Source: Anaerolineae bacterium
GTDB lineage: Bacteria; Chloroflexota; Anaerolineae; UBA7937; B3-Chlor
DNA: 37,351 nucleotides
NCBI GenBank assembly: GCA_035256725.1
Contig: DATEXS010000123.1
Span: forward strand, 1 to 37,351
Direction of reading: 5' to 3'
This document shows, in pieces, positions 1 to 37,351 of the stretch. How positions within the stretch are numbered: position 1 is the first letter of the stretch; each line of letters opens with the position of its first letter. The position numbers were made by a program, and so were the translations under genes. The notes beneath the pieces are model-generated. The model saw only the letters and a program-made list of their open reading frames with translations, made no database searches and was not told the origin of the DNA.

Positions 1-1
1 T

Positions 2-538
2 GCCAAGCGGTACAGCGTGGACCCGCTGGTGATCGTGGAGTGTGAGTATAATAACCTCAGCGAGCCCTATGTCCTTCAGGTGGGGCAGAGGTTGCTCGTA
101 CCGGGCGGCACGAGACCGCTGGTGCCCAGATACGTGCAAGCTACGGCGCCCCCGCCGGCCAACGCTCCACAGGGCTCGGGCAACTTCATGTGGCCCACCA
201 GCGGATACGTGTCCCAGAGCTACTGGCCGGGCCATCAGGCCATAGACATTGGGGGGGCCACGGGCCGGCCCATCTATGCCGCGGATGCTGGTTACGTGGC
301 GGCTACCGGCTGGATGGGCGGTTATGGTAACTACATCATTGTCGGCCACGGCAACGGCTTCGAAACGCTGTATGCTCACCTGAGTGAGATTCGAGTTATC
401 GTCGGCCAGGCTGTCCAGCGGGGCGCCTTGATAGGGTTGATGGGCAGCACCGGTCGCTCCACGGGTCCGCACCTCCATTTTGAGATTCGCCAGGGTGGTG
501 TGAAGCGCAACCCGATAGGTTTCCTGCCGCGCGGCTAG
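2..538 (+). CDS. LysM + M23 family metallopeptidase (5' end outside window)
   Basis: The frame is open from base 2 (AKRYSVDPLVIV...YVLQVGQRLLVPG, LysM-like), so the listed GTG at 17 is internal. The C-terminal half carries M23/LytM motifs: HQAIDIGG, YGNYIIVGHGNGFETLYAHL, GSTGRSTGPHLHFEIR. Confidence 0.85.
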   Translation, partial: AKRYSVDPLVIVECEYNNLSEPYVLQVGQRLLVPGGTRPLVPRYVQATAPPPANAPQGSGNFMWPTSGYVSQSYWPGHQAIDIGGATGRPIYAADAGYVAATGWMGGYGNYIIVGHGNGFETLYAHLSEIRVIVGQAVQRGALIGLMGSTGRSTGPHLHFEIRQGGVKRNPIGFLPRG

Positions 539-587
539 TTCCGGGAAGGGCCTCAAGCTCGTTGGTTGGTCGACCATAGGGCCAGGA

Positions 588-1331
588 GTGAATAGGGGTA
601 GGTTCTTCGTCGGTACCTCGGGCTGGAGCTACAGTAATTGGCGGGGCCTTTTCTATCCCCCCGGTATGCCTCAACGCGACTGGTTCACTCACTATGCCCG
701 GTACTTCCCCACTGTTGAGGTCAACTACACATTCTATCGACTCCCCCCAGAGCAGACCTTCCGGCGGTGGAAGGAACAGAGCCCGCCGGGCTTTGTCTAC
801 GCGTTAAAGGCTCCGCGGGTCATCACCCACCTGCGCAAACTGAGTCAGGCTGAGGAGCCTGTGAACAGGTTCCTGGAGCGAGCGAGGGGGTTGGCGACCA
901 AGGTGGGGCCTATCCTTTATCAGTTGCCCCCCAACTGGCACTGCGATGTCCAAAGGCTCGCGGACTTCCTGGCTCTCCTTCCAGGGGACTTACGCCACGT
1001 GGTGGAGTTTCGAGATAAGAGCTGGCACAACGATGAGGTTGTACAGCTTCTGAAGGAGCGGAACGTGGGCTTCTGCCATGTTGATGGGCCAGAGTTCGAC
1101 TGTCCGTTCCTGGTGACAGGGACCGTTGCCTACGCAAGGATGCACGGCGTAGGCGTCAAGTATGGCGGGTGTTATAGCCGCCGCCGATTGCAGCAATTGG
1201 CGGCACAGATCGGTGATTTCCTGGCGAGAGGGTATGACGCCTTTGTGTACTTCAACAACGATGCTCAGGCCTACGCTGTGGAAAACGCCTACGACCTTCT
1301 ATACCTGGTGCAAGAGGCGAGAGGGGGGTGA
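588..1331 (+). CDS. DUF72 family protein
   Basis: N-terminus FVGTSGWSYSNWRGLFYP...YARYFPTVEVNYTFYRLP is the typical DUF72 signature. The stop overlaps the start of the next gene (GTGATGATG). Confidence 0.8.
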   Translation: MNRGRFFVGTSGWSYSNWRGLFYPPGMPQRDWFTHYARYFPTVEVNYTFYRLPPEQTFRRWKEQSPPGFVYALKAPRVITHLRKLSQAEEPVNRFLERARGLATKVGPILYQLPPNWHCDVQRLADFLALLPGDLRHVVEFRDKSWHNDEVVQLLKERNVGFCHVDGPEFDCPFLVTGTVAYARMHGVGVKYGGCYSRRRLQQLAAQIGDFLARGYDAFVYFNNDAQAYAVENAYDLLYLVQEARGG

Positions 1332-2344
1332 TGATGCGTAAGGAAGCAATGCTCTACGAGAAGCTAGAAGACCAGCTGGTCCAGTGTGCCCTATGCGCAC
1401 ACCGGTGCAGGATCAAGCCAGCAGAGAACGGCATATGCGGGGTACGGGAGAACGTCGAAGGTGTGTTGAACACACTGGTGTATGCAGAGGCCATAGCGGT
1501 GCACGTAGATCCCATAGAGAAGAAGCCGCTATATCACTTCCTGCCCGGTACGCGAAGCTTCTCCATAGCCACCGTCGGGTGCAACTTCCGCTGCCGCTTC
1601 TGCCAGAACGCTGACATCTCTCAGTCCCCTAGAGAGGGGGTGCCTCTGCGGGGGGAGGAATTCCCGCCGGAGCGGGTCGTCGCTGGGGCCAAAGACCACG
1701 GCTGCGAGAGCATCGCCTATACTTACACCGAGCCCACCATCTTCTTTGAATATGCCTATGACACGGCGCGGCTCGCCAGCAAGGAAGGCATCAAGAATGT
1801 CTTCGTGACCAACGGATACATGACGCTCGAGGCTCTGGAGACCATCGGGCCCTATCTTGATGCCGCCAACGTGGACCTGAAAAGCTTCGACGACGGGTTC
1901 TACCGGCGGGTGTGCGGCGCCAAGCTTCAGCCGGTTCTAGACACCATCGAGGCCATGCACCGGCGGGGTGTATGGGTAGAACTAACCACGCTCTTGGTCA
2001 CGGGCCTGAACGATAGCGACGGAGAGCTATCTCAGCTTGCGCACTTCATCGCTGAGTTGGACCCGGACATGCCGTGGCACGTGTCGCGGTTCACCCCCCG
2101 CTACCAGATGCTGGACAGATCCGCCACCCCGGTGGAGAGGATACATAGGGCGGTAGAGATAGGCCGCGAGGCCGGGCTGAGATACGTGTACGCTGGCAAC
2201 GTACCGGGGGACACGTACGAGAGTACCATCTGCCCGTCTTGCGGAGCGGTCGCCATCGCCAGAATTGGCTACCATACGACCCTGAACCTGGAAGGCAACA
2301 GGTGTGCTTCCTGCGGCCAGGAACTGGCTGTTGTTCGGCAATAG
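1331..2344 (+). CDS. amrS: AmmeMemoRadiSam system radical SAM enzyme (AmrS-like)
   Basis: Has the CNFRCRFCQN radical SAM CX3CX2C motif, an N-terminal VQCALCAHRC cluster, and DPIEKKPLYHFLPG. Length and C-terminal CPSCG...CASCG match this family. The start could be 1328, 1331 or 1334. Confidence 0.8.
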   Translation: MMRKEAMLYEKLEDQLVQCALCAHRCRIKPAENGICGVRENVEGVLNTLVYAEAIAVHVDPIEKKPLYHFLPGTRSFSIATVGCNFRCRFCQNADISQSPREGVPLRGEEFPPERVVAGAKDHGCESIAYTYTEPTIFFEYAYDTARLASKEGIKNVFVTNGYMTLEALETIGPYLDAANVDLKSFDDGFYRRVCGAKLQPVLDTIEAMHRRGVWVELTTLLVTGLNDSDGELSQLAHFIAELDPDMPWHVSRFTPRYQMLDRSATPVERIHRAVEIGREAGLRYVYAGNVPGDTYESTICPSCGAVAIARIGYHTTLNLEGNRCASCGQELAVVRQ

Positions 2345-2360
2345 GATGGAGGGATGGTCG

Positions 2361-3485
2361 ATGTTAGACAAACATGAGTTGAGGGAGTTGGCGAGCTACA
2401 GAGATGAAACGAACCTCATCTGCAGTTTCTACTATCCTCTGGAGAAGGGCGAACCGACAGAGCAGGGCAGCCTGATCAGACTCAGGAACATGATCAATGA
2501 CGCTATGGCCAATCAGGGCGACTGGACAAGTGCCCAGGCCAAATCGGTCTACGATGATCTGGAGCGCGTCGAGGGCCTGGTGACGGAGGAGTTGGTCTTG
2601 ACCCGTGGCGGACTGGCGGTGTTTGCCTGCTCTGCCGCCGGCTTGTGGAGGGTATTTCACCTGCCCGACAAGGTGGGGCCGTTGCTCGCGGTGGACCACT
2701 CCATCCGCATGAGGCCGCTAATTGAGTTACTGACCCATTACGAGCGGTATTGCACGGCCCTGGTAGGCAAGGGGAGGGCGAGGATCTTCCTCCTTGACGC
2801 TGCCGGGGTTGAGGAACGCTCGGACGTATTCGGAGAGGTGCCAGGGAGGCACGATCAGGGTGGCTGGGCCCAAGCACGGTACCAGCGCCACCATGACGAT
2901 CGTGTGATGCGCCACTTGAAGGATACGGCCGAAGAGACCTTCTCCATGCTCCAGCAGGAGGAGTTCGATCGACTGTTTGTCGGTGGGACCGAGGAGCTGG
3001 TGAGTGAATTCGTCGAGCATCTACACCCCTACGTGAGGGAGAGGTTCGCCGGCTCGTTTCCCGCTGAGATGACCAGTTCCCCTGCTGAAGTTCAGCGGTT
3101 GACCATGGCTGAGGTGAGCGAGCTTCTCGAGGCTCGCGAGGGCGATGTGATCGAGAAGCTGCGTGCAGAGGTGCACTCCGGAAATCTGGGCGCTGCAGGG
3201 CTTGAGGACACCATTCATGCCCTGCAGAAGGGCCAGGTGATGACGCTGCTGGTCAATGAGGACTTTGAGAGTTCTGGGCTTCGCTGCACCAGTTGCGGTC
3301 AGTTGTCCTTGACCAGCCCATGCGCCTTCTGCGGGGGCGAGACCGAGGTCCTGCCCAGCATGGTCGAGGAACTGGTCAAGCAGGCATTCCTTCAGAACTG
3401 CGAGATGATGTTCATAGGCGGCGACAACAGGGAGAAGCTCGCTGAACTGGGGGGCATAGGCGCCCTGCTAAGGTTCGCTGGCTAG
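2361..3485 (+). CDS. aeRF1-type release-factor-like protein (bacterial baeRF / VLRF1-Vms1-like) with C-terminal zinc ribbon
   Basis: ATG at 2361 follows GGAGGG with an 8-nt spacer, and the listed 2304 start overlaps amrS. HDQGGWAQARYQRHHDD is the motif I associate with bacterial eRF1/Vms1-like proteins. A CTSCG...CAFCGG ribbon lies near the C-terminus. The family call is from memory of motifs only. Confidence 0.55.
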   Translation: MLDKHELRELASYRDETNLICSFYYPLEKGEPTEQGSLIRLRNMINDAMANQGDWTSAQAKSVYDDLERVEGLVTEELVLTRGGLAVFACSAAGLWRVFHLPDKVGPLLAVDHSIRMRPLIELLTHYERYCTALVGKGRARIFLLDAAGVEERSDVFGEVPGRHDQGGWAQARYQRHHDDRVMRHLKDTAEETFSMLQQEEFDRLFVGGTEELVSEFVEHLHPYVRERFAGSFPAEMTSSPAEVQRLTMAEVSELLEAREGDVIEKLRAEVHSGNLGAAGLEDTIHALQKGQVMTLLVNEDFESSGLRCTSCGQLSLTSPCAFCGGETEVLPSMVEELVKQAFLQNCEMMFIGGDNREKLAELGGIGALLRFAG

Positions 3486-3781
3486 GCTGCGCCCTGCTTT
3501 GTCCTTGGTCACCTGGCGACAAACGCCGTCGGCTTGGACCAGGATGCTGCGGTGCCGATGGAGCATGTAGCGATGGCCGGTCCCGGTAGTCTCGTGGAGA
3601 GGGAGACCCTCTGCGGTTGTCGCTCGCCGCATCTCCCTGGCCTGGGCGAAGAGCCAACTGGGCGGGCAGGTTCACCGGGCGTCAGGACGATACACCTCGG
3701 TCGCTGGGGCCGACCTCGGTGCTGAGACGCCGGGGTCCTCCGCGTACAGGCAGGCCCGACCGTTCGGGGCTTTGCGTAGCT

Positions 3782-6544
3782 CTATGAGGAGCCGCCTGGC
3801 GGGCCCGCCGACTCGACGGTTGGTGTAGGGGTGTCTGTGGTCGTTGGCGTTGCCGTAGGCTCTGACGTCGGCGTCTCCGTGGGTGTCGGGGTCGGTGTCT
3901 CTGTCGGATAGGGCGTATCGGTTGGCCTGGGCACGGCGGTAGCTGTCGAAGTGGGGGTTGGCACGAGAGTCGGCGTCGCCGTATGCGTTGGCTCCGGTGC
4001 CCAGGTAGGGGTGGGCAAACCGTTGTTCACCACAACCTGGGTCCTGGCCTCGGCGCACTGACCCTGGCGGTCGCAGACCACGACGCGCAGAGAGTAGAGG
4101 CCGTTGTCTAGCTCTTGCGTTCGCCAGCGGGCCAGGAGGCCGTTGTGTACCGGTTCCTGTCTGGGCCCGGCCACCGTTCCCCAGCCGATGGGATCTGGAC
4201 CGACTCCGTACTCCACGACGAAGTGTGAGAAGTCCGACATGTCTGCCGTGCCCCAGACTTCGACTCTTCCCCTCACTTCCTCTCCCATGGCGGGCGAGGT
4301 CAACTCAACCGCTGGCGGATTGGCGTGCAACTGGCATTCTTCCCTTGGCGGCTGCGGGATCCCCGCCCGCTGCGCCCACTCGGCGTATTCTTGCGGATAC
4401 ACCTCGAAGATGCGCTCTTGCACCACTTGGGGTGGGCAGAACTCCGTTGCCCTCTGACCAGTCGTGGTACAGATGCCAATCTTTTGATAGATGTTGTCGG
4501 GCTCTGTCGGTGCGGTTCCGTCCACGAAGATCTCTGTCCTTCTCTCTGTGCAGAGCTCCGTGGGGGCCATTCCAGAGCGGGCACAGATCTCCGCCCGGAC
4601 CAGACCGGAGGGAACCGGGAAGTCTCTTACCGGTGTGCCCGCCAGGACGCGCTCCATGAAGTTGTGCCAGATGTGTCCAGCTCCGGTGGAGCCGGCCACA
4701 TGATCCATGGGGGTGTTGTCGCTGTTGCCCACCCAGACCCCGGCGACCAGATCGGGCGTGTACCCGATGGTCCAGCTATCCTTCCAGTCGTCTGTGGTGC
4801 CTGTCTTGACAGCCGCTGGCCTGGACAGGCGAAGAGGGCTGTCAGGGCCAAACGCCGGCGTTCGCGCCTCGTTGTCGGCCAGAATGTGGGTGATCAGGTA
4901 GGCATGTTGGGCAGAGATGACCTGGTCCCCAGCGGGGGGCTGGTACTCCTCGATCACCCGGCCCCGGCTATCCTCTATCCGCATGATGGCTACAGGGGGG
5001 ACCCGGATTCCTCCGTTGGCAAGGACTCCGTAGGCGGCGGTGTGCTCGAGGAGCATGATCTCGCCGCCCCCCAGGGTAAGAGAGAGGCCGTACCTTTCGG
5101 GCTCGGTGAAGGTGGTGATGCCCAGCCTGCTGGCCATCTCGATCATGTTCGGCACGCCCACGAACTGCAGAGTCTTCACCGCGGGGATATTGTAAGAGCA
5201 GGCCAGCGCCTGCCGCACGAGGACCGGACCGTGCTCCTTCCCGTCGTAGTTGTTGGGTACGTAGGGAGCTCCCGGTGGGTTGGGGAACTCCGCGGTCACG
5301 TCCATGATCAGTGTGGCCGGAGTCCATCCTTTCTCAAAGGCCGCCAGATAGTTCACCGGCTTGATGGACGATCCAGGCTGCCGCAAGGCCAAAGCGACGT
5401 TCACCTGGCCGTCTATTTGTTCATCCCAGAAGTCGACGCTCCCCAGCATGACCCGAATCTCGCCGGTCTGAGGGATCGCGGCCACCAGTGCAGCATTGGT
5501 GACGTGTCTGTCGGCAAGGGCACTGACATGCTCCCGCGCTGCCTCTTGAGCGATCTCCTGCATCTCCAGATCCAAAGTGGTGTAAACACGCAGGCCACCC
5601 TTGTACAGCATCTCCGTGCCGTACTTGTCCTCCAGGAGCTTGCGCACGTAGACCACGAAGTGAGGGGCTTTCATGTCCACGCGCAGCACGCTATAGTGGA
5701 GCTCTTCATTCCAAGCCGCGTCAGCCTCTGCCCTGGTTATGTACCCCTCTTTGGTCATCAGCCCCAGCACTGTCTTCTGACGTTGCTTCGCGAGATCTGG
5801 GTTGGTGTAGGGGTCGTAGATGGACGGGGACTGGGGGAGACCTGCCAGCATGGAGGCTTCGGCCAGAGTCAGGTCCCGCGCTTGTTTTCCGAAATAGGTT
5901 TCTGCGGCGGCCTCGATGCCATAGGACATGTTCCCGTAATAGATCTCATTGAGATAGATCTCCAAAATCTGGTCCTTGGAGTATCTGCGGGTGATCTCTT
6001 GGGCCAGGATCGCTTCCTGCAGCTTGCGCGTGAAGGTCTGCTCGGGAGAGAGGATGATGTTCTTCACCAACTGCTGGGTGATGGTGCTGGCCCCGGTGAC
6101 GATCTCGCCCTCGGTGACGTTGAGCCAGACAGCCCGAGCGATGGCCAGGGGATCGAAGCCGGGATTGCTGTAGAAGGTCTTGTCCTCAGTGGAGATGGTG
6201 GCATGAATCAGGTCCTCGGGGATCTCCGCAATGGGCACGTACGTGCGCCGGCCAGCGTTGGCATCGAAGACCTCGTAGAGAAGCTGCCCGTGGCGGTCGT
6301 AGATCTTCGTGCTCAGGAATAGCGTACGGGCACCCAACTCCTCGGCTGGAGGCAGGGTCAGGGCATAATAGGCGTATACGGTGGTGGCTCCGATCAGGCC
6401 AACAAAGAAGAGAAGCAGCGCAACCAGCACCGCAACGAGGAGCCCTTGCACGAAGAAGCTCAGCCGCCCGCGGCGCGCGGGTGGCCCGCTCGATAGGCGG
6501 GGGGAGGACGACAATGGAGTTGTCTGCCAGTTGCTTCTAGACAT
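3782..6544 (-). CDS. Class A penicillin-binding protein (PBP1A type) with extra C-terminal domain and PT-rich tail
   Basis: N-terminal TM segment. GT51 motifs EDKTFYSNPGFD, GASTITQQLVKN, RKLQEAILA. Transpeptidase motifs GSSIKP, CSYN, KTGTTDD. Confidence 0.9.
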   Translation of the reverse strand: MSRSNWQTTPLSSSPRLSSGPPARRGRLSFFVQGLLVAVLVALLLFFVGLIGATTVYAYYALTLPPAEELGARTLFLSTKIYDRHGQLLYEVFDANAGRRTYVPIAEIPEDLIHATISTEDKTFYSNPGFDPLAIARAVWLNVTEGEIVTGASTITQQLVKNIILSPEQTFTRKLQEAILAQEITRRYSKDQILEIYLNEIYYGNMSYGIEAAAETYFGKQARDLTLAEASMLAGLPQSPSIYDPYTNPDLAKQRQKTVLGLMTKEGYITRAEADAAWNEELHYSVLRVDMKAPHFVVYVRKLLEDKYGTEMLYKGGLRVYTTLDLEMQEIAQEAAREHVSALADRHVTNAALVAAIPQTGEIRVMLGSVDFWDEQIDGQVNVALALRQPGSSIKPVNYLAAFEKGWTPATLIMDVTAEFPNPPGAPYVPNNYDGKEHGPVLVRQALACSYNIPAVKTLQFVGVPNMIEMASRLGITTFTEPERYGLSLTLGGGEIMLLEHTAAYGVLANGGIRVPPVAIMRIEDSRGRVIEEYQPPAGDQVISAQHAYLITHILADNEARTPAFGPDSPLRLSRPAAVKTGTTDDWKDSWTIGYTPDLVAGVWVGNSDNTPMDHVAGSTGAGHIWHNFMERVLAGTPVRDFPVPSGLVRAEICARSGMAPTELCTERRTEIFVDGTAPTEPDNIYQKIGICTTTGQRATEFCPPQVVQERIFEVYPQEYAEWAQRAGIPQPPREECQLHANPPAVELTSPAMGEEVRGRVEVWGTADMSDFSHFVVEYGVGPDPIGWGTVAGPRQEPVHNGLLARWRTQELDNGLYSLRVVVCDRQGQCAEARTQVVVNNGLPTPTWAPEPTHTATPTLVPTPTSTATAVPRPTDTPYPTETPTPTPTETPTSEPTATPTTTDTPTPTVESAGPPGGSS
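3785..4025 (-). repeat. Low-complexity Pro/Thr-rich coding tract (C-terminal tail of the PBP)
   Basis: Translation is PTPTWAPEPTHTATPTLVPTPTSTATAVPRPTDTPYPTETPTPTPTETPTSEPTATPTTTDTPTPT. The DNA is imperfectly repetitive. Confidence 0.6.
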
Positions 6545-6612
6545 CGCTTGGTAGCATGAACCGCTGTCGCGCTCTCTTGGTCAACGGGTACGAGAGGCTC
6601 CCCGCCAGATCC

Positions 6613-8001
6613 CTACTGGCCCCGGAAGGCCTGTTCCAGGGCAAAGAGGAGGTCCGGCTCCTCGCCATTCAGGACGGTCCGCGGATCCAGTATGTACTGA
6701 CCTGCCTCGATCCTGCCCACCACGGCGGGCTCTGCCGTCCGCAGGCGCTGGGCCAGACTGTCCGGTGCGGGGTGTTGGAGGGCAACTAGTCGAGTGGGCA
6801 GGGTCTCGCCAGGCAGGGAGCCGCCTCCCACCGTCGACAGGCCAGGGATGACCTGGGCACGGGCTCCCATCTGTCCCAGCCTTTCGACCCAAGAGGCTGC
6901 CCTCGCCTCTATGCTTTCCAGGTCCAGACTGATCATCTGCCAGACAGGAATCTTCTCAGTCGCCTCGTCCCTGGCATAGTGCATGAGCGTGGCCTGGATG
7001 CCGGCGATGGTCATCTTGTCCACTCTCAGGGCACGGGCCAGTGGGTGCACCTTGAGGGAGGCGACGAGATCTGCCCGCCCGATGATGATCCCCGCTTGCG
7101 GTCCTCCCAGCAGCTTGTCTCCGCTGAAACAGACCAGGTCTGCACCCTGGGAGAGGGCCTCCTGCACCGTCGGCTCATGAGCCAGGCCGAAGGCTGACGT
7201 ATCCAGAAGACAGCCACTGCCCAGGTCCTCCACGGTGAGCAGTCCATGTTGCCGGCCAACCTCTGTCAGTTCGCTCAGAGGTACGTCTTGTGTGAAGCCC
7301 AGTACCTTGAAATTGCTGTGGTGCAGGTGCATGAGCAGCGCCGTTTCCTCGGTGATGGCGCTCTCATAGTCAGCGACATTGGTGCGGTTGGTGGTTCCAA
7401 CCTCCACGAGGCGCACGCCGCTCTGGGCCATAACGTCAGGGATGCGGAAGCCGCCGCCGATTTCTACTAGCTGGCCACGCGAGATGACCACTTCCTTCCC
7501 TCTCCCCAAAGCACTGAGGACGAGTAGGACCGCACCGGCATTGTTGTTGACCAGCAGGCCTCCGCCAGCGCCAGTGAGATGTCTGAGCAGTTGCTCAGCG
7601 TGCTCATAACGCGAGCTTCGTGAGCCAAGGGCCAGATCGTATTCCAGGTTGCTGTAGCCCTGGGCCACCAGGTCCATGGCCGTCCTGGTGTCTTCACTGA
7701 GGGGGGCACGCCCCAGGTTGGTATGGATGATCACGCCCGTGGCGTTGATCACTCTGCGCAGCGTGGACGCGCTTCGCGTCTCCAGGTCCGCCAAGACCCG
7801 ATCCAGTAGTCCATCCATGGTGGGGGAGGGCTCTCCATGGGCTATCTCGCGTCGCGCAGCGTCGATGACGTGCCTTACGCTTTGCACAACCAGGGAATGC
7901 CCCTTCTCGCCAATAGAGGGCTGCAGTTCGGCCCTTTGGAGGATTTTTTCCACGCTGGGTAGTTTGCGCCGTTCTTCGTGCATTGGGTGGCCCAGGATCA
8001 C
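6613..8001 (-). CDS. selA: L-seryl-tRNA(Sec) selenium transferase
   Basis: LPSVEKIL N-terminus, INATGVIIHTNLGRAP, and FSGDKLLGGPQAGIIIG (PLP-lysine region) are typical SelA. The start is either GTG 8001 or ATG 7983. Confidence 0.9.
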   Translation of the reverse strand: MILGHPMHEERRKLPSVEKILQRAELQPSIGEKGHSLVVQSVRHVIDAARREIAHGEPSPTMDGLLDRVLADLETRSASTLRRVINATGVIIHTNLGRAPLSEDTRTAMDLVAQGYSNLEYDLALGSRSSRYEHAEQLLRHLTGAGGGLLVNNNAGAVLLVLSALGRGKEVVISRGQLVEIGGGFRIPDVMAQSGVRLVEVGTTNRTNVADYESAITEETALLMHLHHSNFKVLGFTQDVPLSELTEVGRQHGLLTVEDLGSGCLLDTSAFGLAHEPTVQEALSQGADLVCFSGDKLLGGPQAGIIIGRADLVASLKVHPLARALRVDKMTIAGIQATLMHYARDEATEKIPVWQMISLDLESIEARAASWVERLGQMGARAQVIPGLSTVGGGSLPGETLPTRLVALQHPAPDSLAQRLRTAEPAVVGRIEAGQYILDPRTVLNGEEPDLLFALEQAFRGQ

Positions 8002-8017
8002 CTTGGTGCGTGTTCCT

Positions 8018-8046
8018 ATTATACCGGATGGGGTTAGTCAAGGCAA
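8018..8046 (-). promoter_or_regulatory. sigma70-type promoter for selA (and probably the PBP gene)
   Basis: The minus strand reads TTGCCT, a 17-nt spacer, then TATAAT. The -10 ends about 16 nt before GTG 8001, implying a very short leader. Confidence 0.5.
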
Positions 8047-8613
8047 TGGATCAGGGCAGGAGGAAAGGGTCGCCACAGCCGCCAGTTGAAGCGGACCGGG
8101 TCTACTTTCACGCGCGTGCGAGCAATCGCCACCACCCAAAGGGACTTCCGGAGAATATTCCGTGAGTCGATCTGCCACTTTCCGGCCCTGTTAGCGACCA
8201 GGCTGGCCTGTCCGAGGGGCTCTCTCCGAGCAACGCTTTGACAGGCGGCGAGCCCTCCTTGGTGATGGGTCGTCGGCATCGTGAAGCTCCGCGCATCTAG
8301 TGCCCTGCTCAGGTGTTGAGGTACACAAGCTTGGGGTCGGGACCGACATTCGCCGCTGATCCCGATTCTGGCCGGTCAGGGAAGGCGCCAGCGTGTGGTA
8401 GGCCTGCCCGGCTGGGGATAGGAAACGCGACGGATAGGTCGGGGCGCTGGCTGTCTGGGGCCGTGGGCGGTAGGTCCGGGACGCGAACGAGGAATGGTTG
8501 AGCAAAGCGGGGATCGGAATTGACAGGCCCACATATAATGCACCGACATATGCCCTTTGTGCTCGGCCGCGGAATGCGGCTTGGCATACGGCTCTGCGGG
8601 TGATGGCGGGGAC

Positions 8614-8642
8614 TTGACATTTTGTGGGATATATGCTATTAT
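8614..8642 (+). promoter_or_regulatory. sigma70-type promoter for the permease transcript
   Basis: TTGACA, a 17-nt spacer, then TATTAT, with TGc immediately upstream (extended -10). About 155 nt upstream of ATG 8806. Confidence 0.5.
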
Positions 8643-8721
8643 AATGGGTTAGGTGGCCCCGAACGCCGCGAACAGGTCTCTCTGGTTGGATTCCCACATT
8701 CAGGGGTTGCACGAGGAGGTG

Positions 8722-8793
8722 ATGCCAACGAAAAATAGAGACGGGTCCGTTTTGAAACCACGAGAAGCTAGCATGCCCATTGGAGGGAAATAG
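8722..8793 (+). CDS. candidate 23-codon leader ORF (MPTKNRDGSVLKPREASMPIGGK)
   Basis: The ATG is preceded by GAGGAGG, but with only a 2-nt spacer. Its TAG stop lies inside the AGGAGG Shine-Dalgarno of the permease gene. Too short to judge coding potential. Confidence 0.25.
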   Translation: MPTKNRDGSVLKPREASMPIGGK

Positions 8794-8805
8794 GAGGTTT
8801 CGAAA

Positions 8806-10554
8806 ATGGAAGAAAAGACCTTGTTCGCCCGTAAGGCGACCGGACTGGTGCGAGAGATCGGCTTCTCGACGGCGATCATCCTGGCCGTCTGCAACGCAGT
8901 GGGCTTGGGATGGCAGAAGCGGGTCTTCCAGGCCATCGGCGCCGAGAGCGTGTACCCCCAGGAGTATGTCCTGGGCATTCACCCCATGGTCATGGCCTTT
9001 CTCCTGATCGGGATCTTGATGTTGGTCTCGATCTACGCCTTCGCTGTGTTGTCGTCAGCGATGCCCCGTTCCGGAGGAGGCTATGTCTTCATGTCGAGGA
9101 TCATCAACCCCGGCTTCGCCTTCGTGGCGACCTGCCTGGAGTTCCTCTCCGTGGCCATTTCCTACGGCCTGATCGCGGTCGCCACCTTTGAAGCCACGTT
9201 GATCTTCGGCAGCCTGGCCGGCGTCGATACCAGCGGGCTGGCGAATCCCTACTTCATGAGCATCTTCGGGATTGTGATCATCGCCTTCTTCAGCGGCATC
9301 GCCTGCCTGGGCACCCGGATGACGGGGTATGTGCTGCACGTGATGTTCTGGATCCCCGCAGGCATCCTTGCCGTGGTGTACCTGGTCTTCATCGTGGCCA
9401 ACCCTCCGGCCATGGAGGCTGGAGTGGGAGCCATTACCGCGGGACACACGGCCGCTGAGTACACGCAGGCGGCTATCGACCAAGGCCTGACGTCTGGCAT
9501 CTACTGGAGCGCCGTGTTCGCGGCCAGCTTCTACGCCTACTGGGCGTATATCGGCTACGCCGCTGCCACCTTTGTGGCTGGTGAAGTGAAGGAAGCCAGC
9601 CGCAGCTTGCCCAAGATCATCTTTATCTCGGGGATCGTGATCATGGGCATCTACATGTCCATCTCCTTCCTGTTGGCTCGGGCGGGTGGTATGGCCGGCG
9701 TGGTGGATGTAGGGGGAGGCAAGACGTGGAGCCTGATAGACGCCGTGGGTTACTTGGGGCCCGGCGCGGGCAGCTTCGAAGATGCAGGCTTGCCCACCAT
9801 TGGGGCCTGGATGCCGTACTTCGCCGGCATCTCGGCCTACGGCGTCTTTGGTGCCGGTATGGGCAAGCTCTTCGGCATCTTGATGTTTGTGATGGGCACC
9901 ATGTGGGTTGCCAACGACATCCCGCCGTTCATCCTGACTTGCTCCCGCATGCTCTTCGCTATGGGCTTCGACCGCATTCTGCCGGAGTGGGTCGCCGATA
10001 TCAATGAGAAGCGGGCCTCACCGGTGAACGCCATCATCGTCACTTCGGTGGCGGCGTTGGTCGGCGTGGTAGCGGAGGCGGAGTTGTTCGGGGATGCTGG
10101 CCTGGCCTTCCTGAAGCCCATTCTGCACAGCCCCTTTGGGCAAGGGTGGATCAGCTCGTCCGGCGCCATCGTGGCCACCGACCTGTGGGATGCCCTGTTC
10201 TTCGGCGGCATGGGTCTGGCCTGCGCCTGGTTCCCGTCGAAACTTCCAGAGGTCTTCGAGCGGGCTCCATGGCGGCAGAGCAGGGGCCTGGTTGTAGGCA
10301 TGGGATATGCGGCCTTTGCCACTAACGTCTTGCTGTCGTTGTTGATCCTGTGCCACGGTGCCGGCTATGGCTGGGGCCCCTCGTTCTCTCTCGGTCCTTT
10401 GGGGCACTTCGGGGGCAACTGGCTCAGCCTGAACTTCTGGTTCACGGTCGTGCTGATCGTTGTCTCCGCGCTCGTGTACTACTGGGGTCGCAGCCGGGCA
10501 AAGCGCGTGGGCGCGGACTTGACCACCATTTTCGCCCAGATTCCACCGGAATAG
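8806..10554 (+). CDS. APC superfamily amino acid/polyamine permease
   Basis: 582-aa polytopic membrane protein with APC-like N-terminal and mid-protein motifs (AMPRSGGGYVF, GYAAATFVAGEVKEASRSLPK). AGGAGG lies 8 nt upstream of the ATG. Confidence 0.85.
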   Translation: MEEKTLFARKATGLVREIGFSTAIILAVCNAVGLGWQKRVFQAIGAESVYPQEYVLGIHPMVMAFLLIGILMLVSIYAFAVLSSAMPRSGGGYVFMSRIINPGFAFVATCLEFLSVAISYGLIAVATFEATLIFGSLAGVDTSGLANPYFMSIFGIVIIAFFSGIACLGTRMTGYVLHVMFWIPAGILAVVYLVFIVANPPAMEAGVGAITAGHTAAEYTQAAIDQGLTSGIYWSAVFAASFYAYWAYIGYAAATFVAGEVKEASRSLPKIIFISGIVIMGIYMSISFLLARAGGMAGVVDVGGGKTWSLIDAVGYLGPGAGSFEDAGLPTIGAWMPYFAGISAYGVFGAGMGKLFGILMFVMGTMWVANDIPPFILTCSRMLFAMGFDRILPEWVADINEKRASPVNAIIVTSVAALVGVVAEAELFGDAGLAFLKPILHSPFGQGWISSSGAIVATDLWDALFFGGMGLACAWFPSKLPEVFERAPWRQSRGLVVGMGYAAFATNVLLSLLILCHGAGYGWGPSFSLGPLGHFGGNWLSLNFWFTVVLIVVSALVYYWGRSRAKRVGADLTTIFAQIPPE

Positions 10555-10581
10555 AGTCCTGGTCGTTCGCGGCGTAGCTTG

Positions 10582-10626
10582 AGGCTCTCCGTCGGGCCAT
10601 GTGGGCTCGCGGAGAGCCTTTTTCTT
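10582..10626 (+). terminator. intrinsic terminator of the permease gene
   Basis: 10-bp perfect stem AGGCTCTCCG/CGGAGAGCCT followed by TTTTTCTT. Confidence 0.8.
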
Positions 10627-10699
10627 AGGCTGCGGGGCAGCGCCCCCTTTCGGGCTCGCTCGTCTGGGTAGCCATTCATGGCTGCGGCGAATCTGGCGG

Positions 10700-10870
10700 G
10701 ATGGGCCAGGTGGCGGCACAAGAGCTGTGCATCTGAAGGGGGAAGAGTTCGCGTTGGTCTGGCTGTTCATCCCCCACGGCGGGTACTTCCCCAGGAAGGC
10801 GAGGTCGATGGCGGAAGACCACGCTGGCGGAGCGGCCGGTGCGGTCCTTGTCGATTTGACCTCCCCTTGA
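10700..10870 (+). pseudogene. 3' fragment of a paralogue of the 11120-11596 gene
   Basis: GTRAVHLKGEEFALVWLFIPHGGYFPRKARSMAEDHAGGAAGAVLVDLTSP aligns ungapped with TTISRFLKEEEYAWAWLVIPHEGSFSSKARLMVERNDSREIGIALVDLSSQ, with 24 of 51 positions identical by hand. The N-terminal two thirds are missing, and the upstream frame runs into the permease terminator. Confidence 0.45.
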
Positions 10871-11040
10871 ACAACCACAGCCTCTGCATACTGAAGATGG
10901 AAGATGACCAGGCTGGGCTAGCTCCTCAAGTGCACACCAGTGCAGCTTTGTGCAGCCCATGGACTAAGCTAGGTCTTTCGTCGGGCTCTTCATAGTCACC
11001 TTTCGTGGCTGGCTCGGTGATGACGGGCAGGCCAGTCAGT

Positions 11041-11069
11041 TTGCTTCCGCACCCACCTTGTGCTACAGT
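11041..11069 (+). promoter_or_regulatory. sigma70-type promoter for the 11120-12844 operon
   Basis: TTGCTT, a 17-nt spacer, then TACAGT with TGc extended -10. This places the TSS after the listed 11060 start. Confidence 0.45.
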
Positions 11070-11119
11070 TGCCGCATTATCTCTGCCCACGCCAGATCCG
11101 AGTATGCGAGAGCTGGGGA

Positions 11120-11596
11120 ATGAAGGTCAACGAATACCTGGTTAAACTGGAAGATAGCCTCATGGTCGGAAGCGGTAGGTGGCTGGCCGACTTCAACGAA
11201 TCCTTCTGGGAATATCAACTGGGGGACTTCGTCTTCGACATGTTTGTCACAGCGAAGGTGAGACCCAAGGGCTTCTTCCTTTCCAGGGTAGCGTCGTGGC
11301 TGCTGATGCCTAACTACTACGTCGTTTGCCTGGCCTATTCCAAAGACCACGAGGTGAGACAGTTGCATGACTTGTTGACCACAATCTCCAGGTTCCTGAA
11401 AGAGGAGGAGTACGCCTGGGCTTGGTTGGTTATCCCCCACGAGGGCTCTTTCTCCAGCAAGGCCAGGTTGATGGTGGAGAGGAACGATAGTCGAGAGATT
11501 GGCATAGCCCTGGTTGATCTCAGTTCCCAGGAGATAGTCCACGCCTCGTCATACTGGGGCCAGAGGATGCCCAGGTTCATCAGGTGCTTCAAGTGA
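11120..11596 (+). CDS. hypothetical soluble protein (158 aa)
   Basis: First in-frame ATG after the predicted TSS. No family recognised. Its C-terminal 50 aa are duplicated in the 10700-10870 fragment. Confidence 0.55.
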   Translation: MKVNEYLVKLEDSLMVGSGRWLADFNESFWEYQLGDFVFDMFVTAKVRPKGFFLSRVASWLLMPNYYVVCLAYSKDHEVRQLHDLLTTISRFLKEEEYAWAWLVIPHEGSFSSKARLMVERNDSREIGIALVDLSSQEIVHASSYWGQRMPRFIRCFK

Positions 11597-11619
11597 GAAC
11601 GGTCGCACCGCTGCAGGTA

Positions 11620-12051
11620 ATGAACCTCACCATGTCTTTGATCGCCTTTTTTCTCCTTACTTCATTCGCCTGGTTCGCGGCCGGTTTTGTTGTTTTCAGG
11701 GAGATCGTGATCTCGCGGCCGGTTTTCGGCATCAACATAGCCCTGACTGGCCTGCTGGGATGGTGGTGGTACAGGGCTCAATATCACGCCGTCTTTTCCT
11801 GGGATCAGCAGGGTTTCGAGTTGACTAAGGGTAGGGGGCGCAAGAGCATAAGGAAGTGGCAGGATTTCTCACAAGTATCCCTGGTTCATGAGGGATATGG
11901 CAGGTTCCTGGTGAGGCTCTACGGGGACGGTGGGGAGTACTTGGATATCCCGGCTTCGGCCTTGAAGTTGCCCCCCTCCGACTTCCGTTTCGAGGTGCTG
12001 GACTTGGTGAAGAGGGAGCAGCCGGCGGACGGGGTGGACGAACCCGCATAA
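11620..12051 (+). CDS. small membrane protein: two N-terminal TM helices plus a beta-rich C-terminal domain (bacterial PH-like?)
   Basis: Hydrophobic segments LIAFFLLTSFAWFAAGFVVF and FGINIALTGLLGWWWY are followed by about 85 residues with alternating-pattern strands. The start is uncertain (GTG 11584, ATG 11620 or 11632). Confidence 0.5.
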   Translation: MNLTMSLIAFFLLTSFAWFAAGFVVFREIVISRPVFGINIALTGLLGWWWYRAQYHAVFSWDQQGFELTKGRGRKSIRKWQDFSQVSLVHEGYGRFLVRLYGDGGEYLDIPASALKLPPSDFRFEVLDLVKREQPADGVDEPA

Positions 12052-12064
12052 GGAGGAGGAAAAG

Positions 12065-12844
12065 GTGGCCACAACAGACGAGATCTCAACACGAGCGGTG
12101 ACCATGGAAGAAGAAGTGCGGCGCGTAATCGATGCTGGACGGGACAGGGGCATACATCTGAGGGTGATCGGAGGCACGGCAGTGAAGTTACACTGTCCCA
12201 GTGCCGCACATCGCTCCATGGCTCGGATCTATGGTGACATTGACATGGTGGGCTACCGCAAGCAGCGGCTCGAGGTGGCCCGCCTGATCGAAGATCTGGG
12301 GTACCAGCCCAACCGGCGCTTCAATGCGCTGCAGGGACACCGTCGCTTGCTCTTCGACAACGCCACGCTGGGCTACGATCTTGATGTCTTCCTCGATGTC
12401 TTCGTCATGTGCCACCAGTTGAGCCTGGTCGGCCGACTGGAGCTGGACGATTATTCGGTGCCCATTGAGGAGTTGCTGCTGTCCAAGCTGCAGGTGGTCT
12501 TGCTCAATGAAAAAGATGTCAAAGACGGTTACGCGCTGCTCTTCGATCACGACATCGCGGAGGGTGAAGACCGAGAGACCATAGACCCGAGGTTCATCGC
12601 CAAGCTGTGCGGCGATGACTGGGGGTGGTACAAAACCCTGACCTTGAACATCGACAAACTCTTGGCCCTGGCTGACGACTACCTGGAAGAAAAGGAGAAG
12701 GGAGTTTGCGTGGAGCGACTCCACCGGCTGCGGCAGGTGATCGAGGAAGCCCCGAAATCGATGAAGTGGAAGTTGAGGGCCAAGGTCGGCGAAAAGAAGC
12801 GCTGGTATGAGTTGCCCGAAGACGTGGTGACTCACCAGTACTAG
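12065..12844 (+). CDS. uncharacterised nucleotidyltransferase-fold protein (paralogue 1)
   Basis: The GTG start is preceded by AAGGAGGAGGA. LRVIGGTAVKLHC...YGDIDMVGY and a later DLDVFLD fit the Pol-beta-type hG[GS]...DxD plus third-carboxylate pattern. It is clearly homologous to the 14854-15750 product. Confidence 0.65.
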   Translation: MATTDEISTRAVTMEEEVRRVIDAGRDRGIHLRVIGGTAVKLHCPSAAHRSMARIYGDIDMVGYRKQRLEVARLIEDLGYQPNRRFNALQGHRRLLFDNATLGYDLDVFLDVFVMCHQLSLVGRLELDDYSVPIEELLLSKLQVVLLNEKDVKDGYALLFDHDIAEGEDRETIDPRFIAKLCGDDWGWYKTLTLNIDKLLALADDYLEEKEKGVCVERLHRLRQVIEEAPKSMKWKLRAKVGEKKRWYELPEDVVTHQY

Positions 12845-12890
12845 GGTCTGATGCCCGGGGTGGCAGTGTAAGAAGTGCTCTGGATTAAGG

Positions 12891-12920
12891 CAGCACCCCG
12901 CCCCCAAGGGCGGGGTGCTG
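12891..12920. terminator. GC-rich hairpin between convergent genes (possible bidirectional terminator)
   Basis: 13-bp perfect stem CAGCACCCCGCCC/GGGCGGGGTGCTG with loop CCAA. There is no clear U-tract on either side. Confidence 0.55.
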
Positions 12921-12951
12921 GAGTTGTCGGCAGGCGTTTGGGGGTTTGCAG

Positions 12952-13905
12952 TTAGGCATCAACTCTACGCAGCTGCGTCAGTTTGGGACCGTCGATCTCC
13001 ACCAGGAAACCTTTCAAGATCCCCTCGCCATACTCGCTGCCTGGATTGAGGCACTCTGTGCGGCCGATTTTCACCCGCCCCGGACTCTCATGGATGTGGC
13101 CGTGCAAGCCCATCATCGGCTGGTATTTCTCTATGATTTTGCGAACGGCTGTGGAGCCTACGGCCACGGATTGGGTATGGCCGCCTGCGGTTACCAGACT
13201 CAGGTCTTCATGAAGCAGCGGTGCCTCGTCAATGAAGCTTTTATAGGGTGGCGCATGGATGCAGAACGCGGCGGTTTCTAAGTTCTTAACTTGAGCAACC
13301 ACCCGTTCCAGTTTCTGCTCCATCTCCTCCTCGCAACACTCCCGAGGGGAGTCGAACGGAGTGGGATTTGACCAACCGAAGCACAGAACCTCATGTTCAT
13401 CATCCAGCTGCACAACCTCTTCCTCCCCAAAGAGTACCTGAGGATTAGGGTCGGCCCTGATGACTTGATCAATAGAGAACTTGTCATCGTTGCCTGGGCT
13501 GATGATCACCTTGCAAGTGGGGGGGACGCGGTCCGGGATGAGGGTCAGCCAATACCTGATGACCTCACATTCCATCCTCTCGAAGACGTCTTCCTTGTAT
13601 TGCATATCTGTGAAGAGCCGCTCCACTTCTTCAGGGGTGGTGCGGTAGGGGATGTAGCAGATCATGCGGCATTTCTTCTCGAACTCGGGGACTTCTTCCT
13701 CGGTCAGCACCTCGGGTTGGCCGTAGAAGGTGGCGTCATACCTACCATCAGGCCGCTTGACGATGGGGACCAGCAGCTTTCCGGTCATGTCACCGCTGAT
13801 GACCAAGGCGTCAAGATCGAAGTACTTCGCGGAGTTGAGGAACTTGCGCCAGACCGTCTCTGAGCCGTGAAAATCGGTGGAAAAGAGAAACTTGGTCTTG
13901 GCCAT
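12952..13905 (-). CDS. calcineurin-like metallophosphoesterase
   Basis: Motifs in the canonical order: FSTDFHG, ISGDMTG, SPGNDD, IHAPP, GLHGHIHES. Confidence 0.85.
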   Translation of the reverse strand: MAKTKFLFSTDFHGSETVWRKFLNSAKYFDLDALVISGDMTGKLLVPIVKRPDGRYDATFYGQPEVLTEEEVPEFEKKCRMICYIPYRTTPEEVERLFTDMQYKEDVFERMECEVIRYWLTLIPDRVPPTCKVIISPGNDDKFSIDQVIRADPNPQVLFGEEEVVQLDDEHEVLCFGWSNPTPFDSPRECCEEEMEQKLERVVAQVKNLETAAFCIHAPPYKSFIDEAPLLHEDLSLVTAGGHTQSVAVGSTAVRKIIEKYQPMMGLHGHIHESPGRVKIGRTECLNPGSEYGEGILKGFLVEIDGPKLTQLRRVDA

Positions 13906-13979
13906 TGACTTGTCGTCCTTTCCGTTGTCATGAGTGCCGGCATGACGCGTGGCGACGCCGGCCGGGGCTGCCTACGGGA

Positions 13980-14007
13980 TTGACTACAGTAAGAACTATT
14001 ATACCAT
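13980..14007 (+). promoter_or_regulatory. possible promoter for the USP gene
   Basis: TTGACT, a 16-nt spacer, then TACCAT. The -10 is weak and overlaps the -10 of the opposing phosphoesterase promoter. Confidence 0.3.
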
Positions 14008-14026
14008 GATGGATACAGATTGCCAA
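13998..14026 (-). promoter_or_regulatory. sigma70-type promoter for the metallophosphoesterase
   Basis: The minus strand reads TTGGCA, a 17-nt spacer, then TATAAT, with TGG extended -10. Confidence 0.55.
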
Positions 14027-14068
14027 ACAGCAGACCTACACATGGTGAGACAAGCCGGAGGTGTTGAG

Positions 14069-14500
14069 ATGTATGATCGCATACTGGTCCCCCTGGATGG
14101 ATCTGACCTGGCCAGGGCCATCATCCCACGGGTGCAAACCATGGCCAGCGCCCATGGGTCCGAGGTGATCTTGCTCGAGGTTTTGCCCCAGTCGGGGGTG
14201 TTGCCCAAGACAGCGGCCAAGGAGAGACGGGAGGCGGAGGAGCACCTGATGGCTGTGGAGCAGGAACTCCTCGATGCCGGGGTGAATGCCCGTCACACGA
14301 TCAGGCACGGCTCGGATCCGGCCGCAGAGATCGTGGACTACGCCGAAGTCAACGATGTTGATCTGATCGCTATGTCCACCCACGGGCGCAGCGGCGTCAG
14401 CCGTTGGGTGTTCGGCAGTGTGGCGTCCAAGGTGCTGAGGGGCACCAGCAAGCCGATTCTCCTGGTCCGGGCACCCGGGGCCACCGTAACACAGGGCTAG
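14069..14500 (+). CDS. universal stress protein (single USP domain)
   Basis: MYDRILVPLDGS start with GGAGGTG upstream. C-terminal DLIAMSTHGRSGVSRWVFGSVASKVLRGTSKPILLV is the USP ATP-binding-type motif. The listed 13949 start is an upstream extension. Confidence 0.85.
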   Translation: MYDRILVPLDGSDLARAIIPRVQTMASAHGSEVILLEVLPQSGVLPKTAAKERREAEEHLMAVEQELLDAGVNARHTIRHGSDPAAEIVDYAEVNDVDLIAMSTHGRSGVSRWVFGSVASKVLRGTSKPILLVRAPGATVTQG

Positions 14501-14853
14501 GCCCTGACCCCTCGCCACAGCCTTGAGATCTGCCCTAGCCGAAGATGCCTATGACGAACCAGGGCAGGTACAGGCCCGGCGCCCTGTGTAGCCAAGTAGA
14601 GACTGGTAGACACGGCAGTTCGCCCGGAGCAGGCCTGGCTTGGGCCAGCGGAGAAAAGCGCGGAGTCGTGAGCGTTGTCATGGCGTCGTCGCCAGGCACG
14701 GGGCCAAGTGCCTTCCCAGAGGCCGTCGGATTGCACCTAGCTCGCTGCCCATGGGGGGCAGCAGGGGTCGAAGTATCAGCAACGAAGTGCGGGCGGTCCC
14801 TCCGCGACAAGTTCTCCAAAGGGACGCGTCCACGGGTCAACGAGTAGGAGGCC

Positions 14854-15750
14854 CTATTTGCCTCTCTCTTCGGGCATCATGCGCCAGATACCGAAGTCAC
14901 CCACGGTGTCTTCAGTCTCAACAGGCTCGTACCACCTCTTTCTAGGTCCTATCTTGGAGCGCGCCTTCCAGCCCGTGCTCTTGGGCTCCGCCTCGATGCG
15001 GGAGAGCAGCGCGTCGATCCTCTCCTGTACAACTTGAGCCTCTTCTGCCGACAAGGCCTCCATTCGTGGAAGGAGATCCCGGATCCCCTTAAGGTTGGTG
15101 GTTAGGGTATACCAGAAACCCCAGTCTTTGGCCAGCAGGTCCGCGATATATGCGCAGTTGATCGCGTCCTCCTTATCCTGCTCGGCCAGTTCGTGGGCAT
15201 AGAGCAGCAATAGGCTGTCTTTGAAGTCCTTCTCGCTGAAGTGCACGATTTGCAGCTTTTCCAGGAGAAGATCGGTGGGGTCTAACGTGAGGGGGTCGAG
15301 CTCCAATCGCCCGCGGAAATCCAGGCGATGATTGGCCACCCGAAGCTGGTCGAAGAATACGTCCACGAAGAACCACCCGTGCTCGTGGAAGTAGATCTGC
15401 CTCTCGCTGGCTGCGGAAGAGAGGGTTGCCCGTCTTTTCTGATACCCCATGGTCGCAAACAAGTCAGGCATGCGCTTGCGGAACTCCTTGTAGCTGACGA
15501 AATCCAGGTCGGTGAACTCCGCATCACCCGTGCCAAGCCTGACCAGCCTGAGGCCCAACTCTTCGCACTCCAGAGTATGGAGCCTTATGCCAACCCCGCC
15601 CATGACTCGCAGGAGAAGTCCCTCTTCCGCGCCTCTCTCCACGATTGTGCGTGCCTCTGTGAGGAATACCTCTGAGGGCACCACGCCGCCCCACTCCTGG
15701 GGCATGCGTATCTCCCTGGCGTCCTCCTCTATCCGTTGTAGCCATACCAT
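14854..15750 (-). CDS. uncharacterised nucleotidyltransferase-fold protein (paralogue 2)
   Basis: Blocks are shared with the 12065-12844 product: LRVMGGVGIRLHT / LRVIGGTAVKLHC; DLDFVSY / DIDMVGY; GRLELDPLTLDPTDLLLEKLQIV / GRLELDDYSVPIEELLLSKLQVV; KDWGFWYTLT / DDWGWYKTLT; KRWYEP / KRWYEL. Confidence 0.65.
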   Translation of the reverse strand: MVWLQRIEEDAREIRMPQEWGGVVPSEVFLTEARTIVERGAEEGLLLRVMGGVGIRLHTLECEELGLRLVRLGTGDAEFTDLDFVSYKEFRKRMPDLFATMGYQKRRATLSSAASERQIYFHEHGWFFVDVFFDQLRVANHRLDFRGRLELDPLTLDPTDLLLEKLQIVHFSEKDFKDSLLLLYAHELAEQDKEDAINCAYIADLLAKDWGFWYTLTTNLKGIRDLLPRMEALSAEEAQVVQERIDALLSRIEAEPKSTGWKARSKIGPRKRWYEPVETEDTVGDFGIWRMMPEERGK

Positions 15751-15787
15751 CGCTCAGTCCCCCTCCTCCCGCGTGACCACGTACGGC

Positions 15788-16639
15788 CTACAGGATATAG
15801 ACCAGTCCCAGCCCCAGAATAGACACAACAATGAACTCGACAATGACAGTTGGCGCCAGGCGGCCGCGCAGGTGCTGCCTGGCCAGTCCGCTCATCACAT
15901 AGAAGACCAGCAGGAAAAACACCCCACTTCCCACCTCGCCCAGGCTCAAATGATTGAGGGCCCAGGCCACCTCTCCCAGCACAAGCCCGACGATCACAGA
16001 GTAGAGCCAGGTGCGTTTCACCGCGGAAGCAGGTGTGCGGGGGCGCAATAGTTCGGCAGCCAATCCCGACCCTAGCAGGAAGACCGCCGTCGCCGACAAG
16101 AGGCTGCGCGCGCGTGCTTCGTAGATTAGGGTACAGAAGACGAACACACTTGCGTAGACAGCCAAGCTTAGACCCCACCCAGCCATGTCATCCCCAGGTC
16201 CCTCAGGGTCGACAGTGCGATACTGGGCGATCACTGTCAACGAGAGGAGCAGTCCTGTCATAGCCAGGCCACCCAACCAGAATGATAGACTAGGCGACGA
16301 CGGCAGGGCGATGAAGGCAAAGAGGACAAGGGCGCAGGGCAAGGCCCAGAGGGTAAGGCCGTATGCCCAGCCGGCATCGCGTGCCAGAGGGTGCGACCGC
16401 ACAATGGAATCCGCGCCCGCACCCGTCATCGCGACCAGGAGTGCGCCGACGAACCACCGGCCGGAGAGATAGATGGTAGTGGGCACTCCCAGGGCCACGA
16501 AAGAGACGGTCCTTGTCGGCAACTCGACCACATGGGAGACCATCAGCCCGAAGAGAACCAGACTGACCAGAATGCTTAGCCTGTCGTAGCGAGGCATCAA
16601 TGCGGTACCTTGCGCATGGCCGATGGGTGGAAGCAACAA
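15788..16639 (-). CDS. polytopic integral membrane protein, family not recognised
   Basis: About 8 hydrophobic segments. It lies 38 nt upstream of paralogue 2 on the same strand. The start could be TTG 16639 or the internal MPRYDRL ATG about 42 nt downstream. Confidence 0.6.
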   Translation of the reverse strand: MLLPPIGHAQGTALMPRYDRLSILVSLVLFGLMVSHVVELPTRTVSFVALGVPTTIYLSGRWFVGALLVAMTGAGADSIVRSHPLARDAGWAYGLTLWALPCALVLFAFIALPSSPSLSFWLGGLAMTGLLLSLTVIAQYRTVDPEGPGDDMAGWGLSLAVYASVFVFCTLIYEARARSLLSATAVFLLGSGLAAELLRPRTPASAVKRTWLYSVIVGLVLGEVAWALNHLSLGEVGSGVFFLLVFYVMSGLARQHLRGRLAPTVIVEFIVVSILGLGLVYIL

Positions 16640-16669
16640 CCGGTCTTGTGACCCAGGGCGCTACTCGCC

Positions 16670-16698
16670 ATTCTACCGTCGCCCTTTGGCTTTGTCAA
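16670..16698 (-). promoter_or_regulatory. sigma70-type promoter for the membrane protein / NTase paralogue 2 operon
   Basis: The minus strand reads TTGACA, a 17-nt spacer, then TAGAAT. Confidence 0.55.
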
Positions 16699-16714
16699 AT
16701 CTGTGTGGTACAAT
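16686..16714 (+). promoter_or_regulatory. sigma70-type promoter for the prepilin peptidase gene
   Basis: TTGGCT, a 17-nt spacer, then TACAAT with TGG extended -10. It overlaps the opposing promoter back to back. Confidence 0.5.
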
Positions 16715-16744
16715 CCACGCCAGGTCGAACGCAGGGGGTATGCT

Positions 16745-17497
16745 GTGGCTTACCTGTACGGTGTTTTGGGGCTGGCGGTTGGAGCCCTCCTGAATCTAGC
16801 CGCCGATTTTCTTCCCCAGCGCCGCCCTCTCCTGACCCAGCCTTCCAGTCCACGACGCGACAGCGGTTGGTCGTGGAGGGACTCCGCGGCTCTGGTCGGC
16901 CTGCTGGCAGGGAGGGGACAGCGCCCGCCAGGCGGTGCCGCGTTGCCCTTGCGTCGGCCGGTACTAGCGGTGGTGACGGCAGTCTCCTTCGCCTTTTTCT
17001 GGCTGAGGTATGGTCCGTCCGTCCAGCTACTACTGGTAAGCCTTTACGCCTGCGCCCTCTTTCTGATCTTCGTCATCGATCTGGAACATCGTCTGATTCT
17101 CCGGGTCGTGGTCTGTCCAGCCATTGGGCTGGCCCTGGTGGGCAGTCACTTCTATCCTGGATTGGGGCTTCGACGCGCTGTCATCGGCGGCGTCCTGGCC
17201 TTCCTCTTCTTCTATCTGGTGGCTGTCCTGGGCCGGCTCATCTTCCGGAGAACGGCTATGGGTGGAGGTGACGCCAACCTGGCGGCGTACGTGGGGCTGA
17301 TCACCGGGTTTCCTGAGATTATCCTCGCCTTGCTGATCACTGTTTGCCTGGGCGGCTTGGTGTCGTTGGCGCTCGTGGTTGGCGGATTCAAGGGGCTGCG
17401 AAGCTACATCCCGTACGGGATATTCCTGGCCACTGGGGGCTTGATCGTGCTCGTGTTCGGCAGGGAGATCATAGGCTGGTATTTTGGCCTGTACTAG
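16745..17497 (+). CDS. A24 family prepilin peptidase
   Basis: FVIDLEHRLI (first Asp box) and GGGDANLAAYVGLITG (GxGDxK-like second Asp box) in a polytopic protein. GTG 16745 follows AGGGGG by 6 nt and lies after the predicted TSS. The listed 16703 start lies inside the promoter. Confidence 0.75.
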   Translation: MAYLYGVLGLAVGALLNLAADFLPQRRPLLTQPSSPRRDSGWSWRDSAALVGLLAGRGQRPPGGAALPLRRPVLAVVTAVSFAFFWLRYGPSVQLLLVSLYACALFLIFVIDLEHRLILRVVVCPAIGLALVGSHFYPGLGLRRAVIGGVLAFLFFYLVAVLGRLIFRRTAMGGGDANLAAYVGLITGFPEIILALLITVCLGGLVSLALVVGGFKGLRSYIPYGIFLATGGLIVLVFGREIIGWYFGLY

Positions 17498-17607
17498 GGG
17501 GCGCAGGCTCTCCACAGTTGACGGCCGACGTCACGCCCGGCCCCACGATGGCTGGGACGGACCTGCATGCGGTGTCAGTTCATACACGAAGCGAGAGGTA
17601 TATCCTG

Positions 17608-18297
17608 ATGCGAACAACTGCTGACCAGGAGATGCTGCTGCGGGGAGGCAGGGCGGGCCAACTGGCGACCTTCATCAGCCTGGTGATGGTATTCGCTGGC
17701 CTAATCGTCTCCTTCACTCAGTACAGGGTGGCGACCTTCCTTTTGATAGGGCTGGGTGTAGTGATGTACACGGTTGGTAGCCGCAGTCAAGAGCAGGCCG
17801 CGAGAGAGCCCTGGCTGATCAAACAGCTGACGGACGCCCTGGCGGAGTTCGACGATAGATACCATCTCTACAGCCACGCGCTGCCCGCAGAACACGTGCT
17901 TCTCACCCCTCACGGTGTCTTTGCGCTCATCGTCAGGGGGATGGATGGCAAGATTCGCTGTTTCAAAGACAAGTGGGTGCGGGCACTGACCTTGCGGCGG
18001 GCACTTCGCTTCTTCACTGAGGAGTCCCTGGGCAACCCCACCAAGGAGGTGCAGCGGGACGTGGAGAAGCTGGCCGAGTACATCCAGGCGCGTGCTCCAG
18101 GGGCCCAGGTGGATGTGCAGGGTGTGGTCGTGTTCGCTAACCCGGCCGCGCAGCTAGAGATAACATCGGCGTCTTTTCCCGTCTTGCCTTTGACGAGGTT
18201 GAAGAGCCACATCCGCAAGGCGTCGGGGCGGATGGAGATGGCGCCGGAGACGCTGAGGACGTTGACCGACCTCTTCGGGGAACGGCCTCCACGCTAG
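17608..18297 (+). CDS. NERD domain protein with N-terminal membrane anchor
   Basis: ATG 17608 is preceded by GAGAGG. Two hydrophobic segments are followed by YHLYSHALPAEHVLLTPHGVFALIVRGMDGKI, which resembles the NERD core. The listed 17344 start overlaps the upstream gene. Confidence 0.65.
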   Translation: MRTTADQEMLLRGGRAGQLATFISLVMVFAGLIVSFTQYRVATFLLIGLGVVMYTVGSRSQEQAAREPWLIKQLTDALAEFDDRYHLYSHALPAEHVLLTPHGVFALIVRGMDGKIRCFKDKWVRALTLRRALRFFTEESLGNPTKEVQRDVEKLAEYIQARAPGAQVDVQGVVVFANPAAQLEITSASFPVLPLTRLKSHIRKASGRMEMAPETLRTLTDLFGERPPR

Positions 18298-18566
18298 CGG
18301 GGCTTGAGTGCCCATCAGTCTCCACACCCGCGCTCTTGCCCTGGTGAGTTGACCCAGCCTTGCCGGCGATTCCTAAGAGTGATCGAGCGCGCGTTCTTGA
18401 CGGGAGGGACAATAGGTTGGTGCACTGCGCGAGCTGCCAGGCCCGTCGTTGTAGTGGAAACATGGCTGGCCCGTGCCGGTCAAGCTGGTTTGGGCTGCCC
18501 TGTCGCTCACGGCTTTTTCGTGGGCGCGTTGGCTCTGGCGGGGTTCCCCACGTCACAGCGCCCTGG

Positions 18567-18869
18567 TCAGGCCCTCTCGAATTCGGGACACCCTCGTCTG
18601 CATCTTGTGGGGTCGCCGATCTCCCTCATCTGCGCTGTGCACACGGCGTAGAGGTCAATCCTGTGGAACAGCCCGAACCTGGCGTGCACCTCGGCCTCCA
18701 GGGCCAGCTTGGTGCAGGGGTTGTGCTCTAGTACTTCCGGTACAGGGCAGGAGCGGCATAGCTTCTCGGTCCAGTGCTCAGATGCGCGCTGACGTCGAAC
18801 GAGCCGGCACTCCCTCTTGGGGAAGCGGCGATGGCTGTCTTCGTAGTAGAAGGGGCAGGAGGGAGACAT
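18567..18869 (-). CDS. small Cys-rich hypothetical protein
   Basis: Starts 14 nt after the AKR stop on the same strand. Third codon positions are strongly G/C-biased by eye. Eight Cys residues, including CPFYYED and CRSCP. Ends in TGA. Confidence 0.4.
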   Translation of the reverse strand: MSPSCPFYYEDSHRRFPKRECRLVRRQRASEHWTEKLCRSCPVPEVLEHNPCTKLALEAEVHARFGLFHRIDLYAVCTAQMREIGDPTRCRRGCPEFERA

Positions 18870-18883
18870 TATCCGGGACTGAC

Positions 18884-19915
18884 CTATCGCCTCTGGTGCC
18901 GGGCCATCTCACTGTGGAACAAGGCCACGTGCTCGCCGATCATCTCCCGGATGGGTAATTCATAGGGGCACTTCTGTTCGCATTCGCCGCATTCTATGCA
19001 GGCGTCGGCCTTCTCCACCGCCTGCGCGAAATCGGAGAACACTGTAGCGGGCGGCATTCTCTTGATCATGCTATCCAGAATCATCAGGGCTTGTGTGGGC
19101 ACGCCCTGGGGACAGGGCTCACAATAGCCACAACGTCGGCAGAAGCGGTTTCCCAGTTCAGCGCGCATCCGTTGGATGGCGGCTTGCTCTTCGGAAGAGA
19201 GCGCTGCGGGTCCTTCCATGAGGGCCACGATTTCCTCGATCTCCTCCGCCCGCTCGATGCCGGGGATGGGCAGGATGTCCGGGAACTGGCGCAGGTACTT
19301 GAAGGCCAGCCTCGCCTCGTTCAGCGCTCCCCCGGCCAGGGGCTTCATGGCGATGAACCCGACGTCCTCCGCCAGGGCCAGCGGGATCAGTTCTTGAGCT
19401 GCCTCGCTGGCGACGAAGTTGAAAGGAAACATGATGGTCTCGAAATACCCCGACTTCACGGCCTGCAGCGCAATCTCCAGCGAGTGGGAGGAGAGGCCGA
19501 CGTGTCCCACCTGTCCCTCCCGCTGCGCCTGCTTGACCACGTCCAGTGGGCCCCCTGGAGCGATCACCTTATGGTAGTCCACCTCACTGCTCACGCAGTG
19601 AAACTGATAGAGGTCGATGGCTCTCACACCCAGCCTCTCCAGGCTGAGCTGCAGGTGGTGGGTCACGCCCTCGGCATCTCTGGCCTGGGTCTTGGTGGCC
19701 AGGACGAGGCCCTCGCGACGCCCTGATATCGCTCTGCCTATCCGCTCTTCGCTGGTGGTGTAGGCGTTGGCCGTGTCCAGAAAGGTGATGCCGAGGTTCA
19801 GACAGTGGCGCACCATCGCGACGGCCTGCTCGTCCGAAAGCCTCTGTATGGGGATGCCGCCGAACCCCACCGCCGAGACCATCAATCCGGTCCTACCCAG
19901 TCTGATTCTCCTCAT
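18884..19915 (-). CDS. aldo/keto reductase with C-terminal 4Fe-4S ferredoxin-type domain
   Basis: RLGRTGLMVSAVGFGG...FLDTANAY AKR N-terminus. C-terminal CRRCGYCEPCP and CIECGECEQKCP cluster motifs. Confidence 0.9.
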   Translation of the reverse strand: MRRIRLGRTGLMVSAVGFGGIPIQRLSDEQAVAMVRHCLNLGITFLDTANAYTTSEERIGRAISGRREGLVLATKTQARDAEGVTHHLQLSLERLGVRAIDLYQFHCVSSEVDYHKVIAPGGPLDVVKQAQREGQVGHVGLSSHSLEIALQAVKSGYFETIMFPFNFVASEAAQELIPLALAEDVGFIAMKPLAGGALNEARLAFKYLRQFPDILPIPGIERAEEIEEIVALMEGPAALSSEEQAAIQRMRAELGNRFCRRCGYCEPCPQGVPTQALMILDSMIKRMPPATVFSDFAQAVEKADACIECGECEQKCPYELPIREMIGEHVALFHSEMARHQRR

Positions 19916-19945
19916 CGGGTTCAGTCTCCAGAAGGTGTTGTCTGT

Positions 19946-20431
19946 TCAGGATCCCTTCAAGACCACCTCGGTAGCTCCCAGGGAGATGACAGCTCCGTCT
20001 CGGAGGTGGATACCCACCGAGGGTTGGGCCTTTCGGCCATCTACGAGAGTGCCAGAGGTGCTATTCAGGTCATAGAGGATGAATTGGTCCCCGGCGGCGA
20101 CAATGCGAGCGTGAATTCGAGAGATGGTGGGGTCCTGCAAGCGGACGGCGCAGGAGCTGCCGCGGCCCACAAGGTTCGTGCCCTGGACTAGAATGTGATG
20201 AGCGCCTGAGCTAGGTCCCTCAGCAACGATGAGCCAGCCAGCTGCCATCTGGTGGGCGACTGAGGGCCAGAGGTCAGGGGACCCGGCTGGGCCACCTTCT
20301 GCTGCCTCGCCAGTCGCGGCGACACCACGCTCAGACAAGCTGCCGCCGCGGTGCAAGGAGAGCCAATAGACAAGCCAGACAGCAGTCGTGGCCACCATTA
20401 TGGCGATCAGAACGATGCCGATTCGGCTCAA
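19946..20431 (-). CDS. FHA domain protein with N-terminal TM helix
   Basis: TTG start. IGIVLIAIMVATTAVWLVYWL anchor. LVGRGSSCAVRLQDPTISRIHARIV...FILYDLNSTSGTLVDGRK is a classical FHA core. Confidence 0.85.
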   Translation of the reverse strand: MSRIGIVLIAIMVATTAVWLVYWLSLHRGGSLSERGVAATGEAAEGGPAGSPDLWPSVAHQMAAGWLIVAEGPSSGAHHILVQGTNLVGRGSSCAVRLQDPTISRIHARIVAAGDQFILYDLNSTSGTLVDGRKAQPSVGIHLRDGAVISLGATEVVLKGS

Positions 20432-20455
20432 GCGCCTCTCCCTTCTACAGCCATG

Positions 20456-20485
20456 AGTATATCATCGTCGCCCCGCGTACACCAA
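20456..20485 (-). promoter_or_regulatory. probable promoter for the FHA / AKR / Cys-rich operon
   Basis: The minus strand reads TTGGTG, an 18-nt spacer, then TATACT with TGA extended -10. GAAGGGAGAGG follows in the short leader. Confidence 0.4.
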
Positions 20486-20650
20486 GGTGACGGGTGGAAG
20501 GCATGCTCGGAGAGGATGCTGAGAGGGACTTCGGACCAGTCATGTTCTGCCGTAGGGGACATCGGACGTGTTGAGCTCCGTCCTAGCACCGAATCAGCGT
20601 TTGGTTTTTCTCGGCGGCTGACCGAGCTGAAACCAGTCTGCCGCGAGGGC

Positions 20651-20679
20651 TTGATTTCAGGCGGATTTTGTGGTATAAT
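20651..20679 (+). promoter_or_regulatory. sigma70-type promoter upstream of rpoD
   Basis: TTGATT, a 17-nt spacer, then TATAAT with TGG extended -10. Confidence 0.6.
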
Positions 20680-20782
20680 CAGGTAGATTCTGGGCAGGGC
20701 GTAGCCTGGCGATCTCGTGGGCCAGAGAGATTAGGATCTGTACTATCTTGGCTAAGACCAGTCCCCTCTAACGATTGCTCTC

Positions 20783-20816
20783 ATGCCGCCCATTTGCGAG
20801 TGGCGGCATTTTCTTT
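20783..20816 (+). terminator. intrinsic-terminator-like hairpin inside the rpoD leader
   Basis: 8-bp stem ATGCCGCC/GGCGGCAT, 11-nt loop, then TTTTCTTT. It lies about 100 nt after the predicted TSS and about 30 nt before the rpoD ATG. Confidence 0.5.
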
Positions 20817-20847
20817 ACTGTACAGACCCCCGCGCAATAGAGGATTG

Positions 20848-22023
20848 ATGGAAACGAGTAAGGATTCAGGGAACAAGGCGAAGGCGCGACTGGTAGAGAA
20901 GGGGGAGGAGCAGGGCTATATCACCCTGGAGGACATCCTGCAGGAATTCCCTCAGGCCGAGCTGCACGTCGAGGAGGTCAGCGAGATCTACTCCCTGCTG
21001 CAGGAAGAGGGCATCTCGGTGGTTGATGACGAGGGCGACCCTATCTCCGAGCTTCTGGAGAAGAAGGATGAGGGCCCGGACGACGAGTCGCAGCAGGCGG
21101 TTGATCTGGACGAAGTCGATGCTGAGAGCAGCATATCCCTTTACTTCCGAGAGGCTGCGCGCCACACCATACTCAGTGCTCAAGAGGAAGTTGCTCTAGT
21201 CAAGAGGATGAACAGTGGCGAGGCGGCTGAGGCGGGCCTAGACCGGGGTGACTATGCCTCCGAGGAGGAGAAGAAGGCCGCGCAGCTGCAGGTGCTGGAT
21301 GGTGAGTTGGCTCGGCAGTACCTGATCCGGTCCAACCTGCGTTTGGTGATTAGCATCGCTAAGAACTACCGTGGGCAAGGGCTGACCTTCCTGGACCTGA
21401 TCCAGGAGGGGAACGTGGGTTTGATGCGCGCCGTGGACAAGTTCGACTATCGGCAAGGCAACCGGTTCAGCACCTATGCCACGTGGTGGGTTAGACAGGC
21501 CATCACGCGAGCGCTGTCGTATCAAAGCCGCACCATCCGTTTGCCTGTGCATATGGGGGAGCGGCTGCGCAGAGTCAAGCAGGTGGCTGGCCAGCTGGAG
21601 AAGGAACTGGGTAGGAAGGCCGGCCAGGAGGAGATCGCCAAGGCCCTGAATTTGAGCCCCGAACAGATGGACCGGGTATTCCGGGCGCCTACTCACACGC
21701 TCTCGCTGGAGAAGCCCGTGGGCGAGGAAGGCGAGAGTCAGTTGAGTGAGTTCATTCAGGATGAGGATATCCCTCCGCCCGTGGATGTGGTCCTGGACGG
21801 GCAGCTGAGGGAGCAACTATACGATGCCTTGCAGAAGTTGCCTGACAGGGAACGGCGGATCATAGACCTGCGCTTCGGCCTGACTGACGGTGACCCACGG
21901 ACTCTCCAGGAAATCGCCGAGGAGTTCGAGCTGAGCAGGGAACGGATCCGGCAGATTGAAGGCGAAGTATTGCGCAAGCTGCGGCATCCGCATTTCAGCC
22001 GCAAACTCAGGACGTACCTCTGA
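20848..22023 (+). CDS. rpoD: primary RNA polymerase sigma factor (sigma70 family, group 1)
   Basis: AGAGGA precedes ATG 20848. Region 2 [57 protein letters not shown], region 3, and region 4 [20 protein letters not shown] are all present. Confidence 0.92.
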
Positions 22024-22175
22024 CAAGTACCAGCCCGAATTGAGATCGAGGAGGCGGTCGGGCGTCATCGGGGTGCTCAGGGGCGACAGGCGCGAGAGCG
22101 TGCTGAGCCTAGAGGACTACGCCCATCCCGCGGAGATAGGGAACTGAATTGACCAGGCTGTGAGATGTGCATCAG

Positions 22176-22208
22176 AGCCCCGGCCGAACAGGCTGGGGCT
22201 TTTTGCTT
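22176..22208 (+). terminator. intrinsic terminator downstream of rpoD
   Basis: Stem AGCCCCGGCC/GGCTGGGGCT (one G-U pair), loop GAACA, followed by TTTTTGCTT. Confidence 0.65.
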
Positions 22209-22311
22209 GCTGCGGACCCTGCGCACCGGGGTGTTGTTTCGGCGGGCTGGGGGTGGAGGCGTCGCCTGCAGCTACGAGCTTGCCGTATGCGCGCGAGTGC
22301 TGGTTGCTGTC

Positions 22312-23001
22312 CTATGGAGAGGTAGCCCTTCTTCTCCGCGCCCACAAGTACGAACCGATGGCTATGGCAGCCGACTCGGCGATGACCAGCAATAGCCAGG
22401 TTTGAACGCCGTTGAACCAGAACTGCTCTGGGAAGAGCTGTATCAGCGTGTCGGTGCGCGGGAACAGCCAGGTGTCTCCAGTGAAGAACAGCTGATGGAA
22501 GGTGATCATGAACCACTGGAACTGGAGCGGAACCACCACGAGGGCCGCCACCGCCAGGCCCGGCGCCACCAACGAGGCAGCGAAGAGATACTCCGGAAGT
22601 CTGACTCTGAGCTGGGGAAGCGACGCCAGTATGCCCAGAGATGCCACTACGAGAACCCCGAGAACCAGATCAACCACCAGCCCTCTGTGCGCGAAGGCCT
22701 GAACGTCCACCATGTGGGTTAGTTCCCGCTCGTTGAAGAGGGGGAGACCATCCTCCCCTCTCAGGTCTGCCAGATAGTCGATGTCCTCGTTGGAGAAAGG
22801 ATAGTAGAATGCCGCCTCGGCGATGGCTTGCCTCTGCTGGGGTGAGAATTTGGCAGAGGCGGGGACGTCGGGTCTGGTGTACTGGAGGCGAAGGAAGGGA
22901 CGCGAAATCAAAGGCAAGATTGTGGTCAGGGCCAGGAAGAAGGGCAGGCTCAAGATCAGCACCGCCCCGCACGCACTGGCCAGTATCTTCTGGGCTTGCA
23001 C
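22312..23001 (-). CDS. DUF1461/TIGR01906-like integral membrane protein (family that includes the Lit lipoprotein transacylase)
   Basis: FNERELTHMVDVQAF and FHQLFFTGDTWLFPRTDTLIQLFPEQFW match my recollection of the family signature. It starts 4 nt after the upstream gene ends. Confidence 0.6.
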   Translation of the reverse strand: MQAQKILASACGAVLILSLPFFLALTTILPLISRPFLRLQYTRPDVPASAKFSPQQRQAIAEAAFYYPFSNEDIDYLADLRGEDGLPLFNERELTHMVDVQAFAHRGLVVDLVLGVLVVASLGILASLPQLRVRLPEYLFAASLVAPGLAVAALVVVPLQFQWFMITFHQLFFTGDTWLFPRTDTLIQLFPEQFWFNGVQTWLLLVIAESAAIAIGSYLWARRRRATSP

Positions 23002-23004
23002 TAG

Positions 23005-24549
23005 CTACTCTCCTTGCAGGACATATCTCAGGATGATGAGGTGGGTCAGATGCTCCACGGGGGCTCGGTCGTCGGTGAGAACCAGGTCGTTTCCTTCGAA
23101 GGCTCTTATCCTGCCGGACGACAGTTCCGCCACCTCGTACAGCCAGGTGTTGGAGATGGTGCCCAGCCTGGAGTAGATGTGGTCTAGCGTGGTCGCCTGT
23201 TCGGTCCCCACCACCAGGCTATTGCTGATACCGGGCACGTCCAGGATAAACACCGATTGGAAGACCTGGTTCATCGTCGCGGCGAGCACATTCACCAGTC
23301 TGAAATCACTGGCCGTACGCCCGGCATTGACAACCATCACCCCACCGGGATTGAGCCGCCCCAGGGCCACGGTGAAGAACTCGCGGGTGGTAAGGTGAAA
23401 CGGTATATACGGCTGACGATAGGCGTCAGCAACGATCACGTCATAAGTATGGTCAGTGGTGGTTAGGAAGTGGCGTCCATCCTGGACCACCACCTCGAGA
23501 TTGGGCTCGTCCATGGAAAAGAATCGCCGTCCCACGGTCACGATCTCGGGGTCTAGCTCCACTCCATCCATAGGTACCGCTCCGTAGACGGCAGTGTACT
23601 CCTTGGCGGCGGTGCCCGCCGCCAGACCGACAAAGCACACGCTGCGCAGGTCCGTGGGGTCGGGGAGGGCGCCGAAGTAGGGTGCCAGGAGGAAGTAGTC
23701 CCAGACCCCGCCACTCAACACGCTACCAGGGCGGTAGACGGAGTGCACAGCCTGTCCCTCGTTGAGCATCAACACCCGCCTCCCCATCTGATCTGCCACC
23801 TGGATGTAGTTGTAGAAAGACTCCTTCTCGTACACCAGACCCGGTGTGGGCTTCACGGGCCCCGCGGGCATGAGCAACCTGAGCAAGATGATCATCAGCG
23901 GCAGCAGCAGATACCAGGCGGCACGGATGCCCATTCGCGAGAACAGACCGGCGAGGGAGACCGCGATCAAGAACAGAGAGCACAACAGGAACGTGGTGGA
24001 AGTGCCCAGCGAGGGGATGAGCACCAAGGTGGGCAGAAAGGTGCCCACAATACTGCCCATGGTGGACAGAGCATAGATGGTCCCCGCCGTGTGGCCTGTG
24101 GAGATCACGGAGCGGGACTGAAGGCGTATGGCAAAGGGGGAGATACAGCCGAGAAGGATGACCGGCGCGGTGAACAGCAGCAGGATGCCCAGGAAGGAGC
24201 CGGCGATGATTCCAACCGAGAAGGTATCGAAGCCGGCCAGCGAGTAGCGCAGAACTGGCCTGGACACAAAAGGGATCAGGCCGATGAGGAAACCGGCCCA
24301 GAGAGCCAAGCGGTACAACAGGGGTTCCTTCGGCGATCTGTCGGCCAGGCGACCACCCAGGTAGTAACCCGCCGCCAGGTAGATCATGATCAGCCCGATC
24401 AGGTTGGCCCACACCAGTTGGGAGTCGCCGAAGTAGGGCGAGAGCAGCCGGGAAGCGGACATCTCGACGGCCAGGACCGTCGCGCCGCTGACGAACACCG
24501 TGGTCAACAGCATGAAATCACGATGGGGACCCGTTCCTTTGTCAGCCAT
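23005..24549 (-). CDS. fused membrane domain / spermidine synthase-like protein
   Basis: An N-terminal region of about 200 aa with multiple TM helices is followed by a SAM-MTase/spermidine synthase-like region: VCFVGLAAGTAAKEY, VELDPEIVTVGRRFF, YDVIVADAY. Confidence 0.8.
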   Translation of the reverse strand: MADKGTGPHRDFMLLTTVFVSGATVLAVEMSASRLLSPYFGDSQLVWANLIGLIMIYLAAGYYLGGRLADRSPKEPLLYRLALWAGFLIGLIPFVSRPVLRYSLAGFDTFSVGIIAGSFLGILLLFTAPVILLGCISPFAIRLQSRSVISTGHTAGTIYALSTMGSIVGTFLPTLVLIPSLGTSTTFLLCSLFLIAVSLAGLFSRMGIRAAWYLLLPLMIILLRLLMPAGPVKPTPGLVYEKESFYNYIQVADQMGRRVLMLNEGQAVHSVYRPGSVLSGGVWDYFLLAPYFGALPDPTDLRSVCFVGLAAGTAAKEYTAVYGAVPMDGVELDPEIVTVGRRFFSMDEPNLEVVVQDGRHFLTTTDHTYDVIVADAYRQPYIPFHLTTREFFTVALGRLNPGGVMVVNAGRTASDFRLVNVLAATMNQVFQSVFILDVPGISNSLVVGTEQATTLDHIYSRLGTISNTWLYEVAELSSGRIRAFEGNDLVLTDDRAPVEHLTHLIILRYVLQGE

Positions 24550-24557
24550 GCGGTCCG

Positions 24558-24586
24558 ATTATAAGCTAGCAAGTCAACTGGAGCAA
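24558..24586 (-). promoter_or_regulatory. sigma70-type promoter; the transcript would be leaderless or nearly so
   Basis: The minus strand reads TTGCTC, a 17-nt spacer, then TATAAT. Only 8 nt separate the -10 from ATG 24549, and there is no Shine-Dalgarno. Confidence 0.45.
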
Positions 24587-24610
24587 CGAGGTTAAGGGCG
24601 AAGGTGATCG

Positions 24611-24639
24611 TTGACACAATGGGTCAGTGGTGGTAAAGT
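24611..24639 (+). promoter_or_regulatory. sigma70-type promoter for the histidine kinase gene
   Basis: TTGACA, a 17-nt spacer, then TAAAGT with TGG extended -10. Confidence 0.55.
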
Positions 24640-24713
24640 ACCATCGAGAGTAAGGCTCGCTGTGCGACGTGACCTGGTCAGTCTGGTGATCGCCTCTGAG
24701 GAGATTGGCGGCA

Positions 24714-25859
24714 GTGGCAGAGGGAGTTTTCAAGGGAGTCCTATCCGGCGACGAGCAGAGGCCCGAGAGTTTCGAGGAAGCCGCACTGGCTGTGGTCGCT
24801 CTGCAGGAGACGTTGACCTGCTTTGTGGAGTTGATGGTTTCGGCGACGGACGCCAGCGAGGGCTCGTTGATGCTGCTGCACGAGGGTCGCGAATTGCTGA
24901 CCATCACCTCCGCCCGCGGCCTAGGCAAGGAGATTGTGCAGGGAGCGCGGAGGCACCTGGGAGAAGGCATATCCGGGTGGGTGGCCAAGCACAAGGAGCC
25001 TTTGCTGCTGGTCGGACCCATCAAAGACGCGCGCTTCTCTGGCGTGGGCCGAGGAATCAAGGACGCTTTGTGTGTGCCCTTGCTGAGCAACGACGAAGTC
25101 ATAGGGGTCTTGTCGGTCAGCAACAAGAGGGGGAAGGGTAGCTTTGCTAAAGGGGACCTGCAGCGACTGGTGGAGCTCGCCAAGCCGGCTGCTCGCATGA
25201 TCGTTCTGACCCTGGTGCAGCGCGAGGCCGATGCAGAGAGTCGTGCCTGGGAACGGAAGCAACTGGCCCAGGAGATCCACGACGGACCGATGCAGGAGCT
25301 TTCCTCAGTCATCTTGCTTATGGAGTTATACAAGAGAGTCAGGCAAGACGATGCGGAGAGAGCTGAGCTGGAACTGGGCAAAGCAAAGGTGCAAGCCCTG
25401 GATTGTCTGCAAGGACTCCGTCATTTCGCATACGACATGCGGCTTATCGACCTGGAGAAGCTGAGCCTGCTGGATGAGTTGCGGCGGTACACTGTCGAGT
25501 TTGAGAAAAGGACGGGCATCTCCGTCCAACTGGCCGTGGATGGCCTCAGGAAGGAGATCCCGGTGGGGGTCAAGAAGAACCTCTATCGCATCGCGCAAGA
25601 GGCCCTCACAAATGTTAGACGCCACGCCAGGGCCAGCGAGGTGCACATCCGCCTGCACTGCACCAAGGATCAACTGGAGATGAGCGTGAAGGACAATGGC
25701 CGCGGTTTTGTCCTTCAGGATGCGCTGGAGCGGGCACAGTCGGAGAAGCGATTTGGGCTTCTGGGCATGCAGGAGCGTGCCTATCTGATGGGGGGTAGTC
25801 TGGAGACGGAGACAGGCCCCGGCGAAGGTACCACGCTGCGGGTCATCCTACCTCTGTGA
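24714..25859 (+). CDS. GAF domain sensor histidine kinase (HisKA_3 / NarL-partner type)
   Basis: GAF-like N-terminal half. H-box LAQEIHDGPMQEL. HATPase_c motifs EALTNVRRHA, DNGRGF, GLLGMQERAYLMGG. GTG 24714 lies 10 nt after GAGGAG, and TTG 24705 is an alternative start. No response regulator is adjacent. Confidence 0.85.
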   Translation: MAEGVFKGVLSGDEQRPESFEEAALAVVALQETLTCFVELMVSATDASEGSLMLLHEGRELLTITSARGLGKEIVQGARRHLGEGISGWVAKHKEPLLLVGPIKDARFSGVGRGIKDALCVPLLSNDEVIGVLSVSNKRGKGSFAKGDLQRLVELAKPAARMIVLTLVQREADAESRAWERKQLAQEIHDGPMQELSSVILLMELYKRVRQDDAERAELELGKAKVQALDCLQGLRHFAYDMRLIDLEKLSLLDELRRYTVEFEKRTGISVQLAVDGLRKEIPVGVKKNLYRIAQEALTNVRRHARASEVHIRLHCTKDQLEMSVKDNGRGFVLQDALERAQSEKRFGLLGMQERAYLMGGSLETETGPGEGTTLRVILPL

Positions 25860-25861
25860 GG

Positions 25862-25890
25862 TTGACTTTGGGCCGAACCCGAGGTATGAT
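25862..25890 (+). promoter_or_regulatory. sigma70-type promoter for tRNA-Gly
   Basis: TTGACT, a 17-nt spacer, then TATGAT, ending 15 nt before the tRNA 5' end. Confidence 0.55.
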
Positions 25891-25905
25891 GAGTGTGAAC
25901 CGTAT

Positions 25906-25981
25906 GCGGGTGTAACTCAGTTGGCAGAGTGTCTGCTTCCCAAGCAGAATGTCGTGGGTTCGAATCCCATCACCCGCTCCA
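25906..25981 (+). tRNA. tRNA-Gly: tRNA-Gly (anticodon CCC), CCA encoded
   Basis: Folded by hand: acceptor GCGGGTG/CACCCGC, D stem ACTC/GAGT, anticodon stem TCTGC/GCAGA with loop TTCCCAA, T stem GTGGG/CCCAT with loop TTCGAAT, discriminator T, then CCA. Confidence 0.93.
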
Positions 25982-25983
25982 GG

Positions 25984-26015
25984 AACAGGTCCCGGGCCAC
26001 AGCCTGGGACCTGTT
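25984..26015 (+). terminator. hairpin following the tRNA (weak terminator)
   Basis: 10-bp perfect stem AACAGGTCCC/GGGACCTGTT, followed only by GGTTTCC. Confidence 0.4.
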
Positions 26016-26185
26016 GGTTTCCTATGCACCGCTACAACCAGGAGACTGAAGCAAGGCTACGTGGCGCATCGATTTGCTGGATCCGACCTCAGAGGGACAA
26101 TCTCACGCGGGTGTGGGCAGCACGTATGTGGCACCAAGGGGTGCCAGGCGCTTGCGGGGCCCAAGGTGCTGGGGTCTGGAACTGC

Positions 26186-29100
26186 CTAACCCATCTCGAC
26201 CTGAACTTCGTGGGCCTTGCCGTCGCCCAGCAGGGGGATTTCCAGGCCAGGCAAGACGTCTCCGTCGAGCATCACGTTTTTCACTCCCTGGTTCACTCCC
26301 TGAGGATTCCGCACTGAGATTCGATATAGCGTCCCCCCATCCCTGTAGTTGATTCTGTAGCCTGGCCAGTCTCTCGGAATGCAGGGAGAGATCTGGAAGG
26401 ACGCGCCACTGCGCTGAAGCCCCAAAATCGCCTCCAGGCCGACTCTGTACATCCAGCTTGCGGAGCCGGTGTACCAGGTCCAGCCGCCATGGCCCTTGTG
26501 GGGAGCCACACTGTACACGTCTGCCGCGACCACATAAGGCTCGACCATGTAGCGAGCGACCTGCTCGGGGCTGGCAGCATGGTGGATCGGATTGAGCATC
26601 TCGAAGAGTCTTTGGGCACGGTCCCCCTGGCCCAGCTTGGCAAAGGCCCAAATCGCCCACAGGGCGCCGTGCGTGTACTGACCTCCGTTTTCGCGGACCC
26701 CTGGGGGATAGCCTCTTATGTAGCCCGGATCGTCCAGTGTCCTGTCGAAGGGCGGAGCGAAGAGCGTCATCAACTGGCTCTCGCTATCTACGAGGCGGGC
26801 GGCGACCGCCTCCATTGCCTGGCGGGCACGAGCGGGTTGGGCCCCGCCGGACAGGACGGCCCAGGCCTGGGCGATTGCGCTGATCTGGTACTCGGCGGCT
26901 TGGGACGTCCCTAGCGGCGTCCCATCGTCGTAATAGGCGCGCAGGTACCAATCTCCGTCCCATCCGCTGGTCTCCAAGGCCTGGCTCAACTGCTGTGCCT
27001 GGCTCAGGTAGGCGGAGGCGCGTCTCTCGTCGCCTGCCCGCCGGCAAAGGGGAGCAAAGGCTGTCAAGGTGGCGTACAGAAACCAGCCGAGCCAGATGCT
27101 CTCCCCCCGACCGGCAATGCCTACCCGATTCAGCCCGTCATCCCAGTCCCCGGTGCCGATGAGCGGCAGCCCATGGCGGCCAGCAGTTGTTCCCTTTAGC
27201 AGGGCGCGATGGCAATGCTCGTAGAGCGTGTGGGCTGTGTCGGTACTCTCGTAGCTACCATATCTTTCCTGCTCCCCCGGCTCCAGGGGCTCGCCGTCGA
27301 GAAAAGGCAGCCTCTCCTCCAGGATAGCGATGTCTCCGGTTGTGGTTACGTAGTGTGCGGTGACGAAAGGAAGCCAGAGCAGATTATCTGAGATCCGCGT
27401 GCGAACGCCTTTCCCCGACGGCGGGTGCCACCAGTGCAGTACATCGCCGGCCTCGAACTGACGGCGGGCTGCCTCCAAGATATGGGCGCGAGCCAGCTCC
27501 GGCGCGGCAAGCACCAGGGCCATCACGTTCTGCAACTGGTCCCGAAACCCGAAGGCGCCGCTCGACTGGTAGAGCGCGGAACGCGCCCACAAGTGACACG
27601 ACAGGGTTTGGTAAAGCAGCCAGCGATTCAGGAGCACGTTCATGGCCAGATCGGGCGTCTCCACGGTGACTGTGCCCAGCAGGTCGTCCCAGAAGCGGTG
27701 GGTAGCCTCCCAGGCGGCTTCCACCTCCGTCGGGTCCCGATAGCGCTTGGCCAGGCGGACGGCATCGGCGTGATCGCCGCCTTGCCCGAGCAGGAAGAAG
27801 ATGTCCTTGGCCTGGCCAGGGGCCAGGTCGATGTGCAGTTGAAGGGCTGCACAAGGATCGAGGCCGGCTTGTATAGCGCTGGCCAGCCCAACCCTGCCGA
27901 GGGCCTCCGGCCGGCTCAAGGTTCCCTGGCACCCCAGGAATTCCGCGCGGTCGGCGGTCAGGCCGTGCGGTGACTGGTTGGCCGCCACAAAGGCAACACG
28001 GCTTCCATACGGTTCGTTGTACGGGTTGCGGGCCAGAAGGGCCTGGCTCTCTTCGTCGTACTCTGGGATGATGTACTGGTGGGTTACTTCGTGGAATGTG
28101 CCGAGTACCCATTCGGCGTAGAAAGTCGCGGTGAGCCTGCGGTTCCGTTTCCAAAGGTTCTCCAGCCGCAAATGCGCTATCTTCACCGGTGCCTCCGGGG
28201 CCACAAAGAGGCGCAGGCGCTGTTGCAGGCCATGGCTGCGATGCTCAAAGACGGAATAGCCAGCCCCGTGCCGGATCAGGTAAGGCGACGGCGCACCAGC
28301 CGGCAGAGGAGTGGGCGACCACATGAGCCCCGTCTCCTCGTCCCGTAGATACAGCGCCTCGCCTGGGACATCGCCCACAGGATCGTTGCGCCACGGAGTA
28401 AGTCGGTTCTCACCGCTATTCTCTGACCAAGTGAAGCCACTGCCTGCTTCGGAGACCAGGAATCCAAAACTGGGATTGGCGACCACATTGACCCAGGGGG
28501 TCGGGGTCATTTGTGATGGTTCGAGATAGATGACGTATTCACGCCCGTCGGCCGTGAAGCCGCCCAGGCCATTGTCGAAGAGGAGGCCGGTGGGCCGGGG
28601 CAGCGGTGAAGTGGCCTCCACGTCCTCGGGTTTGGGCAGGGTCGGGAAAAGCGGCGGCAGACGCGAAGGCTTGGTGGGCACCTCCTTGAGTTGCTGAGAC
28701 AACGAGCCCTTCTCGCCGTCTAGGGTCACTCGAGCCGCAGTCTCTATTAGCACCAAATCCTGTTGGCTCATCTGCTCAGCAAAGAGGATAAAGATCCCAC
28801 CACGCTGGTTCAGGGAGCTGTCCTGACCCAGGGTGGTGATTAGCGAGCGTAACTGCCCGTGCAGTGGTTGGTCGTAACCCGAGTCTTTCTGGTTCAAGAT
28901 CACTAGATCTATGTCGATCTGCTGCCTGCGCCAGTAGGCATGAGCCCGGAGCACTTCTCGGACCAGAGCCAGCCCACCCTCGCTCTCCAGGCGCAGGAGC
29001 AAGATGGGATGGTCGCCGGAGATCGCGTAGGGCCACAGGGCAGTCTGACCTTTGGTGTTAGCCGCGAGGAGCGCCGGGTCGGCGCGCAAAGCAGCGTGAG

Positions 29101-32100
29101 GGTACAAGAGGGCGGAGAGCAACTGTTCGAAGCGTTCCAGGTGTTCTGGCATCAAGTCCAAATGGCGTAGCTCCTGTTCGCTCTGAGATTGAGCCTGGTC
29201 GAAGGCCAACTCGAGGCGTGACCAATCCTGGTAGCGCTCGATCAGGGCTATCGCGTCCTCTCGGGACCTCGCGGCCAAGGTGAGATAGGCGACCTCACCC
29301 CTGCCGTACTCGGCCAGCTCCATCTCCAGCCCTAGGGAGAATATGGGATCCAAGGTCGCACCAGTGGTGCCCGAAGGCGCGTACTCGCTCTGAGGAGGGA
29401 CTACGGCATCGCGCGGGGTCCGGCCTCTTCCCAGGAAGCGGCGGCGATCGCTCTCGTGAGTGGTAGCGGTGGTCTGTCCCGTTCTCGCTAGCGCCACATG
29501 GGCGAGGTAGATGGACTCTTCTTGGGGTGAACGCTGGCGGCGGCGAAACAGCAACGCATTCAAGTCTGGAAGGTACTCGCTCTCGATGAAGAGCTTGTTG
29601 AAGGCCGGATGGCCGCGGTCCTCCGCTTGCGGGGCCAATACTGGCTCGCCGTAGCTGGTGATGGCCAAGCGGCGGCGGCGGGCGCTGTGGTTGAACAGGG
29701 TGATGCGGCGTATCTCGACATCGTCACCAGGAGGGACGGTGATGTCCATCTCCGTGGCGATGTTACTATCCCGGCGCCGAAACTCGGCTCTGTGCGTGTA
29801 GAAAACGACCTCCTCATCCCGGGCCGGGGAACCGAGGGGTTGGCGGGTTGCCGACCAGAAGGCGCCACTATCCCTGTCCTGTATATACACCCACGTCCCC
29901 CACCCGTCTAGCGTTGCGTCGGCAGCCCAACGGGTCAGATCCAGGTCTTGCCAACGGCTGTAGCCGCTGCCAGTGCTCGAGAGGAGCACACGGTAGCGTC
30001 CATTGGAGATCAGATGCACCCGTGGTACTGGTCCACCGATTGGCGGCGACCATGGCCTGCTGGTGATCCGGTGTTCAACCTGCCGAACAGGTCGGATTGC
30101 CGGTGTAAGGAGGGATTCGCTGGGCTCCTGGCTGGGGATCTTCTCCTCCAGCAATAGCTCGACGCTCTGAATGCGCTGGTCGGCGTGGAACCGACGGATC
30201 ATCTCATCGCTATGCAGGTAGTTGGCCATGGCCAGCAGGCTCATGCCGTGGTGATGAGCGTAGTAGGAGCGGACGATAGCGCTGTTCTGGCCCTCGGGCA
30301 GTCTGGAGGGGGTGAAATCGATGGCTTCGTAGAACCCATAGAGACCGACCATCCCTAGCTTGGCGAATCGGGAGAGATTCCTTATCACCTCCCGGGGCTC
30401 CCGGGTGAGGGCGAGTAAGGAAGCGTAGGGTGCAATGACCAGATCTGCATCGAGACCACGCCTCAGCCCAAGCCCAGGCACACCGAACGGCCCGTACTGG
30501 TAGGCCATGTTCGCGTTCAGTGCATGGTAGGCAGACTCCGAGATGCCCCAGGGGACGCCTTTCTCCTTGCCATACGCTATCTGGCGAAGGATGGCTCCGT
30601 AGGCACTCTGCTGCAGAAAAGTACCGTCGTGGCTGCGCATCAGGAGCGCTGGCATGAGGTATTCGAACATGCTGCCGCCCCAGGAGAGCAGCACTTGCGC
30701 TCCATTGACCAGGGCGTAGGGGCGGGCAAGCTGAACCCAGTGGCTCTGGGGGATGTCGCCTTTGGCGATCGCTACCAGGCTGGCTATGCGCGCTTCGGAC
30801 GCAAGGAGATCATAGTAGTTGGGATCTGGTCTTCCTGCCGTGACATTGTATCCGATGCGCAACAGCCTGCGCTGCGGATGGTACAGGAAACCAAACTGCA
30901 TGGCCTGGAAGTAGACCTCTGCCTGCGAGCTTAGCTTGTCATAATCATCGAGCAGGTCCCTCGCAGCCTGCTGTGCGGAATCGAGGTGGGTCGCGAGCTG
31001 ATCGCACCACCCGTGGGCCTCTGTCAACGCGTCAGATGTGCCAACACCTCGGGCCAGCAATTCCTGGAGCTGGGAGAGTCGCCCGCGGGCTGCCTCACAC
31101 ACCTGGGGTATCTGATCAAGGCGCGGATTTCTGATCAGGCTGCGTTCCAAGGCCTGCCAGGCGCGGGCGGTCTCCGATTCGGTCCCGGAGTGCTCTAACA
31201 GGGCTGGTGCGTGTTCAAGAGCAGACAGCCAGGGCAGCAGCAGGTCGAGGTCGCGTCGAGCGTCGAGGAGGTAGTGGCGCGCGCGATGCACCCAGGTGCG
31301 CAGCCTGCGCCAGGCCTCGACATCCTGAGGCTCCGGTCCAGCCTCCAGCGCCTCTTGGAGCTGGCGTTCGAGGTCTGGCCACTCCTCGCTGTCTATCTTG
31401 GCTAGCAGAGCTGGCCAGCTCTCCGGCGCATTCTTGGCGGCCAGTATTTGGCGAAGGATGTGATCCAGTCGGTCGCGGCACTGGGCCATGGCTGGGGCGC
31501 AGGGGGCTCCCGCTATGCTTTCCAAGCTATCGCCCAGAGCGGCCAAGGCGTCGCGCAGGCCCTCCCAGCGGTTCCAACGCAGGAAGGGAAGCCGAACTAT
31601 GGACAACAGCCCCTGGCTGAGAGCGATGAGGCAGGCAGCCAGGTTCCCGCTATCCACGGTGGAAACGTAACGCGGGGAGAGCGGGCCAAGTGTGTGCGTG
31701 TCATACCAGTTGAGAAAATGGCCCCTGTGGCGAGGCAGTTTGGCCATGCTCTCAAACGCGTAGCCCAGCCGTCGGGCGAGATTCGTCGCGCCGACGTAGC
31801 CCAGGTCATAGGCCGCCAGAGTGGACAGCAGCATTAGGCCCAGGTTTGTAGGCGAGGTCCGGTGGGCCACCAGTCCGCGGGGGTCTTCCTGGAAGTGGTC
31901 CGGCGGCAGCCAGTTGTCATCTGGCCCCACAAATACCTCGAAGTAGTGCCAGGTGAGGAGCGCCAAGCGGCGCAAATCTTGGCGCTGATGGGCGGAAAGC
32001 GGGTGCTCTACCCGCACGATCGGGTGACTAGTCCACTGTGCGATTGCTGGGGACGCGAGCCACGCGATCACCAGCGGAGCGGCCACGACAAGGGCCGTGG

Positions 32101-34753
32101 GCCTGGTCAAGGCGACCAGGAGAATGGCTATGGCGGCAAAGACTGGAGCGCCATACATCTCTCTCCAGACTATGCTGACTTTACGTTCCCTGCCGAGGAA
32201 GGGGATGGTATGAGCGGAAGTAATCCACTGTAGCAGGTGTCGCTGGGTCACCGTCACGCGGACAAGGGTGGAGAGGATGGCATCCACGGCCAGTTCTGCG
32301 GTGTAGGGCAGAAAGGAGAGCTGAAGGAGCCAGCGGGCTGCGTCTTGTCGAATAATCTGTATGCTGCGGCGCACCGATGTGGGCGGCACTCTCCGAGCTA
32401 GTTCGGTGACCGTGGCGGTAAACAGCTCCGAAGCTGACATGGCCACCGCCACCATGGTCCAGGCCAGCGCAGAGCCTGGCAGCCACAACCAGGCAGAAAG
32501 CAGTAGGGCGATCAGCGCTGGGGAGCGTAGACTGCGCCGCATGTTATCCAGGATGAGCCACCGGTCGAGAGCGGAGAGGTAGTTGGGCACCCCCTCTCCG
32601 CTTGCCGTGGGTGCCTGGGGCAGCAGCCAGGGGAGCAATTGCCAATCTCCGCGCATCCAACGGTGCGATCGGTGTGCATAGGACAGATAGTCGGGCGGAT
32701 AGTCCTCGAGGAGAGTGATGTCTGTGACTAGCCCAGCGCGACCAAGTATACCCTCCAACAGGTCATGGCTGAGGATGGTATTCTCGGGCACTCGCCCGGC
32801 CACGCTGCGTTGGAAGGCATCCACATCGTAGATGCCCTTTCCTACATAGATGCCTTCGCCGAAAAGATCTTGGTACACATCGGATTGCGCGCGCGTGTAC
32901 AGATCCACACCCGCATCTCCTGCAAACAGCCGCGCAAAGAGGGAGCGGTTGGCGCTGACGGGGCTAATCTGCACTCTTGGCTGGAGTATGGTATAGCCGC
33001 TGACGACAGTGTTGCTCTGTGTATCGAACTCGGCCTGGTTCAAGGGATGGTTCAGCGCACCGACGAGCTTCACCGCAGCGTCCCTGGGGAGCGAGGTATC
33101 CTCATCCAACGTAATTACGTATCTGACTCCGGAGAGCACCGCCAGTTCTCCCTCTTGCGCTACATAGCCCGTTGGAGAGGCGCCTCGAAGGAGGCGATTG
33201 AAATCCATGAGTTTGCCACGTTTGCGCTCCCAGCCCATCCAACACTCCTCGCGGCTATTCCACCTGCGCTCACGATGGAACAAGTAGAACGGGCCAGCGG
33301 AATCCGCTGAGTACTTTCTGTTCAGTTCTTGAATACCGGCCGTGGCGCGCTCAACTAGCGCATCGTCACCCGGCATATGCTGATGGGGGGCATCGGCGAA
33401 ATCGGTAAGCAGGGCGAAGTACAGGTGAGGGTCCTGGTTGCCGAGGTAGTGAAGCTCAAGCTGCTGCAACAGGCTCTCCACATCACTGGTGCCGCTGAGC
33501 AGGGCGGGGACAACGACCATAGTGCGGCAATCGGCGGGAAGTCCGCGCTCGAAACCCAGCTTGGGCAAGAAACGGGGCGGCAACCAGTGGGTCAAGACCC
33601 AGTTGATGAGGTTGACGGCCACCATCAGCGAGGGGAGCGCCAGCAGGACCCCGGTGCTTATTACCAGGGATGCAGAACCGCCGGAGTAGCGCGCGTATCC
33701 GGCCAGAGCCGCCATCAACAGCAGGGTAAACAGCGCTATACAACTCAGGTATACCGGCGTGGGATGCCGCACCAGCCAGCGTCGCGGGCGGCTGCGCCAG
33801 GGGGCGCGGTAGCCCAGGTCTAGCTCGAGTTCTAGGCGACCAGCGTCCAAGAGGTAGAAACCGACGTGATGGGTACGCGGTGAGGTTGTCTTGTTTGATC
33901 GTGCCTCTTGCGACAACCGGATGGCTTCCCGTGCCACCTCCTCTTCACTCCGTCGAGCGCCCTTGGCCAGATCTTCGACTTCGTGGCGATAGCGGTCGCG
34001 GGTTTCGTAATCCATTCGGGAGTAGACCCTGGCCGGATCGCCGCGTAGCACCTGTTCCACCCAACTCACGCGCTCGAAGAAGGATTTCCAGTCCACACCC
34101 GCCACCATGCGCAGCCCAGCGATAGAGTTAGCGGTGGTGGTCCCAGTGGATAGATCTGTTGGCGAGCCCGTCGAGGGAGAGCCCATGAGCTGCTCGGCAC
34201 CGCTGATCTCTATTCCGGCGACGCGGCTGACGGCCTGCGCTAGTCTCTCCAGGATACTGAAGCGCAGCATAGTCGGCAGCGCCCAGAGCTCGCCGATGGT
34301 CAGCGGCGCGATGCTCTGATAGGCTTGAAGGAAGCGAGTCAGCCTGCCGAGGTCTAGTCGGCTGTCGGAGTGAGAGACGATAGTCGATGCCACTGCGTAT
34401 GCGCGGGCATAACCGGCGAGGGATGTTGTTTCGAGCTTGGGGAGCTGGCGGTAGTAGCTGTCCGGCATATCACTGCGGATATCGCGCACTGCTTGTTGCA
34501 CGAGGTAGTAATTGTCCAAAAGCCATTCGGCCCCGTAGGAGCTGGCTTTGGGGCCTTCGGAGGCAAAACGTTGGTGGGCCTGCTGGAGGAGGACCTCCAG
34601 GTCTGGAAGCCGCTCGAGAAGCATGGGACGGTGGGGTGGATGAACCGAGACCCCATGGCTCTCAGCCAAGGTAACCGCCAACTGTTGAAGGGGGCTCAAG
34701 GTAGCTGGGCGTGTCTCGCTGTCTGTGCTGACGCTCCGGGCGCCTGAGTTCAT
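26186..34753 (-). CDS. ndvB: cyclic beta-1,2-glucan synthase (NdvB/ChvB/Cgs type; GT domain + GH94-like phosphorylase domain)
   Basis: 2855 aa, the size class of Cgs/NdvB. TM segments flank a glycosyltransferase region (MVVVPALLSG, ITLDEDT, HRWMRGDWQ). The C-terminal third has GH94/cellobiose-phosphorylase-like blocks (GGFTADGREYVI, RENGGQYTHGALW). Confidence 0.88.
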   Translation of the reverse strand: MNSGARSVSTDSETRPATLSPLQQLAVTLAESHGVSVHPPHRPMLLERLPDLEVLLQQAHQRFASEGPKASSYGAEWLLDNYYLVQQAVRDIRSDMPDSYYRQLPKLETTSLAGYARAYAVASTIVSHSDSRLDLGRLTRFLQAYQSIAPLTIGELWALPTMLRFSILERLAQAVSRVAGIEISGAEQLMGSPSTGSPTDLSTGTTTANSIAGLRMVAGVDWKSFFERVSWVEQVLRGDPARVYSRMDYETRDRYRHEVEDLAKGARRSEEEVAREAIRLSQEARSNKTTSPRTHHVGFYLLDAGRLELELDLGYRAPWRSRPRRWLVRHPTPVYLSCIALFTLLLMAALAGYARYSGGSASLVISTGVLLALPSLMVAVNLINWVLTHWLPPRFLPKLGFERGLPADCRTMVVVPALLSGTSDVESLLQQLELHYLGNQDPHLYFALLTDFADAPHQHMPGDDALVERATAGIQELNRKYSADSAGPFYLFHRERRWNSREECWMGWERKRGKLMDFNRLLRGASPTGYVAQEGELAVLSGVRYVITLDEDTSLPRDAAVKLVGALNHPLNQAEFDTQSNTVVSGYTILQPRVQISPVSANRSLFARLFAGDAGVDLYTRAQSDVYQDLFGEGIYVGKGIYDVDAFQRSVAGRVPENTILSHDLLEGILGRAGLVTDITLLEDYPPDYLSYAHRSHRWMRGDWQLLPWLLPQAPTASGEGVPNYLSALDRWLILDNMRRSLRSPALIALLLSAWLWLPGSALAWTMVAVAMSASELFTATVTELARRVPPTSVRRSIQIIRQDAARWLLQLSFLPYTAELAVDAILSTLVRVTVTQRHLLQWITSAHTIPFLGRERKVSIVWREMYGAPVFAAIAILLVALTRPTALVVAAPLVIAWLASPAIAQWTSHPIVRVEHPLSAHQRQDLRRLALLTWHYFEVFVGPDDNWLPPDHFQEDPRGLVAHRTSPTNLGLMLLSTLAAYDLGYVGATNLARRLGYAFESMAKLPRHRGHFLNWYDTHTLGPLSPRYVSTVDSGNLAACLIALSQGLLSIVRLPFLRWNRWEGLRDALAALGDSLESIAGAPCAPAMAQCRDRLDHILRQILAAKNAPESWPALLAKIDSEEWPDLERQLQEALEAGPEPQDVEAWRRLRTWVHRARHYLLDARRDLDLLLPWLSALEHAPALLEHSGTESETARAWQALERSLIRNPRLDQIPQVCEAARGRLSQLQELLARGVGTSDALTEAHGWCDQLATHLDSAQQAARDLLDDYDKLSSQAEVYFQAMQFGFLYHPQRRLLRIGYNVTAGRPDPNYYDLLASEARIASLVAIAKGDIPQSHWVQLARPYALVNGAQVLLSWGGSMFEYLMPALLMRSHDGTFLQQSAYGAILRQIAYGKEKGVPWGISESAYHALNANMAYQYGPFGVPGLGLRRGLDADLVIAPYASLLALTREPREVIRNLSRFAKLGMVGLYGFYEAIDFTPSRLPEGQNSAIVRSYYAHHHGMSLLAMANYLHSDEMIRRFHADQRIQSVELLLEEKIPSQEPSESLLTPAIRPVRQVEHRITSRPWSPPIGGPVPRVHLISNGRYRVLLSSTGSGYSRWQDLDLTRWAADATLDGWGTWVYIQDRDSGAFWSATRQPLGSPARDEEVVFYTHRAEFRRRDSNIATEMDITVPPGDDVEIRRITLFNHSARRRRLAITSYGEPVLAPQAEDRGHPAFNKLFIESEYLPDLNALLFRRRQRSPQEESIYLAHVALARTGQTTATTHESDRRRFLGRGRTPRDAVVPPQSEYAPSGTTGATLDPIFSLGLEMELAEYGRGEVAYLTLAARSREDAIALIERYQDWSRLELAFDQAQSQSEQELRHLDLMPEHLERFEQLLSALLYPHAALRADPALLAANTKGQTALWPYAISGDHPILLLRLESEGGLALVREVLRAHAYWRRQQIDIDLVILNQKDSGYDQPLHGQLRSLITTLGQDSSLNQRGGIFILFAEQMSQQDLVLIETAARVTLDGEKGSLSQQLKEVPTKPSRLPPLFPTLPKPEDVEATSPLPRPTGLLFDNGLGGFTADGREYVIYLEPSQMTPTPWVNVVANPSFGFLVSEAGSGFTWSENSGENRLTPWRNDPVGDVPGEALYLRDEETGLMWSPTPLPAGAPSPYLIRHGAGYSVFEHRSHGLQQRLRLFVAPEAPVKIAHLRLENLWKRNRRLTATFYAEWVLGTFHEVTHQYIIPEYDEESQALLARNPYNEPYGSRVAFVAANQSPHGLTADRAEFLGCQGTLSRPEALGRVGLASAIQAGLDPCAALQLHIDLAPGQAKDIFFLLGQGGDHADAVRLAKRYRDPTEVEAAWEATHRFWDDLLGTVTVETPDLAMNVLLNRWLLYQTLSCHLWARSALYQSSGAFGFRDQLQNVMALVLAAPELARAHILEAARRQFEAGDVLHWWHPPSGKGVRTRISDNLLWLPFVTAHYVTTTGDIAILEERLPFLDGEPLEPGEQERYGSYESTDTAHTLYEHCHRALLKGTTAGRHGLPLIGTGDWDDGLNRVGIAGRGESIWLGWFLYATLTAFAPLCRRAGDERRASAYLSQAQQLSQALETSGWDGDWYLRAYYDDGTPLGTSQAAEYQISAIAQAWAVLSGGAQPARARQAMEAVAARLVDSESQLMTLFAPPFDRTLDDPGYIRGYPPGVRENGGQYTHGALWAIWAFAKLGQGDRAQRLFEMLNPIHHAASPEQVARYMVEPYVVAADVYSVAPHKGHGGWTWYTGSASWMYRVGLEAILGLQRSGASFQISPCIPRDWPGYRINYRDGGTLYRISVRNPQGVNQGVKNVMLDGDVLPGLEIPLLGDGKAHEVQVEMG

Positions 34754-34777
34754 ACCGGACCGGCCTCCATGCCGTGC

Positions 34778-35740
34778 CTAGTGTCGTCTGCGCTCTCGCG
34801 ATGCCAACTCGGCCGCACTTGGCTCCATGTTCTCTGGAGCCAGGTCTTGAACGATCAGCAGAGGCGTGGTTCCGTAGGCAATGAAGTTGGTGGCCACGCT
34901 GCCATAGGGCCATCTTGCCGTGCCCGTGGCACCGTGGGCGCTCAAGACCACCAGATCGACATGCTCCTGCTCGACCACATCCTGAAGGACTTCGGTGGGG
35001 CTGGTTCCCACCAGGGGACGAGTTTCCGCCTCGATCCCCTCTGTAGATAGGGTAGAATCCCAGCGCTGAAGATAGCTTGCTGTCTCCAGCTGGTTAAGCC
35101 CAGTCAGCTTGTCGACAAGTTGGGCTTCTTCTGACGTCAGTGGCCGGTGACGGGTCACCTCCGGCTTGCTGGTGACAGAGGCCACCAATACGCGGGACGA
35201 GTAGAACCGGGCCAGTTGTGTAACCGGAGCTACCGCAGATTCTGCCCGCTGCGAGCCGTCTAGGGCGAGCAACAAGCGTCGATATTGCGGGCCCCGCAGG
35301 TCGACGTCCAGGGGCTGATAGGCTCGCACGATCATCACGGAGATGTGGACGCGAAAGATGATCTTCTGCACAGTCCCACTGACATTCCAGCCACCCAACC
35401 CGCCCTGTCCATGGCTGCTCAGAACCATCAAGTCTACCCCATGATCCCGCACGAAGTCGAATACCTGATCTGTCACTCGGCCGTGCACCAGCTTGTATTC
35501 GGCTTCTACGTCAACATCCCTCAACCGACGAGCCCAATCAGCCAGGTAGGCTTCGGCCTCCCCTCTGCTGATGTGCCACTCAAGCGGGTCAACCAAACGA
35601 CTGCCGTCGACTTCGGCTCGCTCCAACACCTGCAGGAGCGTGATATCCGAACCGAACGCCCGTGCTACCGCGACCGCGTGAGGCAATACACACTCAGCAA
35701 GAAGTGAGCCATCCAGAGGAACTAGTATGTGGTCGAACAT
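34778..35740 (-). CDS. tandem universal stress protein (two USP domains)
   Basis: ATG 35740 (MFDHILVPLDGS) follows GGAAGGGAG. Two USP repeats each end in a ...SHG..G...W..GSV... motif. The stop lies 25 nt before the glucan synthase ATG. Confidence 0.85.
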   Translation of the reverse strand: MFDHILVPLDGSLLAECVLPHAVAVARAFGSDITLLQVLERAEVDGSRLVDPLEWHISRGEAEAYLADWARRLRDVDVEAEYKLVHGRVTDQVFDFVRDHGVDLMVLSSHGQGGLGGWNVSGTVQKIIFRVHISVMIVRAYQPLDVDLRGPQYRRLLLALDGSQRAESAVAPVTQLARFYSSRVLVASVTSKPEVTRHRPLTSEEAQLVDKLTGLNQLETASYLQRWDSTLSTEGIEAETRPLVGTSPTEVLQDVVEQEHVDLVVLSAHGATGTARWPYGSVATNFIAYGTTPLLIVQDLAPENMEPSAAELASRERRRH

Positions 35741-36155
35741 GGGTATACTCCCTTCCTGTCGCTGGTACCGACAGTCCTTTCCTAATCTCCTGGCCAAATC
35801 TTGCTGTAGCGGCCCGATCACCTGAAGCGATCGCTCAGACGAGCCCGATCGAGCAGACTGCGTGCTAGTGGGCGCTCCGTTCTGGGCTTGATACGTACTA
35901 CCGGACGTTCAACCCCTCGCCTGACGTGGGCGCATAGAGCCATTGTGCGAGCACTTACTGCCGGCCGAGCAGGGCAGTTGGTGAGCGCGCTCAGTTGTTC
36001 GGCACTGATGGTGCAGCCCAGACTCCGCTCGATGCTGGACGGGGTCCCGTCAAGAACGTAGCTGGCTCCGGCATAGCATGGAGCGCAACCTCTCAGACCT
36101 TTGGGCGACTCGATTCTTCAGGCGTGGGCATATTCGGTCATTCCCGGCTGTGTGC

Positions 36156-36184
36156 ATTATACCATCGACCTTCGATGGAGGGAA
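36156..36184 (-). promoter_or_regulatory. possible promoter about 410 nt upstream of the USP / glucan synthase operon
   Basis: The minus strand reads TTCCCT, a 17-nt spacer, then TATAAT with TGG extended -10. The -35 is poor. Confidence 0.35.
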
Positions 36185-36453
36185 GTCGCGTTCCTCGTTC
36201 ACCCGAGATTCACTGGATGCTATCGCGTCGAGGCGCAGCACGGGCGTTGAACCCCCAGTCCGCTTGTTCCACGGAGGCGCGATGTAGTATGGTGCTGGGA
36301 GACATTCGTGCTGACTTTGGGGTGCCGGCGGTCAGCCCGCTCAGCCAGACTGAGGGGTTCTGCGGTCACAGGTGGGATCGACTGGCATCAGAGTGTGGCG
36401 CGCGTCCGGTGCTGCTATGGCGTGGAGCGGCCATCGCCCTCTTGGGCTTCGTG

Positions 36454-36462
36454 TGGTAAACT
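36454..36462 (+). promoter_or_regulatory. possible extended -10 element for the terminal sensor gene
   Basis: TGGTAAACT (TGn + TAAACT) about 80 nt upstream of ATG 36540. No convincing -35. Confidence 0.3.
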
Positions 36463-36539
36463 AACCCTGAGGCCAGCGCCTCGGCCAATGCGTTGCCGGG
36501 GGCCGGGTGTTTTTGATGACCTCCCAAGGCTGAGCATCC

Positions 36540-37351
36540 ATGCTGACCCAAGACAAGCAAGGCTGGCAGGGCGTGTTCTCGAGCGGTACGGTGTCTCAGG
36601 TCAATCCAAGTGAACTGGAAGCGGCTGCCATACTCGCGCGCCGTGTAGTTCTGAGACGACTTTGCGTTGTGGGAATCTCTCTGTCGAGTGTCGTTGGCAG
36701 CCTGTTCGTCGTGGTGTTCCTGCAATCTGGGGCCTGGCAGATGCTGGCCGCCGCGGGTGCCATGTCCGGGAGTGTTCTGTGTTTGGTCCTGGCTCTCCGA
36801 AGCACGTCAGGCACGGGACTCGCCGCCGCCAGTCGCTGGCTTGTCGCTGCCCTGGGAGTGGCCTGGGGAAGCGGCGAGGTGCTGTGGCATGGGGTAAGTC
36901 CCTGGTACTCGGCGGCAGGCGCGGTACTACTTCTGCTCGTGGCCGTGGTGGTTTGGCCACGCGATTGGCGGCTCTGGTTGGTTGCGGCTGGGTCCTACTC
37001 GCTTTTCGCCTTCCTCGCTTCCCGCTTGAAGCCACTTCCTCGTTTCGACGTTTTGGTGATGCCCGCCGTTGTGTGGTTGCTCGCAGTAATCAGTGCGGGA
37101 CTCTGCCTCGCGCTCGCGTTCCACTTGATCCGTCAGTTCGCCGCAGCCACTATCCGGAACCGCCTGCTGGTCGCCTTTGTACTCATGGTGTTGCTTCCCG
37201 CGATAGCGTTCGCTATCGTGTCAACGGTGGTAGGAAACCGCAGCGGCCAGCGTCAGGTTATCAACCAACTGGACTCGGTGGCCACCATCAAGGAGGCCGA
37301 ACTGAACGCCTGGGCGGCCAACGTGCGCGGCGACTTGGCTACCGCGCTCAT
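36540..37351 (+). CDS. multi-TM sensor-type membrane protein, 3' end outside window (not in the supplied ORF track)
   Basis: My own translation is open from the stop at 36531-36533 to the window end. It begins ATG 36540 MLTQDKQGWQ..., has several hydrophobic helices, then IRNRLLVAFVLMVLLPAIAFAIVSTVVGNRSGQRQVINQLDSVATIKEAELNAW. That segment resembles the TM/periplasmic-sensor entry of histidine kinases or GGDEF proteins. Confidence 0.55.
   Translation, partial: MLTQDKQGWQGVFSSGTVSQVNPSELEAAAILARRVVLRRLCVVGISLSSVVGSLFVVVFLQSGAWQMLAAAGAMSGSVLCLVLALRSTSGTGLAAASRWLVAALGVAWGSGEVLWHGVSPWYSAAGAVLLLLVAVVVWPRDWRLWLVAAGSYSLFAFLASRLKPLPRFDVLVMPAVVWLLAVISAGLCLALAFHLIRQFAAATIRNRLLVAFVLMVLLPAIAFAIVSTVVGNRSGQRQVINQLDSVATIKEAELNAWAANVRGDLATAL

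Follow-up and report, generated by a model that had tools for sequence, protein, structure and literature searches.

Minimal nucleotidyltransferase genes of an Anaerolineae bacterium lie in an expanded form of a chromosomal permease, metallophosphoesterase and nucleotidyltransferase cassette

The analysis of a 37,351-nucleotide stretch of DNA from an Anaerolineae bacterium (contig DATEXS010000123.1; the window) showed that two inverted nucleotidyltransferase genes, NT1 and NT2, lie in an expanded form of a chromosomal cassette of three genes that is widespread. Across phyla, the conserved unit is comprised of an APC-family permease, a binuclear, calcineurin-type metallophosphoesterase (MPE) and a nucleotidyltransferase. 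NT1 and NT2 belong to a family of minimal Pol-beta-type nucleotidyltransferases that had not been described before. The two inverted genes look like part of an uncharacterised transport-and-processing cassette found in many bacteria and archaea; this reading was chosen over defence because the nucleotidyltransferase family lies nearly always beside an MPE and a permease.

All of the genes listed in a preliminary description of the locus were present where it had placed them. The left operon (+ strand) runs from a gene for a small soluble protein, through a gene for a two-transmembrane (2TM) protein that it overlaps by 13 nt, to NT1, which follows the 2TM stop codon after 13 nt. The right operon (- strand) opens with a DUF5656 membrane protein gene, followed after 37 nt by NT2. 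Each nucleotidyltransferase gene was confirmed as the final one behind a membrane protein gene, and the two flank the MPE gene (12952-13905, - strand) and a universal stress protein (USP) gene (14069-14500, + strand). The earlier boundaries, however, had left out the APC permease gene (8806-10554, + strand), which lies just upstream and is the most constant of the partners. Nor was the inverted pair supported as the functional unit: the paralogy of NT1 and NT2 is old, and the two fell into separate clades of a neighbour-joining tree; the NT2 clade includes sequences from Bathyarchaeia, Thorarchaeota and Limnocylindria. A decayed second copy of the small-protein gene was identified at 10733..10867 (+ strand; 51% identity to the intact copy over 45 aa, E 1e-12), and relatives L008-L010 carry two intact copies. 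The window is ordinary chromosome, with genes for PBP1, SelA, a primary sigma factor and a tRNA.

NT1 (12065-12844, + strand; 259 aa) and NT2 (14854-15750, - strand; 298 aa) share 36% identity across 245 residues (E 1e-40), far beyond chance, which bears out their proposed paralogy. The AF2 model of NT1 (pLDDT 90.7) is that of a minimal nucleotidyltransferase of the Pol-beta type whose C-terminal domain is helical, and places strands E32-35, E58-63 and E104-110 and helix H37-43 as expected for the catalytic motifs. Members of the Pol-beta-like superfamily have an alpha-beta-alpha-beta-alpha-beta core in which an hG[GS] turn is combined with two further motifs, [DE]h[DE]h in strand 2 and h[DE]h in one of the strands that follow; these features are present in NT1 and NT2, and the top fold matches were all nucleotidyltransferases. 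In an alignment of 68 sequences covering both paralogue groups, the G[GS]...DxD...D pattern claimed in the preliminary description was invariant (G36 G37, D58, D60 and D107). The nucleotidyltransferase fold is real and the catalytic carboxylates are intact.

The best Foldseek matches of NT1 were MenT1, LnuA and ANT(2''), with TM scores of 0.4-0.6. No close solved or curated relative of either paralogue was found, the matches being weak ones to these three proteins and a sub-threshold one to Pfam PF14907 (NTP_transf_5). The scores of NT1 (30.2 bits) and NT2 (13.7 bits) were both below the PF14907 gathering threshold of 31.2, placing neither within that family, and NT1 aligned only to profile positions 47-126 of 249 (~80 positions). 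Weak Pfam matches among the 68 members were to NTP_transf_5 (61/68), DUF6036 (9/68), ANT(2'') (Aminoglyc_resit; 5/68, best E 0.0045) and AbiEii (1/68, E 0.024); in a pre-computed table, only some of the homologues carried the NTP_transf_5 domain. Fold and Pfam comparison placed NT1 and NT2 in no characterised family, in agreement with the earlier view that no described system was involved. At least 579 species encode a relative, and the family forms 3040 clusters at 50% identity. One relative is a wHTH-nucleotidyltransferase fusion, and a third paralogue is embedded among Roadblock/LC7, DUF4388 and GAF histidine kinase genes.

The MPE (317 aa) is of the aq_1956/TT1561 (Metallophos_3-like) type and carries an extra subdomain, inserted around residues 44-125. 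The calcineurin-like superfamily is recognised by the motifs DxH, GD, GN[HD][DE], H and GHxH on a beta-alpha-beta-alpha-beta sandwich, and these are present here as the invariant metal-binding motifs D11xH13, G38-D39, G138-N139-D140, H217 and G269-H270-x-H272. The AF2 model (pLDDT 94.6) matched 2yvt (E 2e-11) and 1uf3 (E 2e-8) in Foldseek, with 37 MPE matches at E <= 1e-3. The motifs and the structural matches uphold the original calcineurin-type call, despite a Pfam Metallophos score of 20.3 bits, under the cut-off of 21.5.

The permease (582 aa; Pfam AA_permease_2, 73.5 bits) has ~12 or more transmembrane segments. Its nearest NCBIfam models were of the 2.A.3.6 type, and the match to an ethanolamine permease was partial. 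From sequence and orthologue comparison, a promoter (TTGACA-17-TATTATAAT) and a conserved 5' leader of ~160 nt were placed at 8613..8805 (+ strand), the leader including blocks that are invariant across 16-18 orthologous loci. The leader holds a possible 23-codon uORF (8721-8792) and a candidate GAAACC/GGTTTC helix overlapping the permease Shine-Dalgarno sequence. No Rfam match was found for the leader, and no covariation was seen to support the candidate helix.

The small soluble protein (11120-11596, + strand; 158 aa) represents an orphan family, with no match in Pfam, NCBIfam, PADLOC or the PDB, profile search included. Orthologues were found in Anaerolineae and on a single contig from Bathyarchaeota, in each case ahead of the 2TM gene, and the 2TM orthologues have the same distribution. 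Alignment and hydropathy divide the 2TM protein (11584-12051, + strand) into an N-terminal hydrophobic hairpin and a conserved soluble C-terminal domain of ~90 aa, in which alignment H53, W77, VSL-H87 and RLY are invariant; no PDB or Pfam match was found. The two-helix assignment stands in part, a crude hydropathy scan having given one clear, strong hydrophobic stretch and a weaker second one. The DUF5656 protein (15788-16639, - strand; Pfam PF18900, 150.9 bits against a cut-off of 23.3) gave eight hydrophobic segments in the scan, as expected of the 8TM protein first described. It is encoded directly upstream of NT2 in eight loci (L001, L006, L007, L008, L011, L012, L013 and L016), and was found in the module in Anaerolineae only; a literature search for the family gave no result.

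The single-domain USP (143 aa from M41 of the ORF) scored 105.5 bits against Pfam Usp PF00582 (cut-off 24 bits), which places it in that family. The ATP-motif consensus of the nucleotide-binding subclass is G-x2-G-x9-G-[ST]; the USP carries the variant S-x2-G-x9-G-S (S-T-H-G-x9-G-S), with serine for the first glycine, and is a putative nucleotide-binding protein. The gene was detected in Anaerolineae, at the same position in ~10 loci. In locus L004, a stand-alone cNMP-binding protein gene takes the place of the USP gene directly upstream of the MPE gene, and in L002 such a gene adjoins an NT2-like gene.

A promoter scan returned five sites against 1.9 expected. Promoter-like sites were assigned to the DUF5656-NT2 operon (16698-16670, - strand; TTGACA-17-TAGAAT, 11/12), the MPE gene (14026-13998, - strand; TTGGCA-17-TATAAT with TG, 11/12) and the USP gene (13980-14007, + strand; TTGACT-16-TACCAT, 9/12), the latter two lying back-to-back (13980..14026). 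The claim of a near-consensus promoter for every unit was borne out only in part; the site implied at 11041 fell under the scan criteria.

The linkage of the three core genes was observed across phyla. Among 73 species loci, an MPE gene was within 10 kb of the nucleotidyltransferase gene in 60 and an APC permease gene in 54; the MPE gene was directly adjacent in 34 species loci, and in 20 loci the order was MPE>NT on one strand. The lineages with the cassette, often as a tight permease>MPE>NT arrangement, include Actinomycetota, Halobacteria, Bathyarchaeia and Micrarchaeota. Operons of this order with gaps of 3-90 nt were found in Actinomycetota (L030, L064, L068) and Micrarchaeota (L033); locus L076 from Bathyarchaeia has the two genes side by side in the order MPE>NT, with the permease gene divergent. 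Other arrangements were one co-directional string of permease, NT2-like, small-protein, 2TM and NT1 genes (L021), a co-directional NT2>MPE pair (L014), and an archaeal contig (L090) with permease, small-protein, 2TM, MPE and nucleotidyltransferase genes together. The neighbourhood is thus conserved well beyond the source genome. The preliminary description had named a well-characterised housekeeping family, missing catalytic carboxylates or a neighbourhood peculiar to one genome as what would count against it; none of these was found, because the carboxylates are intact, the paralogues fall in no characterised family and the neighbourhood is conserved.

The gene contexts seen in other phyla suggest a role in small-molecule (amine/amino-alcohol) metabolism. 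The Halobellus limi cluster contains genes for an IclR regulator, Fe-ADH, ALDH, MPE, nucleotidyltransferase and APC permease; in Halobacteria, the order Zn-ADH > ALDH > MPE > NT was also found, and the top NCBIfam model for the ALDH was betaine-aldehyde DH, at a score under the equivalog cut-off. Thermoleophilia and Solirubrobacterales carry an ALDH gene between the MPE and nucleotidyltransferase genes. In Limnocylindria and Chloroflexia, a DAO-GCV_T (dimethylglycine-DH-like) gene was found in 17 loci and a choline-kinase-like gene in 15, the latter restricted to Limnocylindria-type loci and matching under the equivalog cut-off. Single loci have a GS-like gene directly following the nucleotidyltransferase gene (L030), a neighbouring aminotransferase gene (L034) or a nearby GDPD gene (L089). 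ADH, ALDH, DMGDH and kinase neighbours were absent from the Anaerolineae loci. These metabolic neighbours are lineage-specific, and part of the pattern could reflect synteny and not function.

Our best explanation, put forward tentatively, is a cassette that takes up an amino-alcohol-type cation and then carries out nucleotidyl transfer and the hydrolysis of a phosphodiester; we infer the substrate class, the order of the steps and the roles of the accessory proteins. The permease would import an organic cation, most likely a choline/ethanolamine-type compound with an amino-alcohol head group or a phosphoester thereof. The nucleotidyltransferase, with NTP-Mg2+ (D58, D60 and D107), would nucleotidylylate a hydroxyl or phosphate of this compound, much as ANT(2'') and LnuA do, and the MPE would cleave a phosphoester or phosphodiester bond, either in the substrate or in the intermediate that nucleotidylation yields. 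The product may enter ADH/ALDH-, dimethylglycine-dehydrogenase- or GS-type enzymes where these are encoded next door. In the Anaerolineae genome studied, each of the two old paralogues is coupled to a membrane protein, NT2 to DUF5656 and NT1 to the 2TM protein together with the small one; these three proteins and the USP probably anchor the enzymes to the membrane or regulate them there. Several observations run against this explanation. It is not obvious what purpose nucleotidyl transfer would serve in catabolism, the nearest structural neighbour, MenT1, acts on tRNA, and the USP, the cNMP-binding proteins of L002 and L004, the wHTH fusion and the third paralogue hint at regulation or signalling.

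A regulatory reading, which we consider rather unlikely, would have the nucleotidyltransferase AMPylate or UMPylate a protein and the MPE remove the nucleotide, giving a self-regulating transporter by analogy with GlnD (NT + HD), GlnE and MNT acting on HEPN. The target might be the permease or, in the case of Anaerolineae, the 2TM, DUF5656 or small protein. Such control would agree with a permease that stays as partner whichever catabolic genes are nearby, with the translational linkage of each Anaerolineae paralogue to a membrane protein, with the signal-transduction operon of the third paralogue and with the existence of the wHTH fusion, and minimal nucleotidyltransferases commonly modify proteins. 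It agrees less well with the haloarchaeal cassette, which lies inside an IclR-controlled, catabolic-looking cluster, as genes in clusters of this type usually encode pathway enzymes. Furthermore, a conserved acceptor motif was not found, NT1 has small-molecule and tRNA nucleotidyltransferases as its structural neighbours, and no MPE is known to act as a de-AMPylase.

The idea first proposed for the locus, a second-messenger module, now appears improbable. The nucleotidyltransferase would make a signalling nucleotide, the MPE, cast as an 'Icc-related' class-III-like phosphodiesterase, would degrade it, and the USP, cNMP-binding proteins or permease would serve as receptors. Although the pairing of a synthetase with a hydrolase fits, the top fold and Pfam matches did not include CD-NTase/SMODS, OAS/cGAS or RelA-type synthetases, and the nearest MPE structures are uncharacterised proteins and not cNMP phosphodiesterases. 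Candidate receptors do occur, namely a USP with a near-canonical nucleotide-binding motif between MPE and NT2, the cNMP-binding proteins directly upstream of the MPE gene (L004) or beside an NT2-like gene (L002), and the GAF-kinase genes adjoining the third paralogue; receptor-type genes are, however, missing from the Actinomycetota, Halobacteria, Bathyarchaeia and Limnocylindria cassettes, where the neighbours are metabolic.

A toxin-antitoxin or anti-phage role of the MenT/AbiEii or CBASS kind is highly improbable: the top Foldseek match, to the toxin MenT1, was weak (E 7e-4, TM 0.40-0.53), as were the AbiEii match of one member in 68 and the single, generic PADLOC match of the MPE (candidate PDC-S10, E 1.7e-7), while the locus has no antitoxin-like partner (AbiEi/wHTH or HEPN), the cassette is linked to a permease, and orthologues of 57-99% identity keep conserved synteny with housekeeping genes across Anaerolineae. 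The defence reading of the preliminary description was accordingly not supported by the searches made. PADLOC gave no match for NT1, NT2 or the small, 2TM, USP and DUF5656 proteins; there were no matches in 50,697 phage records, one in 72,556 plasmids (a non-mobilizable haloarchaeal megaplasmid), and no significant viral fold match.

Known systems were compared with the cassette in turn. A known anti-phage system (PADLOC-DB) was rejected on the weak PDC-S10 match, the housekeeping context and the absence from phages. CD-NTase/SMODS (CBASS) was rejected in view of the lack of a PADLOC or Pfam match and of an adjacent effector gene; no CD-NTase, cGAS or OAS was among the top 50 PDB fold matches of NT1. 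MenT1/AbiEii-type toxins and H. pylori JHP933 gave the best structural match to NT1 (8an5/8an4, E about 1e-3; 4ok0), but MenT1 acts on tRNA and not on small molecules, and the NT family differs in being immobile and strongly conserved through vertical inheritance, with neither an antitoxin nor a defence signature. A MenT/AbiEii or MNT-HEPN toxin-antitoxin system was rejected, the neighbours being the permease, MPE, USP and membrane proteins. With GlnD/GlnE and MNT-HEPN, the cassette shares the pairing of a nucleotidyltransferase with a phosphoesterase-type remover, and possibly the regulatory logic, but homology is at superfamily level only, and an MPE stands as remover in place of an HD or AT-N domain.

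The nearest folds to the MPE are aq_1956 (2yvt) and TT1561 (1uf3), structural-genomics proteins without known function, with TM scores of up to 0.75 on the target and shared metal-binding motifs; the MPE differs in its additional ~80-residue subdomain and in GNDD replacing GNH[DE]. The Lic pathway consists of the LicB permease, LicA kinase, LicC cytidylyltransferase and LicD NTase-fold transferase, and GbsAB of an Fe-ADH and a betaine-aldehyde DH. The logic of a permease, a kinase and nucleotidyl activation recurs in the cassette, with Fe-ADH/ALDH, choline-kinase-like and DMGDH-like neighbours in other phyla, as a likeness of logic and not homology. The permease is of another family, the MPE is absent from Lic, sequence similarity to LicC/LicD was not detected, and LicD and FKRP were only weak fold matches (E 0.08-0.3); a Lic-type phosphocholine pathway was rejected, none of the 68 NT members matching LicC/LicD Pfam models at E <= 1. 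PF14907, the sole Pfam family matched repeatedly, has the N-terminal GG...DxD core in common with the NT family and is itself functionally uncharacterised ('uncharacterised nucleotidyltransferase'). ANT(2'')-Ia and LnuA (4fo1, 5kqj, 5cfu and 4wqk in Foldseek) combine a minimal nucleotidyltransferase core with a helical C-terminal domain, as does NT1; at TM 0.35-0.59 and 13-16% identity, the NT family was not filed with them, and in place of a resistance-gene context it has a conserved chromosomal one with MPE and permease. ANT(2'') and LnuA nucleotidylylate hydroxyls of amino-sugar-type cations (antibiotics), a substrate type that fits the permease and the amine-metabolism context of the cassette.

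The seven genes of the module were found in the arrangement given in the preliminary description. The left operon, on the plus strand, is opened by a gene for a small soluble protein (11120-11596), which overlaps by 13 nt the gene for a membrane protein with an N-terminal hydrophobic hairpin (2TM; 11584-12051). The start of the first nucleotidyltransferase (NTase) gene, NT1 (12065-12844), lies 13 nt past the 2TM stop. A metallophosphoesterase gene (MPE; 12952-13905, minus strand) is convergent on NT1, and a single-domain USP (Pfam, 105.5 bits) is encoded at 14069-14500 on the plus strand. The right operon is on the minus strand and comprises a DUF5656 gene (15788-16639; Pfam, 150.9 bits) and, 37 nt downstream, the second NTase gene, NT2 (14854-15750), which closes it. 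The hydropathy scan agreed with eight hydrophobic segments in DUF5656; in the 2TM protein, it picked out a strong segment and a second, weaker one. The MPE was sub-threshold for Pfam Metallophos (20.3 vs 21.5 bits), and the NTases were sub-threshold for NTP_transf_5 (30.2 bits for NT1 and 13.7 for NT2 vs 31.2). The small, 2TM and DUF5656 proteins had no matches in NCBIfam or PADLOC. PDB sequence searches with NT1, NT2, MPE and the permease, and profile searches with four family alignments (A1-A4; A1 from the NTases, A4 from the 2TM protein), gave no significant match. The window proteins correspond to HJX37748-HJX37755 of an Anaerolineae MAG. Each unit had been credited with its own promoter. 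The promoter scan returned five sites against 1.9 expected; promoter-like sites were present upstream of DUF5656 and MPE (11/12 each) and of USP (9/12), whereas the site implied at 11041 failed the scan criteria.

The spacer between the permease and small genes contains a decayed second copy of the small gene (10733-10867; 51% identity over 45 aa, E 1e-12), and among the relative loci in other genomes (L001-L090), L008-L010 carry the small gene as two intact tandem copies. The convergent USP-NT2 spacer (14501-14853) is unusually long (353 nt) and holds no convincing gene. Extra genes are inserted there in L001 and L011, the L001 set including a V4R-domain protein; the window spacer showed only a marginal tblastx echo of the L011 insertion. 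Divergent from DUF5656 is a type IV prepilin peptidase gene (A24; 16703-17497), conserved in synteny at six or more related Anaerolineae loci, and next after it is a gene for a NERD-domain membrane protein (17344-18297). Elsewhere in the window, the segment 1328-3485 contains a radical SAM gene that runs into the 5' end of a gene of the bacterial eRF1-like type (baeRF family 10/acVLRF1), a 2,855-aa ORF (26186-34753, minus strand) with glucoamylase-like, GH94 supersandwich and catalytic domains has the architecture of the cyclic beta-1,2-glucan synthase/phosphorylase type, and a tandem-USP protein is encoded at 34778-35821 (minus strand).

The neighbourhood was retained beyond this genome. In six Anaerolineae loci with NT1 homologues (58-75% identity to NT1), the APC-family permease gene (8806-10554, plus strand, in the window) is followed by the small, 2TM and NT1 genes, with MPE convergent. 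The usual continuation is USP, convergent with NT2 and DUF5656, and then the divergent A24 peptidase (L001, L005, L006 and L007); L002-L004 keep the left half alone, and the flanking genes vary among the Anaerolineae loci. When a single genome for each GTDB species was scanned, an NTase relative was identified in at least 579 species of Chloroflexota, Actinomycetota (Solirubrobacterales, Thermoleophilia, Gaiellales and Streptosporangiaceae), Halobacteria, Bathyarchaeia, Micrarchaeota, Thorarchaeota, Bacillota and Acidobacteriota. Linkage was counted by tblastn of the window proteins against 80 listed loci, seven of which, carrying a third NTase paralogue, were set aside. An MPE homologue was present within 10 kb in 60 of the remaining 73 loci and a permease homologue in 54, the loci missing either being mostly at contig ends. 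The MPE and NTase genes are direct neighbours (<300 nt apart) in 34 loci, and 20 of these have MPE ahead of the NTase on one strand. Tight operons in the order permease, MPE, NTase were found in Actinomycetota (L030, L064 and L068) and Micrarchaeota (L033); in L076 (Bathyarchaeia), MPE and NTase are adjacent in that order and the permease is divergent. It is very probable that permease, MPE and NTase form one conserved functional unit of a non-defence kind. What defines this three-gene unit is that the NTase family is tied, near-obligately, to a single MPE subfamily and a single APC-permease subfamily.

The accessory genes had a narrower range. The small, 2TM and USP proteins had tblastn matches in Anaerolineae only, except that a single Bathyarchaeota contig also carries small and 2TM, and DUF5656 was confined to Anaerolineae across the loci. 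Other arrangements also indicate that the parts belong together: L021 is a single co-directional string of permease, NT2-like, small, 2TM and NT1 genes, and L014 has NT2 and MPE co-directional and lacks USP. The Bathyarchaeota contig JACAEK010000004.1 (L090), which encodes archaeal aminoacyl-tRNA synthetases and DUF1512, carries permease, small and 2TM genes in this order and two NT2-like genes; its MPE shares 63% identity with the window MPE. This gene content suggests that the module moved between Anaerolineae and Bathyarchaeia as a unit. A convergent NT1-like/NT2-like pair with MPE was also observed in Bathyarchaeia L027/L028. In L089 (complete Anaerolineae genome CP070818.1, 3411449-3430396), MPE has a truncated NT2-like fragment (174 aa) on one side and an NT1-like gene on the other, the permease is absent within 9 kb, and a GDPD glycerophosphodiesterase gene is 2 kb off.

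NT1 and NT2 are paralogues that align across 245 residues at 36% identity (E 1e-40). Each has approximately 1,400-1,600 homologues in a collection of 5.8 billion proteins, mostly from Anaerolineae/Chloroflexota MAGs at 57-99% identity and, wherever named, called 'hypothetical protein', save one cluster called 'nucleotidyltransferase family protein'. The alignment of 68 sequences from both groups (A1) has invariant R33, G36, G37, D58, D60, D107, D111, H117, R124, K141, Q143, K150, D151, D154, W186, G187, K231, W235, R238, W247 and Y248. The AF2 model of NT1 was confident (pLDDT 90.7, pTM 0.88) and puts the GG pair in the turn between strand 1 and helix 2, the DxD motif within strand 2 and D107 in a strand further along, with residues 134-257 forming a helical domain. 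Foldseek against the PDB returned NTases only, all weak, including MenT1 (E 7e-4, TM 0.40/0.53), LnuA, ANT(2'')-Ia, H. pylori JHP933, TM1012, CCA-adding enzymes and TUTases, with FKRP lower. The NTase fold and catalytic pattern proposed from the sequence were thus upheld, and NT1 and NT2 are, as judged by motif and model, catalytically intact NTases.

In the neighbour-joining tree, NT1 neighbours the third Anaerolineae paralogue, and NT2 groups with Bathyarchaeia, Thorarchaeota, Bacillota and Limnocylindria sequences. These different clades mark the 'inverted pair' as two old paralogues; on account of them and of the 36% identity, an origin by recent inverted duplication at this site was rejected as the primary reading. 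When 1.84 billion representatives were searched with the NTase profile, 3,040 clusters were matched, 958 of them at E <= 1e-30; almost all consist of single-domain proteins of 245-275 aa. Rare fusions join the NTase to a type-I phosphoribosyltransferase (Micrarchaeota L033, 9953-11671, and protein P0542), a MarR/IclR-like wHTH or an AhpC/TSA peroxiredoxin (P0518 and P0569 are among the fusion entries).

The MPE has 5,148 homologues, the best 120 at 60-95% identity, with invariant ligands D11xH13, G38-D39, G138-N139-D140(D141), H217 and G269-H270-x-H272. Its model was confident (pLDDT 94.6), with an extra subdomain at approximately residues 44-125. The nearest folds were the uncharacterised aq_1956 (2yvt, E 2e-11) and TT1561 (1uf3), followed by SbcD/Mre11, purple acid phosphatases and MPPED2; these modelled matches point to no particular substrate.

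The permease gene is preceded by a strong promoter and a leader of ~160 nt (8613-8805). The leader blocks CGCCGCGAAC, GTTRCACRAGGAGGTGATGC and GAAACC...GGAGGTTTC are invariant across 16-18 orthologous loci, exceeding the conservation of the coding region (permease proteins ~72% identical in several of these loci). The leader holds a perfect anti-SD complement, AGGAGGTGAT, and a possible 23-codon uORF (8721-8792; MPTKNRDGSVLKPREASMPIGGK), the stop of which overlaps the permease SD and the frame of which is lost in some loci. A predicted GAAACC/GGTTTC helix overlaps the true permease SD. The idea of a riboswitch was not sustained, with no Rfam match and no covariation in RNAalifold analysis of 16 sequences; of 57 metagenomic matches to the leader pattern, 42 were unrelated coding sequences. 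This stretch is a candidate regulatory element that could in time point to the ligand.

Neighbour families in other lineages were defined from greedy non-overlapping ORFs and cross-checked by tblastn, as high-GC antisense ORFs confound all-against-all clustering. On the Halobellus limi megaplasmid NZ_CP031312, the annotated genes (DV707_RS16290-16315) are an IclR regulator, Fe-ADH, ALDH, metallophosphoesterase, a hypothetical protein (the NTase) and an APC permease. Zn-ADH and ALDH genes lie beside MPE and NTase in four other halobacterial loci (L031, L036, L037 and L050), all four genes being co-directional in the last three and, in L050, lying a few nucleotides apart. The best NCBIfam model for the haloarchaeal ALDH was betaine-aldehyde dehydrogenase, which at 506 bits fell short of the equivalog cut-off. 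An ALDH gene lies between MPE and NTase in Thermoleophilia and Solirubrobacterales. Limnocylindria and Chloroflexia have a DAO-FAO_M-GCV_T protein of dimethylglycine/sarcosine-dehydrogenase architecture (17 loci) and an APH/choline-kinase-like kinase (15 loci). Further neighbours were an M20 deacylase in one actinobacterial clade, a glutamine-synthetase-like gene directly 3' of the NTase (L030), an aminotransferase 5' of it (L034) and a GDPD gene (L089). Together, these predicted enzymes are suggestive of amine/amino-alcohol (choline/ethanolamine/polyamine-type) metabolism; as they are restricted to particular lineages and missing from the Anaerolineae loci, this guilt by association makes the reading suggestive only.

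The mechanism that we tentatively prefer is a small-molecule one. The permease would bring in an organic cation of amino-alcohol or head-group type, the NTase would carry out NTP-dependent nucleotidyl transfer onto the imported compound or its phosphate, and the MPE would cleave a phosphoester or phosphodiester in the substrate or an intermediate. The Anaerolineae extras (small, 2TM, DUF5656 and USP) may tether the two paralogues to the membrane or regulate them.

Other features keep regulatory or signalling roles alive. USP lies inside the module in approximately 10 Anaerolineae loci, and USP-less Anaerolineae loci have stand-alone cNMP-binding proteins of ~165 aa without HTH, one directly upstream of MPE (L004, 9892-10386, minus strand) and an orthologue beside an NT2-like gene (L002, 1409-1906, plus strand). 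The third Anaerolineae paralogue (385-390 aa) has an N-terminal extension without a Pfam match (L018-L024 and L026; e.g., L019:9542-10708) and a conserved operon with three Roadblock/LC7 genes, one DUF4388 gene and a GAF histidine kinase; MPE and permease are absent nearby. The rare fusions belong with this evidence. The cassette is possibly a transporter-coupled nucleotide switch, in which the NTase and a Metallophos_3-type phosphodiesterase would make and break a nucleotide-derived signal or a covalent nucleotidyl mark on the transporter complex, and the APC permease would be gated by, or report on, its own substrate. USP or cNMP-binding proteins would be the Anaerolineae readers, and the paralogues would each serve different membrane partners. 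Reversible nucleotidylylation of proteins of the transporter complex is unlikely. A nucleotide second-messenger pair, to which the USP and cNMP-binding proteins would lend themselves, is considered improbable, and CBASS-like signalling was rejected as a primary reading.

The tempting reading of an NTase, phosphoesterase and membrane-protein cluster as a defence system, one of the options named in the preliminary description, was corrected. A toxin-antitoxin or defence role is highly improbable and was rejected as a primary reading: PADLOC gave a single weak generic match, to MPE, phage genomes gave none and plasmids one in 72,556, the viral fold library had nothing at E <= 1e-3, and the remainder of the window is made up of chromosomal housekeeping genes (M23 peptidase, DUF72, radical SAM, baeRF, PBP1, SelA, primary sigma factor, tRNA-Gly and the GH94 glucan-synthase-like protein).

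The NTase family is large (~3,000 clusters at 50% identity) and spans bacteria and archaea. The chemistry of the cassette, once solved, would give a function to two structural-genomics orphans, the MPEs of aq_1956 and TT1561 type. Soil Actinomycetota, Chloroflexota, haloarchaea and Bathyarchaeia could turn out to handle choline/ethanolamine-type compounds by a new route or, alternatively, nucleotide chemistry could turn out to be coupled to transport in a new manner; interest would be high only if the make-and-break pair gates transport or yields a new signal.

Compared with known systems, the superfamilies involved are well known; the searched libraries and literature contain no description of the NTase family, of the role of the MPE subfamily or of the three-gene cassette. 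Neither NTase matched NCBIfam, PADLOC or, profile included, a PDB sequence, and Pfam and NCBIfam hold no dedicated model for the family. A Pfam scan of the 68 members (E <= 1) matched NTP_transf_5 (PF14907) in 61, DUF6036 in nine, ANT(2'') in five and AbiEii in one. PF14907 is a distant relative of which the family is no member, and the ANT(2'')/Lnu/MenT-type minimal NTases are likewise distant relatives, to none of which it belongs; NT1 and NT2 represent a distinct family inside the Pol-beta NTase superfamily.

Follow-up and report, generated by a model that had tools for sequence, protein, structure and literature searches.

An APC-type permease is encoded in one gene module with a two-part PH-like membrane protein, Pol-β-fold nucleotidyltransferases and a metallophosphoesterase

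The window, i.e., the whole 37,351-nucleotide stretch of Anaerolineae DNA that was analysed, carries at positions 11120–12844 three close-packed genes on the + strand, which we call ORF1, 2TM-PH and NT1. They and the neighbours that matter for their interpretation are as follows:

8806..10554, + strand: APC-superfamily permease of 582 aa with many hydrophobic segments (Pfam AA_permease_2, E 2e-20, 73.5 bits; cut-off 27)
10603..10619, + strand: hairpin and T run resembling a terminator, downstream of the permease gene, from a consensus scan and a pattern match only
10730..10915, + strand: decayed tandem copy of ORF1 (C-terminal third), 45% identical to ORF1 residues 92–153, with two in-frame TGA codons
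11120..11596, + strand: ORF1, a 158-aa soluble protein equivalent to the N-terminal half of a fused protein of distant relatives
11593..12051, + strand: 2TM-PH (152 aa if GTG 11593 is the start), in which a helical hairpin in the membrane precedes a PH-like domain
12065..12844, + strand: NT1, a 259-aa Pol-β-fold nucleotidyltransferase (NTase) with a C-terminal helical domain, belonging to clade I of an NTP_transf_5-related family
12891..12920, no strand assigned: G+C hairpin of 13 bp separating the convergent genes NT1 and MPE, predicted by the MFE and the centroid fold alike
12952..13905, − strand: MPE, a 317-aa metallophosphoesterase with all metal-binding motifs, a constant partner of the NTase family
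13949..14500, + strand: universal stress protein (Usp; Pfam Usp, E 4e-30), a lineage-specific insertion that separates MPE from NT2
14854..15750, − strand: NT2, a paralogous NTase of clade II, 36% identical to NT1
15788..16639, − strand: DUF5656 multi-pass membrane protein (Pfam DUF5656, E 5e-44), co-oriented with NT2 and upstream of it

An earlier, sequence-only reading of this DNA had delimited the three genes, and its boundaries hold for ORF1 (11120–11596), for the TAA stop of the two-transmembrane (2TM) gene at 12049–12051 and for the NTase, which extends from a GTG at 12065 to 12844. The spacing of exactly 13 nt (GGAGGAGGAAAAG) that it gave between the 2TM stop and this GTG is likewise correct, and AAGGAGGAGGA overlaps the stop of the 2TM gene ahead of the GTG. 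Its placement of the 2TM gene at 11620–12051 stands at the stop end but not at the ATG 11620 start: since the homologues are 152–155 aa long, the start is probably GTG 11593, where a GTGA overlaps the ORF1 stop. A 1-nt coordinate overlap of the ORF1 end and the 2TM start is seen again in at least 11 related loci. The genes are kept in 23 of 41 related genomes and are hence real rather than chance ORFs. The 565-bp gap between the permease gene and ORF1 contains the terminator-like site, and co-transcription of the two is therefore not implied in this genome. As a T run is absent from the hairpin at 12891..12920, we only infer its likely role as a two-way terminator for NT1 and MPE.

Across one Anaerolineae order these genes are part of a core block with the gene order selA, permease, ORF1, 2TM, NT1, MPE, Usp, NT2, DUF5656 and A24 peptidase. 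Between selA and the A24 peptidase the block is single-copy and syntenic throughout the order, with the whole block syntenic in 12 relatives, and its sequence identity falls with taxonomic distance, pointing to vertical inheritance; a patchy, island-like or mobile distribution among close relatives was not observed. Linkage within the order largely reflects shared ancestry. Among the 41 related genomes, the permease subfamily, ORF1, 2TM-PH and MPE show identical patterns of presence and absence, and across the class ORF1 and 2TM-PH occur in only 21 of 401 genomes, always adjacent to each other. When all 34 unique loci are considered, ORF1 and 2TM-PH are adjacent or fused in every one, a permease lies upstream of them on the same strand in 32, an NTase is found within 5 kb in 32 and an MPE within 4 kb in 32, the misses in each case being contig ends. 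The ORF1/2TM-PH unit always comes directly after a permease of one particular APC subfamily. The NTase is located elsewhere in the module, and not behind 2TM-PH, in 17 of 32 loci, and at least five gene orders exist, including a fully co-directional five-gene run (L040). Thus, the suspected linkage between the membrane-protein and NTase families is real and has outlasted several rearrangements. On contigs of sufficient length, ORF1/2TM-PH never occurs away from the NTase and MPE pair, in loci named as Anaerolineae and Bathyarchaeia. The actual unit is larger and comprises ORF1, 2TM-PH and MPE together with an APC-type permease and one NTase or two. The constant partners ORF1, permease and MPE did not figure in the sequence-only reading, which had paired the 2TM protein with the NTase.

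Wider loci were collected using MPE as the anchor. The permease–NTase–MPE triad occurs widely without ORF1/2TM-PH (67 of 80 MPE loci). Where at least 3 kb of flanking sequence was available on both sides of MPE (n = 41), an NTase is found within 5 kb in 30 loci, a permease in 32 and neither in two. The triad is present at no fewer than 587 loci in one-genome-per-species collections, its carriers, as named in their records, spanning Chloroflexota, Actinomycetes, Alicyclobacillus, Thermomicrobium, Bathyarchaeia, Nitrososphaeria, Thermoplasmata and Asgard archaea. NTases of clade II (the NT2 type) adjoin MPE in many other lineages. NT2 itself pairs with DUF5656, and the order DUF5656, NTase, MPE recurs in three loci (L021, L022 and L043). 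The Usp gene is present in the loci of the order and absent from most other modules. For PF14907, DUF5656 and this combination of genes, a search of the literature yielded no more than a single incidental mention.

ORF1 has no match in Pfam, NCBIfam or the PDB, and PADLOC likewise returned nothing significant. Scanning the members of its alignment singly produced only noise (NA-iREase1 in one of 27, E 0.012), and a profile search of PDB sequences with the alignment gave no credible match. Neither ORF1 nor NT1 nor MPE has transmembrane or signal-like segments. In nine of the 34 loci, ORF1 and 2TM-PH are a single fused protein (P0289, P0296, P0297, P0304, P0307, P0311, P0312, P0314 and P0317), encoded in the same gene context as the split versions. 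ORF1 and 2TM-PH are two halves of one membrane-anchored unit, because their genes overlap start-on-stop and distant relatives make them as a single polypeptide. Intact tandem duplicates of ORF1 are found in three genomes (G012, G014 and G015), as opposed to the decayed copy in the window. A kinship of ORF1 with the Roadblock-like N-terminus of a third NTase paralogue, NT3, was considered and rejected (hhalign probability 0.3%).

The AlphaFold2 model of 2TM-PH, which is of moderate confidence (pLDDT 67), has two helices (residues 6–35 and 38–64), six strands (66–120) and a C-terminal helix (128–141). Helix 1 is strongly hydrophobic and helix 2 more weakly so (Kyte-Doolittle ~1.2, with an invariant Asn). 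The top Foldseek matches in the PDB are all PH domains (E 0.01–0.1, TM ~0.5 on the target). Model topology, hydropathy and fold matches thus agree with the proposed architecture of two TM helices and a small β-rich domain. Comparison with the two candidate folds that had been named for this domain favours the PH-like fold, with the bPH structure 3dcx among the matches; Foldseek recovered no Cap15-like barrel. The N-in/C-in hairpin, the positive-inside charges and the N-terminal position of the soluble ORF1 part in the fusions lead us to predict that the ORF1 part and the PH-like domain both face the cytoplasm.

The family is tiny, with 75 representative clusters among 1.84 billion proteins. 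Pfam, NCBIfam and PADLOC searches with 2TM-PH gave nothing significant, and a profile search of PDB sequences with its alignment no credible match. With a PH-like domain placed after two TM helices, it resembles the YdbS/YdbT-type bPH_2 proteins (PF03703). However, no bPH family is matched at E≤5 by any of 28 members (SLATT_1 appears as noise in one of 28, E 0.036), and the bPH_2 model run over the genome recovers four other genes, with hits to C148, C196 and C408, but nothing in the window. Hence, it is not an ordinary YdbS/YdbT protein occurring without NTase partners, but always part of the permease/NTase/MPE module. A second parallel is EROS/CYBC1, a eukaryotic chaperone of NOX2 that combines two TM helices with a PH domain and is a partner of a polytopic membrane protein. 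The two align over 153 columns (8kei_D, TM 0.39); nevertheless, EROS is eukaryotic and lacks sequence similarity to 2TM-PH, which makes the comparison an analogy only.

The AlphaFold2 model of NT1 is confident (pLDDT 89.7). It displays the Pol-β superfamily signature, namely hG[GS], DxD and a third carboxylate on a β-strand, in agreement with its fold, and the corresponding residues G36, G37, D58, D60 and D107 (the GG/DxD/D motifs) are invariant in 32 sequences including NT2. Its best sequence-family match is the uncharacterised NTP_transf_5 (PF14907), which covers only the N-terminal NTase core and falls just under the gathering threshold (30.2 bits against 31.2), with NT2 far lower at 13.7 bits; many NT1 homologues of 60–99% identity bear a precomputed PF14907 label. 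A profile search of PDB sequences with the NTase alignment gave no credible match. By structure, Foldseek finds MenT1, the MenAT1 complex, LnuA, JHP933, ANT(2'')-Ia and CCA enzymes. The nearest solved folds, MenT/AbiEii (DUF1814), JHP933, LnuA and ANT(2'')-Ia, share a minimal NTase domain with a helical C-terminal domain; however, the likeness is at the level of the fold only (E 2e-3 to 4e-2, 12–18% identity), and here there is no toxin–antitoxin or resistance context. That NT1 does not look like cGAS or DncV had been noted by eye, and the searches concur: no SMODS/CD-NTase Pfam model is matched at E≤1, PADLOC returns nothing for any of the three genes, and no CD-NTase is among the top 50 Foldseek matches of NT1 in the PDB, which holds many CD-NTase structures.

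There are three NTase paralogues per genome. NT3 is fused to the Roadblock-like N-terminus mentioned above and lies in a cluster of Roadblock, DUF4388, small-GTPase-like and histidine-kinase-like genes. In the NTase tree, the versions directly behind 2TM-PH, as NT1 is, are monophyletic, so this arrangement traces to one evolutionary event. As for MPE, its match to Pfam Metallophos is weak and just under the cut-off (E 8e-4), and its calcineurin-like metal-binding motifs of the DxH, GD, GNH(D/E), H and GHxH types (D11/H13, G38/D39, G138-N139-D140-D141, H217 and G269-H270-I-H272) are invariant in nine diverse homologues. PDB searches with the MPE alignment and with single MPE and permease sequences found nothing credible. 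MPE also gave a partial hit to a PADLOC candidate model (PDC-S10, E 1.7e-7), which we discount as defence evidence and regard as generic metallophosphoesterase similarity. With their catalytic residues invariant, both the NTase and MPE appear to be active enzymes.

Taken together, it is quite probable that the three genes belong to a transporter module and have a role other than defence. We lean, with less assurance, towards the view that the NTase and MPE act as a pair at the transporter and that ORF1/2TM-PH is an accessory. The NTase would transfer a nucleotidyl group onto a target, conceivably one of the module's proteins or a transported amine- or amino-acid-like substrate, and MPE would hydrolyse the resulting phosphodiester, so that the transporter would be the site of a write/erase or make/break cycle. 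The part of ORF1/2TM-PH would be to tether this nucleotidyl chemistry to the permease or to report on the permease. From the ORF1/2TM-PH fusion, and from a gene order that has been reshuffled repeatedly, coupling that is both physical and functional is predicted. A regulatory cycle of writing and erasing, in particular, is a tentative suggestion. More speculative still, the permease, NTase and MPE, joined in some lineages by ORF1/2TM-PH, would form a hitherto undescribed circuit, common to Bacteria and Archaea, that controls an APC transporter through nucleotides: the NTase would write a nucleotidyl mark or make a nucleotide signal, MPE would remove it, and the PH-like/ORF1 membrane protein would either read it or present the target at the transporter. 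Writer/eraser systems such as GlnE, GlnD and MntA-HepT offer a parallel, in that a Pol-β NTase is co-encoded with a phosphodiester-capable hydrolase and a putative target; however, the homology found does not extend beyond the NTase fold, and the comparison is by inference only. We know of no precedent for an MPE acting as a de-nucleotidylylase.

The module might instead be metabolic, a reading that we regard as possible though doubtful: the permease would import an amine- or amino-acid-like compound, the NTase would nucleotidylylate it and MPE would process the phosphodiester, in uptake and conversion or in detoxification, with ORF1/2TM-PH as a transporter accessory. Consistent with this, LnuA and ANT(2'')-Ia are among the structural neighbours of NT1, and ANT/Lnu enzymes are small-molecule nucleotidyltransferases; moreover, the median pI of the NTase family, 6.1, is acidic and suits small-molecule rather than RNA substrates. 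The genes flanking the triad also include arginase-family, SDR, amidohydrolase, glutamine-synthetase-type, HAD and cyclase/formamidase genes. However, no additional enzyme is constant, the commonest (SDR) accounting for only five of 107 flanking genes; successive action of an NTase and a phosphodiesterase on one small molecule would amount to futile cycling if the two steps were not kept apart; and the three NTase paralogues of each genome pair with non-metabolic partners. The SDR, arginase-family, amidohydrolase and glutamine-synthetase-type enzymes around the triad are as compatible with a metabolic role as with a regulatory one.

It is rather unlikely that 2TM-PH and NT1 have no specific tie and are a frozen accident of a vertically inherited block, ORF1/2TM-PH serving only the permease and the NTase only MPE. 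The single origin of the NT1-behind-2TM-PH arrangement, the many triads that lack ORF1/2TM-PH and the fact that ORF1/2TM-PH tracks the permease subfamily most tightly are all in keeping with such an accident, but it would not explain why, despite several rearrangements in Anaerolineae and Bathyarchaeia, ORF1/2TM-PH is never parted from the NTase and MPE on adequate contigs.

We consider improbable a MenT/AbiEii-like function, in which the NTase, by modifying the 3' ends of tRNA, would put a stress-controlled brake on translation, MPE would reverse or trim the modification, and the amino-acid permease and Usp would provide a link to nutrient stress. The best Foldseek matches of NT1 (MenT1, the MenAT1 complex and JHP933, E ~2e-3), a helix motif K..(8)..KDxxD reminiscent of motif III of DUF1814 and the Usp gene next door point in this direction; against it, the structural matches are weak (TM 0.35–0.55, rmsd 9–10 Å), a match to the AbiEii Pfam model is absent, the NTases are acidic as a family, no antitoxin-like partner is present among the neighbours (ORF1, 2TM-PH, MPE and the permease), and the genes belong to the conserved core genome, with three paralogues.

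Finally, the idea put forward in the sequence-only reading, by analogy with CBASS pairs of a CD-NTase and a 2TM effector such as Cap15, that the NTase makes a nucleotide signal which 2TM-PH binds so as to damage the membrane in abortive infection, is very improbable and, on the present results, for the most part refuted: there is indeed a tightly spaced gene for a small protein, with TM helices at its N-terminus and a β-rich C-terminus, beside that of a Pol-β-superfamily NTase, the invariant His/Arg/Ser of its PH-like domain could bind a phosphorylated ligand and the nearby MPE could degrade a signal, but the similarity is superficial, since the NTase is not a CD-NTase, the 2TM protein contains no nucleotide-sensing domain recognised by Foldseek or PADLOC (Cap15 barrel, SAVED, STING and similar) and only a PH fold, the locus is a vertically inherited, single-copy core block, and the constant partners are the permease and ORF1, with the NTase often elsewhere in the module.

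Thus, a false lead is removed: positions 11120–12844 do not constitute a new CBASS-like defence system. Should the NTase/MPE pair reversibly modify the transporter system, a new way of regulating transporters would come to light; should its target be the substrate, the module would define a new uptake pathway.

The three forward-strand genes at 11120–12844 belong to a conserved module that comprises an APC-type permease (8806–10554, forward strand), the ORF1/2TM-PH pair, one or more nucleotidyltransferases (NTases) and a metallophosphoesterase (MPE; 12952–13905, reverse strand). The three genes are:

11120–11596, forward strand: ORF1, a 158-aa protein without a hydrophobic segment
11593 (GTG, likely start)–12051, forward strand: 2TM-PH, a small membrane protein with two transmembrane helices and a PH-like domain
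12065 (GTG)–12844, forward strand: NT1, a 259-aa nucleotidyltransferase

The sequence-only reading had started 2TM-PH at ATG 11620; because homologues measure 152–155 aa, the start is most likely GTG 11593, which overlaps the ORF1 stop as GTGA. In at least 11 related loci a coordinate is likewise common to the end of ORF1 and the start of 2TM-PH, an arrangement that usually signals translational coupling. The 13 nt that the same reading counted between the 2TM-PH TAA and the NT1 GTG are correct, with AAGGAGGAGGA overlapping the stop codon. In the window genome a terminator-like site lies between permease and ORF1, and between the convergent genes for NT1 and MPE stands a 13-bp GC hairpin. Also between permease and ORF1 are the remains of a tandem duplicate of the ORF1 C-terminal part (10730–10915, forward strand), with 45% identity to residues 92–153 and two in-frame TGA codons; three relatives (G012, G014, G015) retain two intact tandem ORF1 genes.

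The AlphaFold2 model of 2TM-PH (pLDDT 67, moderate confidence) has long helices at residues 6–35 and 38–64, six strands at 66–120 and a C-terminal helix. Its top Foldseek matches in the PDB are all PH domains (E 0.01–0.1, target TM ~0.5), among the matches being the bacterial PH protein 3dcx and, across the full length, the 2TM and PH protein EROS. The two helices and compact β-rich domain seen from the sequence are borne out by a PH-like fold in the model. None of 28 family members matches a bPH Pfam model, and in the window genome the bPH_2 model recovers four other genes and not 2TM-PH. Helix 1 is strongly hydrophobic; helix 2, which contains an invariant Asn, is less so. The Lys/Arg distribution is compatible with an N-in/C-in hairpin and a cytoplasmic PH-like domain; ORF1 and this domain would thus both face the cytoplasm. 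ORF1 itself matches nothing in Pfam, NCBIfam or PDB sequences. An exhaustive profile search of 1.84 billion proteins recovers only 75 representative clusters of the 2TM-PH family, about nine of which are ~300-aa proteins with ORF1 as the N-terminal half. These Rosetta-stone fusions show ORF1 and 2TM-PH to be one functional unit.

Across 34 unique loci ORF1 and 2TM-PH are adjacent or fused in all 34, a permease lies upstream on the same strand in 32, and an MPE is found within 4 kb in 32; every miss in these counts falls at a contig end. The pairing of 2TM-PH with an NTase proposed by the sequence-only reading likewise extends across genomes, with an NTase within 5 kb in 32/34 loci and the misses again at contig ends. 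Much of the linkage within the order is shared ancestry; the partners stay the same, at identities as low as 26–30%, on the fusion contigs and in further loci from other families of the class. Gene order varies: in the window permease > ORF1 > 2TM-PH > NTase precede an opposite-strand MPE, while elsewhere MPE and NTase lie together on the opposite strand after 2TM-PH, all five genes are co-directional (L040), permease > NT2 > ORF1 > 2TM-PH > NT1 > Usp precede an opposite-strand MPE, or NTase and MPE are divergent from a permease-led run ending in the fusion.

Conservation of the MPE is high, and none of its metal-binding motifs varies. Anchoring a scan on this protein (one genome per species) yielded at least 587 related loci, titled in their MAG records as Bathyarchaeia, Nitrososphaeria, Thermoplasmata, Asgard archaea, Actinomycetes, Chloroflexia, Thermomicrobium, Alicyclobacillus and others. 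Among the best 80 of these, profiles place a family NTase and an APC permease next to the MPE in most. In the subset flanked by 3 kb or more on each side (n = 41), an NTase lies within 5 kb in 30, a permease in 32, both in 23 and neither in 2. Only 13 of the best 80 contain ORF1/2TM-PH, always together with the close permease subfamily, under the titles Anaerolineae, Bathyarchaeia, Hodarchaeota and one Actinomycetes. Loci titled Bathyarchaeia/Bathyarchaeota or Hodarchaeota (L044–L050, L052, L054, L118) carry the complete module, with ORF1/2TM-PH separate or fused; their MPEs are 45–59% identical to that of the window, as compared to ~40% for most bacterial phyla, which points either to mis-binning or to transfer between Anaerolineae and archaea. 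The genes flanking the permease–NTase–MPE triad have an amine/amino-acid flavor (further APC permeases, SDR, arginase-family, GntR, glutamine-synthetase-type and amidohydrolase genes) and include no constant additional partner; that the module serves a metabolic pathway is an unlikely, if conceivable, reading.

NT2 (14854–15750, reverse strand) is a paralogue 36% identical to NT1. In a tree of 97 NTases two clades separate with support 1.0. NT1 and NT3 fall in clade I, together with the NTases found beside the MPE in Actinomycetes, Alicyclobacillus and Thermomicrobium. Clade II contains NT2, those beside the MPE in Bathyarchaeia and Chloroflexia, and the sole NTase of modules lacking NT1. All NTases directly behind 2TM-PH fall in one subclade, which points to a juxtaposition that arose once and was inherited afterwards. 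This pattern favors a frozen accident behind the specific 2TM-PH/NT1 tie, an explanation we nevertheless rate as improbable; the independently replicated association is at the level of the module, not of this direct adjacency. NT3 (L025:5512–6714, on another contig of the window genome) is N-terminally extended, 400 aa long, ~46–48% identical to NT1 and sister to its subclade; its cluster encodes three Roadblock/LC7 proteins and a DUF4388 protein and, by eye, an ORF resembling a small MglA-type GTPase and another resembling a GAF-containing histidine kinase. NT2 lies downstream of a DUF5656 multi-pass membrane protein (15788–16639, reverse strand). Since DUF5656 > NTase > MPE run in one direction in some relatives (L021, L022, L043), the Usp gene at 13949–14500 appears to be a later insertion between NT2 and MPE.

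NT1 is confidently predicted (pLDDT 89.7) to combine a Pol-β NTase core with a helical C-terminal domain, and G36, G37, D58, D60 and D107 are invariant across 32 homologues. It scores 30.2 bits against PF14907 (NTP_transf_5; threshold 31.2). The nearest solved folds, all weak Foldseek matches, are MenT1, LnuA, JHP933, ANT(2'')-Ia and CCA-adding enzymes; a MenT-like tRNA modifier is nonetheless a very unlikely identity for the NTase.

The names that homologues carry assign the window genome to the Anaerolineae. ORF1, 2TM-PH and NT1 are single-copy in related genomes, with identity dropping with taxonomic distance (41 genomes). The entire block recurs, identically ordered, in twelve relatives: selA, APC permease, ORF1, 2TM-PH, NT1, MPE (opposite strand), Usp, NT2, DUF5656 membrane protein and A24 peptidase. 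The A24 prepilin peptidase is followed by a gene (17344–18297, forward strand) that also keeps its position in relatives; its only match, a weak one (E 0.0027), is to an NCBIfam model of a defense-associated kinase, and PADLOC yields none. Further on, 26186–34753 (reverse strand) is a single open reading frame of 2855 aa. The permease subfamily, MPE, ORF1 and 2TM-PH have identical presence/absence patterns in related genomes. Two genomes of the same order and genus as the window bear on loss: G024 (98% complete) is missing the whole set (permease, ORF1, 2TM-PH, MPE and every NTase paralogue), and in G008 nothing but an NT2-like gene is left. The module can therefore be dispensed with and is lost as a set. 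The block is core genome and not a defense island. The CBASS-like pairing of signal generator and membrane effector that the sequence-only reading had entertained is thus extremely improbable: as that reading itself judged by eye, NT1 does not look cGAS/DncV-like, its Foldseek matches include no CD-NTase, and no PADLOC model matches ORF1, 2TM-PH or NT1.

With no defense signature at the locus in Pfam, PADLOC and Foldseek tests of the three genes or in the inheritance of the block, we consider it very probable that this is a transporter-associated housekeeping module and not a defense system. The catalytic residues of NTase and MPE are intact, and their chemistries would be opposed, the one forming and the other hydrolyzing a nucleotidyl phosphodiester. 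We favor the reading that the pair acts at the transporter, where its target would be either a protein of the module, as a reversible mark, or the compound being transported, and ORF1/2TM-PH would serve as a membrane-anchored adaptor or sensor; the write/erase version in particular is less likely than not.
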